In this document: positions 1 to 64,000 of the stretch, in pieces
Layout of the letters: each line of letters opens with the position of its first letter
Position numbering within the stretch: position 1 is the first letter of the stretch
From: Escherichia coli
Lineage (GTDB): Bacteria > Pseudomonadota > Gammaproteobacteria > Enterobacterales > Enterobacteriaceae
Length of the DNA stretch: 64,000 bases
Direction: 5' to 3' (one strand)
NCBI RefSeq assembly: GCF_009931435.1
Contig: NZ_CP043414.1
The notes under the pieces: generated by a model
Told to the model about the DNA's origin: nothing
Database searches by the model: none
Seen by the model: only the letters and a program-made list of their open reading frames with translations
Position numbers and translations under genes: made by a program

Positions 1-1184
1 CGCCTCCCCCTATACCAGAGGCGGTTCCTGACACAGATTCTCCCTCCCAAAGTCTTAACATTCAAAACACCGCAACACCACCTGAACAATCCCCAGTTAA
101 AAGCAAACGATTCACTACCTTTTGGGTATGGTTTTTTTTCCTGTTGTCGTTAGGTATCTGTGTAGCACTGGTAGCGTTTTCAAGTCTTGATACACGTCTT
201 CCTATGAGCAAATCGCGTATTTTGCTCAATCCACGCGATATTGACATTAATATGGTAAATAAAAGTTGTAACAGCTGGAGTTCCCCGTATCAGCTCTCTT
301 ACGCGATAGGCGTGGGTGATTTGGTGGCGACATCACTTAACACCTTCTCCACCTTTATGGTGCATGACAAAATCAACTACAACATTGATGAACCGAGCAG
401 TTCCGGTAAAACATTATCTATTGCGTTTGTTAATCAGCGCCAATACCGTGCTCAACAATGCTTTATGTCGGTAAAATTGGTAGACAATGCAGATGGTTCA
501 ACCATGCTGGATAAACGTTATGTCATCACTAACGGTAATCAGCTGGCGATTCAAAATGATTTACTGGAGAGTTTATCAAAAGCGTTAAACCAACCGTGGC
601 CACAACGAATGCAGGAGATGCTCCAGCAAATTTTGCCGCATCGTGGTGCGTTATTAACTAATTTTTATCAGGCTCATGATTATTTACTGCATGGCGATGA
701 TAAATCATTGAACCGTGCCAGTGAATTACTAGGTGAGATTGTTCAATCATCCCCCGAATTTACCTACGCGAGAGCAGAAAAAGCATTAGTTGATATCGTG
801 CGCCATTCTCAACATCCTTTAGATGAAAAACAATTAGCAGCACTGAATACAGAAATAGATAACATTGTTACACTGCCGGAATTGAACAACCTGTCCATTA
901 TATATCAAATAAAAGCGGTCAGTGCTCTGGTAAAAGGTAAAACAGATGAGTCTTACCAGGCGATAAATACTGGCATTGATCTTGAAATGTCCTGGCTAAA
1001 TTATGTGTTGCTTGGCAAGGTTTATGAAATGAAGGGGATGAACCGGGAAGCAGCTGATGCATATCTCACCGCCTTTAATTTACGCCCAGGGGCAAACACC
1101 CTTTACTGGATTGAAAATGGTATATTCCAGACTTCTGTTCCTTATGTTGTACCTTATCTCGACAAATTTCTCGCTTCAGAATAA
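1..1184 (+). CDS. cadC: CadC, membrane-integrated ToxR-like activator of cadBA; 5' end lies outside the window (frame open from position 3)
   Basis: Frame is open from window start to the stop at 1184; translation has a TM segment (FWVWFFFLLSLGICVALVAF) and periplasmic sensor domain matching CadC as I recall it; sits directly upstream of cadBA. Confidence 0.9.
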   Translation, partial: PPPIPEAVPDTDSPSQSLNIQNTATPPEQSPVKSKRFTTFWVWFFFLLSLGICVALVAFSSLDTRLPMSKSRILLNPRDIDINMVNKSCNSWSSPYQLSYAIGVGDLVATSLNTFSTFMVHDKINYNIDEPSSSGKTLSIAFVNQRQYRAQQCFMSVKLVDNADGSTMLDKRYVITNGNQLAIQNDLLESLSKALNQPWPQRMQEMLQQILPHRGALLTNFYQAHDYLLHGDDKSLNRASELLGEIVQSSPEFTYARAEKALVDIVRHSQHPLDEKQLAALNTEIDNIVTLPELNNLSIIYQIKAVSALVKGKTDESYQAINTGIDLEMSWLNYVLLGKVYEMKGMNREAADAYLTAFNLRPGANTLYWIENGIFQTSVPYVVPYLDKFLASE

Positions 1185-1547
1185 GTGAATCCGGGTTGAT
1201 TCATACTCGGGAATATTTGTTGTTGATTTTTTGTATGCTTTTGTTGGTATAATATGTTGCGGCAATTTATTTGCCGCATAATTTTTATCACATAAATTTA
1301 ACCATGGAATATTCCGCAATCTATTGTAAACATTGAATGTTTATCTTTTCATGATATCAACTTGCGATCCTGATGTGTTAATAAAAAACCTCAAGTTCTC
1401 ACTTACAGAAACTTTTGTGTTATTTCACCTAATCTTTAGGATTAATCTTTTTTTTTGAGTAATCTTGTCGCCAGTTTGGTCTGGTCAGTAAATAGTTACG
1501 CATCATGACCCGGACTCCAAATTCAAAAATGAAATTAGGAGAAGAGC
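1185..1547 (+). promoter_or_regulatory. cadC-cadB intergenic region containing the Pcad promoter and CadC/H-NS target sites (exact sites not resolved)
   Basis: 363 bp AT-rich intergenic region between cadC stop and cadB start, with RBS 'aggag' about 8 nt before the cadB ATG; placement follows the known cadBA regulatory architecture. Confidence 0.5.
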
Positions 1548-2882
1548 ATGAGTTCTGCCAAGAAGATCGGGCTATTTGCCTGTACCGGTGTTGTTGCCGG
1601 TAATATGATGGGGAGCGGCATTGCATTATTGCCTGCGAACCTTGCAAGTATCGGTGGTATTGCTATCTGGGGTTGGATTATCTCTATTATTGGTGCAATG
1701 TCGTTGGCTTATGTATATGCCCGACTGGCAACAAAAAACCCGCAACAAGGTGGCCCAATTGCTTATGCCGGAGAAATTTCTCCTGCATTTGGTTTTCAGA
1801 CAGGTGTTCTTTATTACCATGCTAACTGGATTGGTAACCTGGCGATTGGTATTACCGCTGTATCTTATCTTTCCACCTTCTTCCCTGTATTAAATGATCC
1901 TGTTCCGGCGGGTATCGCTTGTATTGCTATCGTCTGGGTATTTACCTTTGTAAATATGCTCGGCGGTACCTGGGTAAGCCGTTTAACCACTATTGGTCTG
2001 GTGCTGGTTCTTATTCCTGTAGTTATGACTGCTATTGTTGGCTGGCATTGGTTTGATGCTGCAACTTATGCTGCTAACTGGAATACCGCAGGTACTACTG
2101 ATGGTCATGCGATCATTAAAAGTATTCTGCTCTGCCTGTGGGCCTTCGTGGGTGTTGAATCCGCAGCGGTAAGTACTGGTATGGTTAAAAACCCGAAACG
2201 TACCGTTCCGCTGGCAACCATGCTGGGTACTGGTTTAGCAGGTATTGTTTACATCGCTGCGACTCAGGTGCTTTCCGGTATGTATCCGTCTTCTGTAATG
2301 GCAGGCTCCGGTGCTCCGTTTGCAATCAGTGCTTCTACTATCCTGGGTAACTGGGCTGCGCCGATGGTTTCTGCATTCACCGCTTTTGCGTGCCTGACTT
2401 CTCTGGGCTCCTGGATGATGCTGGTAGGTCAGGCAGGTGTGCGTGCCGCTAACGACGGTAACTTCCCGAAAGTTTATGGTGAAGTCGACAGCAACGGTAT
2501 TCCGAAAAAAGGTCTGCTGCTGGCTGCAGTGAAAATGACTGCCCTGATGATCCTCATCACTCTGATGAACTCTGCCGGTGGTAAAGCATCTGACCTGTTC
2601 GGTGAACTGACCGGTATCGCAGTACTGCTGACTATGCTGCCGTACTTCTACTCTTGCGTTGACCTGATTCGTTTTGAAGGCGTTAACATCCGCAACTTTG
2701 TCAGCCTGATCTGCTCTGTACTGGGTTGCGTGTTCTGCTTCATCGCGCTAATGGGCGCAAGCTCCTTCGAGCTGGCAGGTACCTTCATCGTCAGCCTGAT
2801 TATCCTGATGTTCTACGCTCGCAAAATGCACGAGCGCCAGAGCCACTCAATGGATAACCACACAGCGTCTAACGCACATTAA
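1548..2882 (+). CDS. cadB: Lysine/cadaverine antiporter
   Basis: 444-aa ORF, APC-family polytopic membrane protein matching CadB; immediately upstream of cadA. Confidence 0.95.
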   Translation: MSSAKKIGLFACTGVVAGNMMGSGIALLPANLASIGGIAIWGWIISIIGAMSLAYVYARLATKNPQQGGPIAYAGEISPAFGFQTGVLYYHANWIGNLAIGITAVSYLSTFFPVLNDPVPAGIACIAIVWVFTFVNMLGGTWVSRLTTIGLVLVLIPVVMTAIVGWHWFDAATYAANWNTAGTTDGHAIIKSILLCLWAFVGVESAAVSTGMVKNPKRTVPLATMLGTGLAGIVYIAATQVLSGMYPSSVMAGSGAPFAISASTILGNWAAPMVSAFTAFACLTSLGSWMMLVGQAGVRAANDGNFPKVYGEVDSNGIPKKGLLLAAVKMTALMILITLMNSAGGKASDLFGELTGIAVLLTMLPYFYSCVDLIRFEGVNIRNFVSLICSVLGCVFCFIALMGASSFELAGTFIVSLIILMFYARKMHERQSHSMDNHTASNAH

Positions 2883-2961
2883 TTAAAAGTATTTTCCGAG
2901 GCTCCTCCTTTCATTTTGTCCCATGTGTTGGGAGGGGCCTTTTTTACCTGGAGATATGACT

Positions 2962-5109
2962 ATGAACGTTATTGCAATATTGAATCACATGGGGGTTTAT
3001 TTTAAAGAAGAACCCATCCGTGAACTTCATCGCGCGCTTGAACGTCTGAACTTCCAGATTGTTTACCCGAATGACCGTGACGACTTATTAAAACTGATCG
3101 AAAACAATGCGCGTCTGTGCGGTGTTATTTTTGACTGGGATAAATATAATCTCGAGCTGTGCGAAGAAATTAGCAAAATGAACGAGAACCTGCCGTTGTA
3201 CGCGTTCGCTAATACGTATTCCACTCTCGATGTCAGCCTGAATGACCTGCGTTTACAGATTAGCTTCTTTGAATATGCGCTGGGTGCTGCTGATGATATT
3301 GCTAACAAGATCAAGCAGACCACTGACGAATATATCAACACTATTCTGCCTCCGCTGACCAAAGCACTGTTTAAATATGTTCGTGAAGGTAAATATACTT
3401 TCTGTACTCCTGGTCACATGGGCGGTACTGCATTCCAGAAAAGCCCGGTAGGTAGCCTGTTCTATGATTTCTTTGGTCCGAACACCATGAAATCTGATAT
3501 TTCCATTTCAGTATCTGAACTGGGTTCTCTGCTGGATCACAGTGGTCCACACAAAGAAGCAGAACAGTATATCGCTCGCGTCTTTAACGCAGACCGCAGC
3601 TACATGGTGACCAACGGTACTTCCACTGCGAACAAAATTGTTGGTATGTACTCTGCTCCGGCAGGCAGCACCATTCTGATTGACCGTAACTGCCACAAAT
3701 CGCTGACCCACCTGATGATGATGAGCGATGTTACGCCAATCTATTTCCGCCCGACCCGTAACGCTTACGGTATTCTTGGTGGTATCCCACAGAGTGAATT
3801 CCAGCACGCTACCATTGCTAAGCGCGTAAAAGAAACACCAAACGCGACCTGGCCGGTACATGCCGTAATTACTAACTCAACCTATGATGGTCTGCTGTAC
3901 AACACCGACTTCATCAAGAAAACACTGGATGTAAAATCCATCCACTTTGACTCCGCGTGGGTGCCTTACACCAACTTCTCACCGATTTACGAAGGTAAAT
4001 GCGGTATGAGCGGTGGCCGTGTAGAAGGGAAAGTGATTTACGAAACCCAGTCCACTCACAAACTGCTGGCGGCATTCTCTCAGGCTTCCATGATCCACGT
4101 TAAAGGTGACGTAAACGAAGAAACCTTTAACGAAGCCTACATGATGCACACCACCACCTCTCCGCACTACGGTATCGTGGCGTCCACTGAAACCGCTGCG
4201 GCGATGATGAAAGGTAATGCTGGTAAGCGTCTGATCAACGGTTCCATTGAACGTGCGATCAAGTTCCGTAAAGAGATCAAACGCCTGAGAACGGAATCTG
4301 ATGGCTGGTTCTTTGATGTATGGCAGCCGGATCATATCGATACCACTGAATGCTGGCCGCTGCGTTCTGACAGCTCCTGGCACGGCTTCAAGAACATCGA
4401 CAATGAGCACATGTATCTTGACCCGATTAAAGTTACCCTGCTGACCCCGGGGATGGAAAAAGACGGCACCATGAGCGACTTTGGTATTCCGGCCAGCATC
4501 GTGGCGAAATACCTCGACGAACATGGCATCGTTGTTGAGAAAACCGGCCCGTATAACCTGCTGTTCCTGTTCAGCATCGGTATTGATAAGACCAAAGCAT
4601 TGAGTCTGCTGCGTGCTCTGACTGACTTCAAACGTGCGTTCGACCTGAACCTGCGTGTGAAAAACATGCTGCCGTCTCTGTATCGTGAAGATCCTGAATT
4701 CTATGAAGATATGCGTATTCAGGAACTGGCTCAGAATATCCACAAACTGATTGTTCACCACAATCTGCCGGATCTGATGTATCGCGCATTTGAAGTTCTG
4801 CCGACAATGGTTATGACTCCGTATGCGGCGTTCCAGAAAGAGCTGCACGGTATGACCGAAGAAGTTTACCTCGACGAAATGGTAGGTCGTATTAACGCCA
4901 ATATGATCCTTCCGTATCCGCCGGGAGTTCCTCTGGTAATGCCGGGTGAAATGATCACCGAAGAAAGCCGTCCGGTGCTGGAGTTCCTGCAGATGCTGTG
5001 TGAAATCGGCGCTCACTATCCGGGCTTTGAAACCGATATTCACGGTGCATACCGTCAGGCTGATGGCCGCTATACCGTTAAGGTATTGAAAGAAGAAAGC
5101 AAAAAATAA
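2962..5109 (+). CDS. cadA: Inducible lysine decarboxylase
   Basis: ORF track starts at 2923, but the ATG at 2962 (MNVIAILNHMGVYF...) gives the 715-aa CadA; PLP fold-III decarboxylase motifs (STHKLL). Confidence 0.95.
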   Translation: MNVIAILNHMGVYFKEEPIRELHRALERLNFQIVYPNDRDDLLKLIENNARLCGVIFDWDKYNLELCEEISKMNENLPLYAFANTYSTLDVSLNDLRLQISFFEYALGAADDIANKIKQTTDEYINTILPPLTKALFKYVREGKYTFCTPGHMGGTAFQKSPVGSLFYDFFGPNTMKSDISISVSELGSLLDHSGPHKEAEQYIARVFNADRSYMVTNGTSTANKIVGMYSAPAGSTILIDRNCHKSLTHLMMMSDVTPIYFRPTRNAYGILGGIPQSEFQHATIAKRVKETPNATWPVHAVITNSTYDGLLYNTDFIKKTLDVKSIHFDSAWVPYTNFSPIYEGKCGMSGGRVEGKVIYETQSTHKLLAAFSQASMIHVKGDVNEETFNEAYMMHTTTSPHYGIVASTETAAAMMKGNAGKRLINGSIERAIKFRKEIKRLRTESDGWFFDVWQPDHIDTTECWPLRSDSSWHGFKNIDNEHMYLDPIKVTLLTPGMEKDGTMSDFGIPASIVAKYLDEHGIVVEKTGPYNLLFLFSIGIDKTKALSLLRALTDFKRAFDLNLRVKNMLPSLYREDPEFYEDMRIQELAQNIHKLIVHHNLPDLMYRAFEVLPTMVMTPYAAFQKELHGMTEEVYLDEMVGRINANMILPYPPGVPLVMPGEMITEESRPVLEFLQMLCEIGAHYPGFETDIHGAYRQADGRYTVKVLKEESKK

Positions 5110-5122
5110 TTAGCTCGTACAA

Positions 5123-5150
5123 GGGAAGTGGCTTGCCACTTCCCTTTTTT
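5123..5150 (+). terminator. Rho-independent terminator after cadA
   Basis: GC-rich inverted repeat gggaagtggc/gccacttccc followed by a T6 run. Confidence 0.6.
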
Positions 5151-5167
5151 GCTCATAAGGAGAACAC

Positions 5168-6625
5168 ATGAAAACACCCTCACAGCCGCGCGCGATATAC
5201 TATATCGTGGCGATCCAAATCTGGGAGTACTTCAGTTTTTACGGCATGCGTGCCTTACTCATTCTCTATCTCACCCATCAGCTTGGTTTTGATGATAACC
5301 ATGCCATCAGTCTGTTCAGCGCATATGCATCTCTGGTTTACGTTACCCCTATTCTCGGCGGCTGGCTTGCCGACCGCCTGCTCGGCAATCGTACTGCGGT
5401 AATTGCCGGCGCGCTGTTAATGACCCTTGGCCATGTAGTGCTGGGCATTGATACAAATTCAACCTTTAGCCTGTATCTGGCGCTGGCAATCATTATTTGT
5501 GGCTACGGTTTATTCAAATCAAACATCAGCTGTTTGCTTGGCGAGCTCTATGCCCCTGACGATCATCGACGTGATGGCGGTTTTTCGCTGCTGTATGCTG
5601 CGGGCAATATCGGTTCTATCGCAGCCCCCATCGCCTGCGGCCTGGCTGCTCAGTGGTATGGATGGCATGTTGGCTTTGCCCTTGCGGGTGGTGGCATGTT
5701 TATCGGTTTGTTGATTTTCTTAAGCGGTCATCGTCATTTCCAGTCCACGCGTAGTATGGATAAAAAAGCACTCACTCGAGTGAAATTTGCCTTACCGGTA
5801 TGGAGCTGGTTAGTGGTGATGCTCTGTTTAGCCCCAGTATTTTTTACCCTACTGCTGGAGAACGACTGGTCCGGATATTTGCTGGCGATCGTTTGCCTTA
5901 TTGCTGCACAAATCATTGCCCGCATGATGATCAAATTCCCCGAACACCGCCGTGCTCTTTGGCAAATTGTATTGTTGATGCTTGTCGGAACGTTGTTCTG
6001 GGTACTGGCACAACAGGGCGGCAGCACCATCAGCTTGTTTATCGATCGCTTTGTGAATCGTCAGGCATTCAATATTGAAGTGCCGACTGCGCTATTCCAG
6101 TCAGTGAATGCGATTGCAGTGATGCTCGCTGGGGTTGTTCTGGCCTGGCTGGCGTCGCCAGAAAGCCGCGGCAATTCAGCATTGCGCGTCTGGCTGAAGT
6201 TTGCCTTTGGCTTACTGCTGATGGCTTGTGGCTTTATGTTGCTGGCATTTGATGCCCGACATGCAGCGGCTGGCGGTCAAGCGTCAATGGGCGTGATGAT
6301 ATCCGGGCTGGCGCTAATGGGCTTTGCTGAACTCTTTATTGACCCGGTGGCGATTGCGCAAATCACGCGTCTGAAAATGTCTGGCGTATTAACCGGTATT
6401 TATATGCTGGCAACAGGCGCGGTCGCCAACTGGCTGGCAGGCGTCGTGGCACAGCAGACGACAGAGTCGCAAATTAGCGGTATGGCAATTGCAGCTTACC
6501 AGCGATTCTTTTCTCAGATGGGAGAGTGGACGTTGGCTTGTGTCGCGATCATCGTGGTATTGGCCTTTGCTGTCCGTTTTCTGTTTAGCACGCCGACGAA
6601 TATGATACAGGAGAGCAACGATTAA
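5168..6625 (+). CDS. dtpC: Proton-dependent dipeptide/tripeptide permease (POT family)
   Basis: 485-aa polytopic membrane ORF matching DtpC/YjdL; position between cadA and lysU as in K-12. Confidence 0.9.
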
Positions 6626-6861
6626 CTGTCGTAAAAACAATTGGTTATGAATAAATTAACTTTCAGTTTATCACACTAATAAATCGAGATTAATAAGTCA
6701 TTTAAACCATTTTTATGGTTATTTATTAGTGATATCAACTTGAGGTAAGCGTTAGTTTCGATAAGATAAACTGAGTTATTAATAGTCGAGGCAGATAATA
6801 CAGTGTACCGATCTGTCTCTTTATCTACGCTAAATTGAAAGCTGGATTTAGAGGAACCAAA

Positions 6862-8379
6862 ATGTCTGAACGAGAAACACGGGGAGCCAATGAGGCTATT
6901 GATTTTAACGATGAACTGAGAAATCGCCGCGAAAAACTGGCGGCACTACGTCAGCAAGGTGTGGCGTTTCCCAATGATTTTCGCCGCGACCATACCTCTG
7001 ACCAGTTGCACGAAGAGTTTGATGCGAAGGATAACCAGGAACTGGAATCCTTAAACATTGAAGTCTCGGTTGCTGGCCGAATGATGACCCGTCGTATCAT
7101 GGGGAAAGCCTCCTTTGTAACGTTGCAGGATGTCGGTGGCCGTATTCAACTGTACGTTGCACGAGATAGCCTGCCAGAAGGTGTTTATAACGATCAGTTT
7201 AAAAAATGGGACCTCGGCGACATTATCGGTGCCCGCGGTACGCTGTTTAAGACGCAAACTGGTGAGCTTTCCATTCACTGTACTGAGTTACGCCTGCTGA
7301 CTAAGGCACTGCGTCCATTGCCGGATAAATTCCATGGCTTACAGGATCAGGAAGTCCGTTATCGTCAACGTTATCTGGACCTCATCGCTAACGATAAATC
7401 CCGTCAAACGTTTGTTGTCCGTTCAAAAATTCTGGCCGCTATCCGTCAGTTCATGGTCGCTCGCGGTTTTATGGAAGTAGAAACCCCAATGATGCAGGTA
7501 ATTCCAGGTGGGGCATCTGCTCGCCCGTTTATTACCCATCATAATGCTCTGGATTTGGATATGTACCTGCGTATTGCGCCGGAGCTATATCTGAAACGTC
7601 TGGTTGTAGGTGGTTTTGAACGGGTATTCGAAATCAACCGTAACTTCCGTAATGAAGGTATTTCTGTTCGTCATAATCCTGAGTTCACGATGATGGAACT
7701 CTACATGGCGTATGCGGATTACCACGATTTGATTGAACTGACGGAATCACTGTTCCGCACTCTGGCACAAGAGGTACTGGGTACCACTAAAGTCACTTAT
7801 GGCGAGCATGTGTTTGATTTCGGCAAACCGTTTGAAAAACTCACCATGCGCGAAGCAATCAAAAAATATCGTCCAGAAACCAATATGGCGGACCTGGATA
7901 ATTTTGATGCTGCTAAAGCATTAGCTGAATCTATCGGAATTACGGTAGAGAAAAGCTGGGGGCTGGGACGCATTGTCACGGAGATCTTTGATGAAGTGGC
8001 AGAAGCACATCTGATTCAGCCAACCTTTATCACGGAATATCCGGCAGAAGTGTCACCGCTGGCGCGCCGTAATGATGTTAACCCGGAAATCACCGACCGT
8101 TTTGAATTCTTCATCGGTGGTCGTGAAATCGGTAATGGTTTTAGCGAATTAAACGACGCAGAAGATCAGGCGGAACGTTTCCAGGAACAGGTTAACGCTA
8201 AAGCTGCAGGTGACGACGAAGCCATGTTCTATGACGAAGATTACGTGACTGCGCTGGAATATGGTCTGCCGCCAACCGCGGGTCTGGGTATTGGTATCGA
8301 CCGAATGATTATGCTGTTTACTAACAGTCATACTATTCGCGACGTTATTCTCTTCCCGGCGATGCGTCCACAGAAATAA
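6862..8379 (+). CDS. lysU: Lysyl-tRNA synthetase, inducible isozyme
   Basis: 505 aa from the ATG at 6862 ([31 protein letters not shown]...); class II aaRS; the ORF-track start at 6835 is an upstream extension. Confidence 0.95.
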
Positions 8380-8390
8380 ATTTCATTTTA

Positions 8391-8425
8391 ACGAACGAAG
8401 CAGTCAGACGACTGCTTCGTTCGTC
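8391..8425. terminator. Hairpin between convergent lysU and ghoT, possibly bidirectional
   Basis: Inverted repeat aacgaacgaagcagtc / gactgcttcgttcgt with 4-nt loop; AT-rich tract on the ghoT-sense side. Confidence 0.5.
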
Positions 8426-8497
8426 GTTCCACAAATCCAGTTTCGAGGAGAGACGCTTCGTTTCAAGATAACCAGCGGGTCCACTCAACTACAGCTC

Positions 8498-8671
8498 CTA
8501 AAAGAGAGAAAAAAGTAATGCCACAGGCAGGCTCATTGGCCAGGTTATTCCGACCAGAAATGCACTAAGTAAACGAATATGTGTTTTCTCATGTGAGATA
8601 AACCAGATAATGACAAAGGATATGTTCACACCAATCACATAAAAAATTAATATTTTAGAGAATAGTGCCAT
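8498..8671 (-). CDS. ghoT: GhoT membrane-lytic toxin of the type V GhoT/GhoS toxin-antitoxin pair (57 aa; below the ORF-track length cutoff)
   Basis: Minus-strand translation reads MALFSKILIFYVIGVNISFVIIWFISHEKTHIRLLSAFLVGITWPMSLPVALLFSLF*, matching GhoT/YjdO; lies directly downstream of ghoS. Confidence 0.85.
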   Translation of the reverse strand: MALFSKILIFYVIGVNISFVIIWFISHEKTHIRLLSAFLVGITWPMSLPVALLFSLF

Positions 8672-8698
8672 TTTTTATGTTCTTCTTATCCTTCCTGA

Positions 8699-8995
8699 CT
8701 ACTTGTAAAACTGACGGAAATAGTCATCAACTGTCATAATGTTGAGGTCAAAATCAATATCCGGTAAGTCTAAGCATTTGAGCCTGATTAAATCTTCGAT
8801 TTCACTTGCGGCTAACGATGTCGTTATTGCGAAGGAATTTTCATTCAATTGTCGTGGTATCCCATATTCATCAGCCACGATAGAGGAGAAATTCATATCA
8901 TACATCAATGATCTTAACCTTAAGAACACTGAGGAATAAGATGATGGATAATCAAAAGAAACAACATAAGTATTGAACTTGTTTTTACCTTCCAT
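8699..8995 (-). CDS. ghoS: GhoS antitoxin (sequence-specific endoribonuclease) of the type V TA pair
   Basis: 98 aa from the ATG at 8995 (MEGKNKFNTYVVSFDYPSSY...) matching YjdK/GhoS; the ORF-track start at 9037 is an extension. Confidence 0.85.
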   Translation of the reverse strand: MEGKNKFNTYVVSFDYPSSYSSVFLRLRSLMYDMNFSSIVADEYGIPRQLNENSFAITTSLAASEIEDLIRLKCLDLPDIDFDLNIMTVDDYFRQFYK

Positions 8996-9223
8996 AATAT
9001 GACTCCTATCAATATTAAACGCTCTGGGGACGCACAACTTATTAACCCCGATCGATGATTCTCATATAGGAGATATTCTTTTTTTTTTGCTCAGTAAAGG
9101 GGATGACTTGGGACAAGAAAACGCTCTCTCTGACCATTCTTTGTGCATCCCCCTACCCTTCAGATTCTCTCCTGCATCACACCGCGGAGAGCATGAAAAA
9201 TATCGTGACTCTGTACTCTCCCA

Positions 9224-9496
9224 TCAACTGCGAATATCATCATACTCCCGCGTTTTATCAAATTCGTGTTTCGCAAATGGACATAATGGGATAATTTTTC
9301 GTTTTTCCCGACGCATTTTTTCCACGACTTTCGCAACCAGCTGTTTACCAATCCCTTGCCCTTTCAGGCTTTCATCGACATCGGTATGTTCGATAATCGC
9401 TAAATTCTCTCCGGTCGGCACAAAGACAATTTCAGCGATTTGCTTGCCCTGTTCGTCATTAATGTAAAATTTATTGTGGCCTTCGTGTATTTCCAT
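9224..9496 (-). CDS. yjdJ: Small GNAT-family acetyltransferase
   Basis: 90-aa ORF matching YjdJ; position between ghoS and yjdI. Confidence 0.8.
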
Positions 9497-9507
9497 TTTA
9501 CCCTCGC

Positions 9508-9738
9508 TTATTTATGACGGTATTTCAGCGCGCCGCTCGGGCACGTATCAATCACTTTAACCACAGTGGCAACGTCGACTTCATCCGGCATGATCCACGG
9601 CTTTCGTTTGAGATTAAATAACTTGCCGTTGCCACGTACGCAATTGCCAGAATGCTGACATATCGCAGTGTTGAAATAGACATCGATCTTTTCGCCGGTA
9701 TAACAGCGATAACCCCCGTCCAGTAGCGCCTGATCCAT
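9508..9738 (-). CDS. yjdI: Small cysteine-rich ferredoxin-like protein (DUF1271)
   Basis: 76-aa ORF with a Cys cluster (CQHSGNC...C) matching YjdI. Confidence 0.8.
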
Positions 9739-9918
9739 GACCTTCCCTCTCTCATCAGTATGGTTTTCACTATAAGCATAGCCCTGGAATCTTCATACAG
9801 CACTGGCAGTTTCCGTTGCCAGAGTCTCTTCCCCTATATAGCCAATCATTCTTACTCCCTTTGAATTACCCGCCTCATCAGAGATAATGCTTAAGAAATT
9901 TGTCACACAAGGAAGCTG

Positions 9919-11550
9919 ATGAGACATTCATTGCCCTACCGTATGTTACGCAAACGTCCGATGAAATTGAGTACCACTGTGATCTTAATGGTCAGCGCGG
10001 TACTGTTCTCGGTGCTATTGGTGGTGCATCTGATTTACTTCTCGCAAATCAGTGATATGACGCGAGACGGGCTAGCCAACAAGGCACTGGCAGTGGCGCG
10101 TACCCTCGCCGACTCGCCGGAAATCCGTCAGGGCTTGCAGAAAAAACCGCAGGAGAGCGGCATCCAGGCCATCGCGGAAGCCGTGCGCAAACGCAACGAT
10201 CTGCTGTTTATTGTCGTTACCGATATGCAAAGTCTTCGCTACTCGCATCCTGAAGCCCAGCGTATTGGTCAGCCATTTAAAGGTGATGACATCCTTAAAG
10301 CGCTGAATGGCGAAGAAAATGTCGCTATCAATCGCGGTTTTCTGGCGCAGGCTTTACGCGTATTTACCCCCATCTACGATGAAAATCATAAACAAATTGG
10401 CGTGGTGGCGATCGGCCTTGAGTTAAGTCGCGTGACCCAACAGATCAATGACAGTCGCTGGAGCATCATCTGGTCGGTATTATTTGGCATGCTGGTCGGG
10501 CTGATTGGCACCTGCATTCTGGTTAAGGTACTGAAAAAAATCCTTTTCGGCCTGGAACCCTACGAAATCTCCACGCTGTTTGAGCAACGCCAGGCCATGT
10601 TGCAGTCTATCAAAGAAGGCGTCGTTGCCGTGGACGATCGCGGCGAGGTCACGCTGATCAACGATGCCGCACAAGAATTGCTGAATTACCGTAAGTCGCA
10701 GGACGATGAGAAACTGTCGACGCTAAGCCACGCGTGGTCACAGGTGGTAGATGTCTCGGAAGTGTTACGCGACGGTACCCCGCGGCGCGACGAAGAGATT
10801 ACGATTAAAGACCGGCTATTACTGATCAACACCGTTCCGGTGCGCAGTAATGGCGTTATCATCGGTGCCATTTCAACCTTCAGAGACAAAACTGAAGTAC
10901 GTAAACTGATGCAGCGACTCGATGGTCTGGTCAACTATGCTGACGCACTTCGTGAACGATCCCACGAATTTATGAATAAATTGCACGTGATTCTCGGATT
11001 ATTGCATCTGAAGAGTTATAAGCAGTTGGAAGATTACATTCTCAAAACAGCCAATAACTATCAGGAAGAGATTGGCTCTCTGCTGGGTAAGATCAAATCT
11101 CCGGTTATCGCTGGTTTTTTAATCAGCAAGATTAACCGCGCGACCGATTTAGGCCATACGCTGATTTTAAACAGTGAAAGCCAGTTGCCAGACAGCGGCA
11201 GTGAAGACCAGGTCGCGACGCTGATTACCACGTTGGGAAATCTGATAGAAAACGCGCTGGAGGCATTAGGACCGGAACCCGGTGGCGAAATTAGCGTAAC
11301 ATTGCACTACCGTCACGGCTGGCTGCACTGTGAAGTTAACGATGATGGACCGGGGATCGCACCCGACAAAATCGATCACATTTTTGACAAAGGTGTCTCG
11401 ACAAAAGGAAGCGAGCGAGGCGTCGGTTTAGCACTTGTCAAACAACAGGTAGAAAATCTCGGCGGCAGCATCGCCGTGGAATCGGAACCCGGGATTTTCA
11501 CACAATTTTTTGTCCAGATACCCTGGGACGGGGAGAGGTCGAACAGATGA
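9919..11550 (+). CDS. dcuS: C4-dicarboxylate sensor histidine kinase
   Basis: 543-aa ORF with N-terminal TM/periplasmic PAS and C-terminal HATPase motifs matching DcuS. Confidence 0.95.
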   Translation: MRHSLPYRMLRKRPMKLSTTVILMVSAVLFSVLLVVHLIYFSQISDMTRDGLANKALAVARTLADSPEIRQGLQKKPQESGIQAIAEAVRKRNDLLFIVVTDMQSLRYSHPEAQRIGQPFKGDDILKALNGEENVAINRGFLAQALRVFTPIYDENHKQIGVVAIGLELSRVTQQINDSRWSIIWSVLFGMLVGLIGTCILVKVLKKILFGLEPYEISTLFEQRQAMLQSIKEGVVAVDDRGEVTLINDAAQELLNYRKSQDDEKLSTLSHAWSQVVDVSEVLRDGTPRRDEEITIKDRLLLINTVPVRSNGVIIGAISTFRDKTEVRKLMQRLDGLVNYADALRERSHEFMNKLHVILGLLHLKSYKQLEDYILKTANNYQEEIGSLLGKIKSPVIAGFLISKINRATDLGHTLILNSESQLPDSGSEDQVATLITTLGNLIENALEALGPEPGGEISVTLHYRHGWLHCEVNDDGPGIAPDKIDHIFDKGVSTKGSERGVGLALVKQQVENLGGSIAVESEPGIFTQFFVQIPWDGERSNR

Positions 11551-12266
11551 TCAATGTATTAATTATCGATGACGACGCAATGGTCGCGGAGCTGAATCGC
11601 CGATACGTGGCACAAATCCCAGGCTTTCAATGCTGTGGAACAGCCTCGACGCTGGAGAAAGCCAAAGAGATTATCTTCAATAGCGATACGCCTATCGACC
11701 TGATATTGCTCGATATCTATATGCAAAAAGAGAACGGGCTCGATTTACTGCCTGTCCTGCATAACGCGCGTTGCAAAAGTGATGTGATTGTCATCTCCTC
11801 CGCAGCCGATGCGGCAACCATTAAAGATTCGCTGCATTACGGTGTCGTGGATTACCTGATCAAACCCTTCCAGGCTTCCCGCTTTGAAGAGGCGCTCACC
11901 GGCTGGCGGCAAAAGAAAATGGCGCTGGAAAAACATCAGTATTATGACCAGGCCGAGCTTGATCAGCTAATCCACGGCAGCAGCTCCAACGAGCAAGATC
12001 CTCGTCGCTTGCCAAAAGGCTTAACACCACAGACGTTACGCACGCTGTGCCAGTGGATTGACGCGCATCAGGACTATGAGTTTTCAACCGACGAGCTGGC
12101 TAATGAGGTTAACATCTCGCGTGTTTCCTGCCGTAAATATCTCATCTGGCTGGTCAACTGCCACATCTTGTTCACCAGTATCCATTATGGCGTCACAGGT
12201 CGTCCGGTTTATCGTTATCGTATTCAGGCAGAACATTACTCACTACTTAAACAATATTGCCAATAA
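11547..12266 (+). CDS. dcuR: C4-dicarboxylate response regulator
   Basis: 239-aa ORF overlapping the dcuS stop by 4 nt; receiver domain with conserved Asp (LLDIYM) matching DcuR. Confidence 0.95.
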   Translation: MINVLIIDDDAMVAELNRRYVAQIPGFQCCGTASTLEKAKEIIFNSDTPIDLILLDIYMQKENGLDLLPVLHNARCKSDVIVISSAADAATIKDSLHYGVVDYLIKPFQASRFEEALTGWRQKKMALEKHQYYDQAELDQLIHGSSSNEQDPRRLPKGLTPQTLRTLCQWIDAHQDYEFSTDELANEVNISRVSCRKYLIWLVNCHILFTSIHYGVTGRPVYRYRIQAEHYSLLKQYCQ

Positions 12267-12834
12267 CGATCACGGTTATCTGTAAGTAATAATTATTACA
12301 GTAATGCAAAATACCCCTGGCACAAGTTACATCGTTCATCAGTAAAACTTGTGCCAGATCAAATATAATTCCCCCTCTCTCACCGCTGAAAATTAATATC
12401 TCTTCGGATGAACGGTGTTTTTAATTTCAAAACGCTAACAAAAGTTAATTAACTATTATGTCGCCCGCATTATGTGTATTTTTACCCACAAATGGGTAGT
12501 TAAGAATAATCTATAAACCTGATGATACCTACCCTGAGAACAAAAAATATACCGATAAGTATCAATAAGATAGCAGCAAACAAAACATTAACATCTGCGT
12601 AGTACAAACTATAAACCCATCGCCAGAGAGTATTTCTCTCTGAAAAAACCGCTTATCACAGTGCATAAATTTGCCGCTGCTTTAATCAGCCAATATTCAC
12701 TGTGAGGTATTTACTCAAGCCGGTAACGACCAAACGGATATTTAGTCAAGCTCTGAAAACAGTTCATACAAAACAGAACGTGACTGTGATCTATTCAGCA
12801 AAAATTTAAATAGGATTATCGCGAGGGTTTACAC
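12267..12834 (+). promoter_or_regulatory. Long dcuR-dcuB intergenic region, expected to carry the dcuB promoter and its regulator sites (not resolved individually)
   Basis: 568-bp AT-rich non-coding stretch upstream of dcuB; regulatory function inferred from known dcuB control by DcuR/FNR. Confidence 0.4.
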
Positions 12835-14175
12835 ATGTTATTTACTATCCAACTTATCATAATACTGATATGTCTGTTTTATGGTGCCAGAAAGGGCGGT
12901 ATCGCGCTGGGTTTATTAGGCGGTATCGGCCTGGTCATTCTGGTCTTCGTCTTCCACCTTCAGCCAGGTAAACCACCGGTTGATGTCATGCTGGTTATCA
13001 TTGCGGTGGTGGCGGCCTCGGCGACCTTGCAAGCTTCGGGCGGTCTTGATGTCATGCTGCAAATTGCCGAGAAGCTGCTGCGCCGCAATCCGAAATATGT
13101 CTCAATTGTCGCACCGTTTGTAACCTGCACGCTGACCATTCTTTGCGGTACGGGTCATGTGGTTTACACCATTCTGCCGATCATCTACGACGTTGCTATT
13201 AAGAACAACATCCGTCCGGAACGTCCGATGGCGGCAAGTTCTATCGGTGCACAGATGGGGATTATCGCAAGTCCAGTGTCGGTTGCGGTTGTATCTCTGG
13301 TTGCGATGCTGGGTAATGTCACCTTTGATGGCCGCCATCTTGAGTTCCTCGACCTGCTGGCAATCACCATTCCATCGACGTTAATCGGTATCCTGGCGAT
13401 CGGTATCTTCAGTTGGTTCCGCGGTAAAGATCTGGATAAAGATGAAGAGTTCCAGAAATTCATCTCCGTACCGGAAAACCGTGAGTATGTTTACGGTGAT
13501 ACCGCGACGCTGCTGGATAAAAAACTGCCGAAAAGCAACTGGCTAGCAATGTGGATCTTCCTCGGGGCAATCGCTGTAGTTGCACTTCTTGGTGCTGATT
13601 CGGACCTGCGTCCATCCTTCGGTGGCAAACCGCTGTCGATGGTACTGGTTATTCAGATGTTTATGCTGCTAACCGGGGCGCTGATTATTATCCTGACCAA
13701 AACCAATCCCGCGTCTATCTCAAAAAACGAAGTCTTCCGTTCCGGTATGATCGCCATCGTGGCGGTGTACGGTATCGCATGGATGGCAGAAACCATGTTC
13801 GGTGCGCATATGTCTGAAATTCAGGGCGTACTGGGTGAAATGGTGAAAGAGTATCCGTGGGCCTATGCCATTGTTCTGCTGCTGGTTTCCAAATTTGTAA
13901 ACTCTCAGGCTGCGGCGCTGGCGGCGATTGTTCCGGTCGCGCTGGCGATCGGCGTTGATCCGGCATACATCGTGGCTTCAGCACCGGCTTGCTACGGTTA
14001 TTACATCCTGCCGACTTATCCGAGCGACCTGGCAGCGATTCAGTTTGACCGTTCCGGCACCACCCACATCGGTCGCTTCGTCATCAACCACAGCTTTATT
14101 CTGCCGGGGTTGATTGGTGTGAGCGTATCGTGCGTCTTCGGCTGGATCTTCGCTGCGATGTACGGGTTCTTATAA
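12835..14175 (+). CDS. dcuB: Anaerobic C4-dicarboxylate (fumarate/succinate) antiporter
   Basis: 446-aa polytopic membrane ORF matching DcuB; followed by fumB. Confidence 0.95.
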
Positions 14176-14252
14176 ATGCACTTTGCGTGCCGCCCGTGAC
14201 TGCGCGGCACGCCATTTTCGAATAACAAATACAGAGTTACAGGCTGGAAGCT

Positions 14253-15899
14253 ATGTCAAACAAACCCTTTATCTACCAGGCACCTTTCCCGATGGGGAAA
14301 GACAATACCGAATACTATCTACTCACGTCCGATTACGTTAGCGTTGCCGACTTCGACGGCGAAACCATCCTGAAAGTGGAACCAGAAGCCCTGACCTTGC
14401 TGGCGCAGCAAGCCTTCCACGACGCTTCTTTCATGCTCCGCCCGGCACACCAGAAACAGGTTGCTGCAATTCTTCACGATCCAGAAGCCAGCGAAAACGA
14501 CAAGTACGTGGCGCTGCAATTCTTAAGAAACTCAGAAATCGCCGCCAAAGGCGTGCTGCCAACCTGCCAGGATACTGGCACCGCGATCATCGTCGGTAAA
14601 AAAGGTCAGCGCGTGTGGACCGGAGGCGGCGATGAAGAAGCGCTGTCGAAAGGTGTCTATAACACCTATATCGAAGATAACCTGCGTTACTCACAAAACG
14701 CGCCGCTGGACATGTACAAAGAGGTCAACACCGGCACGAACCTGCCTGCGCAAATCGACCTGTACGCGGTAGATGGCGACGAATACAAATTCCTCTGCGT
14801 CGCCAAAGGCGGTGGCTCTGCCAATAAAACGTATCTCTACCAGGAAACCAAAGCTTTGCTGACTCCCGGCAAACTGAAAAACTTCCTCGTCGAGAAAATG
14901 CGTACACTCGGTACTGCAGCCTGCCCGCCGTACCATATCGCGTTTGTGATTGGCGGTACGTCTGCGGAAACCAACCTGAAAACCGTCAAGTTAGCAAGCG
15001 CTCACTATTACGATGAACTGCCGACCGAAGGGAACGAACATGGTCAGGCGTTCCGAGATGTCCAGCTGGAACAGGAACTGCTGGAAGAGGCCCAGAAACT
15101 CGGCCTTGGCGCGCAGTTTGGCGGTAAATACTTCGCGCACGACATCCGCGTGATCCGTCTGCCACGTCACGGCGCATCCTGCCCGGTAGGTATGGGCGTC
15201 TCCTGCTCCGCTGACCGTAACATTAAAGCGAAAATCAACCGCGAAGGTATCTGGATCGAAAAACTGGAACACAATCCAGGCCAGTACATTCCACAAGAAC
15301 TGCGTCAGGCCGGTGAAGGCGAAGCGGTGAAAGTCGACCTTAACCGCCCGATGAAAGAGATCCTCGCCCAGCTTTCGCAATACCCGGTATCCACCCGCTT
15401 GTCGCTCACCGGCACTATTATCGTGGGTCGCGATATTGCACACGCCAAACTGAAAGAGCTGATTGACGCCGGTAAAGAACTGCCGCAGTACATCAAAGAT
15501 CACCCGATCTACTACGCGGGTCCGGCGAAAACGCCTGCCGGTTATCCATCAGGTTCACTTGGCCCAACCACCGCAGGTCGTATGGACTCCTACGTGGATC
15601 TGCTGCAATCCCACGGCGGCAGCATGATCATGCTGGCGAAAGGTAACCGCAGTCAGCAGGTTACCGACGCGTGTCATAAACACGGCGGCTTCTACCTCGG
15701 TAGTATCGGCGGCCCGGCGGCGGTACTGGCGCAGCAGAGCATCAAGCATCTGGAATGCGTCGCTTATCCGGAGCTGGGTATGGAAGCTATCTGGAAAATC
15801 GAAGTAGAAGATTTCCCGGCGTTTATCCTGGTCGATGACAAAGGCAACGACTTCTTCCAGCAAATCGTCAACAAACAGTGCGCGAACTGCACTAAGTAA
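14253..15899 (+). CDS. fumB: Class I fumarate hydratase, anaerobic isozyme
   Basis: 548-aa ORF matching FumB; dcuB-fumB arrangement as in E. coli. Confidence 0.95.
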
Positions 15900-16021
15900 C
15901 CTCTTCGGCCCAGCGCCTGGCAGCATGCTGCCAGGTGATCCCCCTGGGCCACCTCTTTTGCGATTGTAATTTCACGCTTGCTGGTGAATAGTCAGTATTT
16001 TTCCTGACTTGCGAACTCACC

Positions 16022-16672
16022 ATGACCCGCACACTCAAGCCGTTAATTCTTAACACCGGCGCACTGGCGCTAACGTTAATCCTGATTTATACCGGCATTT
16101 CGGCCAATGACAAACTCACCTGGCTGATGGAAGTGACACCGGTGATTATTGTCGTGCCGCTACTGCTTGCCACCGCCAGACGTTACCCGTTAACGCCGCT
16201 GCTCTATACGCTCATTTTCTTTCATGCCATCATCCTGATGGTCGGCGGGCAATACACCTACGCGAAAGTCCCCGTTGGTTTTGAGGTGCAGGAATGGCTG
16301 GGGTTGAGCCGTAATCCGTATGACAAGCTGGGGCATTTTTTCCAGGGGCTGGTGCCTGCACTGGTGGCGCGAGAAATTCTCGTTCGCGGGATGTACGTGC
16401 ACGGACGTAAAATGGTGGCGTTTCTGGTCTGCTGCGTGGCGCTGGCGATAAGCGCGATGTATGAATTAATCGAGTGGTGGGCAGCGCTGGCAATGGGTCA
16501 GGGAGCGGATGATTTTCTCGGCACCCAGGGCGACCAGTGGGACACGCAATCCGATATGTTCTGCGCGCTGCTTGGCGCATTAACGACGGTGATATTCCTC
16601 GCTCGCTTTCATTGCCGCCAGCTACGGCGCTATGGCTTAATCACCAGAGCGCCGGAAGCGATTACCTCTTAA
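16022..16672 (+). CDS. yjdF: Inner-membrane protein YjdF; the 3' end may be altered at a deletion junction
   Basis: 216-aa membrane ORF matching YjdF over most of its length; its stop shares nucleotides with the melA stop on the opposite strand. Confidence 0.8.
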   Translation: MTRTLKPLILNTGALALTLILIYTGISANDKLTWLMEVTPVIIVVPLLLATARRYPLTPLLYTLIFFHAIILMVGGQYTYAKVPVGFEVQEWLGLSRNPYDKLGHFFQGLVPALVAREILVRGMYVHGRKMVAFLVCCVALAISAMYELIEWWAALAMGQGADDFLGTQGDQWDTQSDMFCALLGALTTVIFLARFHCRQLRRYGLITRAPEAITS

Positions 16673-18024
16673 CGGTGCAACCAGCCTGGCAGCCAGTCGC
16701 CGTGGGCGGCAATCAGGTCGTCAACAAGAGCATATATTTCGTCAATGCCCAGCACGGCGGCAGTATGCGGGTCCATCATCGCGGCGTGGTAAACACGGTC
16801 GCGATTTTCTGTGAGAATGGCTTCCGTCAGCAGCGTCTGTACGTTGATGTTGGTTTGCATCAGGGCGGCCAGATGCGAAGGTAGCGTACCGACTTTGGTC
16901 GGCTGAATGCCATTAGCATCAACTAAACAGGCCACTTCCACGCAACATCCTTGTGGCAGGTTATCAATCAAACCATCGTTACGGACGTTGCCATAAATCA
17001 CACTCGGCTCGCCAGTCCAGATAGCGTTCATGATTGTGCTGGCATATTCCCGTGACGGTTTAATATCAATCCGGGAGGCGTTCTTATACTCCTCCAGCTC
17101 TTTATGCCAGTTCGCCAGCTGCTCGACGCAGCGTTTCGGGTACTCATCCAGCGGTACTTTATAACGCTCAATCAAATCCTCACGACCTGGCTTAATAAAC
17201 CACGGCGTGTACTCAGCAAAATGTTCTGACGATTCCGTGACGAAGTAGCCCAGCTTTTTGAACATTTCGTAGCGCACAATATTCTGGCAGCGAGTATTGC
17301 CATGAATATTCGGCTTCGGTGCCTGCCCTGCTTCATAAGCCGCCAGCAGTTCCGGGTAGAGATTCACGTAACTGCCGTCGGCGGTTTTGCGCTCCAGTTC
17401 CAGGTAAAACGCCATATGGTTGATACCTGCGCAACGGTAACGCAGCGTAGCCGGGTCGATATTGAGGTCACGCGCCAGCTCTTCCGCCGTTCCCTGCACC
17501 GAATGGCACAGCCCTACCTGTTTGATATGCGGATAGCGGGCATACATCGCCCAGGTATTCATCGCCATTGGGTTAACATAGTTGAGCATGGTGGCATCGG
17601 GGCAGACTTCCGTCATGTCCTCGCAAATTTGCCACAGGTGCGGAATGGTACGCAGCGCGCGCATAATACCGCCCGGCCCCAGCGTATCGGCAATGGTTTG
17701 TTCCAGACCGTGGCGCTTACAGACCTCGAAATCAGTCACCGTGCAAGGTTCATAACCGCCAATCTGAAATGCCACCACGACAAAATCGGCATCCTGTAAG
17801 GCTTCTTTCTGTTGGGTGTGGCAGGTGATTTTGCCGCTGGCCCCTGCTGAATCCATCAGCTTGCGCACCACAATATGCGACTCTTCCAGGCGGGTGGGAT
17901 CAATGTCCATCAGGGCAATATGCGCCGTTTTCAGCGCCTCGCGATGGAACACATCACCAAGAATATTTTTAACGAAAATCGTCGAACCAGCGCCGATAAA
18001 TGTAATTTTGGGTGCAGACATCAT
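16669..18024 (-). CDS. melA: Alpha-galactosidase (melibiase), NAD/Mn-dependent GH4
   Basis: 451-aa ORF (MMSAPKITFIGAGSTIF ... LPGWLHR) matching MelA; divergent from melR. Confidence 0.95.
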   Translation of the reverse strand: MMSAPKITFIGAGSTIFVKNILGDVFHREALKTAHIALMDIDPTRLEESHIVVRKLMDSAGASGKITCHTQQKEALQDADFVVVAFQIGGYEPCTVTDFEVCKRHGLEQTIADTLGPGGIMRALRTIPHLWQICEDMTEVCPDATMLNYVNPMAMNTWAMYARYPHIKQVGLCHSVQGTAEELARDLNIDPATLRYRCAGINHMAFYLELERKTADGSYVNLYPELLAAYEAGQAPKPNIHGNTRCQNIVRYEMFKKLGYFVTESSEHFAEYTPWFIKPGREDLIERYKVPLDEYPKRCVEQLANWHKELEEYKNASRIDIKPSREYASTIMNAIWTGEPSVIYGNVRNDGLIDNLPQGCCVEVACLVDANGIQPTKVGTLPSHLAALMQTNINVQTLLTEAILTENRDRVYHAAMMDPHTAAVLGIDEIYALVDDLIAAHGDWLPGWLHR

Positions 18025-18306
18025 GCAGATCTCCTGGCTTGCTTGAATAACTTCATCATGGCAGGCGAATCTGCAGAAAACCTCCGGCTTCCAGGTTGAG
18101 CATTCCCATAAACTCAGATCCTGCGTGAAGTGTCAGTAAATCTGAGTTTATGGGAATAAATTACCTGAAAAGCAGAGTTTTCGGCCTCATGGTACTCGGA
18201 TGATCCCTTCGCCCCTCTGGCAAGAGGACGAAAACCGTGCTCCCACTCGCAGTCATCCTCCCTCACTCCTGCCATAATTCTGATATTCCAGGAAAGAGAG
18301 TCATCC
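18025..18306. promoter_or_regulatory. Divergent melR/melA promoter region (MelR and CRP sites expected)
   Basis: 282-bp intergenic region between divergently oriented melA and melR; sites not individually resolved. Confidence 0.5.
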
Positions 18307-19215
18307 ATGAATACAGATACGTTTATGTGCAGCAGCGACGAAAAACAGACCCGCAGCCCGCTGTCGCTGTATTCGGAATACCAGCGGATGGAGATTGAGT
18401 TTCGCGCACCGCATATCATGCCCACCAGCCACTGGCATGGTCAGGTCGAAGTGAATGTGCCTTTCGATGGCGATGTGGAATACCTGATCAACAATGAAAA
18501 AGTGAGTATCAATCAGGGACATATCACGCTGTTCTGGGCCTGTACACCGCACCAACTAACAGATACCGGAACCTGTCAGAGCATGGCGATTTTTAATCTG
18601 CCGATGCATCTGTTTCTCTCCTGGCCGCTGGATAAAGACCTGATTAACCACGTCACTCACGGCATGGTGATCAAATCACTGGCGACACAGCAACTTAGCC
18701 CGTTTGAAGTGCGCCGCTGGCAGCAGGAATTGAACAGTCCGAACGAGCAAATTCGCCAGCTCGCCATTGATGAAATTGGCCTGATGCTCAAGCGATTTAG
18801 CCTCTCTGGCTGGGAACCGATTCTGGTCAATAAAACCTCGCGCACACACAAAAACAGCGTCTCGCGCCATGCGCAATTTTATGTCAGCCAGATGCTGGGC
18901 TTTATTGCCGAAAACTATGATCAGGCGCTGACCATCAACGATGTGGCTGAGCACGTCAAACTTAACGCCAACTATGCAATGGGGATATTCCAGCGGGTCA
19001 TGCAATTGACGATGAAACAGTACATTACCGCGATGCGCATCAACCACGTTCGCGCGTTACTGAGCGATACCGATAAAAGTATTCTCGATATTGCCCTGAC
19101 GGCAGGCTTTCGTTCGAGTAGCCGTTTTTACAGCACGTTCGGCAAATATGTCGGCATGTCACCGCAACAATACCGCAAACTTAGCCAACAGCGCCGCCAG
19201 ACGTTTCCCGGCTAA
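18307..19215 (+). CDS. melR: AraC-family melibiose operon activator
   Basis: 302-aa ORF with C-terminal AraC-type HTH matching MelR. Confidence 0.95.
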   Translation: MNTDTFMCSSDEKQTRSPLSLYSEYQRMEIEFRAPHIMPTSHWHGQVEVNVPFDGDVEYLINNEKVSINQGHITLFWACTPHQLTDTGTCQSMAIFNLPMHLFLSWPLDKDLINHVTHGMVIKSLATQQLSPFEVRRWQQELNSPNEQIRQLAIDEIGLMLKRFSLSGWEPILVNKTSRTHKNSVSRHAQFYVSQMLGFIAENYDQALTINDVAEHVKLNANYAMGIFQRVMQLTMKQYITAMRINHVRALLSDTDKSILDIALTAGFRSSSRFYSTFGKYVGMSPQQYRKLSQQRRQTFPG

Positions 19216-19413
19216 AGACGATATCAGTATCAGCCAAAAAAATAGTTTAGCCGTCGATAATAAGCAGTGAAAATAAATCAAAATAATCACATAACATATT
19301 GTTTATAAAAATGAATATATAAAAAATGTTTGTTTTTCATGCGCTTTACAGCCCGAAAAGGCCGGAAGATACTTGCCCGCAACGAAGATTCCTTCATAAC
19401 CGGGTAAGCAATG

Positions 19414-21681
19414 ATGAAAGTATTAATTGTTGAAAGCGAGTTTCTCCATCAGGACACCTGGGTCGGTAACGCCGTTGAGCGTCTGGCAGATGCTTTAAGC
19501 CAGCAAAATGTTACCGTGATTAAATCCACCTCCTTTGATGATGGCTTTGCCATTCTCTCTTCAAACGAAGCCATTGACTGCCTGATGTTCAGCTATCAAA
19601 TGGAACATCCGGACGAACATCAAAACGTCAGACAATTGATCGGTAAGCTTCATGAGCGCCAACAAAACGTGCCGGTCTTCCTGTTGGGCGATCGGGAAAA
19701 AGCCCTCGCCGCAATAGACCGAGATCTGCTGGAGCTTGTCGATGAATTCGCCTGGATTCTGGAAGATACCGCCGACTTTATCGCCGGACGCGCCGTTGCC
19801 GCAATGACCCGCTACCGCCAGCAGCTGTTGCCGCCACTGTTCAGCGCGCTGATGAAATATAGCGACATCCATGAATATTCCTGGGCAGCGCCAGGCCACC
19901 AGGGCGGCGTTGGCTTTACCAAAACACCCGCCGGACGTTTTTACCATGACTACTATGGTGAAAATCTGTTCCGCACCGACATGGGCATCGAACGGACTTC
20001 CCTCGGTTCTTTGCTTGACCATACTGGCGCATTTGGCGAAAGCGAAAAATATGCCGCACGCGTATTTGGTGCCGATCGCTCCTGGTCGGTAGTCGTCGGT
20101 ACTTCCGGCTCTAACCGTACCATCATGCAGGCTTGCATGACCGATAACGATGTAGTGGTCGTTGACCGTAACTGCCATAAATCCATCGAACAAGGCTTGA
20201 TGCTGACAGGCGCGAAACCGGTCTACATGGTGCCAAGCCGCAACCGCTACGGCATTATCGGGCCAATTTATCCGCAGGAAATGCAACCTGAAACCTTGCA
20301 GAAGAAAATCAGTGAAAGCCCGCTGACCAAAGACAAAGCCGGGCAAAAACCGTCTTACTGCGTGGTAACCAACTGCACCTATGACGGCGTGTGTTATAAC
20401 GCTAAAGAAGCGCAGGATCTGCTGGAAAAAACTTCCGATCGTCTGCACTTTGACGAAGCCTGGTACGGCTATGCACGTTTCAACCCGATCTATGCCGATC
20501 ACTATGCCATGCGCGGTGAACCTGGCGATCACAACGGTCCTACCGTTTTCGCCACCCACTCAACCCACAAACTGCTGAATGCGCTGTCACAGGCCTCTTA
20601 CATTCATGTGCGTGAAGGTCGTGGGGCGATTAACTTCTCCCGCTTCAACCAGGCATACATGATGCATGCCACCACCTCCCCGCTGTATGCCATCTGTGCA
20701 TCTAACGACGTGGCGGTGTCGATGATGGACGGCAACAGCGGCCTGTCACTGACCCAGGAAGTGATCGACGAAGCGGTTGATTTCCGTCAAGCGATGGCAC
20801 GGCTGTATAAAGAGTTCACCCATGACGGTAGCTGGTTCTTCAAACCGTGGAACAAAGAAGTGGTCACCGATCCACAAACCGGCAAAACCTACGACTTTGC
20901 TGACGCGCCAACCAAACTGCTGACCACCGTTCAGGACTGCTGGGTAATGCATCCGGGCGAAAGCTGGCACGGCTTCAAAGATATTCCGGATAACTGGAGT
21001 ATGCTCGACCCAATTAAAGTCAGCATTCTCGCACCGGGAATGGGTGAAGATGGTGAACTGGAAGAAACCGGTGTTCCGGCGGCGCTGGTCACTGCCTGGC
21101 TTGGTCGCCACGGCATTGTGCCTACCCGCACCACTGACTTCCAGATTATGTTCCTGTTCTCTATGGGCGTAACCCGTGGGAAATGGGGAACTCTGGTTAA
21201 CACCCTTTGCTCCTTCAAACGCCACTACGACGCCAACACACCGCTGGCGCAGGTGATGCCGGAACTTGTTGAACAATATCCTGACACTTACGCGAATATG
21301 GGGATTCACGATCTGGGTGACACCATGTTTGCCTGGCTAAAAGAAAATAACCCTGGCGCACGGTTGAACGAAGCCTATTCCGGCCTGCCGGTGGCGGAAA
21401 TCACCCCGCGTGAAGCGTACAACGCAATTGTCGATAACAATGTCGAACTGGTATCCATTGAAAATCTGCCTGGACGCATCGCGGCAAACTCAGTTATCCC
21501 GTATCCGCCAGGAATCCCGATGCTACTGTCTGGTGAAAACTTCGGCGATAAAAACAGTCCACAGGTAAGTTATTTACGCTCCCTGCAATCCTGGGACCAT
21601 CATTTCCCTGGATTTGAACACGAAACTGAAGGGACTGAAATTATTGACGGTATTTACCACGTCATGTGTGTGAAAGCGTAA
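19414..21681 (+). CDS. adiA: Biodegradative (acid-inducible) arginine decarboxylase
   Basis: 755 aa from the ATG at 19414 (MKVLIVESEFLHQDTWVGNAVERLADALSQ...); paralogous to CadA. Confidence 0.95.
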   Translation: MKVLIVESEFLHQDTWVGNAVERLADALSQQNVTVIKSTSFDDGFAILSSNEAIDCLMFSYQMEHPDEHQNVRQLIGKLHERQQNVPVFLLGDREKALAAIDRDLLELVDEFAWILEDTADFIAGRAVAAMTRYRQQLLPPLFSALMKYSDIHEYSWAAPGHQGGVGFTKTPAGRFYHDYYGENLFRTDMGIERTSLGSLLDHTGAFGESEKYAARVFGADRSWSVVVGTSGSNRTIMQACMTDNDVVVVDRNCHKSIEQGLMLTGAKPVYMVPSRNRYGIIGPIYPQEMQPETLQKKISESPLTKDKAGQKPSYCVVTNCTYDGVCYNAKEAQDLLEKTSDRLHFDEAWYGYARFNPIYADHYAMRGEPGDHNGPTVFATHSTHKLLNALSQASYIHVREGRGAINFSRFNQAYMMHATTSPLYAICASNDVAVSMMDGNSGLSLTQEVIDEAVDFRQAMARLYKEFTHDGSWFFKPWNKEVVTDPQTGKTYDFADAPTKLLTTVQDCWVMHPGESWHGFKDIPDNWSMLDPIKVSILAPGMGEDGELEETGVPAALVTAWLGRHGIVPTRTTDFQIMFLFSMGVTRGKWGTLVNTLCSFKRHYDANTPLAQVMPELVEQYPDTYANMGIHDLGDTMFAWLKENNPGARLNEAYSGLPVAEITPREAYNAIVDNNVELVSIENLPGRIAANSVIPYPPGIPMLLSGENFGDKNSPQVSYLRSLQSWDHHFPGFEHETEGTEIIDGIYHVMCVKA

Positions 21682-22004
21682 CCACTATTCCGCTGAAGGC
21701 GTAATTGTTAAATAACATTACGCCGCCTGGCTTGAGGCCTTTTTAGTATGGCAACGTTTTCATAAAAATTGCTGCAAACAAAAATGTCATACTTTTTGCG
21801 CGGTCCCACCCCGCGCTTTTTTTCGCCTGTTATTTATCCTGTAAAAAAATATGTACATGAGAAATTACTATAAAAATTTGTAATATTAGTAAAACTCGTT
21901 ATTTTTATGCATGTTTATATTCATCATACAATTATATAACCATTTCCCGGTATCGCTTTGCTTTAGCGAGAACTGGTCTTTTATTCGCACTCAGGAGTAC
22001 ATGT

Positions 22005-22766
22005 ATGAGGATTTGCAGCGACCAACCTTGTATTGTTTTATTGACTGAAAAAGATGTCTGGATAAGGGTGAATGGGAAAGAACCTATTAGCCTTAAAGCT
22101 AACCATATGGCGTTATTAAATTGTGAAAATAATATTATCGACGTCTCCTCTCTTAATAACACTTTGGTTGCTCATATTAGTCACGACATCATCAAAGATT
22201 ACCTCCGGTTTCTGAATAAAGATCTCTCGCAAATACCAGTATGGCAACGTAGTGCTACGCCCATCCTCACCCTGCCATGCCTGACGCCAGACGTCTTTCG
22301 CGTTGCCGCGCAACATAGCATGATGCCCGCTGAAACTGAGTCAGAAAAAGAACGAACACGTGCATTATTATTCACAGTGCTATCCCGTTTTCTCGACAGT
22401 AAAAAATTCCTTTCATTAATGATGTATATGTTACGTAATTGTGTAAGTGACAGCGTTTATCAAATTATTGAAAGCGATATCCACAAAGACTGGAATCTTA
22501 GTATGGTAGCCAGTTGTTTATGTCTTAGCCCAAGCCTGTTAAAGAAAAAGCTGAAAAGCGAAAACACCAGTTATAGCCAAATAATCACCACCTGCCGCAT
22601 GCGTTATGCCGTCAATGAATTAATGATGGACGGTAAAAATATCTCTCAGGTCTCACAGTCGTGTGGCTACAACAGTACGTCGTACTTTATTTCTGTCTTT
22701 AAAGACTTCTACGGTATGACGCCTCTGCATTATGTTAGTCAGCACAGAGAGCGCACTGTCGCCTGA
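22005..22766 (+). CDS. adiY: AraC-family regulator of the arginine-dependent acid-resistance system
   Basis: 253-aa ORF with C-terminal AraC HTH, low GC, between adiA and adiC. Confidence 0.9.
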   Translation: MRICSDQPCIVLLTEKDVWIRVNGKEPISLKANHMALLNCENNIIDVSSLNNTLVAHISHDIIKDYLRFLNKDLSQIPVWQRSATPILTLPCLTPDVFRVAAQHSMMPAETESEKERTRALLFTVLSRFLDSKKFLSLMMYMLRNCVSDSVYQIIESDIHKDWNLSMVASCLCLSPSLLKKKLKSENTSYSQIITTCRMRYAVNELMMDGKNISQVSQSCGYNSTSYFISVFKDFYGMTPLHYVSQHRERTVA

Positions 22767-22902
22767 TTTTTAACCTTAACGAAGAGCTATATTAATAACG
22801 GCATCAGCGATAACCCGGTCGATAATAATTCAACTATCGAATGCAGGCGTATGATATGACGTAATTTATTGTCACGAAGCTCGCCTTCGCAGGAGTTTAA
22901 TT

Positions 22903-24240
22903 ATGTCTTCGGATGCTGATGCTCACAAAGTGGGCTTAATCCCCGTCACCCTGATGGTGTCGGGGAATATTATGGGGTCAGGTGTTTTTCTGTTACCTGC
23001 AAACCTGGCCTCCACTGGCGGGATTGCCATTTATGGATGGTTGGTGACGATTATCGGTGCGCTGGGGCTCTCGATGGTATACGCCAAAATGTCGTTCCTC
23101 GACCCAAGTCCTGGTGGTTCTTACGCTTACGCCCGCCGCTGCTTTGGCCCGTTTCTCGGTTATCAAACCAACGTCCTCTACTGGCTGGCCTGCTGGATCG
23201 GCAATATCGCCATGGTGGTCATTGGCGTAGGATATTTAAGTTACTTCTTCCCGATTCTGAAAGATCCACTGGTATTAACCATCACCTGCGTCGTGGTGCT
23301 GTGGATCTTCGTCCTGCTGAACATTGTCGGTCCGAAAATGATCACCCGCGTGCAGGCCGTTGCCACCGTGCTGGCGCTGATCCCCATCGTCGGGATTGCC
23401 GTATTTGGCTGGTTCTGGTTCCGTGGTGAAACCTATATGGCGGCATGGAACGTCAGCGGCCTGGGCACCTTCGGCGCGATTCAAAGTACCCTTAACGTTA
23501 CGCTGTGGTCGTTCATCGGTGTGGAAAGTGCCTCCGTTGCCGCAGGTGTGGTGAAAAACCCGAAACGCAACGTCCCTATCGCCACCATTGGTGGGGTATT
23601 GATTGCCGCCGTTTGCTATGTACTTTCTACCACCGCGATTATGGGGATGATCCCTAATGCCGCACTGCGCGTTTCTGCTTCGCCATTCGGTGATGCCGCA
23701 CGGATGGCGCTGGGTGACACCGCCGGGGCCATTGTTTCTTTCTGCGCAGCTGCGGGTTGCTTAGGTTCACTGGGCGGCTGGACATTGCTGGCGGGTCAAA
23801 CGGCGAAAGCCGCTGCCGATGACGGGCTGTTCCCACCGATTTTTGCTCGTGTAAACAAAGCGGGTACGCCAGTGGCGGGGCTGATTATCGTCGGAATTTT
23901 GATGACCATCTTCCAGCTCAGCAGCATTTCGCCAAACGCGACCAAAGAATTCGGTCTGGTTTCTTCCGTGTCGGTCATCTTTACACTGGTGCCATATCTT
24001 TACACCTGTGCGGCGTTACTGCTGCTCGGCCACGGCCACTTTGGTAAAGCACGCCCTGCATATCTGGCTGTTACTACCATTGCCTTCCTCTACTGCATCT
24101 GGGCCGTGGTGGGGTCCGGGGCGAAAGAGGTTATGTGGTCATTTGTCACCCTGATGGTCATCACCGCCATGTATGCGCTGAATTACAACCGGCTGCATAA
24201 AAACCCGTATCCCTTAGATGCACCAATAAGCAAAGATTAA
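22903..24240 (+). CDS. adiC: Arginine/agmatine antiporter
   Basis: 445-aa APC-family membrane ORF matching AdiC. Confidence 0.95.
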
Positions 24241-24263
24241 TTCCCCTTAATCCAGCAAACATA

Positions 24264-24300
24264 AAAGCCAACCTTAAGAACTTAAGGTTGGCTTAATTTT
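24264..24300 (+). terminator. Rho-independent terminator after adiC
   Basis: Inverted repeat agccaaccttaag / cttaaggttggct followed by aatttt. Confidence 0.6.
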
Positions 24301-24343
24301 GCTTTGCGAGCATATGCGCACTTTGTTCGATGGAAACACCGTG

Positions 24344-25987
24344 ATGTTGAAGCGCCTACTAAAAAGACCCTCTTTGAATTTACTCGCCTGGCTATTGTTG
24401 GCCGCTTTTTATATCTCTATCTGCCTGAATATTGCCTTTTTTAAACAGGTGTTGCAGGCGCTGCCGCTGGACTCGCTGCATAACGTACTGGTTTTCTTGT
24501 CGATGCCGGTCGTCGCTTTCAGCGTGATTAATATTGTCCTGACACTAAGCTCTTTCTTATGGCTTAATCGACCGCTGGCCTGCCTGTTTATTCTGGTTGG
24601 CGCGGCTGCACAATATTTCATAATGACTTACGGCATCGTCATCGACCGCTCGATGATTGCCAATATTATTGATACCACCCCAGCAGAAAGTTATGCGCTG
24701 ATGACACCGCAAATGTTATTAACGCTGGGACTCAGCGGCGTACTTGCTGCGCTAATTGCCTGCTGGATTAAAATCAAACCGGCCACCTCGCGCCTGCGCA
24801 GTGTTCTTTTCCGTGGAGCCAATATTCTGGTTTCTGTGCTCCTGATTCTGCTGGTCGCCGCACTGTTTTATAAAGACTACGCCTCGCTGTTTCGCAACAA
24901 CAAAGAGCTGGTGAAGTCCTTAAGCCCCTCTAACAGCATTGTTGCCAGCTGGTCATGGTACTCCCATCAGCGACTGGCAAATCTGCCGCTGGTGCGAATT
25001 GGTGAAGACGCGCACCGCAACCCGTTAATGCAGAACGAGAAACGTAAAAATTTGACCATTTTGATTGTCGGCGAAACCTCGCGGGCGGAGAACTTCTCCC
25101 TCAACGGCTACCCGCGTGAAACTAACCCGCGGCTGGCGAAAGATAACGTGGTCTATTTCCCTAATACCGCATCTTGCGGCACGGCAACGGCAGTTTCAGT
25201 ACCGTGCATGTTCTCGGATATGCCGCGTGAGCATTACAAAGAAGAGTTGGCACAGCACCAGGAAGGCGTGCTGGATATCATTCAGCGAGCGGGCATCAAC
25301 GTGCTGTGGAATGACAACGATGGTGGCTGCAAAGGTGCCTGCGATCGCGTGCCTCACCAGAACGTCACTGCGCTGAACCTGCCTGGTCAGTGTATCAACG
25401 GCGAATGTTATGACGAAGTGCTTTTCCACGGGCTGGAAGAGTACATCAATAACCTGCAAGGTGATGGCGTAATTGTCTTACACACCATCGGCAGTCACGG
25501 CCCGACCTATTACAATCGCTATCCGCCACAGTTCAGGAAATTTACCCCTACCTGCGACACCAACGAGATCCAGACCTGTACCCAAGAGCAACTGGTAAAC
25601 ACTTACGACAATACGCTGGTCTACGTCGACTATATTGTTGATAAAGCAATTAATCTACTGAAAGAACATCAGGATAAATTTACCACCAGCCTGGTTTATC
25701 TTTCTGACCACGGTGAATCGTTAGGTGAAAATGGCATCTATCTGCACGGTTTGCCTTATGCCATCGCCCCGGATAGCCAAAAACAGGTGCCGATGCTGCT
25801 GTGGCTGTCTGAGGATTATCAAAAACGGTATCAGGTTGACCAAAGTTGCCTACAGAAACAGGCGCAAACGCAACACTATTCACAAGACAATTTATTCTCC
25901 ACGCTATTGGGATTAACTGGCGTTGAGACGAAGTATTACCAGGCTGCGGATGATATTCTGCAAACTTGCAGGAGAGTGAGTGAATGA
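24344..25987 (+). CDS. eptA: Lipid A phosphoethanolamine transferase
   Basis: 547 aa from the ATG at 24344 ([19 protein letters not shown]...); sulfatase-family membrane enzyme; the ORF-track start at 24299 is a TTG extension. Confidence 0.9.
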
Positions 25988-26652
25988 AAATTCTGATTGT
26001 TGAAGACGATACGCTGTTATTGCAGGGATTGATTCTGGCGGCGCAAACCGAAGGCTACGCGTGCGATGGCGTGACAACCGCGCGGATGGCGGAACAAAGC
26101 CTTGAGGCAGGTCATTACAGCCTGGTGGTACTGGATTTAGGGTTACCCGACGAAGATGGGCTGCATTTTCTCGCCCGAATCCGGCAGAAAAAATACACCC
26201 TGCCGGTGTTAATTCTCACCGCCCGCGATACCCTTACCGACAAAATCGCCGGGCTGGATGTCGGTGCCGATGACTATCTGGTGAAGCCTTTTGCGCTGGA
26301 AGAGTTACATGCCCGTATCCGCGCCCTGCTACGACGCCATAATAATCAGGGTGAAAGTGAGCTGATTGTTGGCAATCTGACGCTGAATATGGGTCGCCGT
26401 CAGGTATGGATGGGCAGTGAAGAGTTGATTCTGACGCCCAAAGAATATGCTCTGCTATCACGGTTAATGCTCAAAGCAGGCAGTCCGGTGCATCGGGAAA
26501 TTCTCTACAACGACATCTATAACTGGGACAATGAACCCTCGACCAACACCCTGGAAGTGCATATCCACAATCTGCGCGACAAAGTGGGCAAAGCCCGTAT
26601 CCGCACCGTGCGCGGCTTTGGCTATATGCTGGTCGCGAATGAGGAAAACTAA
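25984..26652 (+). CDS. basR: Response regulator BasR/PmrA
   Basis: 222-aa OmpR-family ORF overlapping the eptA stop (ATGA); matches BasR. Confidence 0.95.
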
Positions 26653-26661
26653 TTGAATCTG

Positions 26662-27753
26662 ATGCGTTTTCTGCGCCGACCAATATCGCTGCGCCAACGG
26701 CTGATATTGACCATCGGGGCCATTTTGTTGGTGTTTGAGCTGATCAGCGTCTTCTGGCTATGGCATGAAAGTACCGAGCAGATTCAGCTGTTTGAGCAGG
26801 CGCTACGCGACAATCGTAACAACGATCGCCACATCATGCGTGAGATCCGCGAGGCGGTCGCCAGCCTGATTGTCCCTGGCGTCTTTATGGTCAGCCTGAC
26901 GCTATTTATCTGCTATCAGGCGGTACGCCGCATCACCCGCCCGCTGGCGGAGCTGCAAAAAGAGCTGGAAGCGCGCACCGCCGACAACTTAACGCCCATT
27001 GCCATTCACAGCGCCACCCTCGAAATCGAAGCGGTGGTTTCAGCGTTAAACGATCTGGTCAGTCGCCTGACCAACACGCTGGATAACGAAAGGTTGTTTA
27101 CCGCTGACGTCGCGCACGAACTGCGAACGCCACTGGCGGGGGTGCGTTTGCATCTGGAACTGCTGGCGAAAACGCATCACATTGATGTAGCACCGTTAGT
27201 GGCACGACTTGATCAGATGATGGAGAGTGTCTCCCAGCTACTGCAACTGGCGCGTGCCGGACAGTCATTTTCTTCCGGTAATTATCAACATGTAAAACTG
27301 CTGGAAGATGTCATTCTCCCCTCGTATGACGAACTCAGTACCATGCTCGACCAGCGCCAGCAAACCCTGCTATTACCAGAGAGCGCCGCCGACATCATCG
27401 TTCAGGGTGATGCAACCCTGCTGCGGATGTTATTGCGAAACCTGGTAGAAAATGCCCATCGTTACAGCCCGCAAGGCAGCAACATTATGATTAAGCTGCA
27501 AGAAGATGGCGGAGCGGTCATGGCCGTTGAAGATGAAGGACCGGGTATTGATGAGAGTAAATGCGGGGAGTTGAGTAAAGCGTTTGTACGTATGGACAGC
27601 CGTTATGGCGGGATTGGTCTGGGGTTAAGTATTGTCAGCCGCATTACACAGTTGCATCACGGGCAGTTTTTCCTGCAAAACCGGCAAGAGACTTCTGGCA
27701 CACGGGCCTGGATACGGCTGAAAAAAGATCAGTACGTGGCAAACCAGATATAA
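26662..27753 (+). CDS. basS: Sensor histidine kinase BasS/PmrB
   Basis: 363 aa from the ATG at 26662 (MRFLRRPISLRQRLILTIGAILLV...); the ORF track begins 9 nt upstream at a TTG. Confidence 0.9.
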   Translation: MRFLRRPISLRQRLILTIGAILLVFELISVFWLWHESTEQIQLFEQALRDNRNNDRHIMREIREAVASLIVPGVFMVSLTLFICYQAVRRITRPLAELQKELEARTADNLTPIAIHSATLEIEAVVSALNDLVSRLTNTLDNERLFTADVAHELRTPLAGVRLHLELLAKTHHIDVAPLVARLDQMMESVSQLLQLARAGQSFSSGNYQHVKLLEDVILPSYDELSTMLDQRQQTLLLPESAADIIVQGDATLLRMLLRNLVENAHRYSPQGSNIMIKLQEDGGAVMAVEDEGPGIDESKCGELSKAFVRMDSRYGGIGLGLSIVSRITQLHHGQFFLQNRQETSGTRAWIRLKKDQYVANQI

Positions 27754-27818
27754 AGAAAGCTGCTGACCACCAGCACGCTGAACACGGTAGTTAAACTTTC
27801 ATAAACACGGTTTTTCAT
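27729..27818 (-). CDS. pmrR: PmrR small membrane protein (29 aa), antisense to and overlapping the 3' end of basS
   Basis: Minus-strand translation MKNRVYESLTTVFSVLVVSSFLYIWFATY* matches PmrR as I recall it; below the ORF-track cutoff. Confidence 0.75.
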   Translation of the reverse strand: MKNRVYESLTTVFSVLVVSSFLYIWFATY

Positions 27819-27929
27819 TGCACTCTCCTCCGTTAACCTGGAGGAGAGTATGCGCGTCAGAGATTAAGTGAACCTTAAGAGTTCAATTGGCCTGATAAGA
27901 CAGCGTCACATCAGGCCATCCGTTTCAGC

Positions 27930-29432
27930 TTATTCATCAATTCGCGGATGTTGCTGCACCAGGCGGGTACGTTTCGCCTGCAAATCGGCAATCTCGTGGT
28001 CAATATCATCGATTTTCTGCTCGATATTATCGTAATGCTCGACGAGAATTTCCTTCGCTTCCTGTATATCTGACGCCGCCGGTGTCGCACCTTTCAACGG
28101 ACGATTCGCCGTCTCTTTCATGGTTACGCCGGTGATTAAACCAACCACCGCCACTACCATCAGGTAATAGGCAGGCATCATCAGATTCTGCGAGCTTTCG
28201 ACCAGCCAGGCCGCCAACGTTGGCGTCAGACCGGCAACCAGCACCGAAATATTAAATGCCGCCGCCAGCGCGCTGTAACGGATATGCGTCGGGAACATCG
28301 CTGGCAAGGTAGAAGCCATAACGCCCGTGAAGCAGTTAAGGATCACCGCCAGCATCAGTAACCCGGCAAAAATCAGGCCGATGACGTTACTGTTAATCAG
28401 AATAAACGCCGGGATCGCCAACACAAACAGTGCAACACTACCAAGTAGCACAAACGGACGACGGCCAAAACGGTCACTCAGCAAGCCCATCACCGGCTGG
28501 ACAAACAGCATACCGATCATAATGGCGATAATAATCAGCACCCCGTGGTCTTCGGAGTAATGCAGGTTATGCGACAAATAACTCGGCATATAGGTCAGCA
28601 ACATGTAGTAAGTCACGTTGGTGGCAATTACCAGACCAATACATGTCAACAGGCTGCGCCAGTATTTAGTGGCAATCTCTTTAAACGAGACTTTCGGACC
28701 ATCCTGCAAACCTTCGCGGTCGCCCTGTTCCAGTTTATCAACATGCTGCTGGAACGCCGGAGTTTCTTCCAGCGCATGGCGCAGGTAAAGCCCGATAATC
28801 CCTAACGGCAGAGCAATAAAGAACGGAATACGCCAGCCCCAGTCGAGGAAGTTCGCTTCGCCGACAATGGTCGAAATTAACACCACCACGCCCGCACCCA
28901 GCACAAACCCGGCAATAGAACCGAAGTCCAGCCAGCTGCCCATAAAGCCACGTTTACGGTCAGGGGAGTATTCCGCAACAAATATCGACGCCCCGGTATA
29001 TTCACCGCCGACCGAGAAACCTTGTGCCATCTTACAGATCAACAGCAGAATCGGTGCCCAAATACCAATCGTGTCGTAGGACGGTATTAAACCAATACAG
29101 AACGTACTGATCGACATAATCACAATAGTGATAGCGAGGATCTTCTGGCGACCATATTTATCGCCCAACATACCAAAGAAGAGTCCGCCAAGCGGTCGAA
29201 TCAGAAAGGGAACGGAGAAAGTGGCAAGTGCAGCAACCATCTGCACGCTGGGGTCAGCCCCCGGGAAAAAAACTTTACCTAATGCGTAAGCAACAAAACC
29301 ATAAACACCAAAATCGAACCATTCCATTGCATTACCCAGTGATGCTGCGGTAATGGCTTTACGCAGTTTACCGTCATCAATAATAGTGACATCACGAAGG
29401 GTAATCGGTTTTACTTTTTTCCTTTTCAGCAT
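27930..29432 (-). CDS. proP: Proline/glycine betaine:H+ symporter (osmosensory MFS transporter)
   Basis: 500 aa from the ATG at 29432 (MLKRKKVKPITLRDVTIIDDGKLRKAI...); C-terminal coiled-coil tail; the ORF-track start at 29465 is an extension. Confidence 0.95.
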   Translation of the reverse strand: MLKRKKVKPITLRDVTIIDDGKLRKAITAASLGNAMEWFDFGVYGFVAYALGKVFFPGADPSVQMVAALATFSVPFLIRPLGGLFFGMLGDKYGRQKILAITIVIMSISTFCIGLIPSYDTIGIWAPILLLICKMAQGFSVGGEYTGASIFVAEYSPDRKRGFMGSWLDFGSIAGFVLGAGVVVLISTIVGEANFLDWGWRIPFFIALPLGIIGLYLRHALEETPAFQQHVDKLEQGDREGLQDGPKVSFKEIATKYWRSLLTCIGLVIATNVTYYMLLTYMPSYLSHNLHYSEDHGVLIIIAIMIGMLFVQPVMGLLSDRFGRRPFVLLGSVALFVLAIPAFILINSNVIGLIFAGLLMLAVILNCFTGVMASTLPAMFPTHIRYSALAAAFNISVLVAGLTPTLAAWLVESSQNLMMPAYYLMVVAVVGLITGVTMKETANRPLKGATPAASDIQEAKEILVEHYDNIEQKIDDIDHEIADLQAKRTRLVQQHPRIDE

Positions 29433-29695
29433 AGCTTTCCTCGCAGAGTTGGCCCATTTCCGCAAACGCCAGAAAAATCAGCGCGACGGCCGCAAAAGGG
29501 GAGCGGGAATTGCAGGATGCAATCTCTGTAACAAGCGTAGCGGGTTTGCTTACACCCTCCGGTTAAGGAATGTACAATCAAACCAGTTGACGCCTGAATT
29601 GGGCAGTTAATGAGCTTTTTACCCTACCAGTGTTTAAATTTGTGATCAACTTCACACATGGTTTTCGTTTAGGAGTCATTGATGTAACTGATTAT

Positions 29696-30574
29696 TTACA
29701 CCAAATTTACAGAGAAGATTTCCTCGACCATTGCCCCCGCCAGACGCTGCGCTGAACAGAGTCGTGGCATCCCCAGTGCGACAGTTTGCCAGCGTTGGGT
29801 CACTGACCAGCAAACGGGTTGTTTATCTGCCGTGGACCACTTTCCCAGCCAACTTAAAAAATCAGCATGATCCCCACCCGTCGGGGCGGTTGAAGAGGTA
29901 AACCACTGATGGTAATAGTGACGAGTGGTCGTTGCCGCATTAATACTCTCTGCCAGATGTTGTGTCGCTTTCACGCGCAAATCATCAAGCAACAACGCCA
30001 CCGCTTGCGGGCTTCCCAGACGGCAGGCATCGCCAAATGCCCCCCAGCGCAACTCCTCCAGAACGATAAAACAGCGCCCAGGCAACGACCAGGCGTTATA
30101 CGCACCAGCACGCCAGCGGGTAAAAATTTGCTCACTCTGATCACCGGCCTGTACCAGTAATCCTCGTTGCGTTAACGCCTTTTCCTTCCAGCGACAACGG
30201 GCTGAAAACAACTCATACAAGGCGGCAATTTGCTGGGGGAGCTCCGGGAAAGCAGAGTGCTGGCGGTGATCCATTTTTTGCAGCAGCGCCAGATGCTGCG
30301 CGATCTGCGTCAGCGCCAGATGACCGGGATCCAGCATCGACGCCAGTTTTTCCACCAATGTCAGACGCAGGCTAAGCGGCGCATTTAACATGCCGCCGTT
30401 CGTCCATGACTGAAGCTGTACGCGCGCAAGAAGTTCCTGCATCAGTCGTTCACGAAACTGCTGCTGATGGGCTTGTGGATGGCGGGCATCATCGCCCTGC
30501 GCCAGATCCACTAAAAAGCGGGGATGAATCGACTCCAGCACACGACCGGGGCCGTCAAGTAACGTCTTGGTCAA
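29696..30574 (-). CDS. yjcZ: Uncharacterised protein YjcZ
   Basis: 292-aa ORF overlapping the crfC stop by 4 nt; matches YjcZ. Confidence 0.8.
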   Translation of the reverse strand: MTKTLLDGPGRVLESIHPRFLVDLAQGDDARHPQAHQQQFRERLMQELLARVQLQSWTNGGMLNAPLSLRLTLVEKLASMLDPGHLALTQIAQHLALLQKMDHRQHSAFPELPQQIAALYELFSARCRWKEKALTQRGLLVQAGDQSEQIFTRWRAGAYNAWSLPGRCFIVLEELRWGAFGDACRLGSPQAVALLLDDLRVKATQHLAESINAATTTRHYYHQWFTSSTAPTGGDHADFLSWLGKWSTADKQPVCWSVTQRWQTVALGMPRLCSAQRLAGAMVEEIFSVNLV

Positions 30575-32799
30575 TATCGTTCTGCCGTGAAAAGTGTTTG
30601 AATATCATCGCGTAACAGCTGAGCGTCGATGTAAATCCAGCCATGAGTCATCACAGTCTGCTGCAATTGCTGCTGCATCAGCCTGACCACCGATTCATTT
30701 TGTTGACGCAGAGCCAGACTTTCGCGTAAACGCGTCTGTAATTCCGTCAAACATGAAGCAAACTCAGCGAAAAAAGTATTCATGCCTGCCGTAACAGATT
30801 CATCGACCTGCTCTGCCAGAACTTTAGCCATTTGTTGGCAATAAAGATCGACTTCTGCGCTTAATGCTCGTTGCAACGCACTGTAATCAACCGTCTCTAT
30901 CGGGGATTTCTCATTTCCCCGTCCCCAGTCGGGCTGATTCAACCAGCGCGAAAAAGTCTCACGCACAACGCCTAAACGCGTGCTCTGCTCGTCCATTGCG
31001 TCCTGGCGCGAAATGACTTCACTGAACAGCTGGCGAGTGTTGAAGTGGGGAACTGCGCCGTGAAAAACAGGAAAATGAAACCCAGAACGAAACCCTGACT
31101 CGCTCAATTCCATTTTGACTTGTTGCTCAATGGGCCGAATAACATCGGTTAACACCCGGCAAAGAGTGGATTCAAGCTCGGCAAAACGCAGCGTAAAGTC
31201 GCGACTGATGGTGTTCTGCGCCGTCTGTAACAGTGTCTCACAGCAGGTACGAATCTCGCTTAATGACCCCGAATCATCCTGAAACAACGCGGCTAACTGG
31301 GCATTCACCGCATCTTGCTGTTGACGCAGAAAGAGGTTGGCGGAGGTCAGGGCCAGCTCGATTTCATGTTTAATCTCGCCGCTCACCTGAGCCTGATTGA
31401 GTTGAAATAGCTGCAAACTTTCTTCGATCTGGTGGATATTTTGCCGCAATTGTTCACAAGCGACGTTTAACCCGTGCGCACGAAAATCCAGGTATTCCCG
31501 CGCCTGCTGCGCGTAATTCAACAGTTTATGCGCGGCAGATCGCAGAGCATACAACGAGGCGTTAGCGTAAGCGGCATGAAGCAACGCCTGAATTGGCTGG
31601 GCGAACAGCGAATCTTCCCACAACTGATCGGCAGCATGACGAATATGTTCGAGGTCCGCCAGGTCGGCATGACGCCAGCGCCTGCCGAGCGCGGCATGGG
31701 CAAAATCTTCCACCCAGCGTTGTTGCTCTGGCGCGGGTAACTTACCGTTGTTGGCTAACTCATTACGCGCCCGATTCGCCAGGTAGCCCCACATCGACGA
31801 CACTGGAAATATCTGCTGTGGCGTAATACAGCCTTTCATCAGCGTCCCGGAAATCAGTGCCCGCACCTGGTCGGCGTCGTCACTGTTACGATCCTGTTGA
31901 TCGAACTTATTGACCAGCACATACAGCGGCACCGATTGCCCCACCGCCAAAATCGCCTCACGGACCTCGTCATCGGAGATCGATTTCAGTTGCGTATAAT
32001 CCAGCACCGCCAGTACCGCCGAGGCGCGAGCCAGCTGCTGGTTAAGCATTTTTTGCAGATGCGGTTGCCCGGCTTCATTTGGCCCAGGGGTATCCAGTAA
32101 CGTCAACTGACCGGGATAACTCTCCAGCCCCGCCAGATGGACAAACTCCACTTCAATCACGGGAATATGCTCAATGGCGGCGTAAGCAGAAAAAGGAAAA
32201 TCGACGTCCAGCGCCTTCGCCAGTCGCACCAAATCATTCAAACTTTTCAGACAATGAAAAATAGGCTGGGCACCCAGATAATATTTTTCGAAAGCGACGC
32301 CATTTTCGATCCGCTGCATAAGCGCACGCATATCTTTATCTATTTCCAGCACATCGGTCAGATGCTTAATATCGCAGTCACGCAGGCGCTGTTGTAATTG
32401 TTGAATTAAACAGTCGATTGGCGCGACATGTGAAAAATGCAGTACCGGTTCTTTTTGCCCGGGCGTATGACGAATAAGCGTCGGCAGCGCAGTCATTGGG
32501 CGATTGCGATTAGGCAGAACCTCCGTACCAACAATGGCATTAATGGTGGTTGATTTCCCTGCTTTCATAGTACCGACAATCGCCAGCACCATTTCCAGTC
32601 GGGAAATTTTACGCAACTCATTATTCAGCATCGCGTGACGTTCGGCGATATTAGGCTGACTCCAGGGTAAAGCCAGTTGTGGCGCATCGTCTCCGGGTAC
32701 AGAGAGAGGCATTTTTTCCAGTAACTGCAACTGTTGGCGAGAAAGCTGTAACAGGCGTTCAGCCTCCTGACTTAACTCATACAGGGTCTGTGTGTACAT
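30571..32799 (-). CDS. crfC: Dynamin-like large GTPase CrfC/YjdA
   Basis: 742-aa ORF with P-loop GTPase motif (GTMKAGKST) near the N-terminus and long coiled-coil-rich remainder. Confidence 0.85.
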   Translation of the reverse strand: MYTQTLYELSQEAERLLQLSRQQLQLLEKMPLSVPGDDAPQLALPWSQPNIAERHAMLNNELRKISRLEMVLAIVGTMKAGKSTTINAIVGTEVLPNRNRPMTALPTLIRHTPGQKEPVLHFSHVAPIDCLIQQLQQRLRDCDIKHLTDVLEIDKDMRALMQRIENGVAFEKYYLGAQPIFHCLKSLNDLVRLAKALDVDFPFSAYAAIEHIPVIEVEFVHLAGLESYPGQLTLLDTPGPNEAGQPHLQKMLNQQLARASAVLAVLDYTQLKSISDDEVREAILAVGQSVPLYVLVNKFDQQDRNSDDADQVRALISGTLMKGCITPQQIFPVSSMWGYLANRARNELANNGKLPAPEQQRWVEDFAHAALGRRWRHADLADLEHIRHAADQLWEDSLFAQPIQALLHAAYANASLYALRSAAHKLLNYAQQAREYLDFRAHGLNVACEQLRQNIHQIEESLQLFQLNQAQVSGEIKHEIELALTSANLFLRQQQDAVNAQLAALFQDDSGSLSEIRTCCETLLQTAQNTISRDFTLRFAELESTLCRVLTDVIRPIEQQVKMELSESGFRSGFHFPVFHGAVPHFNTRQLFSEVISRQDAMDEQSTRLGVVRETFSRWLNQPDWGRGNEKSPIETVDYSALQRALSAEVDLYCQQMAKVLAEQVDESVTAGMNTFFAEFASCLTELQTRLRESLALRQQNESVVRLMQQQLQQTVMTHGWIYIDAQLLRDDIQTLFTAERY

Positions 32800-33200
32800 A
32801 GAAAATTTTTCCTTAAAGCAAATTTTATTACTTTTATTTAGCCAGATTGTTTTTGAGTTCTGTTTTCGGCTTTTATAATTACTGCAAGAAATAATTTTAT
32901 ATTTAGAGTGTTGTTTTTTATTAGAATAAATAACGTCTTCCGATACGTTTAAAACGTCAGAAAGATAAAAATATCATTTGAATTAAAAAAAGAACAAGTA
33001 GAGCATTAACCTTATCTTAAATAATAAATGGAGGCAAAAAGATTATTTTCTTTTTGCGTTTCCTTTCAAATGAAAACGATCGTCGTCTAAAATCAGCAGT
33101 ACCCCCGACAAACTCAGGGATTTTGTGTATAATTGCGGCCTTTTTCGGCAATCTGCCGTTTTTTGGCGCTTTTGCCCTGCTGACTTTTGAGGAAATCCAC

Positions 33201-33536
33201 ATGTCATTACCACACTGCCCAAAATGCAACTCCGAATACACCTACGAAGATAACGGCATGTACATCTGCCCGGAATGTGCCTACGAATGGAACGACGTAG
33301 AACCTGCACAGGAAAGCGACGAGCTGATCGTTAAAGATGCTAACGGCAATCTGCTGGCTGACGGCGACAGCGTTACCATCATTAAAGATCTGAAGGTGAA
33401 AGGTAGCTCTTCGATGCTGAAGATCGGTACCAAAGTGAAAAACATTCGCCTGGTTGAAGGCGACCACAACATCGATTGCAAAATCGACGGTTTTGGTCCG
33501 ATGAAACTGAAATCTGAGTTTGTGAAAAAGAACTGA
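33201..33536 (+). CDS. phnA: Zinc-ribbon protein PhnA/YjdM
   Basis: 111 aa from the ATG at 33201 ([31 protein letters not shown]...); CxxC...CxxC zinc ribbon; extended -10 (tgtgtataat) about 70 bp upstream. Confidence 0.9.
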
Positions 33537-33559
33537 TTGTATTGCTCAATGTAATATTG

Positions 33560-33715
33560 GCACATGATCGGTAGGCCGGATAAGGCGCTCGCGCCGCATC
33601 CGGCTACGGTGCCGACTGCCTGATGCGACGCTCGCGCGTCTTATCAGGCCTACAAATTCTCGCACCATCCGGCAACGGTGCCTAATGCGACGCTTACCGA
33701 GTCTTATCAGCCCCC
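33560..33715. repeat. BIME/REP cluster of several palindromic units
   Basis: Repeated gcctgatgcgacgc...gtcttatcaggcctac and ggtaggccggataaggcg...ccgcatccggc motifs typical of enterobacterial REP elements. Confidence 0.85.
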
Positions 33716-33775
33716 GCTCATCTGTATAATTTTCGAACTACACTTAACTGGCTTCTCTTAACTGAGGTCACCATC

Positions 33776-34219
33776 ATGCCGTTAAGTCCCTACCTCTCTT
33801 TTGCTGGTAACTGTTCCGATGCGATTGCCTATTATCAACGCACGTTGGGCGCGGAACTGCTTTATAAAATCAGCTTCGGCGAAATGCCGAAATCAGCGCA
33901 GGACAGCGCCGAGAACTGCCCTTCCGGAATGCAATTTCCCGATACCGCCATCGCTCATGCCAACGTGCGCATTGCCGGAAGCGACATCATGATGAGCGAT
34001 GCCATACCGTCAGGAAAAGCCAGCTACTCCGGCTTTACGCTGGTACTCGATTCGCAACAGGTCGAAGAAGGAAAACGCTGGTTTGACAACCTTGCCGCTA
34101 ACGGAAAAATCGAAATGGCCTGGCAGGAAACTTTCTGGGCGCATGGCTTCGGCAAAGTCACCGATAAATTTGGCGTACCGTGGATGATTAATGTCGTCAA
34201 ACAACAACCAACGCACTAA
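33776..34219 (+). CDS. yjdN: VOC/glyoxalase-family protein YjdN (PhnB)
   Basis: 147-aa ORF matching YjdN/PhnB. Confidence 0.85.
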   Translation: MPLSPYLSFAGNCSDAIAYYQRTLGAELLYKISFGEMPKSAQDSAENCPSGMQFPDTAIAHANVRIAGSDIMMSDAIPSGKASYSGFTLVLDSQQVEEGKRWFDNLAANGKIEMAWQETFWAHGFGKVTDKFGVPWMINVVKQQPTH

Positions 34220-34245
34220 CCCGCCGGGAGGCCCGCCCTCCCGCA

Positions 34246-34296
34246 CTGTCATCGAATTCCCGTTAACTCTTCATCTGTTAGTCACTTTTAGTTAAC
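34246..34296 (+). promoter_or_regulatory. Putative Pho box / phnC promoter
   Basis: CTGTCAT at 34246 and CTGTTAG at 34275 with TTAAC-containing repeats 50-100 bp upstream of phnC; consistent with PhoB control of the phn operon, exact site boundaries uncertain. Confidence 0.5.
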
Positions 34297-34351
34297 AAAA
34301 TCGTCACGATAATCCGCCACGATGGAGCCACTTTTTTAGGGAGGCTGCATC

Positions 34352-35140
34352 ATGCAAACGATTATCCGCGTCGAACAACTGAGCAAAACCTTCAATCAGC
34401 ATCAGGCGCTGCACGCGGTTGATCTGAACATTCATCACGGTGAAATGGTGGCTCTGCTTGGGCCGTCGGGTTCCGGCAAATCCACCCTTTTACGTCACTT
34501 AAGCGGCCTGATTGTCGGCGATAAAAAGCCAGAATGCCGCGTCGAACTGCTGGGCCGCACCGTCCAGCAAAATGGCCGCCTGGCCCGCGATATCCGCAAA
34601 AGCCGCGCCAACACCGGCTACATCTTCCAACAATTCAACCTGGTGAATCGCCTGAGCGTACTGGAGAACGTGCTGATTGGCGCGCTCGGCAGCACGCCGT
34701 TCTGGCGTACCTGTTTTAGCTGGTTCACCCGCGAGCAGAAACAGCGTGCGTTACAGGCACTGACTCGCGTTGGGATGGTGCACTTTGCCCATCAGCGCGT
34801 TTCCACGCTCTCCGGCGGCCAGCAGCAGCGTGTGGCGATAGCCCGTGCGCTGATGCAGCAGGCGAAGGTGATTCTGGCCGATGAACCCATCGCCTCGCTG
34901 GACCCGGAATCGGCCCGCATCGTGATGGATACCCTGCGCGACATCAACCAGAACGACGGCATCACCGTGGTGGTGACGCTGCATCAGGTGGATTACGCCC
35001 TGCGCTACTGCGAACGCATCGTCGCCCTGCGCCAGGGGCACGTCTTCTACGACGGCAGCAGCCAACAGTTTGATAACGAACGTTTTGACCATCTCTACCG
35101 CAGCATTAACCGCGTCGAAGAGAACGCGAAAGCTGCCTGA
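34352..35140 (+). CDS. phnC: Phosphonate ABC transporter ATP-binding protein
   Basis: 262-aa ORF with Walker A (GPSGSGKST), ABC signature (LSGGQQQR) and Walker B. Confidence 0.95.
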
Positions 35141-35164
35141 CATCCCCATCATTGAGGAAAACGA

Positions 35165-36181
35165 ATGAACGCTAAGATAATTGCCTCGCTGGCCTTCACC
35201 AGCATGTTCAGCCTCAGCACCCTGTTCAGCCCGGCACACGCCGAAGAGCAGGAAAAGGCGCTGAATTTCGGCATTATTTCAACGGAATCACAGCAAAACC
35301 TGAAACCGCAATGGACGCCTTTCCTGCAAGATATGGAGAAGAAACTGGGCGTAAAGGTCAACGCCTTCTTTGCTCCGGACTACGCGGGCATTATCCAGGG
35401 GATGCGCTTCAATAAAGTGGATATCGCCTGGTACGGCAATCTGTCGGCGATGGAAGCGGTGGATCGCGCCAACGGTCAGGTCTTCGCCCAGACGGTCGCG
35501 GCGGATGGATCGCCGGGTTACTGGAGCGTGTTGATCGTCAACAAAGACAGTCCGATCAACAACCTGAACGATCTGCTGGCGAAGCGTAAAGATCTCACCT
35601 TTGGCAATGGCGATCCTAACTCCACCTCTGGCTTCCTCGTCCCCGGCTACTACGTCTTCGCCAAAAACAATATCTCCGCCAGCGACTTCAAGCGCACCGT
35701 CAACGCCGGGCATGAAACCAACGCGCTGGCCGTCGCCAACAAGCAGGTGGATGTGGCGACCAACAACACCGAGAACCTCGACAAGCTGAAAACCTCCGCA
35801 CCGGAGAAGCTCAAAGAACTGAAGGTGATCTGGAAATCGCCGCTGATCCCAGGCGATCCGATCGTCTGGCGCAAAAATCTTTCCGAAACCACCAAAGACA
35901 AGATCTACGACTTCTTTATGAACTACGGCAAAACGCCGGAAGAGAAAGCGGTGCTGGAGCGCCTGGGCTGGGCCCCGTTCCGCGCCTCCAGCGACCTGCA
36001 ACTGGTGCCAATTCGCCAGCTCGCGCTGTTTAAAGAGATGCAGGGCGTGAAAGGCAATAAGGGACTGAATGAGCAGGACAAGCTGGCAAAAACCACCGCC
36101 ATTCAGGCGCAACTGGATGATTTGGACCGCCTGAACAACGCGTTAAGCGCAATGAGTTCGGTGAGTAAAGCGGTGCAGTAA
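35165..36181 (+). CDS. phnD: Phosphonate ABC transporter periplasmic binding protein
   Basis: 338-aa ORF with N-terminal signal peptide; matches PhnD. Confidence 0.95.
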   Translation: MNAKIIASLAFTSMFSLSTLFSPAHAEEQEKALNFGIISTESQQNLKPQWTPFLQDMEKKLGVKVNAFFAPDYAGIIQGMRFNKVDIAWYGNLSAMEAVDRANGQVFAQTVAADGSPGYWSVLIVNKDSPINNLNDLLAKRKDLTFGNGDPNSTSGFLVPGYYVFAKNNISASDFKRTVNAGHETNALAVANKQVDVATNNTENLDKLKTSAPEKLKELKVIWKSPLIPGDPIVWRKNLSETTKDKIYDFFMNYGKTPEEKAVLERLGWAPFRASSDLQLVPIRQLALFKEMQGVKGNKGLNEQDKLAKTTAIQAQLDDLDRLNNALSAMSSVSKAVQ

Positions 36182-36187
36182 TGTGCT

Positions 36188-36295
36188 CGATCGGTCCCCT
36201 CTCCCTTGAGGGAGAGGGTTAGGGTGAGGGGGGAAATACGCACGCTGATGCCCTCACCCCGGCCCTCTCCTACAGGGAGAGGGAGAAAACATTAA
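36188..36295. repeat. GC-rich nested palindromic element between phnD and phnE (family not assigned)
   Basis: Three inverted-repeat pairs: cccctctccc/gggagaggg, agggtgagggg/ccctcacccc, ccctctcc/gggagaggg. Confidence 0.6.
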
Positions 36296-36307
36296 ACGGA
36301 GCCAAAC

Positions 36308-37087
36308 ATGCAAACCATCACCATCGCCCCACCCAAGCGCAGCTGGTTCTCGATCTTCAGCTGGGCCGTTGTTCTCGCCGTACTGGTCGTCTCGTGGCAG
36401 GGCGCGGAAATGGCCCCGCTCACGCTGATTAAAGACGGCGGCAACATGGCGACGTTCGCCGCCGACTTCTTCCCGCCCGATTTCAGCCAGTGGCAGGATT
36501 ACCTCACCGAAATGGCCGTCACGCTGCAAATCGCCGTCTGGGGCACTGCGCTGGCAGTCGTTCTCTCCATCCCCTTCGGCCTGATGAGCGCCGAAAACCT
36601 GGTGCCGTGGTGGGTTTACCAGCCCGTTCGCCGCCTGATGGACGCCTGCCGCGCCATTAACGAGATGGTCTTCGCCATGCTGTTCGTGGTCGCCGTCGGT
36701 CTCGGTCCGTTCGCTGGCGTACTGGCGCTGTTTATCCACACCACCGGCGTGCTCTCCAAACTGCTTTCCGAAGCGGTAGAAGCAATTGAACCCGGCCCGG
36801 TGGAAGGTATTCGCGCCACTGGTGCCAACAAGCTCGAAGAGATCCTCTATGGCGTGCTGCCGCAGGTGATGCCGCTGCTGATCTCCTACTCCCTCTATCG
36901 CTTCGAATCCAACGTCCGTTCGGCCACCGTTGTTGGCATGGTCGGCGCTGGCGGGATCGGCGTCACGCTGTGGGAAGCGATTCGCGGTTTCCAGTTCCAG
37001 CAAACCTGCGCCCTGATGGTGCTGATTATCGTCACGGTCAGCCTGCTGGATTTCCTCTCTCAACGGTTGCGTAAGCACTTTATCTGA
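36308..37087 (+). CDS. phnE: Phosphonate ABC transporter permease, intact reading frame
   Basis: Uninterrupted 259-aa polytopic membrane ORF matching PhnE. Confidence 0.9.
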
Positions 37088-37107
37088 TAAGCGAGGCATT
37101 GATAGCT

Positions 37108-37833
37108 ATGCACTTGTCTACACATCCGACCAGCTACCCAACACGCTATCAGGAGATAGCCGCAAAACTTGAGCAGGAGCTTCGTCAACACTACCGCTGC
37201 GGCGACTATCTTCCCGCCGAGCATCAACTGGCGGCACGCTTTGAGGTGAATCGCCACACCCTGCGCCGCGCCATCGACCAACTGGTGGAAAAAGGCTGGG
37301 TACAGCGCCGTCAGGGCGTCGGCGTGCTGGTGCTGATGCGCCCGTTCGATTACCCGCTCAACGCCCAGGCGCGTTTTAGCCAGAACCTGCTGGATCAGGG
37401 TAGCCATCCCACCAGCGAAAAACTGCTGTCGGTGCTGCGCCCGGCCTCCGGCCACGTCGCTGACGCGCTGGGGATAACCGAGGGCGAGAACGTTATCCAC
37501 CTGCGCACCCTGCGTCGGGTCAACGGCGTCGCACTCTGTTTAATCGACCACTACTTTGCGGACCTCACTCTCTGGCCGACGCTGCAACGCTTCGACAGCG
37601 GCTCGCTGCACGATTTTTTGCACGAGCAAACGGGAATTGCGCTGCGCCGCAGCCAGACGCGGATCAGCGCCCGCCGCGCCCAGGCCAAAGAGTGCCAGCG
37701 TCTTGAAATTCCGAATATGTCGCCGCTGCTGTGCGTGCGCACCCTTAACCACCGTGACGGTGAAAGCAGCCCGGCGGAGTACTCCGTCAGCCTGACGCGC
37801 GCCGACATGATTGAATTCACCATGGAGCACTGA
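37108..37833 (+). CDS. phnF: GntR-family repressor of the phn operon
   Basis: 241 aa from the ATG at 37108 (MHLSTHPTSYPTRYQEIAAK...); N-terminal GntR HTH. Confidence 0.9.
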   Translation: MHLSTHPTSYPTRYQEIAAKLEQELRQHYRCGDYLPAEHQLAARFEVNRHTLRRAIDQLVEKGWVQRRQGVGVLVLMRPFDYPLNAQARFSQNLLDQGSHPTSEKLLSVLRPASGHVADALGITEGENVIHLRTLRRVNGVALCLIDHYFADLTLWPTLQRFDSGSLHDFLHEQTGIALRRSQTRISARRAQAKECQRLEIPNMSPLLCVRTLNHRDGESSPAEYSVSLTRADMIEFTMEH

Positions 37834-38286
37834 ATGCACGCAGATACCGCGACCCGCCAGCACTGGATGTCCGTGCTGGCGCACAGCCAACCGGCTGAAC
37901 TGGCTAACCGCCTTAAAGCGCTAAACATCACCGCCGACTATGACATGATCCGCGCCGCCGAAACCGGCCTGGTACAGATTCAGGCGCGAATGGGTGGCAC
38001 CGGCGAACGCTTTTTTGCTGGCGACGCTACGCTCACCCGCGCCGCTGTACGCCTTACTGACGGCACGCTCGGCTACAGCTGGGTGCTGGGGCGCGACAAA
38101 CAGCACGCCGAACGCTGCGCGCTGATTGACGCGCTGATGCAGCAATCTCGCCACTTTCAAAACTTATCAGAAACCCTTATTGCCCCGCTGGACGCTGACC
38201 GTATGGCACGCATTGCCGCACGCCAGGCCGAAGTGAACGCCAGTCGGGTCGACTTCTTTACGATGGTTCGCGGAGACAACGCATGA
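37834..38286 (+). CDS. phnG: C-P lyase core complex subunit PhnG
   Basis: 150-aa ORF starting immediately after the phnF stop (tgaATG). Confidence 0.9.
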
Positions 38287-38867
38287 CCCTGGAAACCGCT
38301 TTTATGCTTCCCGTGCAGGATGCCCAGCACAGTTTTCGTCGCCTGTTAAAGGCCATGAGCGAGCCGGGCGTGATTGTCGCCCTGCATCAACTCAAACGCG
38401 GCTGGCAGCCGCTGAATATCGCCACCACCAGCGTGCTGCTGACGCTGGCCGATAACGACACGCCGGTGTGGCTTTCTGCGCCATTAAGTAACGATATCGT
38501 CAGCCAGAGCCTGCGTTTTCATACCAACGCGCCGCTGGTCAATCAGCCGGAACAGGCGACCTTCGCAGTGACGGATGAGGCGATTGCCAGCGAGCAGCTC
38601 AACGCCCTTTCCATCGGCACCGCCGTTGCGCCGGAAGCCGGTGCGACGTTGATTTTACAGGTCACCAGCCTGAGCGGCGGACGCATGCTGCGCCTCACCG
38701 GCGCGGGTATTGCCGAAGAACGGATGATCGCCCCGCAACTGCCGGAGTGCATTCTGCACGAACTCACCGAGCGCCCGCACCCGTTCCCGCTCGGCATCGA
38801 CCTGATCCTGACCTGCGGCGAGCGCCTGCTGGCTATCCCGCGAACCACTCATGTGGAGGTGTGCTGA
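38283..38867 (+). CDS. phnH: C-P lyase core complex subunit PhnH
   Basis: 194-aa ORF with 4-nt overlap to phnG. Confidence 0.9.
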
Positions 38868-39931
38868 TGTACGTTGCCGTGAAAGGGGGCGAAAAGGCGA
38901 TCGACGCCGCCCACGCCCTGCAAGAGAGCCGACGCCGGGGCGATACTGATTTGCCTGAACTGAGCGTCGCCCAGATTGAACAGCAGCTTAATCTCGCGGT
39001 GGATCGCGTGATGACCGAAGGCGGCATTGCCGACCGTGAACTGGCGGCACTAGCGCTGAAACAGGCCAGCGGCGATAACGTTGAAGCGATTTTCCTGTTG
39101 CGCGCCTACCGCACGACGCTGGCAAAGCTGGCGGTGAGCGAGCCGCTCGACACCACCGAGATGCGGCTCGAACGCCGTATTTCGGCGGTTTATAAAGACA
39201 TTCCCGGCGGCCAGTTGCTTGGCCCGACCTACGACTACACCCATCGCCTGCTCGATTTCACCCTGCTGGCGAATGGCGAAGCGCCGACGCTGACCACCGC
39301 CGACAGCGAGCAAGCCCCATCGCCGCACGTTTTCAGCCTGCTGGCGCGTCAGGGGCTGGCGAAGTTTGAAGAGGATAGCGGCGCACAGCCGGACGACATC
39401 ACCCGCACGCCGCCGGTTTACCCCTGCTCACGTTCTTCCCGTTTGCAGCAGCTCATGCGCGGAGACGAAGGCTATTTGCTGGCGCTGGCCTACTCCACCC
39501 AGCGTGGTTACGGACGCAATCACCCGTTCGCAGGCGAAATCCGCAGTGGCTATATCGACGTGTCTATTGTGCCGGAAGAGCTGGGATTTGCGGTGAACAT
39601 CGGCGAACTGCTGATGACCGAGTGTGAAATGGTCAACGGTTTTATCGACCCGCCGGATGAGCCGCCGCACTTCACGCGCGGCTACGGGCTGGTGTTCGGC
39701 ATGAGCGAGCGCAAAGCGATGGCAATGGCGCTGGTTGACCGCGCTCTACAAGCCCCGGAGTACGGCGAGCACGCGACAGGCCCGGCGCAGGATGAAGAGT
39801 TCGTGCTGGCGCATGCCGACAACGTCGAAGCCGCAGGCTTTGTCTCGCACCTCAAACTCCCGCACTACGTCGATTTCCAGGCCGAACTGGAGCTACTCAA
39901 ACGTCTGCAACAGGAGCAGAACCATGGCTAA
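38867..39931 (+). CDS. phnI: C-P lyase subunit PhnI (ribose-1-methylphosphonate 5-triphosphate synthase component)
   Basis: 354 aa from the ATG at 38867 ([16 protein letters not shown]...), overlapping the phnH stop; the ORF-track start at 38747 is an extension. Confidence 0.9.
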   Translation: MYVAVKGGEKAIDAAHALQESRRRGDTDLPELSVAQIEQQLNLAVDRVMTEGGIADRELAALALKQASGDNVEAIFLLRAYRTTLAKLAVSEPLDTTEMRLERRISAVYKDIPGGQLLGPTYDYTHRLLDFTLLANGEAPTLTTADSEQAPSPHVFSLLARQGLAKFEEDSGAQPDDITRTPPVYPCSRSSRLQQLMRGDEGYLLALAYSTQRGYGRNHPFAGEIRSGYIDVSIVPEELGFAVNIGELLMTECEMVNGFIDPPDEPPHFTRGYGLVFGMSERKAMAMALVDRALQAPEYGEHATGPAQDEEFVLAHADNVEAAGFVSHLKLPHYVDFQAELELLKRLQQEQNHG

Positions 39932-40769
39932 TCTGAGCGGCTACAACTTTGCCTACCTCGACGAGCAGACCAAACGTATGATCCGCCGCGCCATCTTAAA
40001 AGCGGTGGCGATCCCCGGTTATCAGGTGCCGTTTGGCGGGCGCGAGATGCCGATGCCATACGGCTGGGGAACTGGTGGTATCCAGCTTACCGCCAGCGTG
40101 ATTGGCGAAAGCGACGTGTTGAAGGTGATTGACCAGGGCGCGGATGACACCACCAACGCCGTATCAATTCGCAACTTTTTCAAGCGCGTGACCGGGGTAA
40201 ACACCACTGAACGTACGGATGATGCGACGCTTATCCAGACGCGCCACCGCATCCCCGAAACGCCGCTGACCGAAGATCAGATCATTATTTTCCAGGTGCC
40301 GATCCCCGAACCGCTGCGCTTTATCGAGCCGCGCGAAACGGAGACCCGCACTATGCACGCGCTGGAGGAGTACGGCGTGATGCAGGTGAAACTGTATGAA
40401 GATATCGCCCGCTTCGGTCATATCGCCACCACCTACGCCTATCCGGTGAAGGTGAACGGACGCTACGTAATGGACCCATCGCCGATCCCGAAATTTGATA
40501 ACCCGAAAATGGACATGATGCCCGCCCTGCAACTGTTTGGCGCGGGGCGCGAGAAGCGTATTTATGCGGTGCCGCCGTTTACCCGCGTGGAAAGCCTCGA
40601 TTTCGACGATCATCCGTTCACCGTTCAGCAGTGGGATGAACCCTGCGCCATCTGCGGATCGACCCACAGCTATCTCGATGAAGTGGTGCTGGATGACGCC
40701 GGAAACCGCATGTTTGTCTGTTCCGATACCGATTATTGCCGCCAACAGAGCGAGGCGAAAAGCCAATGA
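39924..40769 (+). CDS. phnJ: C-P lyase PhnJ (radical-SAM-dependent C-P bond cleavage enzyme)
   Basis: 281 aa from the ATG at 39924 (MANLSGYNFAYLDEQTKRMIRR...); C-terminal Cys cluster CxxC...C...C. Confidence 0.9.
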   Translation: MANLSGYNFAYLDEQTKRMIRRAILKAVAIPGYQVPFGGREMPMPYGWGTGGIQLTASVIGESDVLKVIDQGADDTTNAVSIRNFFKRVTGVNTTERTDDATLIQTRHRIPETPLTEDQIIIFQVPIPEPLRFIEPRETETRTMHALEEYGVMQVKLYEDIARFGHIATTYAYPVKVNGRYVMDPSPIPKFDNPKMDMMPALQLFGAGREKRIYAVPPFTRVESLDFDDHPFTVQQWDEPCAICGSTHSYLDEVVLDDAGNRMFVCSDTDYCRQQSEAKSQ

Positions 40770-41524
40770 ATCAACCGTTACTTTCGGTCAATAACCTGAC
40801 CCACCTCTACGCACCGGGCAAAGGCTTCAGCGACGTTTCTTTTGATTTATGGCCGGGGGAAGTGCTGGGCATCGTCGGGGAATCCGGTTCCGGGAAGACC
40901 ACGCTGCTGAAATCAATCTCCGCGCGCCTGACGCCGCAGCAGGGGGAGATTCGCTATGAAAACCGTTCCCTCTATGGCATGAGCGAAGCCGACCGCCGCC
41001 GTTTACTGCGCACCGAATGGGGCGTGGTACATCAGCATCCGCTCGACGGCCTGCGTCGCCAGGTCTCGGCAGGCGGCAATATCGGCGAACGGCTGATGGC
41101 GACCGGGGCGCGTCATTACGGCGATATTCGCGCCACCGCGCAGAAGTGGCTGGAAGAGGTGGAGATTCCCGCCAACCGGATCGACGACCTGCCGACCACT
41201 TTTTCCGGCGGTATGCAGCAGCGTTTGCAGATTGCCCGCAACCTGGTGACGCATCCGAAGCTGGTGTTTATGGATGAACCGACCGGCGGGCTGGATGTAT
41301 CAGTGCAAGCGCGCCTGCTCGATCTGCTGCGCGGTCTGGTGGTGGAGCTGAACCTGGCGGTGGTGATTGTCACCCACGATCTGGGCGTCGCCCGCCTGCT
41401 GGCGGACCGTTTGCTGGTGATGAAGCAAGGGCAAGTGGTGGAGAGTGGGTTAACCGACCGCGTGCTCGACGACCCGCATCACCCGTATACCCAGCTGCTG
41501 GTGTCATCGGTTTTGCAGAATTGA
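40766..41524 (+). CDS. phnK: C-P lyase-associated ABC-type ATPase PhnK
   Basis: 252 aa from the ATG at 40766 (MNQPLLSVNNL...); Walker A GESGSGKTT. Confidence 0.9.
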   Translation: MNQPLLSVNNLTHLYAPGKGFSDVSFDLWPGEVLGIVGESGSGKTTLLKSISARLTPQQGEIRYENRSLYGMSEADRRRLLRTEWGVVHQHPLDGLRRQVSAGGNIGERLMATGARHYGDIRATAQKWLEEVEIPANRIDDLPTTFSGGMQQRLQIARNLVTHPKLVFMDEPTGGLDVSVQARLLDLLRGLVVELNLAVVIVTHDLGVARLLADRLLVMKQGQVVESGLTDRVLDDPHHPYTQLLVSSVLQN

Positions 41525-41535
41525 GCCTTGCTTGT

Positions 41536-41690
41536 GTCGGGTGGCGCTGCGCTTACCCGACCTACGGTACATGTAGGCCGGATAAGGCGTAGCCGCCATC
41601 CGGCTTATCAGGCCTACAAAACCATCGTAATACATTGATATTGATTCATTTGTAGGCCGGATAAGGCGCAGCCGCCATCCGGCAAAAACA
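41536..41690. repeat. BIME/REP cluster inside the phn operon, between phnK and phnL
   Basis: Tandem/inverted copies of gtaggccggataaggcg...ccgccatccggc and ttatcaggcctac REP motifs. Confidence 0.85.
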
Positions 41691-41703
41691 CGAAGAGGCC
41701 AAA

Positions 41704-42384
41704 ATGATCCGCGTCGAAAACGTCAGTAAAACCTTCATCCTGCACCAACAAAACGGCGTGCGCCTGCCCGTCTTACAACGCGCCTCGCTCACCGTCAACG
41801 CGGGCGAATGCGTGGTGCTCCACGGCCATTCCGGCAGCGGCAAATCAACCCTGCTGCGCTCGCTGTACGCTAACTATCTGCCCGACGAAGGGCAAATTCA
41901 GATCAAACATGGTGACGAGTGGGTAGACCTGGTCACCGCGCCAGCGCGCAAAGTGGTGGAAATCCGCAAAACCACCGTCGGCTGGGTGAGCCAGTTTCTG
42001 CGGGTCATCCCGCGTATTTCGGCGCTGGAAGTGGTAATGCAGCCGCTGCTCGATACCGGCGTTCCGCGTGAAGCCTGCGCCGCTAAAGCCGCCCGTCTGC
42101 TCACCCGCCTGAACGTGCCGGAACGTCTGTGGCACCTGGCGCCATCGACCTTCTCCGGCGGCGAACAGCAGCGCGTCAACATCGCGCGCGGCTTTATCGT
42201 CGATTACCCCATTCTGCTGCTCGACGAACCTACTGCCTCGCTGGACGCCAAAAACAGCGCCGCGGTGGTGGAACTGATCCGCGAAGCTAAAACCCGCGGC
42301 GCAGCCATCGTCGGCATCTTCCACGACGAAGCCGTACGCAATGACGTCGCCGACCGCCTCCACCCAATGGGAGCCTCTGCATGA
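41704..42384 (+). CDS. phnL: C-P lyase-associated ABC-type ATPase PhnL
   Basis: 226-aa ORF with Walker [10 protein letters not shown]. Confidence 0.9.
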
Positions 42385-43517
42385 TTATCAATAACGTCAA
42401 ACTGGTGCTGGAAAACGAAGTGGTACACGGTTCGCTGGAGGTGCAGGACGGCGAAATTCGCGCCTTTGCCGAAAGCCAGAGCCGCCTGCCAGAAGCGATG
42501 GACGGCGAAGGTGGCTGGCTGCTGCCGGGGCTGATTGAGCTGCATACCGACAACCTCGATAAATTCTTCACTCCGCGCCCGAAAGTGGACTGGCCTGCCC
42601 ACTCAGCGATGAGCAGCCACGACGCGCTGATGGTGGCGAGCGGCATCACCACGGTGCTGGATGCCGTGGCGATTGGCGACGTGCGCGACGGCGGCGATCG
42701 GCTGGAGAATCTGGAGAAGATGATCAACGCCATCGAAGAGACGCAGAAACGCGGGGTCAACCGCGCCGAGCACCGTCTGCACCTGCGCTGTGAACTGCCG
42801 CATCACACTACGCTGCCGCTGTTTGAAAAACTGGTGCAGCGCGAGCCGGTCACGCTGGTGTCGCTGATGGACCACTCGCCGGGCCAGCGCCAGTTCGCCA
42901 ATCGCGAGAAGTATCGCGAATATTACCAGGGCAAATACTCGCTCACCGATGCGCAGATGCAGCAGTACGAAGAGGAACAACTGGCGCTTGCCGCACGCTG
43001 GTCGCAGCCGAATCGCGAAACCATCGCCGCAATATGCCGCGCGCGACAAATTGCCCTCGCCAGCCACGATGATGCTACGCACGAGCACGTTGCCGAATCC
43101 CACCAGCTTGGCAGCGTAATCGCCGAATTTCCCACCACGTTCGAAGCGGCGGAAGCTTCGCGCAAGCATGGCATGAATGTATTGATGGGCGCGCCGAATA
43201 TTGTGCGCGGCGGTTCGCACTCCGGCAACGTGGCGGCAAGCGAACTGGCACAGCTTGGCCTGCTGGATATCCTCTCTTCCGACTACTACCCCGCCAGCCT
43301 GCTCGATGCGGCATTTCGCGTCGCCGATGACGAGAGCAACCGCTTTACGCTGCCGCAGGCGGTGAAGCTGGTGACTAAAAATCCGGCGCAGGCGCTTAAT
43401 CTTCAGGATCGCGGGGTGATTGGCGAGGGCAAACGCGCCGACCTGGTGCTGGCGCATCGCAAGGGCAACCACATTCATATCGATCACGTCTGGCGTCAGG
43501 GTAAAAGGGTGTTCTGA
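42381..43517 (+). CDS. phnM: PhnM, amidohydrolase-family ribosyl-methylphosphonate triphosphate diphosphatase
   Basis: 378-aa ORF with 4-nt overlap to phnL; matches PhnM. Confidence 0.9.
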
Positions 43518-44074
43518 TGACGGGAAAACTGATTTGGTTAATGGGGGCCTCTGGCTCCGGAAAAGACAGTCTGTTGACGGAACTCCGCCAGCGGGAACAA
43601 ACTCAGCTACTGGTAGCGCATCGCTACATCACGCGCGCCGCCAGCGCCGGAAGTGAAAACCATATCGCCCTGAGCGAGCAGGAGTTTTTTACCCGCGCGG
43701 GGCAGAACCTTCTGGCCTTAAGCTGGCACGCCAACGGCCTGTATTATGGCATCGGCGTCGAGATTGACCTCTGGCTACACGCCGGATTCGACGTGGTGGT
43801 CAACGGCTCACGCGCGCATTTGCCGCAGGCGCGGGCGCGCTATCAATCGGCTCTGCTGCCTATCTGTTTACAGGTGTCACCGGAGATCCTGCGCCAGCGT
43901 CTGGAAAACCGTGGTCGTGAAAATGCCAGTGAAATTAACGCCCGGCTGGCGCGCGCTGCCCGCTATACTCCTCAGGATTGTCTTACGCTCAATAATGACG
44001 GCAGCCTGCGCCAGTCGGTCGACAAGCTGCTGACGCTGATTCATCAGAAGGAGAAACACCATGCCTGCTTGTGA
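43517..44074 (+). CDS. phnN: Ribose 1,5-bisphosphate phosphokinase PhnN
   Basis: 185-aa ORF with P-loop GASGSGKDS; overlaps the phnM stop. Confidence 0.9.
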
Positions 44075-44495
44075 GCTTCGTCCGGCCACGCAGTACGACA
44101 CCGACGCGGTTTACGCGCTGATTTGTGAGCTAAAACAGGCGGAGTTTGACCACCATGCGTTTCGCGTGGGCTTTAACGCCAACCTGCGCGACCCGAACAT
44201 GCGCTACCATCTGGCGCTGCTGGAAGGCGAAGTTGTCGGCATGATCGGCCTGCATTTGCAGTTTCATCTGCATCATGTCAACTGGATCGGCGAAATTCAG
44301 GAACTGGTGGTGATGCCGCAGGCGCGCGGTCTGAACGTCGGCAGTAAATTACTGGCATGGGCCGAAGAAGAAGCCCGCCAGGCCGGGGCCGAAATGACCG
44401 AGCTTTCCACCAACGTCAAGCGCCACGACGCGCACCGTTTCTATCTGCGCGAAGGCTACGAGCAGAGCCACTTCCGCTTCACCAAGGCGCTGTAA
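44061..44495 (+). CDS. phnO: Aminoalkylphosphonate N-acetyltransferase PhnO (GNAT)
   Basis: 144-aa ORF overlapping phnN by 14 nt. Confidence 0.9.
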
Positions 44496-44496
44496 C

Positions 44497-45255
44497 ATGA
44501 GCCTGACCCTCACACTTACTGGCACTGGCGGCGCACAGGGTGTTCCCGCATGGGGCTGTGAGTGCGCGGCCTGCGCCAGAGCGCGGCGCTCACCGCAGTA
44601 TCGCCGCCAGCCATGCAGCGGCGTCGTGAAGTTTAACGACGCGATCACCCTGATCGACGCCGGACTGCACGATCTCGCCGATCGCTGGTCGCCCGGATCG
44701 TTCCAGCAGTTTTTGCTGACGCACTACCATATGGATCACGTGCAGGGGCTGTTTCCGCTGCGCTGGGGCGTGGGCGATTCGATCCCGGTCTACGGCCCGC
44801 CGGATGAACAGGGCTGCGACGATCTGTTTAAACATCCGGGCCTGCTTGATTTCAGCCACACGGTGGAGCCATTTGTGATGTTTGATTTGCAGGGATTACA
44901 GGTCACGCCGCTGCCGCTCAACCATTCGAAACTCACTTTCGGCTATCTACTGGAAACGGCACATAGCCGGGTGGCGTGGCTGTCTGACACCGCAGGCCTG
45001 CCGGAAAAAACGGTGAAATTTTTATGCAATAATCAGCCACAGGTAATGGTGATTGATTGCTGCCACCCACCGCGCGCGAATTCGCCACGCAATCACTGTG
45101 ATTTAAACACCGTGCTGGCGCTGAATGAAGTTATCCGCTCGCCGTGCGTGGTTCTGACACATATCAGCCATCAGTTTGATGCGTGGCTGATGGAGAACAT
45201 ACTGCCGTCAGGGTTTGAGGCGGGGTTTGATGGGATGGAGATTGGGGTGGAGTGA
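44497..45255 (+). CDS. phnP: Metallo-beta-lactamase-fold cyclic phosphodiesterase PhnP
   Basis: 252-aa ORF with HxHxDH motif ([10 protein letters not shown]). Confidence 0.9.
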
Positions 45256-45289
45256 TGGGTGAGGGGCGATGCCTGCTCTAAACTCAACA

Positions 45290-45598
45290 TCACCGCCCAT
45301 ACTCATCTTCCATTCTCCGCTCTTCATCTTCTAGCTGCCGACGCTCCTGATCCAGCTGGCGCTGGCGATCGTCCAGCTGCCTGCGGCGATCTTCATATTG
45401 TCTGCGCCGATCGTCGTTCACTTCACGCTGCCAGCCGTCGTCGCGCCAATCTTCATAGTCTCGCCCACGGTCAGGGTTATAAGCATCGTTAATCGCCTGC
45501 TGAATATTGCCAATGGTGTCGTCGATAATATCGGCCTGGGCCGGAACGGTGGACAGCGTGAGCAGGGTGAATAAAAGAAATAGCGGAAAACGTTTCAT
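45290..45598 (-). CDS. yjdP: Small secreted low-complexity protein YjdP (Arg/Asp/Glu/Gln-rich)
   Basis: 102-aa ORF with signal peptide (MKRFPLFLLFTLLTLSTVPAQA) and charged repeats (RRRQYEDRRRQLDDRQRQLDQERRQLEDEE). Confidence 0.8.
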   Translation of the reverse strand: MKRFPLFLLFTLLTLSTVPAQADIIDDTIGNIQQAINDAYNPDRGRDYEDWRDDGWQREVNDDRRRQYEDRRRQLDDRQRQLDQERRQLEDEERRMEDEYGR

Positions 45599-45666
45599 TA
45601 GCCAACCTCAAAAAGAAACTCTATCCACATTAGTCATTACTCATCCATGCAAGTAGTGGATGAATC

Positions 45667-45984
45667 TCAATTTTTCCGCTGCTCTATTGCCGTAATCGCC
45701 TCCACGCGTTGTTGATGACGACCGCCTTCGTACTGCGCGCCCAGCCACGCATCCACAATCATTTTTGCCAGTTCGAGGCCAACCACTCGTGAACCAAAAG
45801 CCAGTGCAACTTCACTGGCGTAATGCGGATAATCAGTGCGCTCTGACGACCTGGTTTCTTTATCAATCCCCTCACTCATTGACCATGAATAAAAGGCTGG
45901 CACAGCAACGCAGAATCCTGCGGTGCCAGCGACATGACCGCCCATTGCTCCGGTACGTTTTTTAATAAGAAACACCGGTTGCAT
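45667..45984 (-). pseudogene. rpiB: rpiB-like remnant: the C-terminal ~45 residues and a short N-proximal block match ribose-5-phosphate isomerase B, but the central part is missing and the N-terminus is diverged
   Basis: Translation ...ETRSSERTDYPHYASEVALAFGSRVVGLELAKMIVDAWLGAQYEGGRHQQRVEAITAIEQRKN matches RpiB segments as I recall them, but the ORF is 105 aa against ~149 aa for RpiB, with no match to the central catalytic region. Confidence 0.55.
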
Positions 45985-46236
45985 TGATTAATTGTGCTCA
46001 GTATTTGCCGAAGTACAATATATATAATAAATATATAAAACACCTCATATTATTTACAGAGATAATAAATTCGCGTACTTTTCCCTCTTCAGCACAAATG
46101 CCTAATAAAATGGCTCGTTCCGCTCACACTTCCACTTATTAAAATCGCAATTTCCCAATTATGATAACGCCAGCTTTAAATGACGTATTTTGCATGGATT
46201 ACATATTTACGACACAAATGATAAATGGAGATTTAT

Positions 46237-48222
46237 ATGAATAACTCTCGGTTATTCCGTTTGAGCAGGATTGTTATTGCGTTAACTGCCGCCAGCGGCA
46301 TGATGGTAAATACCGCTCACGCAACAGATGAAGCGAAAGCCGCCACTCAATATACCCAACAGGTTAATCAGAATTACGCCAAATCATTACCGTTTAGCGA
46401 TCGTCAGGATTTTGACGATGCCCAGCGCGGATTTATCGCCCCGCTGCTGGATGAAGGTATTCTGCGCGATGCGAATGGCAAAGTTTACTACCGCGCGAAT
46501 GATTACAAATTTGATATTAATGCCGCTGCGCCGGAAACCGTAAACCCCAGCCTGTGGCGTCAGTCGCAGATCAACGGCATTTCTGGTCTGTTCAAAGTCA
46601 CCGATAAAATGTATCAGGTGCGCGGCCAGGATATCTCTAACATTACATTCGTTGAGGGCGAGAAAGGCATTATTGTTATCGACCCACTGGTGACGCCGCC
46701 TGCCGCAAAAGCCGCACTTGACCTTTACTTCCAGCATCGTCCGCAAAAACCGATTGTTGCTGTTATTTACACCCACAGCCACGCCGACCATTATGGCGGT
46801 GTGAAAGGCATTATCTCTGAAGCGGATGTTAAATCTGGCAAAGTGCAGGTGATCGCTCCGGCAGGCTTTATGGACGAAGCCATCAGCGAAAACGTGCTGG
46901 CGGGTAACATCATGAGCCGCCGTGCGCTCTACTCTTACGGTCTGTTACTGCCGCACAACGCGCAAGGCAACGTGGGCAACGGCCTGGGCGTGACGCTGGC
47001 AACGGGCGACCCGAGCATTATTGCGCCAACCAAAACGATTGTCAGAACTGGCGAGAAGATGATTATCGACGGCCTGGAGTTTGACTTCCTGATGACTCCG
47101 GGTAGCGAAGCGCCAGCCGAAATGCACTTCTATATTCCGGCCCTGAAAGCCCTGTGTACCGCCGAAAACGCCACGCATACCCTGCACAACTTCTACACCC
47201 TGCGCGGCGCGAAAACCCGCGATACCAGCAAGTGGACAGAGTATCTGAACGAAACGCTGGATATGTGGGGTAACGACGCGGAAGTACTGTTTATGCCGCA
47301 CACCTGGCCGGTCTGGGGCAATAAGCATATCAATGATTATATTGGTAAATATCGCGATACTATCAAATACATTCACGACCAGACCCTGCACCTGGCGAAC
47401 CAGGGTTACACCATGAATGAAATTGGCGACATGATTAAGCTGCCACCTGCGCTTGCCAATAACTGGGCCAGCCGCGGCTATTACGGTTCTGTTAGCCACA
47501 ACGCCCGTGCAGTGTATAACTTCTATCTCGGCTATTATGACGGCAATCCAGCTAACCTACATCCGTACGGTCAGGTGGAGATGGGCAAACGTTACGTGAA
47601 AGCGCTGGGCGGTTCCGCCCGTGTCATCAACCTGGCGCAAGAAGCGAACAAGCAAGGGGATTACCGCTGGTCAGCAGAGTTGCTGAAACAGGTGATTGCC
47701 GCCAATCCGGGTGACCAGGTGGCGAAGAATCTGCAAGCGAATAACTTTGAACAGCTGGGCTATCAGGCCGAGTCCGCCACCTGGCGCGGTTTCTACCTGA
47801 CCGGCGCAAAAGAGCTGCGCGAAGGGGTGCATAAGTTCAGCCACGGCACCACGGGTTCTCCGGACACCCTTCGCGGGATGTCGGTCGAAATGCTGTTCGA
47901 CTTTATGGCCGTTCGCCTCGATAGCGCGAAAGCCGCAGGTAAGAATATCAGCCTGAACTTCAATATGAGCAACGGCGATAACCTCAACCTGACGCTGAAC
48001 GATAGCGTGCTTAACTACCGTAAAACGCTGCAACCTGAAGCCAACGCCTCTTTCTACATCAGCCGTGAAGATCTTCACGCCGTGCTGACCGGACAAGCCA
48101 AAATGGCGGATCTGGTAAAAGCGAAGAAAGCCAAAATTATTGGCAATGGCGCGAAACTGGAAGAAATTATTGCCTGTCTGGATAATTTCGATTTGTGGGT
48201 GAATATCGTAACCCCAAATTAA
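46237..48222 (+). CDS. yjcS: Putative alkyl/aryl sulfatase (metallo-beta-lactamase fold) YjcS
   Basis: 661 aa from the ATG at 46237 ([29 protein letters not shown], signal peptide); HxHxDH motif ([10 protein letters not shown]). Confidence 0.9.
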
Positions 48223-48229
48223 TGCCACT

Positions 48230-48270
48230 CACTTTTGGGGGCGCTTAAGCCCCCAAAAGTATTTATTTTA
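48230..48270 (+). terminator. Rho-independent terminator after yjcS
   Basis: cttttgggggc / gcccccaaaag inverted repeat followed by a T-rich tract (tatttatttt). Confidence 0.65.
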
Positions 48271-48430
48271 AAAATACATACAACCAATTAATACATAAAA
48301 TATATAAGTTATGAATGCGGTGGCTGAATAAAGCTATTTTTATTCATCGAGAAAATAGCCATACTGACGCCTTCAATGGATATTGATATTCACTACAGAT
48401 ATTGTTCGCAGCAGACAGGATGTATTTAAT

Positions 48431-48706
48431 ATGCCAACAGTTCTCTCTCGCATGGCGATGCAACTCAAAAAAACAGCCTGGATAATTCCCGTCTTCATGG
48501 TTTCGGGATGCTCATTATCTCCGGCAATCCCGGTGATCGGCGCTTATTATCCCAGCTGGTTTTTCTGCGCCATTGCCAGCCTTATTTTGACGCTCATCAC
48601 GAGGCGAATTATTCAGCGGGCAAATATCAATCTGGCATTTGTCGGAATTATTTATACCGCCCTTTTTGCTCTCTACGCCATGCTGTTCTGGCTGGCATTT
48701 TTCTAA
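48431..48706 (+). CDS. ytcA: Small lipoprotein-like membrane protein YtcA
   Basis: 91 aa from the ATG at 48431 (MPTVLSRMAMQLKKTAWIIPVFMVSGCSL...), lipobox-like SGC; directly upstream of mdtN. Confidence 0.75.
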   Translation: MPTVLSRMAMQLKKTAWIIPVFMVSGCSLSPAIPVIGAYYPSWFFCAIASLILTLITRRIIQRANINLAFVGIIYTALFALYAMLFWLAFF

Positions 48707-48724
48707 TCTATTTGAGACGCGCTC

Positions 48725-49756
48725 ATGGAAAGTACGCCGAAAAAAGCTCCTCGCAGTAAATTCCCTGCTCTGTTAGTGGTTGCGTTGGCGCTGGTTGCCC
48801 TTGTTTTCGTTATCTGGCGCGTAGACAGTGCGCCATCAACTAATGACGCCTACGCGTCAGCAGATACCATTGATGTGGTGCCGGAAGTCAGCGGTCGCAT
48901 TGTAGAACTGGCGGTCACCGACAACCAGGCGGTGAAACAGGGCGATTTGCTGTTCCGCATCGACTCGCGCCCGTACGAAGCCAATCTGGCGAAAGCCGAA
49001 GCCTCCCTCGCGGCGCTGGATAAGCAAATTATGCTCACCCAGCGTAGCGTTGACGCACAACAGTTTGGTGCCGACTCGGTTAATGCCACGGTAGAAAAAG
49101 CCCGTGCCGCCGCGAAACAGGCCAGTGATACATTACGCCGCACCGAGCCATTACTGAAAGAAGGTTTCGTCTCAGCGGAAGACGTTGACCGTGCAAGAAC
49201 GGCGCAGCGCGCCGCAGAAGCAGATCTTAATGCCGTATTGTTGCAGGCGCAGTCAGCCGCCAGCGCCGTCAGCGGCGTGGATGCGCTGGTGGCGCAACGT
49301 GCGGCAGTGGAAGCGGATATTGCGTTGACGAAACTGCATCTGGAAATGGCGACCGTTCGCGCGCCGTTTGATGGCCGAGTCATTTCCCTCAAAACCTCGG
49401 TTGGGCAATTTGCTTCTGCCATGCGCCCTATTTTCACCCTAATCGACACTCGTCACTGGTACGTGATCGCCAACTTCCGCGAAACCGATCTGAAAAATAT
49501 TCGCTCGGGTACACCCGCAACGATTCGCCTGATGAGCGACAGCGGCAAAACCTTCGAGGGTAAAGTGGATTCGATTGGCTACGGCGTGCTACCGGATGAC
49601 GGCGGTCTGGTGCTGGGCGGCCTGCCGAAAGTGTCTCGTTCTATTAACTGGGTCCGCGTTGCCCAGCGTTTTCCGGTCAAAATCATGGTTGAAAAACCTG
49701 ACCCGGAAATGTTCCGCATCGGCGCTTCGGCAGTCGCTAATCTTGAGCCGCAATAA
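48725..49756 (+). CDS. mdtN: Efflux pump membrane-fusion (periplasmic adaptor) protein
   Basis: 343-aa ORF with N-terminal TM anchor and coiled-coil; matches MdtN. Confidence 0.9.
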   Translation: MESTPKKAPRSKFPALLVVALALVALVFVIWRVDSAPSTNDAYASADTIDVVPEVSGRIVELAVTDNQAVKQGDLLFRIDSRPYEANLAKAEASLAALDKQIMLTQRSVDAQQFGADSVNATVEKARAAAKQASDTLRRTEPLLKEGFVSAEDVDRARTAQRAAEADLNAVLLQAQSAASAVSGVDALVAQRAAVEADIALTKLHLEMATVRAPFDGRVISLKTSVGQFASAMRPIFTLIDTRHWYVIANFRETDLKNIRSGTPATIRLMSDSGKTFEGKVDSIGYGVLPDDGGLVLGGLPKVSRSINWVRVAQRFPVKIMVEKPDPEMFRIGASAVANLEPQ

Positions 49757-51807
49757 TGAGCGCGCTCAACTCCCTGCCATTACCGGTGGTCAGGCTGCTG
49801 GCGTTCTTTCATGAAGAGTTAAGCGAGCGGCGACCAGGCCGCGTGCCGCAGACTATGCAACTCTGGGTAGGCTGCTTGCTGGTGATTCTGATCTCGATGA
49901 CTTTTGAGATCCCTTTTGTGGCGTTATCACTGGCAGTGCTGTTTTACGGTATTCAGTCGAACGCGTTTTACACCAAATTTGTCGCGATCTTGTTTGTGGT
50001 CGCCACGATGCTGGAAATCGCCAGCCTGTTTTTGATCTACAAATGGTCATATGGCGAACCGTTGATCCGATTGATCATTGCCGGACCGATCCTGATGGGC
50101 TGTATGTTTTTGATGCGCACCCATCGGTTGGGGCTGGTCTTTTTCGCCGTCGCCATTGTCGCTATTTACGGGCAAACCTTCCCCGCCATGCTCGACTATC
50201 CGGAAGTGGTCGTGCGCTTAACGCTGTGGTGTATCGTTGTCGGCCTCTACCCGACGTTATTGATGACGTTAATCGGCGTGCTGTGGTTTCCCAGCCGTGC
50301 TATCACGCAGATGCATCAGGTGCTTAATGATCGGCTTGATGATGCCATTAGCCACCTGACGGACAGCCTCGCACCGCTACCCGAAACGCGGATTGAAAGA
50401 GAGGCGCTGGCGCTGCAAAAACTCAATGTCTTTTGCCTCGCGGACGATGCCAACTGGCGAACTCAGAGCGCATGGTGGCAAAGCTGCGTGGCAACGGTAA
50501 CCTACATTTACTCGACGCTGAATCGCTACGATCCCACCTCTTTTGCTGATTCTCAGGCAATTATTGAATTTCGGCAAAAATTAGCCTCAGAAATCAACAA
50601 ACTGCAGCATGCCATTGCCGAAGGTCAGCGCTGGCAAAGCGACTGGCGGATCACTGAAAGTGAAGCGATGGCGGCACGGGAATGTAACCTGGAGAATATC
50701 TGCCAGACATTGTTGCAACTGGGTCAGATGGACCCAAATACGCCGCCAACGCCCGCCGCCAAACCGCCATCAATGGTCGCCGATGCTTTTACCAATCCAG
50801 ACTATATGCGCTACGCGGTAAAAACGCTGCTCGCCTGTTTGATCTGTTACACCTTCTACAGCGGCGTGGACTGGGAAGGCATTCACACCTGTATGCTGAC
50901 CTGCGTGATCGTCGCTAACCCCAATGTCGGTTCGTCGTACCAGAAGATGGTGTTGCGTTTTGGCGGGGCTTTTTCCGGCGCAATTCTGGCGCTGTTATTC
51001 ACGCTACTGGTCATGCCCTGGCTGGACAATATTGTCGAATTGCTATTTGTGCTGGCACCGATTTTCCTGTTAGGCGCATGGATTGCCACCAGCTCTGAAC
51101 GCTCTTCTTATATCGGCACACAGATGGTGGTCACCTTCGCGCTCGCCACGCTCGAAAACGTTTTTGGCCCGGTGTACGACCTGGTGGAAATTCGCGATCG
51201 CGCCCTGGGTATCATCATTGGTACCGTGGTGTCCGCGGTGATTTACACCTTTGTCTGGCCTGAAAGTGAAGCGCGCACACTGCCGCAAAAACTGGCTGGC
51301 GCGCTGGGTATGTTGAGTAAAGTAATGCGGATCCCACGCCAGCAGGAAGTCACGGCTCTGCGCACTTATCTGCAAATTCGTATAGGTCTGCATGCGGCGT
51401 TTAATGCCTGTGAAGAGATGTGCCAACGCGTGGCGCTGGAGCGTCAACTGGACAGCGAAGAACGCGCGTTACTGATTGAACGTTCGCAAACGGTTATTCG
51501 TCAGGGCCGCGATATTCTTCACGCCTGGGATGCAACCTGGAACTCGGCGCAGGCGCTGGATAACGCACTACAGCCGGACAGAGCAGGCCTGTTTGCCGAC
51601 GCACTGGAGAAATACGCCGCCGGCCTGGCAAGCGCATTCAGTCGTTCTCCTCAAATAACGCTTGAAGAAACACCCGCCTCGCAGGCCATTCTGCCGACCT
51701 TATTAAAACAGGAGCAACACGTCTGCCAGCTTTTCGCCCGCTTGCCAGACTGGACAGCCCCGGCATTAACGCCCGCCACGGAACAGGCACAAGGAGCCAC
51801 GCAATGA
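49756..51807 (+). CDS. mdtO: Efflux pump inner-membrane component (FUSC/aromatic acid exporter family)
   Basis: 683-aa polytopic membrane ORF overlapping the mdtN stop; matches MdtO. Confidence 0.9.
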   Translation: MSALNSLPLPVVRLLAFFHEELSERRPGRVPQTMQLWVGCLLVILISMTFEIPFVALSLAVLFYGIQSNAFYTKFVAILFVVATMLEIASLFLIYKWSYGEPLIRLIIAGPILMGCMFLMRTHRLGLVFFAVAIVAIYGQTFPAMLDYPEVVVRLTLWCIVVGLYPTLLMTLIGVLWFPSRAITQMHQVLNDRLDDAISHLTDSLAPLPETRIEREALALQKLNVFCLADDANWRTQSAWWQSCVATVTYIYSTLNRYDPTSFADSQAIIEFRQKLASEINKLQHAIAEGQRWQSDWRITESEAMAARECNLENICQTLLQLGQMDPNTPPTPAAKPPSMVADAFTNPDYMRYAVKTLLACLICYTFYSGVDWEGIHTCMLTCVIVANPNVGSSYQKMVLRFGGAFSGAILALLFTLLVMPWLDNIVELLFVLAPIFLLGAWIATSSERSSYIGTQMVVTFALATLENVFGPVYDLVEIRDRALGIIIGTVVSAVIYTFVWPESEARTLPQKLAGALGMLSKVMRIPRQQEVTALRTYLQIRIGLHAAFNACEEMCQRVALERQLDSEERALLIERSQTVIRQGRDILHAWDATWNSAQALDNALQPDRAGLFADALEKYAAGLASAFSRSPQITLEETPASQAILPTLLKQEQHVCQLFARLPDWTAPALTPATEQAQGATQ

Positions 51808-53270
51808 TCAATCGTCAACTTTCACGCCTGCTGTTGTGCAGCATTCTCGGCAGCACGACGCTGATTTCCGGCTGTGCCCTGGTACGTAAGGATTCTGCGC
51901 CTCATCAACAGCTCAAACCGGAACAAATCAAACTGGCCGATGATATTCATCTTGCCAGCTCCGGTTGGCCGCAGGCGCAGTGGTGGAAACAACTCAATGA
52001 CCCGCAGTTGGATGCTTTGATCCAACGGACGCTAAGTGGTTCACACACCCTCGCCGAAGCGAAACTGCGGGAAGAAAAAGCGCAGTCGCAGGCCGATTTG
52101 TTAGATGCCGGTTCACAATTACAGGTCGCAGCGTTAGGGATGCTCAACCGCCAACGTGTCTCGGCGAACGGCTTTTTAAGCCCTTATGCTATGGATGCGC
52201 CAGCACTGGGTATGGACGGGCCGTACTATACGGAAGCCACAGTCGGTTTGTTTGCCGGACTGGATCTTGATTTGTGGGGTGTGCATCGCTCAGCGGTTGC
52301 CGCCGCCATTGGCGCGCATAATGCAGCGCTGGCAGAAACCGCAGCAGTAGAGCTATCGCTGACCACGGGCGTAGCGCAGCTTTATTACAGTATGCAGGCC
52401 AGCTATCAGATGCTCGATCTGTTAGAACAAACTCGCGATGTGATTGATTACGCGGTGAAAGCGCACCAGAGCAAAGTGGCGCACGGCCTGGAAGCGCAAG
52501 TGCCTTTCCACGGCGCGCGGGCGCAGATTCTGGCGGTCGATAAACAAATTGCTGCCGTTAAAGGGCAAATCACCGAAACGCGAGAATCTCTGCGTGCATT
52601 GATTGGCGCAGGAGCCAGCGATATGCCGGAGATCAAAGCGGTGGCATTACCGCAAGTCCAGACCGGTATTCCGGCGACACTCTCTTATGAGTTGCTCGCC
52701 AGACGCCCGGATCTGCAAGCCATGCGTTGGTATGTTCAGGCGTCATTAGATCAGGTGGATTCCGCGCGGGCGCTGTTCTACCCGAGCTTTGATATCAAAG
52801 CATTTTTCGGCCTTGATGCCATCCACCTGGATACCTTATTCAAAAAAACCAGTCGCCAGTTCAATTTCATTCCTGGTCTGAAATTACCGCTGTTTGATGG
52901 TGGACGGTTGAATGCCAATCTCGAAGGCACGCGCGCCGCCAGCAACATGATGATTGAACGTTACAACCAGTCAGTACTGAATGCGGTGCGCGACGTTGCA
53001 GTCAACGGCACGCGTCTGCAAACGCTCAACGACGAGCGGGAGATGCAGGCAGAACGCGTAGAAGCAACGCGCTTCACCCAGCGCGCTGCCGACGCCGCCT
53101 ACCAACGAGGCTTAACCAGTCGCTTACAGGCCACCGAAGCCCAGTTGCCGGTGCTTGCCGAAGAGATGTCATTACTGATGCTGGACAGCCGCCGGGTGAT
53201 CCAAAGCATTCAGTTGATGAAATCGCTGGGTGGCGGGTATCAGGCGGCTCCCGTCGTCGAGAAAAAATAA
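51804..53270 (+). CDS. mdtP: Efflux pump outer-membrane factor lipoprotein
   Basis: 488-aa ORF with lipoprotein signal (LISGCALV); OMF/TolC-like; 4-nt overlap with mdtO. Confidence 0.9.
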   Translation: MINRQLSRLLLCSILGSTTLISGCALVRKDSAPHQQLKPEQIKLADDIHLASSGWPQAQWWKQLNDPQLDALIQRTLSGSHTLAEAKLREEKAQSQADLLDAGSQLQVAALGMLNRQRVSANGFLSPYAMDAPALGMDGPYYTEATVGLFAGLDLDLWGVHRSAVAAAIGAHNAALAETAAVELSLTTGVAQLYYSMQASYQMLDLLEQTRDVIDYAVKAHQSKVAHGLEAQVPFHGARAQILAVDKQIAAVKGQITETRESLRALIGAGASDMPEIKAVALPQVQTGIPATLSYELLARRPDLQAMRWYVQASLDQVDSARALFYPSFDIKAFFGLDAIHLDTLFKKTSRQFNFIPGLKLPLFDGGRLNANLEGTRAASNMMIERYNQSVLNAVRDVAVNGTRLQTLNDEREMQAERVEATRFTQRAADAAYQRGLTSRLQATEAQLPVLAEEMSLLMLDSRRVIQSIQLMKSLGGGYQAAPVVEKK

Positions 53271-53399
53271 AATGTCAGCCGCGTGATGGCTGTCACGCGG
53301 TATTTCGTTTCGTCACGTCAAAACTGACGACAGCCTGTTTTTCGTCAGAGTTTTGAACAAATAGTGCCCGTAATATCAGGGAATGACCCCAAATAAAAT

Positions 53400-53416
53400 G
53401 TGGCATAAAAGATGCA
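53400..53416 (+). promoter_or_regulatory. Sigma54 (-24/-12) promoter of fdhF
   Basis: TGGCATaaaagaTGCAT matches the TGGCAC-N5-TTGCA consensus, about 50 bp upstream of the fdhF ATG; upstream repeats (gtcaaaactgacga ... cgtcagagttttgaac) are consistent with an FhlA UAS. Confidence 0.6.
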
Positions 53417-53467
53417 TACTGTAGTCGAGAGCGCGTATGCGTGATTTGATTAACTGGAGCGAGACCG

Positions 53468-55615
53468 ATGAAAAAAGTCGTCACGGTTTGCCCCTATTGC
53501 GCATCAGGTTGCAAAATCAACCTGGTCGTCGATAACGGCAAAATCGTCCGGGCGGAGGCAGCGCAGGGCAAAACCAACCAGGGTACCCTGTGTCTGAAGG
53601 GGTATTATGGCTGGGATTTCATTAACGATACCCAGATCCTGACCCCGCGCCTGAAAACCCCCATGATTCGTCGCCAGCGTGGCGGCAAACTCGAACCTGT
53701 TTCCTGGGATGAGGCACTGAATTACGTTGCCGAGCGCCTGAGCGCCATCAAAGAGAAGTACGGTCCGGATGCCATCCAGACGACCGGCTCCTCGCGTGGT
53801 ACGGGTAACGAAACCAACTATGTAATGCAAAAATTTGCGCGCGCCGTTATTGGTACCAATAACGTTGATTGCTGCGCTCGTGTCTGACACGGCCCATCGG
53901 TTGCAGGTCTGCACCAATCGGTCGGTAATGGCGCAATGAGCAATGCTATTAACGAAATTGATAATACCGATTTAGTGTTCGTTTTCGGGTACAACCCGGC
54001 GGATTCCCACCCTATCGTGGCGAATCACGTAATTAACGCTAAACGTAACGGGGCGAAAATTATCGTCTGCGATCCGCGCAAAATTGAAACCGCGCGCATT
54101 GCTGACATGCACATTGCACTGAAAAACGGCTCGAATATCGCGCTGTTGAATGCAATGGGCCATGTCATTATTGAAGAAAATCTGTACGACAAAGCGTTCG
54201 TCGCTTCCCGTACAGAAGGCTTTGAAGAGTATCGTAAAATCGTTGAAGGCTACACGCCAGAGTCGGTTGAAGATATCACCGGCGTCAGCGCCAGTGAGAT
54301 TCGTCAGGCGGCGCGGATGTATGCCCAGGCGAAAAGCGCCGCCATCCTGTGGGGCATGGGTGTAACCCAGTTCTACCAGGGCGTGGAAACCGTGCGTTCT
54401 CTGACCAGCCTCGCGATGCTGACCGGTAACCTCGGTAAGCCGCATGCGGGTGTAAACCCGGTTCGTGGGCAAAACAACGTGCAGGGTGCCTGCGATATGG
54501 GCGCGCTGCCAGATACTTACCCTGGCTACCAGTACGTGAAAGATCCGGCTAACCGCGAGAAATTCGCCAAAGCCTGGGGTGTAGAGAGTCTGCCAGCACA
54601 TACCGGTTATCGCATCAGCGAGCTACCGCATCGCGCAGCGCATGGTGAAGTGCGTGCCGCGTACATTATGGGCGAAGATCCGCTACAAACTGACGCGGAG
54701 CTGTCGGCAGTACGTAAAGCCTTTGAAGATCTGGAACTGGTCATCGTTCAGGACATCTTTATGACCAAAACCGCGTCGGCGGCGGATGTCATTTTACCGT
54801 CAACGTCGTGGGGCGAGCATGAAGGCGTGTTTACTGCGGCTGACCGTGGCTTCCAGCGTTTCTTCAAAGCAGTTGAACCGAAATGGGATCTGAAAACGGA
54901 CTGGCAGATTATCAGTGAAATCGCCACCCGTATGGGTTATCCGATGCACTACAACAACACCCAGGAGATCTGGGATGAGTTGCGTCATCTGTGCCCGGAT
55001 TTCTACGGTGCGACTTACGAGAAAATGGGCGAACTGGGCTTCATTCAGTGGCCTTGTCGCGATACTTCAGATGCCGATCAGGGGACTTCTTATCTGTTTA
55101 AAGAGAAGTTTGATACTCCGAACGGTCTGGCGCAGTTCTTCACCTGCGACTGGGTAGCGCCAATCGACAAACTCACCGACGAGTATCCGATGGTACTGTC
55201 AACGGTGCGTGAAGTCGGTCACTACTCTTGCCGTTCGATGACCGGTAACTGTGCGGCACTGGCGGCGCTGGCTGATGAACCTGGCTACGCACAAATCAAT
55301 ACCGAAGACGCCAAACGTCTGGGTATTGAAGATGAGGCATTGGTTTGGGTGCACTCGCGTAAAGGCAAAATTATCACCCGTGCGCAGGTCAGCGATCGTC
55401 CGAACAAAGGGGCGATTTACATGACCTACCAGTGGTGGATTGGTGCCTGTAACGAGCTGGTTACCGAAAACTTAAGCCCGATTACGAAAACGCCGGAATA
55501 CAAATACTGCGCCGTGCGCGTCGAGCCGATCGCCGATCAGCGCGCCGCCGAGCAGTACGTGATTGACGAGTACAACAAGTTGAAAACTCGCCTGCGCGAA
55601 GCGGCACTGGCGTAA
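53468..55615 (+). CDS. fdhF: Formate dehydrogenase H (selenocysteine- and molybdopterin-containing); in-frame UGA at 53885-53887 decoded as Sec
   Basis: Two ORF-track fragments (53468-53887, 53936-55615) are in the same frame and joined by a single TGA; flanking sequence ...NNVDCCARV-U-HGPSVAGLHQSVGNGAMSNAINE... matches FdhF around Sec140. Confidence 0.95.
53885..53932 (+). promoter_or_regulatory. SECIS stem-loop directing SelB-dependent selenocysteine insertion at the fdhF UGA
   Basis: UGA followed immediately by cacggcccatcggttgcaggtctgcaccaatcggtcggtaatggcg, matching the canonical fdhF SECIS hairpin (loop GGUC). Confidence 0.9.
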
Positions 55616-55629
55616 TACAGTCCTTTCTA

Positions 55630-55658
55630 CAGCCTCCTTTCGGAGGCTGTTTTTTTAT
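55630..55658 (+). terminator. Rho-independent terminator after fdhF
   Basis: acagcctcc / ggaggctgt inverted repeat followed by T7. Confidence 0.8.
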
Positions 55659-55708
55659 CCATTCGAACTCTTTATACTGGTTACTCCCTACCCAATCGTA
55701 TTATCAAA

Positions 55709-56398
55709 ATGAAAAAAATTATCGCATTGATGTTGTTTTTGACATTCTTTGCCCACGCGAACGGCTCCGAGCCTGGCAGTCAGTATCTCAAGGCTGCAGA
55801 GGCTGGAGACCGACGCGCACAATATTTTCTTGCCGACAGCTGGTTTAGCTCCGGCGATTTGAGCAAAGCCGAATATTGGGCACAGAAAGCCGCCGACAGC
55901 GGTGATGCTGATGCCTGCGCGCTGTTGGCGCAGATCAAAATCACCAATCCGGTCAGTCTGGACTATCCACAAGCAAAAGTTCTTGCAGAGAAAGCGGCGC
56001 AAGCGGGCAGTAAAGAAGGTGAAGTAACGCTGGCGCATATTCTGGTAAATACGCAAGCGGGTAAACCGGATTATCCAAAGGCGATTTCGCTGTTAGAAAA
56101 CGCCTCGGAAGATCTGGAGAACGACTCTGCCGTCGATGCCCAAATGCTGCTTGGTTTGATTTACGCCAACGGCGTGGGCATTAAGGCCGACGATGACAAG
56201 GCAACCTGGTATTTCAAACGCAGCTCTGCGATTTCCCGAACCGGTTATTCCGAGTACTGGGCGGGAATGATGTTCTTAAATGGTGAAGAAGGTTTTATCG
56301 AGAAGAACAAACAGAAGGCGCTGCACTGGCTGAACCTGAGCTGTATGGAAGGGTTTGATACCGGGTGTGAAGAGTTTGAAAAATTAACTAACGGTTAA
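55709..56398 (+). CDS. yjcO: Sel1/TPR-like repeat protein YjcO, secreted
   Basis: 229-aa ORF with signal peptide and Sel1-like repeats (AQYFLADSWFSSGD, AQMLLGLIYANGVG). Confidence 0.85.
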   Translation: MKKIIALMLFLTFFAHANGSEPGSQYLKAAEAGDRRAQYFLADSWFSSGDLSKAEYWAQKAADSGDADACALLAQIKITNPVSLDYPQAKVLAEKAAQAGSKEGEVTLAHILVNTQAGKPDYPKAISLLENASEDLENDSAVDAQMLLGLIYANGVGIKADDDKATWYFKRSSAISRTGYSEYWAGMMFLNGEEGFIEKNKQKALHWLNLSCMEGFDTGCEEFEKLTNG

Positions 56399-56440
56399 TG
56401 TAGGCCTGATAAGACGCGGCAAGCGTCGCATCAGGCATCC
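56399..56440. repeat. Single REP element between yjcO and gltP
   Basis: gtaggcctgataagacgcggcaagcgtcgcatcaggc matches the REP consensus. Confidence 0.8.
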
Positions 56441-56476
56441 ACACATTGCCGGGTGTATGTCCCCGGCAATCCTCAA

Positions 56477-57790
56477 TTATTGATCCGCAGTTTTATCAAA
56501 TTTGCCCAGCACTTCGCGCTCATAAGCCAGCGCTTTCTTACGGTCAAATTTGTGTTCCCACTTGGCAATCACCAGCACCGCCAGCGCATTACCCACCACG
56601 TTCAGCGCAGTACGCGCCATGTCGAGGATACGGTCAACACCGGCAATAAACGCCAGACCTTCCAGCGGGATCCCTACGCTGCCCAGCGTTGCCAGCAACA
56701 CCACAAACGACACGCCCGGCACGCCAGCAATCCCTTTCGAGGTCACCATCAGCGTCAGCACCAGAATGATTTCCTGCCAGATGGACAGGTCAATGCCATA
56801 CAACTGCGCGATGAAAATAGCGGCAATACTTTGATACAGCGTCGAACCATCAAGGTTAAAAGAGTAACCGGTCGGCACCACGAAACTGGTGATCGACGCC
56901 GGTGCACCATAGGCTTCCATCTTCTCAATAATTCGCGGCAGCACGCTTTCAGAGCTGGCAGTGGAGTACGCCAGAATCAGCTCATCTTTCAGAATACGAA
57001 TCAGGATCCAGACGCTTAACCCACACAGGCGCGCCACAATTCCCAATACCACCAGCGCGAAGAACAGAATGGCGAAATGCACCAGCAGCACCAGTTTCGC
57101 CAGTGGCCACAGAGACGAGAAACCAAAGTTAGCCACCGTCACCGCAATCAGCGCAAACACACCCACCGGCGCATAACGCATCACCATATGAGTCACTTTA
57201 AACATGGTTTCAGAGATGGAGCGGAACACGGTCACCAGCGGTTCACGATGCGTCGCGGGCAGGGAGGAAAGCCCCAGACCAAACAGTACCGAGAAGAAGA
57301 TGATCGGTAACATTTCGCCTTTCGCCATCGACGCCACAATGTTCGTCGGCACCAGAGACAAAATCGTGCCCATAATACCGTGGGAACTGCTCTGTACCGC
57401 TTCTGTAGTGCTCTGATATTTCGAGATATCGACGGTTGCCAGCTGCGACATATCCACCCCGGCACCGGGCTGGAAGACGTTCGCCAGGGTGATCCCCAGA
57501 ATGATGGCGACAGTGGTGATCACCTCGAAATAGATAATGGTTTTCGCGCCAATACGCCCGAGCTGTTTGGCATCACCAACACCCGCAATACCCACCACCA
57601 GCGTGGAAATAACAATCGGCACAACAATCATTTTGATCAGATGGATGAAGATATCACCCGCCGGAGAGAGCAAATTGACGACCAGCCATTCGCGACTGTC
57701 GCTATGGTAGTGCAGGTAGCTTCCCAGGAGAATGCCCAGCACCATAGCAAACAGAATCTGCCAGGCCAGGCTGAATTTTATATTTTTCAT
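56477..57790 (-). CDS. gltP: Glutamate/aspartate:proton symporter (DAACS family)
   Basis: 437 aa from the ATG at 57790 (MKNIKFSLAWQILFAMVLGILLG...); the ORF-track start at 57913 is an extension. Confidence 0.95.
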   Translation of the reverse strand: MKNIKFSLAWQILFAMVLGILLGSYLHYHSDSREWLVVNLLSPAGDIFIHLIKMIVVPIVISTLVVGIAGVGDAKQLGRIGAKTIIYFEVITTVAIILGITLANVFQPGAGVDMSQLATVDISKYQSTTEAVQSSSHGIMGTILSLVPTNIVASMAKGEMLPIIFFSVLFGLGLSSLPATHREPLVTVFRSISETMFKVTHMVMRYAPVGVFALIAVTVANFGFSSLWPLAKLVLLVHFAILFFALVVLGIVARLCGLSVWILIRILKDELILAYSTASSESVLPRIIEKMEAYGAPASITSFVVPTGYSFNLDGSTLYQSIAAIFIAQLYGIDLSIWQEIILVLTLMVTSKGIAGVPGVSFVVLLATLGSVGIPLEGLAFIAGVDRILDMARTALNVVGNALAVLVIAKWEHKFDRKKALAYEREVLGKFDKTADQ

Positions 57791-58130
57791 CAGAATAACT
57801 TCCTCAATGGAGCGCCGTTCCCGTTCAGAAACGCGAGAACGTGACATACTGCCAGGGCATGAATTGTGTTGCGTTGGTTTGTAGATTTTTTTAACGCTTA
57901 TAATCAGTATCATTTGCGCGGTATGTTGCGCAACCCTTTAACAACAGAGCTTTTCGCTGCATTAATGCATAATAACGCGAGTTTATGGTAGGATTAATGA
58001 ATAACCATTTGTTATGGAAAGATTTTTATTTGTTTAATCTGCAATAATACTGATTGGTGATTATTTTTGGTATATGTTCATTCGATTGTTTTTTATGCAG
58101 CTCAATAACATAATCTTCATCACCAAATGA

Positions 58131-58727
58131 TTAATCTGATCTCCGCTGCAACAGTTTCGCCAAATTAATCGACTCGACCAGCTGTGTCCGGTTGATCCGG
58201 GGTGAGTTGAGATCCATCACTTTTTGCCATAGTTCGATGGCTTGCGCGTAATTCGCCTGCATAAACGCATCGGAAGCCAGCAGCATCAGAGCGGTGATTT
58301 CGTTAGAGTCCAGCGCGAGGGCTTTGTCGATCATTGCGCGAGTCTGGGCGGTCATATGCTGGCTGGCCTGGTAATAAAGCACCGTCGCCAGCGCCGCATA
58401 CAGTTCAGCGTTCTCACCACGTAATTGCAACGCCTGACGGTACGCCAGCAGCGAATTGCTGTAATCGTTTTGCCACAGATAATACTCGCCCAGTAACGCC
58501 CATTGTTCGCTGTTTTGTGGATTAGCGCGGATTTTATCCTGCAATGCCTGAAGCTGCGCTTCCGGGGTTTGCTGGCTGGCAAACTGATGTAGCGGATCGC
58601 GCTGACGCTGATACTCCGCACGCACCGCCTGCCATTTCTGGCTTAACAGATAACTGCCAACACAGAGAAATACCATCAATATCGTGAGTGTTGTCAGCAT
58701 CTTCACCGGTATTTGAGGCTGTTTCAT
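58131..58727 (-). CDS. nrfG: TPR-repeat heme lyase accessory protein NrfG
   Basis: 198 aa from the ATG at 58727 ([21 protein letters not shown]...); TPR motifs. Confidence 0.9.
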
Positions 58728-59107
58728 CGCTTCGCCCTTACCCGCCAGAGGATCAAGGCCATCGCCAGTAACAACACCACTGGCAGCGCCCACAACACGA
58801 GCGTCTGACCGGTTAACGGTGGGTTATAGCGAACAAAATCTCCGTAACGTTCGGTCATCCAGCCAATGATTTCGACTTCACTTTTCCCCTCCGCCACCAT
58901 GCTGTAAACCTGATGGCGCATACTGACTGCCACCGGCGCATTGGATTCCAGTAAGTTCTGATTCTGGCACTGCGGGCAGCGTAACTGGCTGGCAATAGTT
59001 AACGCCTGTTCCTGTTGTTGCGGATTGGCGAATTGCCATGTGTCTACGACCTGAGCGCGCGCAAAACAGGTAAATAACAGCAGTAGCGTGAGAAGACCTT
59101 TATTCAT
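58724..59107 (-). CDS. nrfF: Cytochrome c heme lyase subunit NrfF (CcmH-like)
   Basis: 127-aa ORF with CxxC motif (LRCPQCQNQ), overlapping nrfG. Confidence 0.9.
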
Positions 59108-60758
59108 CGCGCTTCCTTCCCCGCCATCCGCTTAACAATGCGCCCGCAATCATCAACAATCCTCCCCCCCAGATCCAGCGCACACCGCTTTGTACATACA
59201 AACGAAAAGCGTAACGATCCGCTCCGGTTTTCTCGCCCATGACCGCATACCAGTCATGGATGCCGTTCCAGCGAATTGCCGGTTCCATCATTTGCTGACG
59301 ACGTGCTTCGTAAAAACGCCGCTCCGGCGTCAGTTCACCAATGCGTTGCTGATGGTCAAACAGCGCCACTATCGCTTTTTCGCTGGTGTAATTACCTTTG
59401 GCTTGCAGATCGAGGCGCTCAAAACGGAAGGTATATCCTGCCAGAGTCACCTGCTGACCCGGCTGTAAATTCAGGCTGATCTCCTGACGGCTGACGCTTG
59501 AAACCACGATCCCCGCGGCAAATAACAGCACACCCGCATGCGCCAGCAGCGCCGGAAGCTGCACGCGTTTGCCAGAGACAAACGTCGTCAGCACAATCAC
59601 CACCAGCATCAACAGACCAAACGGTAACGTTGCGCGGTTAAAATATGGCGCACCAACGGAGAGGCGTCCCCAGCCCAGCAGGCCGTAAATCATCGGATAA
59701 AGCGTTCCCACCAGCACGATCAGTAGCACTGCGCAAAACAGCAACAGCGTAGCGAGGATTAACATTTCCCGCGATAACCCCGATAAACGCACCGCCGGGC
59801 CACCGTCCCGCGCTCGCCAGCCATACAGAGCCAGAGACGCAAGGCTAATCAACGCAAACAGGCTGAACAACGGCACGGCGCGGACGTTATCCAGTGCGAA
59901 CGCATGAACCGAAACCAGAATGCCAGAACGGACAATTAAGGTGCCCAGCAGCGACAGCATCAGAGTAACTATCGCCAGTAACAGCGACCAGTGGCGGAAA
60001 ATCCCCCGCTGGCGTGTCAGGGACAAACTGTGCAGCAGCGCAGTGGCAGAAAGCCAGGGTAATAAAGAGGCGTTTTCCACCGGATCCCAGAACCACCAAC
60101 CGCCCCAGCCCAGTTCGCAATAGGCCCACCAGGAACCAAGGATGATCCCCGCAGTTAATGCGCTCCAGCCAGGTAGTGCCCAATGCCAGCAAATTCGGGC
60201 GCTGACACAATCAAACTCGCCGCGCAGTAGACTCGCCAGCGCCACGCTCGCCGCTACCATCAAACCGCCATAGCCAAGGTAAAGCAGCGGTGGATGAAAG
60301 ATAAGACCGGGATGTTGCAGCATCGGATTGAGATCTCGGCCTTCGATTGCTGGCGGAAATATCCGCGCAAACGGATCGGACCACAGCACCACAAACAGCA
60401 ACAGTGCGGCGAGCATGAGAGATAAAACGGCTAATGTCAGCGGAAATAGCGGATCGGTTTGCTGCCGATAATGCCAGGCAAACAGCGCACTCCACGCGGA
60501 AAGGAGTAGCACCCAAAGTAGCAACGAACCTTCATGCCCTCCCCACACTGCCGCCAGTTTGAGTTCCCACGACAGCAGGCTGTAGCTATGTTGGGCGACA
60601 TAAATGACCGAGAAATCGCTGATGAGAAAACAATACGACAGTACGCCAAAAGCGATCAGCAGGAGCGCGAACTGTGCCAGAGTGCCGATGCAAGTGAGTC
60701 GCATCATGGCAGGCCAGCGCAACCGCACTCCCGCAAAGGTTGTCAACGGGGTCAACAC
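59100..60758 (-). CDS. nrfE: Cytochrome c-type biogenesis heme lyase NrfE (CcmF-like)
   Basis: Large polytopic membrane ORF; start placed at the GTG giving 552 aa, while the ORF track extends 8 codons further to a TTG at 60782; start is uncertain. Confidence 0.85.
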   Translation of the reverse strand: MLTPLTTFAGVRLRWPAMMRLTCIGTLAQFALLLIAFGVLSYCFLISDFSVIYVAQHSYSLLSWELKLAAVWGGHEGSLLLWVLLLSAWSALFAWHYRQQTDPLFPLTLAVLSLMLAALLLFVVLWSDPFARIFPPAIEGRDLNPMLQHPGLIFHPPLLYLGYGGLMVAASVALASLLRGEFDCVSARICWHWALPGWSALTAGIILGSWWAYCELGWGGWWFWDPVENASLLPWLSATALLHSLSLTRQRGIFRHWSLLLAIVTLMLSLLGTLIVRSGILVSVHAFALDNVRAVPLFSLFALISLASLALYGWRARDGGPAVRLSGLSREMLILATLLLFCAVLLIVLVGTLYPMIYGLLGWGRLSVGAPYFNRATLPFGLLMLVVIVLTTFVSGKRVQLPALLAHAGVLLFAAGIVVSSVSRQEISLNLQPGQQVTLAGYTFRFERLDLQAKGNYTSEKAIVALFDHQQRIGELTPERRFYEARRQQMMEPAIRWNGIHDWYAVMGEKTGADRYAFRLYVQSGVRWIWGGGLLMIAGALLSGWRGRKRDE

Positions 60759-60837
60759 GTTGACCCCAAGACTTAACAACAACGCCAGAAAACCGACTTC
60801 AGGAAGGAATACGTCCAGAAACCACCTCTTTTCTGGC

Positions 60838-61794
60838 TTACGCCACCGTTAACTGCCCGGCGTAGAGAATGAAAAAGCGCAGCATCAACACGCCGACCAG
60901 GCTGGCTCCACACGCCGCCAGCACGGCAGGAATGCCGGAACTACGATTCACCCACGGTTTGAGCAACATTGGCACAATCAGCCCCAGCCCGGCGACACCA
61001 AGCCAGAACCACCACGTCCAGAAACCACCGCCCAATGCTGCCACCAGCGCACGCACTTTGCCGTCATCGCCCAGCGCCAGTCCAACAAAAAACGCCACCA
61101 GCAGGAAGATTTCGCCCCATACCACAGGGATCTCCATACGGTGTACAAAGTGCGCTTCCGTGGAGTGCGGATTACTGCGCTGGCGTATCGCCATAGCGAT
61201 CAACGCCACCGCCGCACCGGACGAAATGCCGGAGAAGAGGAACAGCACCGGTAAAATCGGATTATTGAGGAACGGATATGATTTCAGCGCCGACAGCAGA
61301 AAGCCGGTATAAGCCCCCAGCAACACCGCCAGCACCAGCATTAGCGTTTCCAGTCCGCGGTGAACGGGCGTCAGCAGACTCAGAACCTTTTGTACGATCC
61401 CCAGCTTCGGCAACCAGCGTTGTTGCAGGGCAAGCAAATCATGTTCAAAGATTTTCGCCAGCCACAGCACCAGCACCACCATGTAGAGCTGAAACAGCAT
61501 CACCCCCATCGACATCACCGAGGTAAAACTGTAATGGAACATCAGCTTCCAGAAGGTCCACGGTCTTGTCAGGTGGAAGACGAGAATCAACAGACCGAGG
61601 ATCACCGCGCCAGGCCCGACAATCAGCGTGGTGCGCAACAACGTACTGTCTGCACCGCCCGCCTGCGGGTAGAAGCGACGTAACAGCACGGCCAGCGTCA
61701 CCAGACCGGCAGAAATACCAATCAAAAACAGGTAGATGGCAATCGGCCAGTCCCACACCAGCGATTCAAAATGAAATGCGGAAGTCTGCGTCAT
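60838..61794 (-). CDS. nrfD: Nitrite reductase membrane quinol-oxidase subunit NrfD
   Basis: 318-aa polytopic membrane ORF (NrfD/PsrC family). Confidence 0.9.
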   Translation of the reverse strand: MTQTSAFHFESLVWDWPIAIYLFLIGISAGLVTLAVLLRRFYPQAGGADSTLLRTTLIVGPGAVILGLLILVFHLTRPWTFWKLMFHYSFTSVMSMGVMLFQLYMVVLVLWLAKIFEHDLLALQQRWLPKLGIVQKVLSLLTPVHRGLETLMLVLAVLLGAYTGFLLSALKSYPFLNNPILPVLFLFSGISSGAAVALIAMAIRQRSNPHSTEAHFVHRMEIPVVWGEIFLLVAFFVGLALGDDGKVRALVAALGGGFWTWWFWLGVAGLGLIVPMLLKPWVNRSSGIPAVLAACGASLVGVLMLRFFILYAGQLTVA

Positions 61795-62462
61795 TGGCTC
61801 ACCTCCCCGTATTTAAACGGTACGCGGTACAGCTTCGGTTTGGTTCCCAGCGCCAGCTTGTAGCGGTAAGTGGGCTTCTGGCGTAGCAGTTGCGAAATCT
61901 CACTGTTGGGATCGTCCAGATTGCCAAACGTCAGCGCCTTCGTCGGGCAAGCCTCAACGCACGCAGGCAGCTTACCGGCCTGCAAATTGGTCTTACGGCA
62001 GAAATCGCATTTGTCCGCCGTCTTCGTGACCGGATGGATAAAGCGCACGCGGTACGGACAGGCGGCGATGCAGTACTGACAACCGACGCAGAGATCTGGG
62101 TTAACATCGACAATCCCGCTGGCAGCATCGCGAAAAGACGCACCCGTTGGGCAGACGTCAACGCACGGTGCATGGTCGCAGTGCTGGCAAGACTTACGAA
62201 AGAAGCGATATTTCACATCAGGAAATTCGCCCTGCGGCTCGCTACGAATAATTGTCAGGCGCGAGACGCCTTCCGGCACCTTGTTCACTTCCCGACAAGC
62301 ATCCATACAGGCAGTACAGCCGATGCATAACGACTCGTCATGCACCATGCCGTAACGCACCCCATTGATATTCAACGTTTTCGCCACCACGCGTCCTGCG
62401 GTGCCGCTGACGGCTGCCAGCACGCCGACGCCGGTGAGAAACTGGCGACGAGACCAGGTCAT
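61791..62462 (-). CDS. nrfC: Nitrite reductase 4Fe-4S ferredoxin subunit NrfC
   Basis: 223-aa ORF with Tat-like signal (RRQFLTG) and several CxxCxxCxxxCP clusters. Confidence 0.9.
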
Positions 62463-63025
62463 GGCTGCTCCTTAAGCAACGGAACAGACGCCGGGTTAAA
62501 GTTCGGATTGGTGCGCTGATCGCTGTGGCAATCGACGCAAATCTTAATCCGTCCTTTGTCACTTAACGTCTGCATCGTATCTTGCTGTGGATGCAGGGAA
62601 TGGCAGCTGGCGCACGCCACTTTGGTTACGTGGACATCGTGCGGCCAGAACGCTTTTTGCAACTGTTCCGGCAGATGGCAGGACATACAGACGCTGTTCT
62701 GCTCTCCAACCTTGTACATCGGCTCGTTAAAGCGCATCACATCTTTCACCCCTTCGCGGTGTTGCGGTGATGGCTGGCCGTGACAGTTGGTGCAGGTGAC
62801 CGGCAGTTTGTTATTCGGGTTGATAACGGAAGCATGTTTGCCATGCATACCTTCGGTATCTGGTTTATGACAGTCCAGACAGGCGGCATCCGGGTTACGC
62901 TGCTGGGTAACTTCGTAGCGATCACCAGATGCCTGCGACGCAGGGGTAGCGGTAATTCCGTTCAGGCTCCACAACAGGCCCGACGCCAGCACCCCGGCAG
63001 TTAATAACGAACGTAATACGCTCAT
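62459..63025 (-). CDS. nrfB: Pentaheme cytochrome c NrfB
   Basis: 188 aa from the ATG at 63025 ([11 protein letters not shown]...); five CxxCH motifs; the ORF-track start at 63031 is a GTG extension. Confidence 0.9.
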
Positions 63026-63070
63026 ATTCACTCCATTGTGTTTTCCGCCCCTTGCGAGGCGGAACGGGGG

Positions 63071-64000
<930 letters not shown>

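Follow-up and report, generated by a model that had tools for sequence, protein, structure and literature searches.

An inverted BoxC (PIT/TMECO) pair in the phnD-phnE spacer of Escherichia coli, with a possible role as an mRNA-stabilizing hairpin

What is the GC-rich palindromic element that separates phnD from phnE in this strain of Escherichia coli, and might it contribute to the expression of the operon that carries it? The phn genes occupy the + strand of the window (the whole 64,000-nucleotide stretch of DNA that was analysed) in the order phnC (34352-35140), phnD (35165-36181) and phnE (36308-37087), followed by phnF and onward. The phnD stop codon (TAA, 36179-36181) and the phnE ATG at 36308 bound a spacer that spans 36182-36307, and these coordinates bear out the 126-bp length given in the original prediction. 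In this window phnE is an intact ORF of 259 amino acids, whereas the MG1655 record flags the gene as a pseudogene.

The nested, GC-rich inverted repeats that had been described in the spacer were recovered by a repeat search at a level far above chance. A perfect 10-nt inverted pair (36197-36206 with 36209-36218, 100% complementary) joins CCCTCTCCCT to AGGGAGAGGG in a hairpin at 36197-36218, and a perfect 8-nt pair (36263-36270 with 36276-36283, also 100% complementary) joins CCCTCTCC to GGAGAGGG in a second hairpin at 36263-36283. Outer arms then pair the left half of the element with the right half (36204-36230 with 36251-36277, and 36197-36211 with 36269-36283), including GGGTGAGGG (36222-36230) opposite CCCTCACCC (36251-36259). 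All three copies of GGGAGAGGG in the 64-kb window reside within the element (0.15 expected from shuffles), as do two of the three copies of GGGTGAGGG (0.33 expected).

These features identify the element, with near certainty on sequence grounds, as an inverted pair of BoxC units, wherein the coding strand holds a type-A unit and the opposite strand a type-B unit, both of which direct their 3' ends towards a 20-nt centre and carry 5' flanks typical of the family. This single E. coli repeat has received three names, having been described first as BoxC, then as the PIT element and then as the TMECO (Bergler 1992; the Bachellier surveys of the 1990s; Hoyne et al. 2000; Holder et al. 2015, PMC4666352). 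The published TMECO consensus is 5'-CCCTCNCCC N3-6 GGGNGAGGG N3 GGGNGAGGG-3', in which a second loop of TTA denotes type A and one of CCG denotes type B, and MG1655 has five sites with two inverted units, each composed of one A and one B (PMC4666352). A regular-expression scan of the 64-kb window yielded two units only, one exact (36197-36230, + strand) and one with a single substitution (36251-36283, - strand), which are inverted and 20 nt apart.

The type-A unit reads CCCTCTCCC TTGA GGGAGAGGG TTA GGGTGAGGG, with its TTA loop at 36219-36221. It comprises a local hairpin of 9-10 bp and a third G-rich block, and is identical to MG1655 TMECO #2 save for the base that follows the unit. On the - strand, the type-B unit reads CCCTCTCCC TGTA GGAGAGGG CCG GGGTGAGGG, with its CCG loop on the complement of 36260-36262, and it matches MG1655 TMECO #1 and #4. 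Its one mismatch to the consensus is a T at window position 36271 where relatives have C, and the strains 2020CK-00188 and AST215 carry the unmutated form. Between the two units lies the central spacer GGGAAATACGCACGCTGATG (36231-36250), which is the apical loop of the predicted long hairpin and resembles sequence found in the phnD-phnE pairs of other genera. Thus, the three-block consensus, the TTA and CCG second loops, the published A+B inverted pairing and the intergenic location are all shared with known BoxC representatives. Nothing essential differs, apart from the substitution in unit B, the position of this copy inside an operon and directly after a stop codon, and the absence of a phnD-phnE copy from MG1655, the reference strain of the BoxC papers.

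The boundaries of the repeated unit were defined by a three-way alignment of the copies in the window, at hrpB-mrcB of MG1655 and in strain 21AR0303. Similarity begins with TGTGCTCGATCGGT and ends with GAGAAAAC, and therefore the composite element comprises 109 bp (36182-36290) and abuts the phnD stop codon. The predicted location was accordingly right, and the predicted extent (36188-36295) gives way to this slightly wider element. The nearest MG1655 relative lies away from phn, at hrpB-mrcB (the pair of TMECO #1 and #2), and its megablast match to query positions 1-109 has 92.7% identity over 107-109 bp with both flanks included. The 5' flank of the type-A unit, TGTGCTCGATCGGTC (36182-36196, + strand), has related counterparts of the form …GTGCTC/GAGCAC…GGTC before the type-A units examined in MG1655, and in 21AR0303 it is inverted along with its unit. 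The 5' flank of the type-B unit (36284-36290; GTTTTCT on the - strand, AGAAAAC on the + strand) forms the conserved end of the alignment. Most type-B units that were examined in MG1655 follow a TTTTCT- or TTTTCC-like flank; at fepB-entC the flank is GTTCTGCC. Two flank types are found across eight further MG1655 units, where type A has a related 5' flank of ~15 nt and type B has a TTTTCT-like 5' flank.

Across E. coli genomes, a 93-bp query taken from the element matched 45,968 places in total, with a median of 9 per genome and a maximum of 22. The original prediction had left the family unassigned and had offered a mobile miniature repeat, an mRNA-stabilizing structure or a processing site as possibilities, of which the latter two are plausible as hypotheses; other genomic copies had been proposed as the check on a repeat-family interpretation. 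Because the element is not unique, the repeat-family reading is supported, and the BoxC consensus match and the close relative at hrpB-mrcB give the family its name. Moreover, Table S8 of PMC4666352 lists a phnD-phnE pair in strain E24377A as TMECO #106/#107 (4,655,133-4,655,217), whose position between phnE and phnD we confirmed from the annotation, and so both family and locus were already on record. The element is therefore real but ordinary: its family and its configuration were both known, and its locus had been catalogued. Our literature searches found no paper on BoxC or TMECO later than 2015, and nothing relevant for phnD, phnE and REP.

Two other sites bear on the distribution of the family. 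The intra-operon nrdD-nrdG spacer of strain SMS-3-5 carries a type-A unit identical in sequence to that of the window (TMECO #158 of the published table). In the window, only a single GGGTGAGGGG block (45255-45266) immediately follows the phnP stop codon, whereas the phnP-yjdP spacer of MG1655 has a complete type-A TMECO (#22) with a seemingly degenerate partner, which reveals a second variable BoxC site at the opposite end of the phn operon.

The spacer element is distinct from the other palindromic repeats nearby, as had been claimed. REP patterns match elsewhere in the window (~33577-33631, 41579-41668 and 56423-56436) but not in 36182-36307, where the REP consensus (GCC[G/T]GATGCG[G/A]CG, with CGGATAAGGCG-type arms) is absent. 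The comparison with MG1655 that the original prediction proposed returned a different repeat in place of the same element. The MG1655 spacer is 105 bp in length and carries a REP/BIME pair with its REP arms (3742-3836 of the extracted NC_000913.3 region), and resembles the window only in the stop codon and in the ~12 nt that immediately precede the phnE ATG (CGGAGCCAAAC). Thus, CGGAGC…ATG is the sole spacer segment common to the BoxC and REP alleles. A suggested link between the element and variation in the phnE reading frame is not supported, as MG1655, in which phnE is frameshifted, carries the REP allele and not the BoxC element.

Although the sequences of the two families are unrelated, both are GC-rich, palindromic, dispersed repeats that form inverted pairs and are transcribed within operons. 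At this locus they also take the same position relative to the phnD stop codon and the phnE ribosome-binding site, and the MG1655 allele folds at -50.5 kcal/mol. REP elements are mobilized by enzymes of the RAYT family, whereas we know of no mobilizing enzyme or cognate transposase for BoxC. Further along the window, a 179-bp spacer (41525-41703) between ORFs that end at 41524 and start at 41704 contains several REP-type units (GTAGGCCGGATAAGGCG…), and the phn operon of this strain therefore has BoxC at one junction and REPs at another.

Similarities to MITE-like elements such as ERIC/IRU and Correia/NEMIS are also evident. Like these, the BoxC pair is short (~110 bp) and non-coding, has long inverted arms and many copies, and is met in both orientations at one site across strains; it differs in that single BoxC units also occur alone. 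No target-site duplication could be recognized at the three junction pairs compared (those of the window, hrpB-mrcB and reversed 21AR0303 copies), and no empty site was identified in E. coli to serve as a reference. The presence of flanked copies in both orientations at phnD-phnE suggests that the element may be mobile.

The spacer is highly variable within the species. Among 5,417 E. coli genomes that possess the locus, ~3,874 carry the K-12-type REP allele and 354 (6.5%) carry the full BoxC pair. At least 80% of a 426-bp query is matched in 1,338 genomes, and subtraction of the 354 full pairs leaves ~984 (~18%) with deletion remnants in the forward orientation. Other alleles, including the reversed remnant of 21AR0303, are present in at most ~205 of the 5,417 genomes, a figure that is an upper bound because forward palindromic remnants also align at ~80% with the reversed allele, which hence cannot be counted by its own query. 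Therefore, REP and BoxC, two unrelated families, alternate at one site within E. coli (~3,874 REP and ~1,338 BoxC-derived alleles).

The remnants of the BoxC pair are spacers of 60-67 bp that have been cut at internal direct repeats. A repeat search of the window and the comparison of alleles both point to a 15-nt direct repeat with a spacing of 65, whose left copy, CCTTGAGGGAGAGGG (36204-36218, + strand), is the left endpoint of a 65-bp deletion in other strains, and whose right copy is CCTACAGGGAGAGGG (36269-36283, + strand). The 61-bp allele of strain UTAK-18 is the sequence of the window minus exactly the 65 bp between these copies. A 60-bp allele results from deletion between two CCCTCTCCC copies, and a 67-bp allele from a 59-bp deletion at GGG microhomology, while an 89-bp allele is a deletion variant of the REP allele. 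The 64-bp allele of 21AR0303 (451-514 of the extracted locus) is a BoxC hairpin remnant with a CCCTCGCCCC variant and with both family flanks reversed relative to the window, which suggests either an independent insertion or a flip of the whole element. The E. coli genomes yielded at least eight different spacer alleles in total, and every one examined keeps a hairpin (-23 to -68 kcal/mol). The deletion alleles fit the 'palindrome effect' that, together with elevated local variability, has been reported at TMECO loci (PMC4666352).

The RNA fold that the original prediction proposed as a check gave a stable hairpin. The + strand spacer RNA has a minimum free energy of -67.9 kcal/mol, compared with a mean of -44.6 kcal/mol for shuffled sequences (z = -6.2; none of 200 shuffles as good), and the - strand folds at -64.2 kcal/mol (z = -5.1). 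On the phn mRNA, the A arm is predicted to pair with the B arm to form a long hairpin of ~32 bp with small bulges (36195-36286, + strand; -62.8 kcal/mol for the prefix that ends at 36286), in which helices of 12, 11 and 9 bp are separated by single-nucleotide bulges. An alternative fold consists of three local hairpins, whose energies sum to -53.4 kcal/mol. With 13 nt between the phnD stop codon and the strong stem, and 21 nt between that stem and the phnE ATG, the ribosome-binding site is left free, and both the Shine-Dalgarno sequence (GGAG, 36298-36301) and the start codon (36308-36310; together 36298-36310, + strand) lie outside the stem. Paired changes in the arms are uninformative with regard to the long hairpin, because the arms are copies of one repeat family and are near-identical across loci.

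The minimum-energy structure adds a weak outer helix of 6 bp between UGUGCUC (36182-36188) and GAGCCA (36299-36304), which overlaps the phnE Shine-Dalgarno sequence. The predicted structures of the 61- and 67-bp alleles contain this helix as well, and that of the 60-bp allele contains it with a one-base shift; the helix may be due to chance. A search of the element for sigma-70-like promoters detected none. No Rfam 15 family matched the spacer at its gathering threshold; at a permissive threshold there were chance matches only (15-26 bits versus thresholds of 39-168), namely to eukaryotic miRNA hairpins and to one CRISPR repeat model.

The explanation that best accounts for the locus overall, and that we consider probably correct, combines the identity of the BoxC pair with a transcribed hairpin that would stabilize mRNA and with DNA that is prone to slippage. 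In this mechanism, the element would be transcribed within the phnC-P mRNA and fold into a very stable hairpin, which would block 3'-to-5' exonucleases as REP hairpins do downstream of binding-protein genes in other ABC-transporter operons. Such a block could stabilize the upstream phnCD segment relative to the downstream cistrons and thereby influence how much PhnD is made relative to the downstream products. Simultaneously, the palindrome as DNA would readily undergo replication slippage from one internal direct repeat to the other, which would generate the deletion alleles.

The stabilizing function is the more tentative part of this proposal, and it is drawn by analogy with REP hairpins. 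To our knowledge, no RNA-level function has been demonstrated for BoxC. A REP hairpin that impedes 3'-to-5' decay at malE-malF was reportedly described by Newbury et al. in 1987. REPs are documented stabilizers of mRNA 3' ends that act by impeding 3'-to-5' decay (PMC10100675). Arguing against such a role for BoxC, earlier reporter studies of PIT elements detected neither promoter nor terminator activity, nor any influence on RNA polymerase (as summarized in PMC4666352), and in the survey by Holder et al. the TMECOs were not biased in position or function with respect to genes or operons (PMC4666352). Nor is the retention of a hairpin in the deletion alleles independent evidence of selection, because slippage inside a palindrome yields hairpins mechanically. 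The main support for the proposed stabilizer comes from other species, in which a stem is kept at the phnD-phnE junction and is supplied by unrelated sequences.

A scan based on PhnD with one genome per species was used to collect these spacers, and the best 80 of 309 relatives were kept, of which 79 had an assignable phnD-phnE spacer. Although PhnD is clearly encoded by E. coli, no Escherichia is among the 80, presumably owing to the way in which these were selected from the 309, and the survey thus excludes the other species of the genus. BoxC-like units are present in 41 of the 79 spacers (Enterobacter, Leclercia, Lelliottia, Kluyvera, Buttiauxella, Huaxiibacter, Silvania, Pseudenterobacter and Pseudocitrobacter), REP-like units in 30 (Citrobacter, Salmonella arizonae and diarizonae, and Cedecea) and a private GC-rich hairpin in 6 (Atlantibacter, Enterobacillus and Vibrio), and the remaining 2, which are both short (22-23 nt), have no hairpin. 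Within this same set from the best 80 of 309 relatives, the folding z-score is below -2 in 73 of 79 spacers, and the median distance from the stop codon to a strong stem is 3-7 nt, with ~21 nt left between the end of the stem and the phnE start. Where BoxC pairs occur in these other species, the A-first, B-first and divergent arrangements are about equally frequent, and hence only their palindromic character is common to them.

Several of these spacers have architectures of their own. Those of Buttiauxella izardii and Leclercia adecarboxylata contain tandem arrays of BoxC-derived half units, with periods of 36 bp and ~42-46 bp and 3.6-4.4 copies, and that of Pseudenterobacter timonensis contains a 38-bp array of a different hairpin unit beside a BoxC unit (3538-3695, 3540-3695 and 3576-3738 of the three extracted loci, respectively). 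In Pseudocitrobacter faecalis and P. vendiensis, the phn operon has 92-100% nucleotide identity to the window from phnC onward and 76-78% upstream of phnC (compared with window positions 34450-38700). The P. vendiensis sequence is 95-100% identical in all but one 250-nt interval, and is overall closer to the window than K-12 is (95.5%). These sequence comparisons point to horizontal transfer of the whole phn operon. BLAST summary figures had raised the possibility of a recombination breakpoint between E. coli and Pseudocitrobacter at the element itself, but sliding-window identity, which drops upstream of phnC, ruled this out. The P. faecalis spacer (251 bp) holds two tandem BoxC pairs, and that of P. 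vendiensis is a 61-bp remnant identical to the one in E. coli UTAK-18.

One reading of this survey is that the phnD-phnE junction has been under long-term selection for a strong transcribed hairpin, such that BoxC, REP/BIME and private hairpins serve as interchangeable cassettes. We regard this as possible but rather unlikely, and the pattern may reflect no more than a preference of the repeat families for permissive spacers or for insertion sites where a hairpin already exists. The main rival to the stabilizing role is accordingly a functionless and unstable repeat, whether selfish or neutral, in which BoxC pairs would have spread into permissive intergenic DNA and the hairpins found across species would reflect insertion preference and slippage bias rather than selection. 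This account, to which we give about the same doubtful standing, agrees with the ease with which the spacer is replaced within one species (by REP, by BoxC in either orientation or by remnants), with the two species whose 22-23-nt spacers lack a hairpin, and with the published surveys in which no functional bias was seen (PMC4666352). It also agrees with the fate of the pair in E. coli, where only 6.5% of genomes keep it in full and ~18% have deleted most of it. What it accommodates less readily is that 77 of 79 species (from the best 80 of 309 relatives) keep a stable stem in one and the same position, that Atlantibacter, Enterobacillus and Vibrio do so with a private hairpin rather than a repeat family, and that every E. 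coli allele examined has a hairpin.

A second alternative, which we consider improbable, places the activity of the element in the DNA, where an intrastrand purine-motif triplex or a cruciform would have local genome instability as its main consequence, a property that Holder et al. proposed for TMECOs. Oligonucleotides of type A and type B do form stable intrastrand purine-motif triplexes in vitro, as judged by CD and NMR, but the triplex was undetected by DMS footprinting in vivo, and the duplex competes it out (PMC4666352). The 65- and 59-bp deletions that leave a hairpin, in the manner of the 'palindrome effect', and the eight or more spacer alleles of E. coli are in keeping with such instability. 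However, instability explains the diversity of alleles and not the hairpin at the same position in 77 of 79 species, and because all three orientations of the units occur, neither strand is consistently the G-rich one.

More improbable still is a role in modulating translation or transcription, in which the nearby stem would stall ribosomes at the phnD stop codon or act as a partial transcription attenuator. The stem begins 13 nt after the stop codon here (and at the shorter median distance of 3-7 nt in other species), and REPs with a stable stem within 15 nt of a stop codon are said, in work by Liang, Rudd and Deutscher in 2015, to cause ribosome stalling. Attenuation is disfavoured by the absence of a U-tract or any terminator-like site on either strand in 35900-36600 (the stem is followed by AGAAAACAUUAAAC on the + strand) and by the lack of terminator activity of PIT elements in reporter assays (as summarized in PMC4666352). 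Stalling is also considered less likely, as it would be expected to lower PhnD.

The least probable alternative is an RNase III processing site, at which cleavage of the near-perfect ~32-bp duplex between the A and B arms would separate phnCD from phnE-P: the 12-, 11- and 9-bp helices with single-nucleotide bulges of the predicted long hairpin favour it, and ~32 bp is within the length range of double-stranded RNase III substrates, but the stems of most E. coli alleles and many other species (remnants and REPs) are only 9-15 bp and thus too short, and co-transcriptional folding forms the local hairpins first.

The main value of these findings is that the question of identity is closed, in that the nested palindrome proves to be a textbook BoxC/TMECO pair, and its phnD-phnE locus had already been catalogued. 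If the presence of flanked elements in both orientations at one site has been read correctly, then BoxC pairs would be actively mobile. The alternation of REP and BoxC within one species, together with the deep conservation of a hairpin at this junction, makes the locus a good test bed for BoxC function. The phnD-phnE spacer thus offers a convenient natural experiment on whether BoxC has a function at the RNA level. If the junction hairpin is indeed selected, this would be the first physiological role for BoxC, as a 3'-end protector or as a setter of stoichiometry in an ABC-transporter operon.

Follow-up and report, generated by a model that had tools for sequence, protein, structure and literature searches.

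In E. coli K-12, an 8-bp duplication in phnE makes the organism phosphonate-negative (PMC3463581, PMC4759930). Loss of the duplication, found in revertants, is sufficient to turn K-12 phosphonate-positive, and E. coli B, which does not carry the duplication, is phosphonate-proficient (PMC3463581). Replication slippage between direct repeats brings about this loss at high frequency, activating the permease (PMC4759930). As cited in PMC3463581, the work of Makino et al. 1991 and Iqbal et al. 2004 describes functional phn operons, phn(EcoB) in E. coli B and phn(EcoK+) in K-12 revertants.

The DNA analysed here is a 64,000-nucleotide stretch from E. coli, referred to throughout as the window. It very probably carries a wild-type, in-frame phnE as part of a complete phnCDEFGHIJKLMNOP operon, in a strain of E. 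coli other than K-12.

Gene content and predicted function of the phn operon

All 14 genes from phnC to phnP were found in order, on one strand and at full length, giving a C-P lyase operon of the E. coli type (Table 1). The preliminary description had listed the complete set, and this was confirmed: the 13 genes other than phnE have exactly the K-12 lengths, contain no internal stop codons and encode products with 94-99% amino-acid identity to those of K-12, and family models were matched by the products of all 14. The curated NCBIfam equivalog cutoff was reached by 11 of the 14; PhnI and PhnJ, for which NCBIfam has no model, gave Pfam family matches of about 500 bits. DNA identity of the genes to MG1655 ranged from 92.0 to 96.7%. 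Synonymous changes relative to K-12 outnumber non-synonymous changes in every phn gene, indicating continued purifying selection. The partners of phnE, phnC and phnD, adjoin it upstream and both exceed their equivalog cutoffs, and the sequence of PhnE predicts that it serves as the membrane permease in PhnCDE, an ABC importer for phosphonate.

Table 1 Features of the phn operon and its spacers in the window, with supporting evidence
Feature	Position	Strand	Evidence and details
yjdN (phnB), directly upstream of operon	33776..34219	+	147 aa, 145/147 identical to K-12 YjdN; Pfam Glyoxalase, 3-dmu-9_3-mt
yjdN-phnC spacer, phnC promoter region	34220..34351	+	alignment
phnC, ABC transporter ATPase	34352..35140	+	262 aa; NF007438 595.9 bits, cutoff 365
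phnD, periplasmic phosphonate-binding protein	35165..36181	+	338 aa, 335/338 identical to K-12; TIGR03431 376 bits, cutoff 261
phnD-phnE spacer hairpin repeat element, long, nearly perfect	36195..36286	+	RNA fold and alignment
phnE, ABC transporter permease, intact	36308..37087	+	TIGR01097; protein identity to WP_001193492.1
Two-unit 8-bp slippage tract (GCTGGCGT ACTGGCG), phnE codons 136-140	36713..36727	+	alignment to MG1655
phnF, GntR-family regulator	37108..37833	+	241 aa, 239/241 identical to K-12; NF007486 515.8 bits, cutoff 363
phnG, C-P lyase core subunit	37834..38286	+	150 aa; TIGR03293 178.9 bits, cutoff 89
phnH, C-P lyase core subunit	38283..38867	+	194 aa; TIGR03292 205 bits, cutoff 91.5
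phnI, C-P lyase core subunit	38867..39931	+	354 aa, 350/354 identical to K-12; Pfam PF05861 515 bits
phnJ, radical-SAM C-P bond-cleaving subunit	39924..40769	+	281 aa, 279/281 identical to K-12; Pfam PF06007 502 bits
phnK, ATP-binding subunit	40766..41524	+	252 aa; TIGR02323 410.5 bits, cutoff 302.85
phnK-phnL spacer, REP-type palindromes	41525..41703	+	179 nt; alignment and RNA fold
phnL, ATP-binding subunit	41704..42384	+	226 aa; TIGR02324 369 bits, cutoff 256.3
phnM, RPnTP diphosphatase	42381..43517	+	378 aa; NF011981 809 bits, cutoff 375
phnN, ribose 1,5-bisphosphokinase	43517..44074	+	185 aa; NF007485 353.7 bits, cutoff 153
phnO, aminoalkylphosphonate N-acetyltransferase	44061..44495	+	144 aa; NF007530 313.6 bits, cutoff 142
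phnP, cyclic phosphodiesterase	44497..45255	+	252 aa; TIGR03307 419.6 bits, cutoff 272.25

Tight translational coupling had been described for the whole operon. This applies to nine junctions, at which the genes overlap or are separated by at most 1 nt, but not to phnD-phnE (126 nt) or phnK-phnL, and because these two spacers are long and filled with repeats the description was a slight overstatement. At all other junctions the genes overlap by 1-14 nt or lie 0-24 nt apart, the gaps including those of phnC-phnD (24 nt) and phnE-phnF (20 nt), and the arrangement is that of K-12, in which the two long spacers are also present but differ in repeat content.

The phnD-phnE spacer (36182-36307) has a predicted fold of -67.9 kcal/mol (z = -6.2), in which the hairpin arms CCCTCTCCC...GGGAGAGGG are nested with GGGTGAGGGG...CCCTCACCCC. 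A pattern search found one copy of this element in the window. The element is shared with E. coli Z0117EC0005, whereas MG1655 has a REP element in its place. Since an element with the same motifs lies in the phnK-phnL spacer of Z0117EC0005, the phnD-phnE element seems to be an intergenic repeat that is mobile or variable. The phnK-phnL spacer of the window folds at -86 kcal/mol (z = -6.9); its counterpart in K-12 measures 110 nt, and that in Z0117EC0005, which holds the element resembling the phnD-phnE hairpin, measures 177 nt. The altered repeats at the two sites could shift the relative expression of the genes downstream. The first codons of phnL encode MIRVE here versus MINVQ.

Upstream of phnC, the spacer that follows yjdN differs from MG1655 by three substitutions and is otherwise identical, and the same three bases are present in Z0117EC0005. 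By analogy with K-12, the phnC promoter would be under Pho regulation. A search for a Pho box at this promoter with an ad hoc degenerate pattern gave no match and was uninformative, the total number of sites matched by the pattern being close to that expected by chance. A sigma-70 consensus scan of the same spacer found no consensus promoter, as expected for an activator-dependent promoter, and was equally uninformative.

The phnC gene carries a rare patch of substitutions at 34515-34585 (codons ~55-78), comprising T55V, S59K, V60P, G61E, S62C, H63R, I64V, R73Q and E74N. In the segment 34480-34620, about 81 E. coli records out of 5188 share at least 95% identity with the window, the other 5107 being of the K-12 type. 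An origin of the patch in paired compensating frameshifts was considered and rejected: the nucleotide alignment shows plain substitutions and no indels, and the cluster at residues 55-64 is therefore an allelic patch. The patch could in principle alter the ATPase; the catalytic motifs of PhnC (Walker A, Q-loop, signature and Walker B) are unchanged from K-12.

Extrapolating from K-12 and E. coli B, PhoB would turn on the phnC promoter under phosphate starvation, periplasmic phosphonate would be bound by PhnD and imported by PhnE with PhnC, and the C-P lyase pathway (PhnGHIJKLM with PhnN and PhnP) would yield PRPP and an alkane. The intact frames, taken together with this biology, lead to the expectation that the strain should grow on alkylphosphonates as sole phosphorus source without prior mutation.

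Alternatively, the operon could be silent or defective despite its intact frames, through changes of a missense kind (the PhnC loop allele, for example) or of a regulatory kind (the promoter substitutions or the intergenic hairpins), but this is quite improbable. Changes of both kinds are present: non-synonymous codons relative to K-12 number 13 in phnC, where 7 fall in a cluster at residues 55-64, 14 in phnP and 10 in phnN, and to these are added the three substitutions in the promoter spacer and the highly stable hairpins of the two long spacers. Against this, the synonymous excess extends to every gene, all products for which a curated NCBIfam model exists exceed the cutoff over their full length, and the ABC motifs of PhnC are unaltered. 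The promoter variants and the phnD-phnE element also occur in other E. coli, and K-12 too has repeat elements in both spacers. A functional phn locus is accordingly the preferred prediction, made from sequence and by analogy with characterised strains. On this prediction the strain should use phosphonates, and organophosphates scavenged through PhnE, without prior mutation, which adds little to what the annotation already conveys.

The phnE reading frame and its repeat tract

The preliminary description had reported phnE as a single uninterrupted frame of 259 codons. The open reading frame listing and re-translation agreed with this, giving an ATG start, 259 sense codons, a terminal TGA, no internal stop and no frameshift. 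A GGAG sequence lies 8 nt 5' of the ATG, and a longer start is impossible because a stop codon is in frame six codons upstream of it. The protein scored 311.4 bits (E = 4e-93) against the NCBIfam equivalog TIGR01097, above the curated cutoff of 216.7, and the alignment of residues 15-258 to model positions 7-251 of 252 is full-length. Residues 88-258 also matched Pfam PF00528 (BPD_transp_1) with 91.8 bits, and all 259 residues are identical to those of RefSeq WP_001193492.1.

The window was aligned to the K-12 reference MG1655 (NC_000913.3). The phnE of MG1655 contains three units, GCTGGCGT GCTGGCGT GCTGGCG, that is GCTGGCGTGCTGGCGTGCTGGCG, and the window contains two, GCTGGCGTACTGGCG; the extra 8 bases of MG1655 fall exactly at this tract. 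The alignment, like the two publications on the K-12 allele, upheld the earlier statement that K-12 phnE carries an 8-bp duplication, and it showed the duplication to be absent here; the phnE of the window lies outside the cryptic K-12 allele defined by three tandem GCTGGCGT units. The K-12 frame is indeed interrupted: read from the shared ATG, it shifts after codon ~140 and reaches a stop at codon 190. In MG1655 the pseudogene is annotated from an ATG located 51 nt further upstream, within the REP element.

A stretch of 32 PhnE residues, which we take to be the EAA loop, is encoded 3' of the repeat tract. With two units rather than three, the frame of the window stays open, so that both this loop and the C-terminal part are kept, whereas K-12 PhnE, being out of frame and stopping at codon 190, lacks both the 32-residue stretch and the C-terminal membrane segments.

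The phnE genes of the window and K-12 differ at 35 nucleotides, with 31 synonymous and 2 non-synonymous codons. One difference from K-12 lies within the tract: at the base matching the first base of the second unit in K-12 the window has A for G, a synonymous change of the valine codon GTG to GTA that leaves 6 instead of 7 bases of repeated homology.

A two-unit tract is also what a K-12 derivative would show after loss of one 8-bp unit, and phn(EcoK+) revertants of this kind arise frequently by slippage (PMC4759930, PMC3463581). Such an origin for the present sequence is barely conceivable given the 35 nucleotide differences from MG1655 in phnE, the operon-wide DNA identity of 92-97%, the spacer elements unlike those of MG1655 and the absence of melB and the als operon; the 75-nt haplotype around the tract in the window also differs from that of K-12 at three sites. 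Practically no credence can be given to the proposal that the true gene is a 281-codon open reading frame antisense to phnE (36254-37099, minus strand) and the plus-strand frame its shadow: the long antisense frame does appear in the open reading frame listing, but its 281-aa product matched no family and it was rejected, while the plus-strand product is full-length PhnE, in a frame that fits the substitution pattern and the GC content by codon position (0.62/0.42/0.78). The tract is therefore read as that of a wild-type, in-frame phnE of a non-K-12 strain.

Allele census and surrounding DNA

The phnE alleles of complete E. coli genomes were surveyed with short probes. The first, 83 nt long and designed on the three-unit allele of K-12, reached 4127 of 5426 genomes, and probes of the window haplotype reached 3648 of the 5426; since a match requires an exact 28-base word and only these numbers of genomes were reached, all allele fractions given here are approximate. 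In the set of 4127, the three-unit allele was represented by about 1004 records (at least 95% identity to the 83-nt probe) and the two-unit allele by about 3125 (80-95% identity, with a match 8 bases shorter). The intact two-unit phnE is thus the majority state in E. coli and the K-12 copy the exception, by about 3125 records to about 1004. An intact phnE, being the common state, is on its own weak evidence of anything unusual, and the allele, its protein and its operon are ordinary and already catalogued. Because the MG1655 pseudogene is the exception, K-12-based metabolic models predict too little use of phosphonates for most E. coli.

The three-unit allele extends beyond laboratory K-12: besides laboratory strains, it was found in isolates from humans, chicken, dog, river water and cucumber. 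Every three-unit allele found carries the K-12 flanking haplotype, and two-unit alleles with that haplotype occur in a further 1345 genomes. The exact 75-nt haplotype of the window, including the GTA codon, was present in 394 records among the 3648 genomes reached.

These counts bear on the idea that phnE is a natural contingency (phase-variable) locus in E. coli populations and not a laboratory oddity, an idea that we consider rather unlikely. In about one quarter of the complete genomes within reach of the 83-nt probe, phnE is present as the OFF (three-unit) allele. A three-unit allele on the flanks of the window had no close match among the E. coli genomes reached by the probe (3648 of 5426), and three-unit alleles in other haplotypes with an uninterrupted repeat were likewise absent from the census. 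The GTA change could stabilise the ON state in the lineage of the window. The proposal that interruption of the repeat by GTA has locked the gene ON was set aside: haplotypes with a perfect repeat are also without three-unit alleles, so the census lends it no support in either direction and provides no evidence that the change has an effect.

The sequence had been suggested not to derive from MG1655 or W3110, and this was substantiated by the differences in phnE, the divergence of the phn genes and the missing melB and als operon. The flanks of the phn operon have 96.4-97.7% DNA identity to MG1655. At 16648-16669, the end of melA is joined to yjdF, with about 20 nt in place of the 1665 bp of MG1655 (4343267-4344931) that contain melB. 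This deletion is shared by the closest E. coli genomes, since their alignment crosses the point in one piece. At 45667-46013 the als operon, from alsK to alsR, is missing with about 6.8 kb of MG1655 (4306822-4313662), leaving yjcS directly next, and rpiB is a 105-aa remnant open reading frame (45667-45984, minus strand). The same arrangement of als and the rpiB remnant is annotated in E. coli Z0117EC0005 and RMDEC465. Smaller segments of MG1655 are missing between yjdM and yjdN (33671-33679, about 446 bp), where RMDEC465 has an IS621-family element, and between gltP and yjcO (56400-56438, about 525 bp). Downstream of the operon, the DDRRRQL-repeat protein YjdP (45290-45598, minus strand) has 102 aa here versus 109 aa in K-12, and the phnP-yjdP spacer measures 34 nt versus 146 nt.

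The closest complete E. coli genomes have 99.2-99.3% identity to the window over positions 1-25000 and 97.7-97.9% over 30000-50000, a drop indicating that the phn region is mosaic and more diverse than its surroundings. Within 30000-50000, 500-nt bins compared with the nearest E. coli genomes range in identity from about 92% to 100%.

A further match was found outside E. coli, in the type strain of Pseudocitrobacter vendiensis. Positions 10144-11780 of its contig NZ_CALSBS010000011.1 have 98.0% DNA identity to positions 36263-37898 of the window, spanning phnE, phnF and the start of phnG, and encode a PhnE identical to that of the window. Over window positions 33142-36218 the mean identity is 89.5%, with 73-90% in the lowest 500-nt bins before phnC; downstream, the comparison covers about 3.3 kb beyond the 98.0% match. 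Among GTDB species representatives, an exact 30-mer of the phnC patch occurs only in this strain, P. vendiensis CPO20170097T (8467-8496 of the same contig). The high identity across phnE and phnF next to the lower identity upstream suggests that phn DNA was exchanged between Escherichia and Pseudocitrobacter.

Comparison with described phn loci

The phnE of the window occupies the same locus as the phnE1 pseudogene (b4583) of K-12 MG1655, the cryptic phn(EcoK0) allele. With one 8-bp unit removed, b4583 has 95.5% DNA identity to the window gene and its product would differ at two amino acids (L16I, L17F). Unlike the window, MG1655 has three 8-bp units, and the REP element upstream of its phnE stands where the window has the long hairpin element.

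In their two-unit, in-frame phnE and in the order of their 14 genes, phn(EcoB) and phn(EcoK+) resemble the window, as described in the literature cited above; the likeness to E. coli B rests on that literature, the direct DNA comparison being with the genes of K-12 (92-97% identity). E. coli Z0117EC0005 (NZ_CP098223.1) carries an identical PhnE (WP_001193492.1), the same flanking genes and the same phnD-phnE hairpin element, with 98.6% DNA identity to the window over a 1.2-kb region and about 97.6% over the surrounding operon.

Follow-up and report, generated by a model that had tools for sequence, protein, structure and literature searches.

Start codons, cistron junctions and a REP-type spacer in the phn operon of an Escherichia coli-like genome

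The genes phnF to phnP lie in the window (the whole 64,000-nt stretch of DNA analysed here) as two packed blocks, F-G-H-I-J-K and L-M-N-O-P, within which each downstream ATG stands -14 to +1 nt from the upstream stop codon. Several kinds of sequence evidence, all independent of the overlap geometry, identify the annotated ATGs as the true starts. We regard as probable the combined reading in which these starts and the two blocks go together with a handing-on of ribosomes between neighbouring cistrons, and in which a spacer filled with REP-type units between phnK and phnL breaks the chain. The junction overlaps themselves are real and conserved but ordinary, and existing tables already list them for E. 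coli and for hundreds of further species.

The locus is an intact C-P lyase operon of the ordinary kind, from an Escherichia coli-like genome, with phnC to phnP co-directional and in the canonical E. coli order phnCDEFGHIJKLMNOP (Table 1). Co-linear megablast matches of the operon were obtained in 5,386 E. coli genomes at a coverage of at least 80%, and gene for gene it corresponds to the annotated operons of RMDEC465 and K-12. NCBIfam equivalogs for PhnG, PhnH, PhnK, PhnL, PhnM, PhnN, PhnO, and PhnP all exceed their curated cut-offs, and the Pfam scores reach 514.7 bits for PhnI and 501.1 bits for PhnJ; judged from its sequence, the window encodes a complete and probably functional C-P lyase pathway. 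The junctions of the transporter genes are loose, with gaps of 24 nt (C/D), 126 nt (D/E), and 20 nt (E/F). Opposite phnM, phnJ, and phnE there are long antisense ORFs; they gave no Pfam matches, and we attribute them to the G+C content of 60%. The sequence CTGTTAGTCACTTTTAGTTAACAAAATCGTCAC at 34276-34308 resembles the phnC Pho box, from which a single polycistronic mRNA would be expected; a generic Pho-box pattern search allowing up to three mismatches did not pick it up and was uninformative.

Table 1. Genes of the phn operon and REP-type units of the phnK-phnL spacer, in positions of the window.
Feature	Position	Strand	Junction	Profile match or remark
phnC	34352-35140	+		Transporter gene; ORF co-linear with annotated RMDEC465 and K-12
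phnD	35165-36181	+		Transporter gene; ORF co-linear with annotated RMDEC465 and K-12
phnE	36308-37087	+		Transporter gene; ORF co-linear with annotated RMDEC465 and K-12
phnF	37108-37833	+	TGA stop followed directly by phnG ATG, 0-nt gap	GntR-type regulator
phnG	37834-38286	+		ATG is the first start codon of the open frame; TIGR03293 equivalog, 178.9 bits
phnH	38283-38867	+	ATGA, 4-nt overlap with phnG	TIGR03292, 205 bits
phnI	38867-39931	+	TGATG, 1-nt overlap with phnH	PF05861
phnJ	39924-40769	+	8-nt overlap with phnI (ATGGCTAA)	PF06007
phnK	40766-41524	+	ATGA, 4-nt overlap with phnJ	TIGR02323 equivalog, 410 bits
phnK-phnL spacer	41525-41703	+		179 nt; sole true gap from phnF to phnP
REP-type unit 1	41574-41589	+		In phnK-phnL spacer
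REP-type unit 2	41601-41616	-		In phnK-phnL spacer
REP-type unit 3	41653-41668	+		In phnK-phnL spacer
phnL	41704-42384	+		TIGR02324, residues 1-218 on profile positions 1-218
phnM	42381-43517	+	ATGA, 4-nt overlap with phnL	NF011981, residues 1-378 on profile positions 1-378
phnN	43517-44074	+	TGATG, 1-nt overlap with phnM	NF007485
phnO	44061-44495	+	14-nt overlap with phnN (ATGCCTGCTTGTGA)	NF007530, residues 1-144 on profile positions 1-144
phnP	44497-45255	+	Begins 1 nt past phnO TAA	TIGR03307

An earlier note had listed the start/stop overlaps from phnG to phnP as one run; all of its coordinates and lengths are correct, but the run is interrupted between phnK and phnL, and the junction of phnF with phnG had been missed. 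Eight of the ten phnF-phnP junctions fall within -8 to +6 nt, as against 24% (707/2,987) of unidirectional E. coli gene pairs (PMC10666635), which corresponds to a rough binomial P of 3e-4, or 0.012 if a background of 40% within operons is assumed. Stop-to-start distances of -8 to about +10 nt are found at F/G, G/H, H/I, I/J, J/K, L/M, M/N, and O/P, and not at N/O (-14) and K/L (+179). With the exception of K/L, the distances are identical in annotated K-12 MG1655 and RMDEC465, and the same values for K-12 have already been published (Huber et al., PMC10666635 supplement). Over 1,695 species G@H, H@I, I@J, J@K, L@M, and M@N each have a median distance of -1 or -4, and median distances of -4 or -1 hold for Phn pairs over more than 200 species (PMC10666635). 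Moreover, tight G-H-I-J-K junctions with a GGAG-type Shine-Dalgarno (SD) sequence are annotated in Sinorhizobium, Variovorax, Paracoccus, Mesobacillus, Thermus, and Natronorubrum. The junction segments from -20 to +5 carry six substitutions relative to K-12 where 13.9 would be expected (P = 0.013), and none of these changes touches an SD core, a start codon, or a stop codon.

All ten starts from phnG to phnP carry an SD sequence of their own, with duplex energies of -3.2 to -10.6 kcal/mol and a spacing of 4-9 nt. The earlier note had proposed scoring the ribosome binding sites (RBSs) and starts at the junctions, and every chosen start indeed turned out to have the best SD among nearby candidates (background median, -2.0 kcal/mol). 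Nine junctions are tight (F/G to J/K and L/M to O/P) and have their SD within the final codons of the upstream gene; in seven of them the duplex lies beyond the most negative 10% of the background (-4.9 kcal/mol). phnG is preceded by GGAG, 6 nt upstream and within phnF, and phnH by GGAG within the 3′ end of phnG; phnI has the strongest SD of the operon, GUGGAGGUG (-10.6 kcal/mol), made by the last codons of phnH. AGGAG stands 7 nt upstream of phnJ, GAGG 10 nt upstream of phnK, and AAGAGG, at the 3′ end of the phnK-phnL spacer, serves phnL. The SD of phnN is weak to moderate and near the threshold (AAGGGUG, -4.7 kcal/mol), that of phnO is strong (AAGGAG, -8.8 kcal/mol), and that of phnP is the weakest of the run (AAGG, -3.2 kcal/mol). 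Predicted in a 140-nt context, the accessibility of the junction RBSs ranges from median to high (34th to 91st percentile of the in-gene background), which leaves room for independent initiation at each of them.

The spacer between phnK and phnL holds a further hairpin beside its three REP-type units, and its RNA is predicted to fold with -88.9 kcal/mol (z = -6.5). Copies of the REP motif are scattered through the window, six against 0.03 expected, and the TAGGCCGGATAAGGCG-type motif also occurs at 33572-33652, where it matches Rfam naRNA4, and at 56401. Since the REP-filled spacer breaks the chain of close junctions, phnL is predicted to initiate independently from its own SD, and the spacer could also serve as a boundary of mRNA stability or decay.

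The earlier note had preferred the chosen starts to longer open reading frames, a preference with which SD scores, Pfam boundaries, N-terminal conservation, PDB chains, and the substitution pattern all agree. If the longer frames were real, phnI would start at GTG 38747, phnJ at TTG 39735, and phnK at TTG 40736, with overlaps of 121, 197, and 34 nt; the frames are indeed open upstream to these codons. These starts are rejected here and the reading is given almost no credence. SD sequences are absent from all three positions (0, -2.2, and 0 kcal/mol). The same note had mistaken the codons at 38747 and 39735 for in-frame ATGs; upstream of phnJ, the ATGs that are in fact in frame stand at 39792 and 39813. 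Position 1 of PF05861 falls on the chosen phnI ATG, and position 2 of PF06007 on residue 6 counted from the chosen phnJ ATG. The N-terminal sequence MYVAVKGGE of PhnI is kept across phyla, from Met1 in Alpha- and Betaproteobacteria; the sequences of Bacillota, Thermus, and a haloarchaeon have a single additional Gly. PhnI aligns over residues 1-354 with PDB chains 7z15_C (about 99% identity) and 4xb6_C, and PhnJ over residues 1-281 with 7z15_D and 4xb6_D, in each case with the same Met start. PhnI coordinates Zn through its N-terminal NH2 in the open state resolved by cryo-EM (PMC9947105), which also speaks against an extended protein. Comparison with two E. coli genomes shows 16 substitutions within the phnI and phnJ extension regions; every one is synonymous for the upstream gene and non-synonymous for the extension, and TTG 39735 is TCG in K-12.

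Translational coupling at the phn junctions is plausible, given the SDs within the upstream genes, the above-average conservation of the junctions, and experiments on other E. coli pairs with -4/-1 overlaps (PMC6728339, PMC10666635). On reaching the end of one cistron, a ribosome would pass to the start of the next, only a few nucleotides off, through termination-reinitiation or through SD-assisted initiation that is locally favoured. This would tie the output of neighbouring cistrons together and, for PhnG, PhnH, PhnI, PhnJ, and PhnK, would help the Phn(GHIJ)2K complex to assemble in balanced proportions and possibly during translation. The earlier note had ascribed such coupling to a multisubunit machinery; this fits G/H, H/I, I/J, and J/K, which join subunits and are marked as complex partners (CMPLX yes) in the E. 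coli table (PMC10666635), but F/G, L/M, M/N, N/O, and O/P link a regulator or separate enzymes. Within the complex PhnK is in contact with PhnL (PMC9947105), yet this interacting pair is the only one that is not closely spaced. Huber et al. give -8 to +10 nt as the range predictive of reinitiation (PMC10666635); the 14-nt overlap of N/O lies outside it, and phnO has its strong SD. Coupling in E. coli pairs is lost with spacers of 20-40 nt (PMC6728339, PMC10666635). The polarity of delta-phnO789::kan on phnP (PMC3463581) was considered as evidence of coupling and set aside, as transcriptional and translational polarity are inseparable in it. A search of the literature found no translational-coupling experiment on phn genes, no ribosome profiling under Pi starvation, and no N-terminal sequencing.

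The close junctions could also reflect compact packing only, each cistron being initiated de novo by free 30S subunits at its own internal SD, with co-expression arising from the shared Pho-regulated mRNA and the -4/-1 geometry being a neutral or weakly selected by-product of base sharing between start and stop codons. We hold this to be possible, although rather unlikely. It accords with the SD at each of the ten downstream starts, with RBS accessibility that is not predicted to be low, and with the tight junctions between Phn enzymes that do not interact. Among five native E. coli pairs at -4 that have been tested, bioB/bioF was initiated de novo, but the other four were coupled (PMC6728339). 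The ribosome profiling of Saito et al. (2020) under depletion of the ribosome recycling factor (RRF), as summarised elsewhere (PMC10666635, PMC12548453), was taken to argue against reinitiation as the dominant route in E. coli and for de novo initiation as the commoner one. Against packing alone stand the conservation of the -4/-1 medians across species, the junction sequences being more conserved than the operon average, and the 4.5-fold enrichment of short distances for subunits of heteromeric complexes in E. coli (PMC10666635). Coupling by RNA unfolding, a recognised model (PMC12548453) in which the ribosome on the upstream gene melts structure that hides the downstream SD and AUG, appears improbable here. 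The RBSs of phnH, phnI, phnN, and phnP are of only median predicted accessibility, as this model would have it, but those of phnG, phnJ, phnK, phnM, and phnO rank in the top 15% or so, and none is predicted to be unusually buried in the 140-nt context, which is weak evidence either way. The RNA-structure test for sequestered junction RBSs in that context gave no signal and does not discriminate. Handing-on of ribosomes within the two blocks is the reading that we prefer.

It is tempting to go further and view F-G-H-I-J-K and L-M-N-O-P as two separately tuned translational trains, with the variable REP cluster as a deliberate decoupler and mRNA-decay boundary whose copy number among strains tunes their ratio, although we think this unlikely. 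If it were true, PhnL and the downstream enzymes could be set at a level different from that of the core complex, and differences in REP copy number, seen as spacers of 110, 167, and 179 nt, would tune that ratio between strains. Beyond this, the analysis has little import other than correct annotation, in that the phn gene starts are confirmed; the junction geometry is textbook operon architecture, already known from the tabulated distances of K-12 and of Phn COG pairs in 1,695 species.

Compared with known systems, the operon has the same 14 genes in the same order as that of K-12 and B, with a nucleotide identity of 92-97% per gene to K-12 and of up to 98.6% to RMDEC465. The 179-nt spacer between phnK and phnL is 110 nt long in K-12 and 167 nt in RMDEC465, and REP copy number differs. 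Here phnE is an intact ORF of 259 aa, with eight gap columns against the K-12 phnE pseudogene, and is free of the 8-bp duplication to which K-12 owes its cryptic state (PMC3463581), so that the operon is predicted to be Phn+. The spacer resembles REP/BIME elements, which are imperfect extragenic palindromes of about 35 nt, dispersed in the genome and often clustered with alternating orientation: it likewise has three TAGGCCGGATAAGGCG-type palindromes of alternating orientation, although here the Rfam naRNA4 model stays below its gathering score. With the coupled pairs of Huber et al. (2019, 2023) the phn junctions share the -4, -1, and -8 overlaps and an SD within the upstream gene; they differ in that the phn pairs were tabulated only, that N/O (-14) lies outside the predictive range, and that no complex partners are joined at five of the tight junctions.

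The 34352-45255 (+) region is co-linear with the E. coli phnCDEFGHIJKLMNOP operon and shows a gene-for-gene correspondence to the annotated operons of strain RMDEC465 and K-12 MG1655. A 9-kb query matched 5,409 of 5,426 complete E. coli genomes, with 97% identity to the closest and 90-95% to most. PhnG, H, K, L, M, N, O, and P all score above the curated cut-offs of their NCBIfam equivalog models, PhnI and PhnJ are recognised by Pfam, and chains of PDB 4xb6 and 7z15 align end to end with the PhnI and PhnJ of the window. The phnE gene (36308-37087) is an intact 259-aa ORF free of the 8-bp duplication responsible for the K-12 pseudogene, which predicts a phosphonate-proficient operon.

Every junction distance was recomputed from the window sequence, and all those listed in the earlier note are right. 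Its account of a phnG-phnP run is confirmed with small corrections, as it left out the abutment of phnF and phnG and the wide phnK/phnL gap, which divides the genes into two blocks instead of one run. The transporter genes of the same operon are loosely packed, with gaps of 24 nt (C/D), 126 nt (D/E), and 20 nt (E/F). Eight of the ten phnF-phnP junctions lie within -8 to +6 nt, a range that holds 707 of 2,987 (24%) unidirectional E. coli gene pairs (PMC10666635); a rough binomial test of this excess gives P = 3e-4, or 0.012 at a generous in-operon background of 40%.

Junctions and other features of the window. K-12 distances are from Supplementary file 3, and COG-pair medians over 1,695 species from Table S4, of Huber et al. 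2023 (PMC10666635); RNA matches are at the Rfam gathering threshold.
Feature	Position	Strand	Distance	K-12 (nt)	COG-pair median (q1/q3; n)	Remark
phnF/phnG			0-nt gap	0		TGAATG
phnG/phnH			4-nt overlap	-4	-1 (-4/+1; 233)	ATGA
phnH/phnI			1-nt overlap	-1	-1 (-1/+2; 230)	TGATG
phnI/phnJ			8-nt overlap	-8	-4 (-7.2/-3.7; 204)	ATGGCTAA
phnJ/phnK			4-nt overlap	-4	-4 (-4/-3.2; 218)	
phnK/phnL			179-nt gap	+110		
phnL/phnM			4-nt overlap	-4	-4 (-4/+7; 133)	
phnM/phnN			1-nt overlap	-1	-1	
phnN/phnO			14-nt overlap	-14		
phnO/phnP			1-nt gap	+1		
Antisense ORF, 294 aa	42603-43487	-				opposite phnM; no Pfam match
Antisense ORF, 200 aa	40164-40766	-				opposite phnJ; no Pfam match
Antisense ORF, 281 aa	36254-37099	-				opposite phnE; no Pfam match
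Terminator-like hairpin, T-rich tail	38624-38657	+				inside phnH
sRNA STnc630	27722-27887	-				Rfam match
REP-derived naRNA4	33574-33650	+				Rfam match
SECIS element	53880-53934	+				Rfam match; directly 5' of large ORF 53936-55615 (fdhF selenocysteine site)

The start codons chosen in the earlier note are right, and their support is independent of the overlap argument by which it had defended them, coming from Shine-Dalgarno (SD) scores, profiles, N-termini, structure, and substitutions. The "in-frame ATGs" that it placed at 38747 and 39735 are actually GTG and TTG; the real in-frame ATGs 5' of the phnJ start, at 39792 and 39813, are preceded by weak SDs (-3.0 and -2.4 kcal/mol, respectively), and every substitution in their region is non-synonymous in that frame. 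The open frames of phnG, H, L, M, N, O, and P offer no possible start ahead of the chosen ATG. Upstream alternatives exist only for phnF, I, J, and K and are without an SD (0 to -4.3 kcal/mol), while the chosen ATGs carry the best nearby SD (-6.6 to -10.6 kcal/mol for phnI, J, and K). In scans of the extended ORFs, position 1 of the Pfam PhnI profile falls on residue 41, exactly ATG 38867, and position 2 of the PhnJ profile on residue 69, or residue 6 when numbered from ATG 39924. Sinorhizobium, Variovorax, and Paracoccus keep the PhnI N-terminus MYVAVKGGE from Met1 on, and Mesobacillus, Thermus, and the archaeon Natronorubrum have MGYVAVKGG or the close variants MGYVTVRGG and MGYVAVKAG; in the cryo-EM open state, the NH2 group at the PhnI N-terminus is reported to be a ligand of Zn (PMC9947105). 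In the phnI and phnJ extension regions, all 16 substitutions relative to K-12 and RMDEC465 are synonymous in the frame of the upstream gene and non-synonymous in the extension frame, and K-12 has TCG in place of TTG 39735. SD scores, profile boundaries, N-terminal conservation, and substitutions together rule out the longer-ORF starts for phnI and phnJ. Natronorubrum PhnJ (7929-8918 of its phn locus, L008) is annotated with ~30 extra residues ahead of the conserved YNYAYLDE motif; these may be a genuine extension or reflect a wrongly annotated start.

The 3'-terminal codons of each upstream gene form the SD of the start that follows. Across the -20 to +5 windows of the nine tight junctions there are 6 substitutions relative to K-12, where the operon-wide rate would predict 13.9 (P = 0.013), and SD cores, start codons, and stop codons are unchanged. 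Six distant plasmid-borne phn operons, including Bacillota, Thermus, and haloarchaeal examples, have tight annotated G-H-I-J-K junctions with a GGAG-type SD at each, and K/L is often among their loosest links. At 38260-38286, and at the homologous junctions of the distant phn loci L003 and L005, the final codons of phnG (…R-G-D/E…) double as the phnH SD GGAG, as seen for E. coli, Sinorhizobium, and Paracoccus, so that the PhnG C-terminus and the phnH ribosome-binding site (RBS) share constrained bases.

From this geometry and conservation, and by analogy, the best-supported reading is that ribosomes probably pass from cistron to cistron across the -8 to +1 junctions, where internal SDs would assist the hand-over, and that this may keep PhnG, H, I, J, and K in balance for the assembly of Phn(GHIJ)2K. 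The translational coupling proposed in the earlier note thus appears reasonable and partly supported. The main rival, which we consider rather unlikely, is that ribosomes initiate independently at each SD and the compact packing has no coupling role. It draws on the predicted accessibility of the junction RBSs, median to high against the in-gene background, on the bioB/bioF counter-example (PMC6728339), and on RRF-depletion profiling as summarised in PMC10666635 and PMC12548453; the predictions show no RNA structures at the junctions that would make initiation strictly dependent on upstream translation. As for hand-over, its stoichiometry rationale cannot explain F/G, L/M, M/N, N/O, and O/P, since a regulator and separate enzymes are joined there, and it fits awkwardly with the case of PhnK and PhnL: they bind the complex as a double dimer (PMC9947105) yet are the sole pair without close spacing.

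The phnK-phnL spacer (41525-41703) holds three REP-type units in + - + orientation, of a motif dispersed in the window, and its predicted fold (-88.9 kcal/mol, z = -6.5) is far stabler than that of shuffled sequence. Strains differ in its length: K-12 has 110 nt and RMDEC465 has 167 nt, compared with 179 nt here. Reinitiation is not expected across 179 nt (PMC10666635), so initiation at phnL must rely on its own SD, AAGAGG, 5 nt upstream.

Within 34000-45300, the G+C content of the operon is ~56-62% (~60% from phnE on) versus 47-52% in the flanks, and its genes, at 92-97% identity, are more diverged from K-12 than a neighbouring 8-kb stretch is from E. coli at large (95-99% identity to nearly all genomes). 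Such contrasts suggest an unusual history of the locus, either an old horizontal origin or recombination. The high G+C most likely produces the antisense ORFs as artefacts, and the hairpin in phnH is probably due to chance, given 20 terminator-like sites against 14.1 expected in shuffles. Further downstream (45667-45984 (-) and 46225-48222 (+)), yjdP and yjcS have no more than a 105-aa rpiB remnant between them, and, like RMDEC465, this region lacks the als operon found 3' of rpiB in K-12.

A literature search found no direct phn coupling test, Pi-starvation ribosome profiling, or N-terminal sequencing. Among native E. coli -4 pairs, none of them from phn, the Huber group found four of five to be coupled experimentally, and coupling was lost with spacers of 20-40 nt (PMC6728339, PMC10666635). 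Huber et al. 2023 also flagged G/H, H/I, I/J, and J/K as complex-forming (PMC10666635), and the tight phn junctions are a feature already known and ordinary.

Follow-up and report, generated by a model that had tools for sequence, protein, structure and literature searches.

A mosaic REP cluster at the phnK-phnL junction of an Escherichia coli phosphonate operon and its probable effect on expression

REP/BIME clusters within operons are a textbook feature of enterobacterial genomes. The one that lies between phnK and phnL (hereafter the K/L junction) in the 64-kb stretch of DNA analysed here, hereafter the window, raises the question of whether REP elements tune expression within an operon or are merely tolerated there, a matter that is debated for REPs generally. 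Taken alone the cluster is of little weight, since K-12 already has a BIME at the phnK-phnL junction. The diversity of alleles found at this one intercistronic site, however, means that phnK-phnL, and phnD-phnE with it, can serve conveniently as a natural allelic series suited to the question. Judged largely by analogy with REPs whose effects have been described, the K/L cluster probably tunes, rather than switches, expression of the phosphonate operon.

Architecture and classification of the K/L cluster

The genes yjdM, yjdN and phnC-P were identified through annotated E. coli records to which their DNA is 97% identical. Two of these genes, phnK (40766-41524, + strand, 252 aa, encoding a PhnK that in identical form is very common in E. 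coli) and phnL (41704-42384, + strand, 226 aa), were delimited from the list of open reading frames. They are separated by 179 nt (41525-41703, + strand), from the end of the phnK TGA (41522-41524) to the phnL ATG starting at 41704, and this spacer is made up of an atypical BIME with short flanks. The + strand is the sense strand of the mRNA and all REP units are read on it.

The spacer contains three complete REP hairpins and a fourth, truncated REP. The first, REP-A (41536-41565), is an inverted REP with the stem GTCGGGT/ACCCGAC, the loop GGCGCTGCGCT and CTAC on its 3′ side, folding at -16.3 kcal/mol. Its stem starts 11 nt past the phnK stop codon (41524 to 41536), which is within the distance of less than 16 nt past the stop that marks a 'translation-linked REP', and these 11 nt are unpaired. 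A 7-nt linker leads to REP-B (41573-41604, GTAGGCCGGATAAGGCGTAGCCGCCATCCGGC), a y-type REP with a 5′ GTAG that belongs to direct-repeat family D1 (-19.5 kcal/mol, z = -3.4). Fused to the end of REP-B, a motif scan detected a truncated inverted z-type REP (41604-41617), of which the 3′ half CTTATCAGGCCTAC alone is present. This is followed by an AT-rich, L-type linker of 34 nt between CTAC and GTAG (41618-41651), and then by REP-D (41652-41683, -18.2 kcal/mol), a y-type REP that is 97% identical to REP-B and lies exactly 79 nt downstream of it. The half z iREP, the L linker and the y REP together form an amplifiable unit of 79 nt (41605-41683, + strand). Within the linker, the minus strand carries a perfect match, TATCAATGTATTA, to the IHF consensus WATCAANNNNTTR (41628-41640). 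This predicted site is weak on its own, because the consensus is matched four times in the 64 kb against 2.6 matches expected window-wide. On the 3′ side of REP-D lies AAAAACACGAA, then the Shine-Dalgarno GAGG (41695-41698) and finally the phnL ATG (41704-41706). This phnL leader (41684-41706, + strand) is unstructured, the start region of the gene (41684-41720) folding at only -3.1 kcal/mol (z = 0.07).

A sequence-only reading had placed a REP/BIME cluster of at least three palindromes between phnK and phnL, at 41536-41690, and this was borne out. The REP core GCCGGATAAGGCG (a 13-mer, at most one mismatch allowed) was found three times in the 64 kb against 0.12 expected, and none of 100 shuffles reached three. 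The minimum free energy of the spacer RNA was -88.2 kcal/mol, compared with -57.3 ± 4.9 for shuffles (z = -6.36), and an independent calculation on the same RNA gave -86.0 kcal/mol (z = -7.8); single REPs fold at -16 to -20 kcal/mol. Therefore, the observation is correct, and so are its coordinates, which agree with where the first stem starts and the last REP ends. Strong folding extends to all K/L alleles tested, with z between -5 and -8. A long-range helix between the 5′ flank and the phnL Shine-Dalgarno was present in the minimum free energy structure of the window but absent from the fold of CP087880.1, and was dropped.

Classification followed the definitions in PMC3333891. There, REPs are imperfect palindromes, 20-40 nt long, in which the conserved tetranucleotide GTAG precedes the foot of the stem on the 5′ side or, in inverted copies, CTAC follows it on the 3′ side. 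REP-B and REP-D are 32 nt long with a 5′ GTAG, REP-A is 30 nt long with a 3′ CTAC, and their stems contain mismatches or bulges. Their location is extragenic, and 33571-33713 and 56400-56436 are two other REP loci in the window. A motif scan of the 64 kb detected the REP-A type only once. The arrangement is that of a BIME, with inverted REP-A, 7 nt, REP-B, the truncated iREP, 34 nt and REP-D in alternating orientation. The same source describes BIME-1 (RIP/RIB) as a single-copy element consisting of a z1 iREP, a long L linker that often has an IHF site and a y REP, and an atypical BIME as a chimera of BIME-1 and BIME-2 in tandem copies whose number varies by strain. The K/L cluster has an L-like linker, a y REP and a perfect IHF consensus, which align with canonical BIME-1 copies. 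However, its z iREP is reduced to the 3′ 14 nt and the unit is not a single copy, lying within a larger cluster here and twice in tandem in CP087880.1. Nor does it correspond to BIME-2, which has a short S linker with z2 and y REPs and s/l/r flanks in tandem copies, whereas the K/L cluster has a long L-type linker and half a z REP. Its mosaic composition and its tandem 79-nt unit, 97% conserved and present with two or three y REPs, are those of an atypical BIME. Under these definitions the K/L element is, by its sequence, an atypical BIME and a mosaic of enterobacterial REP units, that is, a known kind of element.

A closer inspection of E. coli relatives of the individual units is in keeping with this. 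The unit of iREP tail, L linker and y REP shares approximately 82% identity with the BIME-1 units of E. coli, of which each genome has a median of 8 places. The linker aligns with the L linker of these copies, and REP-B with their y REP. Those at gyrB-yidB and exbD-yghA resemble 41604-41683 at about this identity and share the CTAC-L-GTAG layout, and E. coli BIME-1 copies have a near-consensus IHF site at the position aligned with 41628-41640. The differences are that BIME-1 has a complete z iREP, the left arm of which is replaced here by the right arm of REP-B in the alignment, and that BIME-1 is described as occurring in single copies, whereas this unit is tandemly amplified and variable in number. 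With BIME-2 and atypical BIMEs the cluster has in common the alternating orientation, the tandem 97% unit and the varying copy number. It differs from them in REP-A, a type that E. coli chromosomes almost entirely lack: of 23 weak matches, 22 were on plasmids.

Alleles at the junction in E. coli and other genera

From 5,394 E. coli records, 60 were sampled evenly and surveyed at the K/L site; 59 matched both flanks and one matched the phnK flank alone. Approximately 53 of the sampled records have a spacer of 110 nt and approximately six (about 10%) a spacer of 176-177 nt. None of the 59 records in which both flanks matched had an empty site. The whole allele of the window was found in none of 5,426 complete E. 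coli genomes, and the K/L spacer of the window is, on these comparisons, a rare allele. The sole E. coli sharing its right half is RMDEC465, the spacer of which is a hybrid of the left REP of K-12 and the right half of the window.

The 110-nt spacer of K-12 consists of a y iREP, a 13-nt linker and a z REP. As in the window, an inverted REP lies a few nucleotides past the phnK stop and is followed by a linker and a GTAG REP, and the last REP is followed, after some 11-20 nt, by the conserved GAGGC..ATG of phnL; the fold of the spacer is also comparable (z = -6.2). However, every REP unit differs, and the K-12 spacer is without the truncated REP, the L linker, the IHF consensus and the 79-nt repeat. 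A full-text literature search for phnK and phnL together with REP found no mention, and the supplements of RepRanger have no phnK or phnL entries.

A close counterpart of the window allele was found in CP087880.1, which has an identical PhnL and an otherwise near-identical spacer of 258 nt rather than 179 nt. Alignment of the two reveals a clean indel of 79 nt, equal to one more unit, such that two units follow REP-B in CP087880.1 and one in the window. Going by this alignment the 79-nt unit is amplifiable, with two against three y REPs between related genomes. A comparison of REP copy number across strains had been proposed with the first observation as a check, and the number does vary: two or three y REPs in this pair, and a two-REP BIME in K-12. 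Metagenomes scanned for the L-type linker, as a 50-mer and as a 34-mer with N positions, gave no match, and the amplification is therefore visible solely in CP087880.1.

The 176-177-nt allele, represented by GZM7 and 2020CK-00188, occupies the same junction and folds at -87.7 kcal/mol, and the phnL leader is intact. In contrast to the REPs, however, it is a GC-rich palindromic repeat of an unrelated family, which lacks the GTAG tag and has arms of CCCTCTCCC/GGGAGAGGG and GGGTGAGGGG; we take it to be possibly BoxC. At the K/L junction of Pseudocitrobacter faecalis the same GC-rich family is amplified to 298 nt. The units of the window allele lead to yet other genera. REP-A is also found at the K/L junction of Enterobacter cloacae, with a version of covarying stem in Citrobacter werkmanii, and the second REP at K/L of C. 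werkmanii is identical to REP-D. On account of these matches, the window allele looks like a two-REP BIME of the Citrobacter type whose two REPs enclose one further y REP and part of a BIME-1 unit.

The window belongs to E. coli in the broad sense. Its flanking parts reach no more than 99.1% identity to any RefSeq E. coli, with most E. coli at 95-99%. The phn region reaches at best 97.2-97.5% and is patchy, at 94-100% per 250 nt. In the closest strain, 2020CK-00188, the yjdM-yjdN BIME is 100% identical to that of the window and the K/L spacer is unalignable. To judge from these identities, the K/L spacer was replaced independently of its surroundings and has been exchanged between lineages. 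At least four non-homologous or rearranged palindromic alleles occur at the site in E. coli and close relatives.

The junction was also surveyed in species-representative genomes, where the matches listed yielded 77 usable loci from 77 species, with no Escherichia representative. In these 77 listed loci phnK and phnL are separated by a median of 22 nt; they overlap in four and lie at least 40 nt apart in 22. The H/I, I/J, L/M and M/N junctions overlap in most of the same loci, and figures for the J/K junction are less reliable owing to the choice of start codon. Of the junctions from phnH to phnN, K/L alone is usually free of overlap. A gap of only 7-9 nt is found in the close relatives Citrobacter sp. 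FP75, Leclercia and Cedecea neteri (TAAGAGGCCAACATG), as well as in Hafnia and other Enterobacterales. Palindromes of their own are found at K/L in Enterobacter, Kluyvera, Cedecea sulfonylureivorans, C. werkmanii, several Pseudomonas, Mesorhizobium and Pelagibacterium. Relatives, even those whose spacer is 9 nt long, retain the GAGGC..ATG block of phnL. Different repeat families occupy the junction in distant Proteobacteria, whereas some sister genera have next to nothing there; from the repeats present, K/L is filled repeatedly by palindromic repeats of whichever family a genome carries. On the simplest reading K/L is a junction of long standing, short and free of overlap, at which phnL has a ribosome-binding site of its own, and this would make it the sole place among phnH-phnN where a mobile palindrome spares both genes and overlaps.

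The sequence-only reading had described the cluster as interrupting an otherwise tightly coupled run of genes. K/L is the only sizeable gap from phnF to phnP, where the neighbouring junctions overlap by 1-14 nt (from the list of open reading frames and the annotation of K-12 and 2020CK-00188). However, the description fails further upstream, as phnD and phnE are separated by 126 nt with a repeat of their own.

Predicted effect on expression and alternative explanations

We favour, as the more probable account overall, a mosaic BIME in a permissive junction that would produce a modest step in expression, upstream above downstream, and that is dispensable and probably weakly selected, if at all. 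The K/L cluster would be transcribed within the Pho-induced phnC-P mRNA and would fold there into very stable hairpins. These would break the termination-reinitiation coupling between phnK and phnL, leaving phnL dependent on its own free Shine-Dalgarno. They would also block 3′-to-5′ exonucleases, such that the phnC-K message outlives the phnL-P part, and the untranslated stretch that they expose may attenuate some transcription, partly via Rho. The net outcome would be a modest step between the upstream and downstream parts with no true terminator.

Attenuation and stabilisation both have precedents in bioRxiv 10.64898/2026.03.23.713779. REP325, the neighbouring yjdM-yjdN BIME and the best experimental model for a cluster of this sort, acts there as a partial, partly Rho-dependent terminator into yjdN and as a stabiliser of yjdM mRNA, and tandem gene pairs separated by REPs have a median log2 upstream/downstream ratio of 0.96 compared with -0.09 in controls. 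The same study finds large context-dependent variance in REP effects and no uniform effect on half-life. For the phn operon itself, K-12 under phosphate starvation makes phnC-P as one transcript, with coverage that declines along the operon and is read through K/L (PMC3734233). At low expression, the units assembled in the same work include phnGHIJK and phnLMNOP, which end and begin exactly at K/L, and these breaks may stem partly from unmappable repeat reads.

PhnK and PhnL are present at 1:1 in the Phn(GHIJKL)2 complex (PMC9947105) and there is thus no obvious stoichiometric reason for making less PhnL; an argument from stoichiometry that set the core complex against the accessory enzymes was likewise weakened by this structure. 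Moreover, with a gap of 7-9 nt in some Enterobacterales, the pathway can do without structure at K/L. A selected or necessary role is opposed by the almost empty sites of sister genera, by the way unrelated elements stand in for one another and by the 1:1 ratio of PhnK to PhnL, and the cluster is clearly dispensable.

The main alternative is a neutral passenger, a selfish or junk repeat sitting in a tolerant gap with no measurable effect on phn and no clean route of loss. Such a passenger would be expected to be replaced by non-homologous elements from strain to strain, to be missing from related genera with 7-9 nt at the site and to differ in copy number between near-identical loci. All of this is seen, and K/L may simply be the available non-overlapping junction through which induced K-12 transcription passes in any case. 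On the other hand, no empty site was found among the 59 flank-matched E. coli records, and D/E and K/L are both occupied in the three strains compared. Given REP325 and the genome-wide data, mRNA hairpins of -16 to -20 kcal/mol are also unlikely to be fully silent. We regard neutrality as a serious possibility, though not a probable one.

An effect on expression could also fall on phnK itself rather than on the balance between the two parts of the operon. In this case ribosomes would stall at the hairpin 11 nt past the stop and PhnK would be lowered through tmRNA tagging. According to the summary of Liang et al. 2015 given in PMC12306157, a gene is translated less when a REP follows its stop codon at less than 16 nt, and the REP-A stem begins at 41536 with the stop codon ending at 41524. 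Moreover, a first hairpin some 5-12 nt past the stop is also found in K-12, C. werkmanii, E. cloacae and Kluyvera. However, the proximity is not independent evidence, since any insert in the ancestral 9-nt gap before the Shine-Dalgarno must adjoin the stop. Such a loss of PhnK is unlikely to be the main consequence of the cluster.

A role at the level of DNA is less likely still. Here IHF would sit on the L linker and gyrase or Pol I on the REPs, giving topological relief or an insulator in a strongly induced operon of 11 kb. The perfect IHF consensus at 41628-41640 is placed as in the L linkers of E. coli BIME-1. According to PMC3333891, IHF sites are frequent in such linkers, and the proteins that bind REPs include IHF, Pol I and gyrase. 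However, the IHF match is close to chance expectation for the window (4 against 2.6), and the K-12 allele and the GC-rich allele occupy the junction without an L linker. Moreover, a nucleoid role once proposed for REP325 was not confirmed (bioRxiv 10.64898/2026.03.23.713779). We consider this reading very improbable.

The modest step that we favour involves no true terminator, and a scan of 41300-41900 agrees with this. No intrinsic terminator, that is, a GC-rich hairpin with a U tract, was found on either strand of this interval, the 3′ neighbour of REP-D being AAAAAC without a U tract, and no sigma-70-like promoter was found in the same scan. An internal promoter and an intrinsic terminator were both rejected on this basis. 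A small RNA gene at K/L was likewise rejected, as the Rfam scan gave a sub-threshold naRNA4 match alone (RF02564, minus strand 41535-41605, 26.7 bits, E = 0.16, gathering score 59.5). Hence a real boundary, at which phnC-K would be terminated and phnLMNOP started from an internal promoter, or an naRNA-like small RNA encoded, is scarcely credible: the low-expression units of K-12 and the weak naRNA4-like match point towards it, and the negative scan, the score far under the threshold and the single phnC-P transcript of induced K-12 all stand against it.

The phnD-phnE and yjdM-yjdN repeats

K/L is not the only junction of the operon to hold a strongly folding repeat. The phnD-phnE spacer (36182-36307, 126 nt) folds at -68.3 kcal/mol (z = -5.8) and contains a GC-rich palindromic repeat (36193-36288, + strand), which is no REP and belongs to the family that fills K/L in other E. 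coli. In E. coli genomes the median number of places with this family is 9. The occupant of phnD-phnE is a REP pair in K-12 and the GC-rich repeat in 2020CK-00188 and the window. Taking both junctions together, K-12 has REP pairs at each, 2020CK-00188 has the GC-rich repeat at each and the window has one of each. Repeats at these two places divide the operon into phnCD, phnE-K and phnL-P.

The only mildly unusual aspect of the K/L site is that some folding repeat, of any family, is present in all of the flank-matched sampled records. That K/L is always filled in this sample, and D/E in three strains, leaves some room for selection at both junctions for a strongly folding element whatever its sequence family, an idea that we hold to be doubtful but worth stating. 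Were it true, mobile palindromes would have been recruited convergently, and independently of family, as interchangeable 'expression steps', and the operon would be expressed in three tiers of phnCD, phnE-K and phnL-P.

The REPs of malE-malF and hisJ-hisQ, reported by Newbury et al. in 1987, are the classical intercistronic stabilisers. They follow the gene for a periplasmic binding protein that is needed in excess, and their position thus corresponds to phnD-phnE in the phn operon, not to phnK-phnL. The likeness to K/L is that REPs in a polycistronic mRNA would, by analogy, shield the upstream segment from 3′ exonucleases and give differential expression within an operon.

A second BIME had been placed by the sequence-only reading upstream of yjdN, at 33560-33715, and it proved to be real. 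It lies in the yjdM-yjdN spacer (33571-33713, + strand) and has three REPs: a y REP (33571-33604), a z2 iREP (33618-33653) and a degenerate z2 iREP (approximately 33680-33713). With Rfam naRNA4 (RF02564) it scores 99.2 bits (E = 9e-18) against a gathering score of 59.5. It is the counterpart of REP325, which like the K/L cluster belongs to the REP superfamily and forms an intra-operon tandem BIME between co-directional genes, 8 kb upstream of K/L. The two differ in that REP325 has 12 hairpins in K-12 and its counterpart in the window reaches the naRNA4 threshold, whereas the K/L cluster does not. The counterpart is a short one, with a yjdM-yjdN spacer of 239 nt in the window against 657 nt in K-12.

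Mosaic ancestry of the phn region

Identity between window positions 33000-46000 and the closest E. coli ranges from 89.6% to 100% per 250 nt; the phn region is a recombination mosaic. The phn DNA of Pseudocitrobacter faecalis shares 92-93% identity with the window, a value that seems high across genera and for which horizontal exchange of the operon might be the cause. A hybrid spacer between phnK and phnL is found in E. coli RMDEC465 (positions 400-566 of its record), in which the left REP is of the K-12 type, while the sequence is that of the window from the L linker (the long linker of BIME-1 type) through the y REP into the beginning of phnL. Since this spacer is part K-12-like and part window-like, its structure points to a recombination breakpoint within the repeat cluster. 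Separately, IS621 is annotated inside the phn region of the RMDEC465 record.

Repeat content of the phnD-phnE spacer

The phnD-phnE spacer of the window (36182-36307) holds a GC-rich palindromic repeat (element at approximately 36193-36288) consisting of CCCCTCTCCC..GGGAGAGGGTTAGGGTGAGGGG and its inverted partner, and folding gives -68 kcal/mol (z -5.8). In contrast, the K-12 spacer carries a z REP and y iREP (inverted REP) pair (13229-13336, minus strand, in the K-12 phn-region record L004). The GC-rich family occupies 9 places per E. coli genome (median) and may be BoxC. Members of this family also occupy the phnK-phnL spacer of E. coli strains GZM7 and 2020CK-00188 (the latter being the closest strain across phn), and an amplified version is present in the phnK-phnL spacer of P. 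faecalis.

The annotated ATG of the K-12 phnE1 pseudogene (L004 13282-13280) lies just ahead of or within the y iREP, and the phnE start annotated in other strains is an ATG 52 nt downstream of it. Unlike the K-12 pseudogene, phnE of the window appears intact: its ORF (36308-37087) encodes 259 aa, the length of the annotated phnE of 2020CK-00188.

Other REP loci and the region downstream of phnP

The BIME between yjdM and yjdN (33571-33713; Rfam 99.2 bits) is the counterpart of K-12 REP325/naRNA4. It contains only three REPs in a spacer of 239 nt, whereas the K-12 spacer spans 657 nt and its REP325 has 12 hairpins; identity to 2020CK-00188 is 100%. The sole further clear REP locus within the 64-kb window is a z2-type REP, GCCTGATGCGACG ... 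CTTATCAGGCCTAC, at 56400-56436 on the minus strand.

No match to the K-12 rpiB-als gene block was found 3′ of phnP and yjdP (45200-50000). The only remnant in its place is an RpiB-like ORF of 105 aa (45667-45984, minus strand), followed by an ORF of 665 aa (46225-48222) and then by mdtO, mdtP and fdhF. This truncated RpiB-family gene also appears in the annotation of 2020CK-00188.

Follow-up and report, generated by a model that had tools for sequence, protein, structure and literature searches.

A stretch of 64,000 nucleotides of Escherichia coli DNA (contig NZ_CP043414.1), referred to here as the window, carries a yjdP gene of 102 codons. A sequence-only reading of this DNA had set that length against roughly 109 codons in K-12 and proposed that the gene varies in repeat number by slippage. 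The locus raises the questions of what separates the two alleles, by which route the shorter one came about, and how often such changes occur. We consider it quite likely that yjdP is a stand-alone gene for an exported charged-helix protein, and that the five-unit allele of the window came from a six-unit parent through the in-frame loss of 21 nt.

Identity of the gene

The minus-strand ORF runs from ATG to TGA and comprises 102 codons plus the stop codon (Table 1). Its product scored 128.2 bits (curated cut-off 90) with the NCBIfam equivalog NF041443, ‘DDRRRQL repeat protein YjdP’, with residues 1–96 aligned to profile positions 1–101 of 101, which bears out the earlier identification as YjdP. 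In 5,404 of 5,426 complete E. coli genomes this DNA bears the annotation yjdP, and every homologue in the protein collection has the newer, precomputed Pfam label PF28054 YjdP. The window protein shares with the family the signal peptide, the DIIDDTIGNIQQAINDAY segment, the heptad array, the EDEYGR tail and the adjacency to phnP, and differs in having five heptads and the substitution S51W, whereas K-12 and most E. coli have six heptads. Existing catalogues already cover the gene, the family and its repetitive character, and GenBank already contains the exact protein encoded in the window.

In the local Pfam scan (E ≤ 0.1) the sole match was DUF7900, whose 15.5 bits fall short of its cut-off of 27, and searches of PHROGs and of PDB sequences with YjdP gave nothing usable. 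Foldseek comparison of the YjdP model with the PDB gave no match and, given that the model is essentially two helices, the fold search was uninformative. The names ‘Skp family chaperone’ and ‘RNase H-like nuclease’, attached by JGI to some homologues, were not reproduced by the Pfam scan. Membership in the Spy/CpxP (LTXXQ) or Skp/OmpH chaperones was likewise considered and set aside, the Pfam scan giving no match to these family profiles.

Table 1. Positions of the yjdP features in the window and the basis on which each was assigned
Feature	Position	Strand	Basis
yjdP coding sequence	45290..45598	-	ORF list, NF041443 score, annotation in relatives
Upstream spacer, 68 nt, with Shine-Dalgarno GAGG 8 nt before ATG	45599..45666	-	sequence
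Predicted Sec signal peptide, residues 1–22 MKRFPLFLLFTLLTLSTVPAQA, cleavage after AQA	45533..45598	-	read by eye
Conserved N-terminal helix (predicted) of the mature protein, residues 23–40 DIIDDTIGNIQQAINDAY	45479..45532	-	alignment, AF2
Acidic/aromatic linker, residues 41–61 NPDRGRDYEDWRDDGWQREVN, contains S51W	45416..45478	-	AF2 coil at 41–53
Heptad array, residues 62–96, five 21-nt units	45311..45415	-	periodicity, TRF, alignments, AF2
Deletion junction, TGA microhomology	45393..45395	-	enumeration of 21-nt deletions; TGACGATCGCCGCCGCCAGTT of the parental allele lost
C-terminal tail EDEYGR and stop codon	45290..45310	-	translation

Layout of the protein

Read by eye, the sequence MKRFPLFLLFTLLTLSTVPAQA followed by DII presents a basic n-region, a hydrophobic core and an A-x-A site, and because YjdP has no cysteine it has no lipobox. 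As judged from these features, YjdP is probably a small Sec-exported protein of the periplasm. The sequence-only reading had described a signal peptide followed almost entirely by repeats and quoted a repeat string (RRRQYEDRRRQLDDRQRQLDQERRQLEDEERRMEDEYGR) that is indeed present in the ORF product. The signal peptide stands, as seen by eye, but ‘almost entirely’ does not, given that residues 23–61, which make up 39 of the 80 mature residues, are non-repeat and highly conserved. The repeats account for about half of the mature 80-residue chain, and R, D, E and Q together for 51 of its 80 residues. The DIIDDTIGNIQQAINDAY segment in particular is nearly invariant from Escherichia to Citrobacter in an alignment of 32 sequences. 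Codon 51 (45446–45448), within the linker, is TGG (Trp) in the window and TCG (Ser) in nearly all other alleles compared.

The five units of the window read DDRRRQY, EDRRRQL, DDRQRQL, DQERRQL and EDEERRM, each unit being made up of two acidic residues, three Arg or Gln, one Gln and one hydrophobic residue. The tail that follows them has the family pattern E-[DE]-[DE]-Y-x-R.

The core of the signal peptide constitutes a second repeat within yjdP, with a 9-nt unit. Three imperfect copies are present in the window (TTCACCCTG, CTCACGCTG and TCCACCGTT) and three imperfect copies also in K-12. In Ecol_276 there are three perfect copies of this unit and the gene is 339 nt long, and the ST131 strain Ec394-330266 (L004:1447-1803) has five perfect copies of TTCACGCTG, encoding LFTLFTLFTLFTLFTLFTV, which gives a signal peptide of 31 residues and a protein of 118.

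Scanning 45150–46300 for the sigma-70 consensus gave no match near yjdP, and a terminator scan of the same interval gave only one terminator-like hairpin, located within the rpiB remnant described below. No RNA family was matched by an Rfam scan of 44900–46400.

Periodicity and predicted structure of the array

The periodicity of the yjdP array is above chance. DNA identity at a lag of 21 nt was 0.60, compared with 0.35 ± 0.047 in codon shuffles, of which none of 5000 reached 0.60, and protein identity at a lag of seven residues was 0.56, compared with 0.16 ± 0.057 (0 of 5000 shuffles). Tandem Repeats Finder likewise reported a period-21 array at 45351–45391.

AlphaFold2 (AF2) was run on the monomer with the 32-sequence alignment. 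In the resulting model a continuous helix spans residues 54–100 with block-mean pLDDT values of 84–94, a second helix, with pLDDT of about 60–72, takes in the signal peptide together with the conserved N-terminal segment, and residues 41–53 form coil. Overall, the mean pLDDT was 73 and the pTM 0.34, and as a model of the monomer it cannot separate a single helix from a coiled-coil oligomer. Residues of opposite charge are paired at i+3/i+4 spacing 30 times, compared with 17.7 ± 3.1 in shuffles, none of 2000 of which reached 30. The array is accordingly modelled, and here described only as predicted, as one long charge-zippered α-helix, and the N-terminal helix of the mature protein is predicted to be amphipathic as well as highly conserved.

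The array conforms to neither of two familiar helical types. In the window every seventh residue of the array is hydrophobic (Y, L, L, L and M in turn), a seam of the kind that is typically absent from ER/K single α-helices (SAH). With Y, F or L placed at heptad position a, position d is occupied by Arg (DDRRRQY, EDRRRQL and others), which departs from the a/d pattern of a canonical coiled coil. Given the hydrophobic residue at each seventh position and the Arg at d, the array fits the classical single α-helix as little as the canonical coiled coil.

Origin of the short allele

The K-12 allele (C600, MG1655) is 330 nt long, with 109 codons and six heptad units. In both protein and DNA alignments of the window with K-12 the sole gap is exactly 21 nt, or seven codons, and lies within the array, whereas the start, the signal peptide and the stop of the window gene align with K-12 base for base. 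The length given for K-12 by the sequence-only reading was thus correct, and the K-12 allele differs from that of the window in both length and sequence.

The nearest relatives of the window allele lie in genomes of similar arrangement. The 1.4 kb around yjdP in the window, including the als-deletion junction, is 97.3–98% identical to many complete genomes, and all 30 matches listed for this region are 21 nt longer than the window; two of them were fetched. The 330-nt yjdP of Z0117EC0005, which also lies in an als-deleted neighbourhood, differs from the window gene in two respects only, the 21 nt and a single-base change, TCG to TGG, that results in S51W.

To place the loss, every 21-nt deletion of this parental allele (L007:1691-2020) was enumerated against the window allele. 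Only deletion of gene nucleotides 204–224 through 207–227 (TGACGATCGCCGCCGCCAGTT and three equivalent placements) yields the window sequence, with one mismatch. The deletion produced a hybrid first unit at 45395–45415, which reads CGGCGCAGACAATATGAAGAT. The TGA microhomology at the junction forms part of a 13-nt near-repeat, TGA[C/A]GATCGCCGC, with a spacing of 21 nt between its copies. In the lineage of the window the exact repeats at this lag are 8–9 nt long, compared with 6–7 nt in K-12; the exact microhomology at the junction is 3 nt long and the units are imperfect, with 60% identity at lag 21.

The parental 330-nt allele, which is still present in the closest relatives, thus probably lost 21 nt in frame between its first two units. 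Most likely, adjacent units misaligned at replication, or short-homology recombination took place, at the TGA in TGA[C/A]GATCGCCGC. The proposal of variation by slippage is supported, with qualifications: a 21-nt loss at a short direct repeat fits slippage, and it fits short-homology recombination as well, the route being deduced from the junction. Loss of a whole heptad would leave reading frame and helical register intact while making the helix approximately 1 nm shorter. Since frame and register would both be kept, whole-unit variants would be expected to survive, and the family ladder of 3–8 units may in this way have been built by independent events.

Length variation across strains and the family

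The gene in the window is yjdP in a rare short allele from which exactly one repeat has been lost, and it is an ordinary length variant. Other length alleles were found in other strains. ST2747, the closest complete genome (97.1%), has a 309-nt gene in which unit 1 was lost at the 8-nt repeat GACGATCG. ECO21 carries a divergent allele, also of 309 nt, with another 21-nt deletion, and in the P0004-type allele unit 3 was lost, with GATCGCC at its bounds. An E. albertii allele of 123 residues contains a near-perfect 42-nt tandem duplication, and the O157:H7 allele, once fetched and aligned, proved to have the full 330 nt.

Across Escherichia and Citrobacter the array ranges from three to eight heptads. 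The region following GWQREV is 28, 35, 42, 49, 56 or 63 residues long, all multiples of seven, in 96 of 106 well-formed cluster representatives, in agreement with the earlier expectation that alleles would differ by whole repeat units. The remaining 10 have in-frame indels of 1–5 residues, mostly in the run of Arg codons CGCCGCCGC or in CGCCAGCGCCAG.

The frequency of these variants was gauged with the K-12 gene as query by taking 60 rows evenly down the ranking of 5,405 records. The gene was 330 nt long in 53 of them (~88%), 357 nt in four, 339 nt in one and 309 nt in one, and in the one remaining row it was interrupted by IS1. Among 5,426 complete E. coli genomes none carries the window allele at 99% identity or more; six match it at 95–99%, of which the one fetched (ST2747) has 309 nt. 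In the 80–90% identity band of the K-12 query there are 16 records, and the one fetched (ECO21) again has 309 nt. Repeat-number variation is thus rare and lineage-fixed, not frequent, and as length changes are infrequent and fixed within lineages, yjdP is not a hypervariable locus.

In one complete genome, that of strain FLI21 (L005:1501-2606), yjdP is split mid-gene by an IS1X2 insertion, so that this strain, at least, can do without the gene.

Flanking genes and the als/rpiB breakpoint

The genes phnP, ending at 45255, and yjdP, ending at 45290, are convergent, an arrangement common to K-12, ST2747 and O157. The spacer between them (45256–45289) is 34 nt in the window, compared with 146 nt in K-12. 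The approximately 111 nt extra in the K-12 spacer (L010:12138-12248; CCCCTCACCC...GGGGAGAGGG) have no counterpart in the window, and a G-quadruplex/hairpin element has been placed between yjdP and phnP (PMC5100583), the same place as this extra sequence.

On the other side, the earlier placement of the gene next to an rpiB/als breakpoint was confirmed, in that the C-terminus of rpiB is kept, alsK through alsR are missing, and yjcS comes next. Relative to K-12, 45257–45804 matches the 3’ part of rpiB together with yjdP, 45795–45874 matches an internal piece of rpiB, and 46013–48400 matches yjcS and its upstream region, with 138 nt between these last two (45875–46012) having no match in the K-12 locus. 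The minus-strand ORF at 45667–45984 has 105 codons, of which only the last ~45 residues match RpiB, with scores below the family cut-offs. This ORF is a remnant of rpiB left by the als deletion, with an additional internal loss of rpiB sequence. In relatives PGAP names it ‘RpiB/LacA/LacB family sugar-phosphate isomerase’. The als/rpiB junction as found in the window is present in 1,568 of 5,426 complete genomes, and the relatives examined carry a 330-nt yjdP. The breakpoint is a common configuration and is separate from the repeat change.

The order of genes around yjdP differs between species and strains, being rpiB remnant-yjdP-phnP in the window, hybrid kinase-yjdP-phnP in O157 and Citrobacter, rpiB-yjdP-glyoxalase in E. 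fergusonii and yjcS-yjdP-glyoxalase in E. albertii. Because yjdP is kept while both of its flanks change, it behaves as a gene in its own right, and nothing about its function can be read from its neighbours.

In O157 (L003:1485-1814, L015:285-614) yjdP departs from K-12 in its first ~9 codons (MKRHSTLF...) and in the DNA upstream of them, and both parts resemble the forms of E. albertii and Citrobacter (the latter L011 and L012). A hybrid histidine kinase (OI167 lmvK) occupies the place of rpiB and als in O157. From this 5’ difference the boundary of OI167 seems to lie within the signal-peptide coding region of yjdP, and yjdP has been given as the border of this EHEC island (PMC10128022).

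Alternative explanations for the length difference

The difference could be one of start-codon choice or annotation and not of repeats, and database entries of 133–177 residues do owe their length to frameshifts, read-through or upstream starts. For the window this is refuted by the alignments, which match K-12 base for base at start, signal peptide and stop and place the only gap in the array, and such an explanation has practically no chance of being correct. Short tandem repeats may also collapse in assemblies, so that the 21-nt gap could be a sequencing or assembly artefact of a repetitive stretch. The units are, however, too divergent for collapse, and four GenBank accessions as well as a Logan assembly record the exact 102-residue protein, on four contigs including a 5.2-Mb chromosome. 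An artefact is on these grounds extremely improbable; the recurrence of the protein under these accessions marks it as real but rare. If the allele is real, it could still be a polymorphism of long standing that came in from another lineage by recombination. The locus lies at a recombination-active junction, as seen in the als deletion, the OI167 replacement and the O157 crossover within the yjdP signal peptide, and other 102-residue alleles do occur in other lineages. Yet, the 21 nt aside, the window allele is a single base away from the local 330-nt allele, its flanks match als-deleted relatives, and the other 102-residue alleles have different junctions and more differences (97.1% identity for ST2747, far lower for ECO21). 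Import is therefore unlikely.

How the variation should be understood is a related matter, since the repeats could make yjdP a contingency locus, with frequent and selected length switching, phase-like or antigenic, of an exposed protein. Several independent indels have indeed accumulated in one short gene, of 21 nt and 42 nt in the array and of 9 nt in the signal peptide, along with further events of 3 nt and 6 nt in the CGC and CGCCAG runs. The common indels are nevertheless all multiples of three, so the gene is not switched on and off, and the units are not near-perfect repeats, being 60% identical at lag 21. Stability is also evident from the sampled genomes, in which a single length of 330 nt prevails in 53 of 60, from the ST131 allele, which has five perfect 9-nt units and an identity of 99% or more across 397 complete genomes, and from the 309-nt alleles, which look very rare, at one of the 60 sampled rows and at most ~22 of 5,404 genomes within the identity bands in which they were seen (one fetched per band). 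We regard a contingency locus as very improbable. In-frame loss of one heptad from the six-unit allele of close relatives, as an infrequent event in one lineage, is the reading carried forward here.

Expression, possible function and significance

The open-access literature on yjdP is thin, consisting of single table rows or sentences. Under a LolCDE inhibitor at two concentrations yjdP RNA rose 9.5- and 10.6-fold in an RNA-seq table whose upregulated genes also include rcsA, wca genes, cpxP and degP, and in which the entry for yjdP reads ‘function unknown, putative signal peptide’ (PMC5105897). In a study of acid-resistance regulation yjdP is listed among the ‘Top 20 repressed genes’ (PMC5217608).

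No homologue with a known function or structure was found by the Pfam, PDB sequence, PHROGs and Foldseek searches, so that any functional reading of YjdP is a guess. The best-supported guess is that YjdP is a periplasmic helper induced by envelope stress, with the conserved N-terminal part as its working surface. The heptad array may, again as a guess, be a spacer or solubilising helix whose length is loosely constrained. A more elaborate possibility, to which we attach little probability, is that the array is a length-tunable periplasmic spacer, that the N-terminal helix docks on a partner, and that the number of heptads (3–8, at ~1 nm each) sets a distance for stress sensing, which would make the ladder of lengths adaptive and not the outcome of neutral drift.

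The locus carries little weight for biology at large, and its value is modest and descriptive. It is a clean, small example of in-frame gain and loss of whole heptads at short direct repeats in which the parental allele survives in close relatives. YjdP is nearly universal in E. coli and reportedly induced by envelope stress, and the natural series of three to eight units, joined to a nearly invariant N-terminal segment, provides a ready set of constructs for its study.

Comparison with known helical systems

ER/K single α-helix domains are composed of Glu and Lys, typically have no hydrophobic seam and form parts of large eukaryotic motor or scaffold proteins. YjdP resembles them in its dense alternation of acidic and basic residues, its excess of i+3/i+4 pairs and its long AF2 helix. 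It differs in using Asp and Arg where the SAH domains use Glu and Lys, in having Y, F, L or M at every seventh position, where such residues are typically missing from SAH, and in being a small exported bacterial protein.

Among envelope proteins, the stress-induced periplasmic proteins Spy, CpxP and ZraP are, like YjdP, small, signal-peptide-bearing and helical, the last of these being a prediction in the case of YjdP, but they have no sequence relationship to it by the Pfam, PDB sequence and Foldseek searches. Lpp is a helical heptad protein of the envelope whose length shifts in whole heptads, as that of the predicted YjdP helix does. Lpp, however, is a trimeric lipoprotein whose a and d positions are hydrophobic, whereas YjdP lacks a lipobox and cysteine, has Arg at position d and is not known to be anchored at either end. 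Engineered changes in the length of Lpp alter the width of the periplasm.

Follow-up and report, generated by a model that had tools for sequence, protein, structure and literature searches.

A probable deletion scar of the D-allose regulon between yjdP and yjcS in Escherichia coli

We provide evidence that the short interval between yjdP and yjcS in the analysed window (a 64-kb stretch of Escherichia coli DNA) is the scar of a deletion of the D-allose regulon rpiB-alsRBACEK, fixed and without function, a reading to which we assign a probability of roughly 0.9. An als-carrying ancestor would have undergone two separate deletions, in either order. A deletion of 6,557 bp would have taken out alsR, the genes of the AlsBAC transporter, AlsE and AlsK as well as the promoter and start of rpiB, and a 159-bp in-frame deletion within rpiB would have occurred by slippage or recombination between CTGGCT(G/T)TTG repeats. 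The outcome would be an accidental 105-codon open reading frame (ORF) that starts in antisense non-coding DNA, runs into two rpiB fragments and is subject to neutral decay. In E. coli and Shigella the yjdP-yjcS slot commonly occurs in three states, of which the scar is one.

Anatomy of the yjdP-yjcS interval

Both rpiB and the als regulon have long been known from K-12. For E. coli K-12 the D-allose regulon rpiB-alsRBACEK goes back to Kim et al. (1997) and Poulsen et al. (1999), as cited in PMC2808357. It occupies the same yjdP-yjcS slot, and both rpiB blocks of the remnant as well as the alsK terminator are orthologous to it. The local gene order in the window is phnM-N-O-P, yjdP, a short gap and then yjcS-ytcA-mdtN. 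An initial annotation of this DNA had put the gap at about 640 bp, against a block of 7 to 8 kb containing rpiB and the als genes in K-12; the measured values are exactly 638 bp (45599-46236) and, for the corresponding gap in the K-12-type genome L003, 7,270 bp (rpiB on the minus strand, then alsR-alsB-alsA-alsC-alsE-alsK on the plus strand). The comparison with the K-12-type locus that the same annotation proposed was carried out by BLAST and multiple alignment against L003, and it resolves the anatomy of the interval into collinear pieces of the rpiB 3' end, an internal rpiB block and the alsK stop and terminator. The features are as follows.

45290..45598, minus strand: yjdP (DDRRRQL-repeat protein, 102 aa), intact left flank of the scar, from the ORF list, the L003 alignment and RefSeq orthologues
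45599..45666, no strand: yjdP-rpiB spacer of 68 bp, equal in length to the K-12-type spacer and collinear with L003 10364-10431
45667..45984, minus strand: 105-codon remnant ORF, made up of 37 de novo codons, RpiB 29-51, RpiB 105-149 and a stop, from the ORF list and alignments
45667..45804, minus strand: rpiB 3' block, codons 105-149 plus stop, 136/138 identical to K-12 by alignment
45795..45804, minus strand: junction 1, the single remaining CTGGCT(G/T)TTG copy, from the overlap of BLAST blocks and the multiple alignment
45805..45874, minus strand: rpiB 5'-proximal block, codons 29-51, 62/70 identical to K-12, matching rpiB sense nt 84-153
45875..45882, no strand: junction 2, an 8-bp filler (CTCATTGA) in place of 6,557 bp (L003 10799-17355), from BLAST and alignment to L003
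45883..45934, plus strand: homologue of the alsK stop codon and downstream terminator hairpin, 41/52 identical to K-12, matching L003 17356-17407
45935..46012, no strand: 78-bp orphan segment without L003 counterpart, source of the ORF's ATG (45982-45984) and first ~16 codons
46013..46236, plus strand: yjcS upstream region, common to all alleles, from alignment across alleles
46237..48222, plus strand: yjcS (alkyl sulfatase), intact right flank, from the ORF list and RefSeq

On the left, window positions 45257-45804 align to L003 10001-10569 and span yjdP, the spacer and rpiB codons 105-149. The yjdP gene is here one 21-bp repeat unit shorter than its K-12-type counterpart (109 aa), as seen from a 21-bp gap in the L003 alignment. 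On the right, positions 46013-46300 align to L003 17409-17697 at 94%, covering the yjcS upstream region and start. The yjcS start at 46237 is the PGAP/RefSeq choice, and another ATG lies upstream at 46225. The length bookkeeping closes: 7,270 - 159 - 6,557 + 8 + 78 - 2 = 638.

Compared with K-12 the window is short of 6,716 bp (159 + 6,557) and has no transporter, kinase, epimerase, regulator or active isomerase of this system. The initial annotation had made its claim depend on the als genes being absent from the rest of the window as well. This is borne out: neither blastn with a 6.8-kb K-12 segment nor tblastn with the seven proteins finds them elsewhere in the 64 kb, and the other tblastn matches in the window are ABC-ATPase paralogues of AlsA only (about 27-30% identity).

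Junctions and origin of the interval

Junction 1 corresponds to a 159-bp in-frame loss of RpiB residues 52-104 (53 codons, where the initial annotation had estimated some 50 central residues). The loss is flanked by the direct repeats CTGGCTGTTG and CTGGCTTTTG (9/10 identical, 6 exact), which sit 159 bp apart in intact rpiB, at sense nt 154-163 and 313-322. At junction 2 the missing DNA amounts to 6,557 bp, with one end within rpiB codon 28 and the other three bases short of the alsK stop: rpiB codons 1-27, the rpiB-alsR intergenic region and alsR-alsK are gone, and the rpiB promoter went with them. Here the alignment to L003 reveals no microhomology or repeat but the 8-bp filler instead. Of the short direct repeats that the initial annotation proposed to look for at the breakpoints, one pair is seen at junction 1, with its CTGGCT(G/T)TTG motif, and none was detected at junction 2.

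To the right of the filler, the terminator homologue has exchanged its outermost stem pair on both sides, from T-A to C-G. The adjoining 78-bp orphan segment is found in scar genomes only; nothing in K-12-type DNA, E. whittamii, the divergent Escherichia or any of 80 outgroup loci matches it. An Rfam scan of the interval gives no match.

One candidate source of the orphan segment was considered. A MAFFT alignment suggests some resemblance to the right end of the sugar island found at this slot in O157:H7 (the response-regulator promoter and start, MQPVFLI against MKPVVLV). The resemblance is not significant in a permutation test (50/2000) and other pieces of the island scored as high, so that a link to the island is not established. 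A 73% identical 'wHTH' fragment (H115) sits in an unrelated pathogenicity island. The 158-aa protein P0002 was considered as an intermediate carrying the large deletion only. In its gene, the central 159 bp and codon 49 resemble those of modern intact E. coli alleles, and its contig comes from a 2.8x metagenome assembly and ends 15 bp upstream of the gene. We regard it as a recombinant or a chimera, and it is therefore uninformative on the order of the two deletions.

The initial annotation left a choice between a deletion scar and an ancestral empty site with a decayed rpiB. In the latter case yjdP and yjcS would originally have been adjacent, als would have been inserted later in the K-12 lineage, and the rpiB-like ORF would be unrelated or independently decayed. 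It might be argued in favour of this that the slot is a replacement hotspot: O157:H7 has a different 9-kb sugar island there, and all three alleles end on the right within about 4 bp of each other (window 46013-46017). Against it, the order phnP-rpiB-alsR-alsB-alsA-alsC-alsE-alsK is kept in 9/9 outgroup loci from six genera. The loci with the complete order include E. whittamii, the divergent Escherichia SCPM-O-B-8794, Citrobacter amalonaticus and C. koseri, and likewise Cedecea davisae, Kosakonia oryziphila, Klebsiella indica and K. grimontii. In three of the outgroup loci yjdP is detectable between phnP and rpiB, and in three yjcS follows alsK. Given this conservation of the als order across outgroup loci, the occupied state is taken as ancestral and the short state as derived. 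The interval moreover holds both ends of the missing block, including the alsK stop and terminator, in the right order and orientation. Taken together with the ancestral occupied state, this identifies the interval as a deletion scar, and the probability of an original empty site is close to negligible.

The 105-codon remnant

The 105-codon ORF is very probably a pseudogene. As the initial annotation had described from the sequence, the minus-strand ORF matches RpiB in its C-terminus and in one short block, behind an N-terminus that looks unrelated. Residues 61-105 correspond to RpiB 105-149 with a single change (R148K) and residues 38-60 to RpiB 29-51, whereas residues 1-37 lack an RpiB counterpart and are read from the antisense strand of the alsK terminator and from the 78-bp orphan segment. 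The homology itself is far above chance (tblastn E = 2e-29; phmmer against PDB 1NN4 E = 8e-33, and about 1e-32 against PDB 1NN4 and 2VVR).

Nonetheless, the remnant stays below the curated NCBIfam cut-offs, with 77.0 against 138.65 bits for TIGR01120, 61.7 against 88.3 for TIGR00689 and 52.2 against 135 for NF004051; intact K-12 RpiB scores 255.7, 211.1 and 202.9, respectively. Pfam PF02502 matches the remnant over model positions 102-138 only (E = 6e-9), the match to positions 27-49 being insignificant (E = 1.7), and the remnant does not reach the length of a full RpiB/LacAB domain (about 138-145 positions). Missing are RpiB residues 1-28 and 52-104, and with them Asp9/His10, Cys66/Thr68 and His99/Asn100. 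We take Thr68, Asn100, Asp9 and His10 to be functional residues of EcRpiB, with Asp9-His10 binding substrate or phosphate. The first beta-alpha unit is gone along with residues 1-28, and the lost segments presumably also hold beta-1, beta-3 and beta-4 of the Rossmann-like alpha/beta fold of RpiB with its parallel beta-sheet. What is kept, according to the alignment, is the C-terminal helix with Arg133/His134/Arg137, which we assume to contribute to the active site of the adjoining subunit in RpiB. For EcRpiB, Cys66 is described as the catalytic base and His99 as catalytically relevant (PMC4783025). An AF2 model of the remnant has four helices and no strands at a mean pLDDT of 54 and a pTM of 0.38, although a single-sequence prediction such as this one is weak.

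In the 18 nt upstream of the ATG (ACTGAGCACAATTAATCA) there is no Shine-Dalgarno sequence. A scan finds no promoter-like site in the interval, though it is an insensitive scan that misses the yjcS promoter too, and one terminator-like hairpin, which equals the chance expectation.

An alternative is that selection keeps the ORF in about 29% of E. coli because its small product has gained a new function, perhaps as a C-terminal helix module left over from RpiB. The reading frame is indeed intact in nine of the ten sampled scar alleles, PGAP annotates it as a CDS, and the exact sequence occurs on at least 1,000 contigs. Variants that are frameshifted, shortened or deleted for 5 or 10 codons nevertheless occur, some of them on Mb-scale NCBI contigs. 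The identity to K-12 is higher in the 3' rpiB block (98.6%) than in the 5' block (88.8%; Fisher p = 0.002), which could be read as constraint on the C-terminal part, but exchange with intact alleles by recombination as far as junction 1 accounts for it equally well.

Across nine scar alleles we count 7 synonymous and 8 non-synonymous changes, giving a pN/pS of 0.36 (p = 0.06 against neutrality, over 15 segregating sites). We do not read this ratio as constraint, since it concerns only 15 sites and recombination could import pre-filtered variation of intact alleles into the 3' block; weak constraint is formally conceivable. The replacements G34E and W36R (and V30G in the haplogroup of the window) alter nucleotides that are invariant in ten intact genes from six genera, and such radical replacements at conserved positions speak against a preserved function. 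The same holds for the N-terminal third, which consists of antisense terminator and orphan DNA, for the missing Shine-Dalgarno and promoter-like sites, and for the low-confidence, strand-free model. Overall, a selected small protein is very unlikely, and we treat the ORF as a probable pseudogene.

The databases present it differently. The protein of the window ORF is RefSeq WP_001183291.1, 'RpiB/LacA/LacB family sugar-phosphate isomerase', and some sources call it 'ribose 5-phosphate isomerase B'. An identical protein is present in strains 2017-02-2CC and RMDEC465. The entry belongs to a 912-member cluster at 90%, and its contigs include records of Shigella sonnei and S. flexneri. The name implies an enzyme, whereas the sequence scores under the curated family cut-offs and is without the catalytic residues.

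Distribution, age and meaning of the scar

Among 5,426 complete E. coli genomes, full-length rpiB is present in 3,402, in all cases at least 97.6% identical to K-12, and als is retained in 63%. The scar is found in about 1,570 (29%), with 1,568 genomes matching a junction-2/orphan probe at 95% identity or more, and the O157:H7-type island in 411 (about 8%). Together the three counts (3,402, about 1,570 and 411) do not exceed 5,426, and als and the O157 island in tandem therefore cannot be a common arrangement. The island, of about 9 kb, encodes a hybrid histidine kinase, a sugar ABC transporter, a D-lyxose/D-mannose isomerase, an aldolase, a kinase and a response regulator. It uses the same yjdP-yjcS slot with the same right boundary (about window 46017), but its gene content is unrelated to als, and it is missing from the window. 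The D-lyxose isomerase of O157:H7 has been characterised as an enzyme (van Staalduinen et al. 2010, as cited in PMC6746899; PDB 3KMH).

Nine of ten sampled scar alleles have an identical 638-bp architecture with the same junctions, filler and orphan segment; BS-04 is a rare variant with an extra deletion. The sampled alleles also share the decay mutations G34(E/D) and W36R, and they form two haplogroups on differing flanking backgrounds. Given the common architecture in nine of ten alleles and the 1,568 genomes that match the probe, we conclude that the scar has a single origin. Its presence in about 1,570 complete genomes also rules out an assembly artefact. Over 20 kb the window does not exceed 98.0% identity with any complete E. 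coli genome, and the scar is also carried by its closest relatives.

One could instead suppose that the scar arose repeatedly and recently in separate lineages, with the rpiB microhomology acting as a deletion hotspot. Junction 1 does lie on a 9/10 direct repeat, the otherwise intact-type rpiB of P0030 has an independent and different internal deletion, and other independent als inactivations exist, such as an internal stop in alsC of L089. Repeated events are nonetheless hard to reconcile with two junctions, an 8-bp filler, a 78-bp orphan segment and two decay mutations that are all common to the sampled scar alleles. The interior is furthermore 11-21% diverged from every intact allele, for which a recent event cannot account. 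Recurrent deletion is thus extremely unlikely, and a single origin of the scar remains our reading.

The divergence of the interior bears on its age. The terminator homologue is 77-79% identical to the sampled intact E. coli alleles; for a 70-bp stretch that overlaps it, the identity to the divergent Escherichia locus L009 is 76%. At rpiB nt 87, 120 and 145 the scar has the state of L009. The same state is also seen at nt 120 and 145 in most of the more distant outgroups (nt 87 being mixed there), whereas K-12, E. whittamii and two intact E. coli alleles that are among the most divergent have the other state at all three sites. To the right, the ~78 bp at 46013-46090 are hypervariable and allele-linked, with at least 97.5% identity among scar alleles, 71-87% to other sampled E. 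coli alleles and 58-71% to two other Escherichia lineages. Beyond about 46090 the sampled E. coli alleles are at least 95.7% identical to the window.

The scar interior hence looks older than all intact E. coli alleles, judging from these sequence comparisons, and this appears to be the sole mildly unusual aspect of the locus. In the simplest reading, the block from junction 1 to about 46090 would preserve an old lineage together with neutral decay, the flanks being regularly exchanged; the old lineage may have been preserved because this block cannot be homogenised by recombination with intact alleles.

A more far-reaching version gives the scar and its linked block (about 45805-46090) a greater age than the last ancestor shared by today's intact E. 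coli als alleles, or has them acquired from a divergent Escherichia, such that the three slot states form a long-lived polymorphism. The L009-like sites, the distant terminator homologue, the allele-specific right-flank block and the presence of two haplogroups on different flanking backgrounds are consistent with it. It depends, however, on three informative sites and short non-coding stretches, and relaxed constraint inflates the divergence of the scar, so that we consider it a tentative possibility that is less probable than its negation. More doubtful still is its fullest form, in which an ancient allele of ~280 bp (45805-46090), older than the ancestor of the intact E. coli and E. whittamii als alleles or imported, would persist as one of three long-lived states at a hotspot where rare-sugar islands are exchanged within recombination boundaries, and in which the orphan 78 bp would be the relic of a further lost occupant.

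Much of this is already known: the als presence/absence polymorphism has been described, the remnant has a RefSeq entry, and the feature is an ordinary and common one. In enteroaggregative E. coli (EAEC) 042 the absence of als accounts for the lack of growth on allose, as shown experimentally (PMC2808357, 2010). The accessible text of that paper concerns the same presence/absence polymorphism; it describes the absence as complete and makes no mention of an rpiB remnant, junctions or an orphan segment. E. coli W has been reported to lack alsBACEK (PMC3032704), but the operon is present in the RefSeq KO11FL record. In the accessible parts of the literature we found no description of the fine structure of the scar or of the misleading database name, and these constitute a refinement rather than a discovery. 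The practical value is modest, and a specialist will find nothing surprising.

As for the biology, the strain of the window is predicted to be unable to import D-allose and break it down, a phenotype deduced here and experimentally shown for the als-negative EAEC 042. The back-up ribose-5-phosphate isomerase B would be lost, and RpiA alone is predicted to carry out ribose-5-phosphate isomerisation. The naming of an accidental ORF as a sugar-phosphate isomerase on at least 1,000 contigs is a widespread annotation error, and metabolic reconstructions that trust this name would wrongly assign RpiB activity. Finally, the three states of the yjdP-yjcS slot (als, scar or lyxose island) make it a clean marker for the population genetics of E. 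coli and Shigella, and the deeply diverged interior of the scar could serve to study how presence/absence polymorphisms persist.

Island allele and insertion sequences in the yjdP-yjcS slot

The yjdP-yjcS slot, which holds rpiB-alsRBACEK in K-12 and a deletion scar in the window, has a third allele: an island of about 9 kb in E. coli O157:H7 493/89, occupying the slot equivalent to window 45586-46016. Islands of this type are carried by 411 of 5,426 genomes, and the yjdP linked to the island shows only 88% identity to that of the window. Its position and gene content are as follows:

L007 (the 493/89 locus) 498-9639: island with genes for a hybrid sensor kinase, a sugar ABC transporter, a D-lyxose/D-mannose isomerase, a ketose-bisphosphate aldolase, a kinase and a response regulator

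IS elements are also found at the locus. IS903B lies directly upstream of yjcS in MSB1_9D (L005 5000-8019), where the entire phn-yjdP-als segment is absent and both yjcS and mdtN are pseudogenes. For KO11FL (L091 16634-18569) the 5' part of yjcS is interrupted by ISVsa5. The als operon is complete in the KO11FL record, which conflicts with the absence of alsBACEK reported in the E. coli W genome paper (PMC3032704).

Scar variants and inactivated intact alleles

Complete E. coli genomes are at most 98.0% identical to the window over the 20 kb at 36000-56000. Database records naming Shigella sonnei and S. flexneri carry the exact sequence of the 105-aa scar remnant. On these two grounds the origin of the window may be a Shigella or a poorly sampled lineage of E. 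coli.

A rare scar variant is present in E. coli BS-04 (L006 3808-4295). At its junction 2 (the breakpoint of the larger deletion, from rpiB to the alsK stop) the rpiB side is 5 bp longer and three adjacent bases differ, while a private deletion of about 100 bp takes most of the terminator homologue (the alsK stop and hairpin) together with the entire 78-bp orphan segment. The BS-04 allele may represent a deeper-branching scar lineage and not a simple derivative. A 158-aa hybrid ORF is found in the ENA metagenome contig ERZ507965 NODE_1799 (L098 1-495): the N-terminus and the decayed 5'-proximal rpiB piece (block A) are of the scar type, the central and 3' rpiB parts are of the modern intact type, and the switch falls inside a 24-nt stretch identical between both allele types. 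This ORF is either a natural recombinant of scar and intact alleles or a chimera of low-coverage (2.8x) assembly.

The als/rpiB system has also been inactivated independently in 'intact' alleles: alsC of strain 729_021014_1_4 (L089 11832-12812) contains an internal stop, and protein P0030, otherwise a K-12-type rpiB product, has lost about residues 46-104 through an in-frame internal deletion distinct from that of the scar.

Repeats, hairpin and haplotypes around the scar

Copy number of 21-bp repeat units in yjdP (7 codons, DDRRRQL-type) is variable between strains:

45290-45598: yjdP of the window, 102 aa, with a gap against K-12 at about 45396
K-12-type genomes: yjdP of 109 aa
2017-02-2CC: yjdP of 116 aa
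S22EC: yjdP of 121 aa

Largely because of this variation, the best complete-genome match to the 1,051-bp segment of the window around the scar does not surpass 98.2%.

Across the scar interval there is a single terminator-like site, a number equal to chance expectation:

45800-45819, minus strand: terminator-like motif within the remnant ORF, upstream of yjdP; an older rpiB hairpin (GCCAGTG...CACTGGC) joined by junction 1 (the 159-bp in-frame rpiB loss) to T-rich TTTTGGTT

Within E. coli, yjcS (window 46237-47136) splits into deeply diverged allelic classes. Over 46537-47136 the window's copy is about 95% identical to those of K-12 and O157 each, whereas its identity to the group-2 scar strain HH45 (L002) is only 85-86%. 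The neighbourhood as a whole has the appearance of a mosaic built from old haplotypes.
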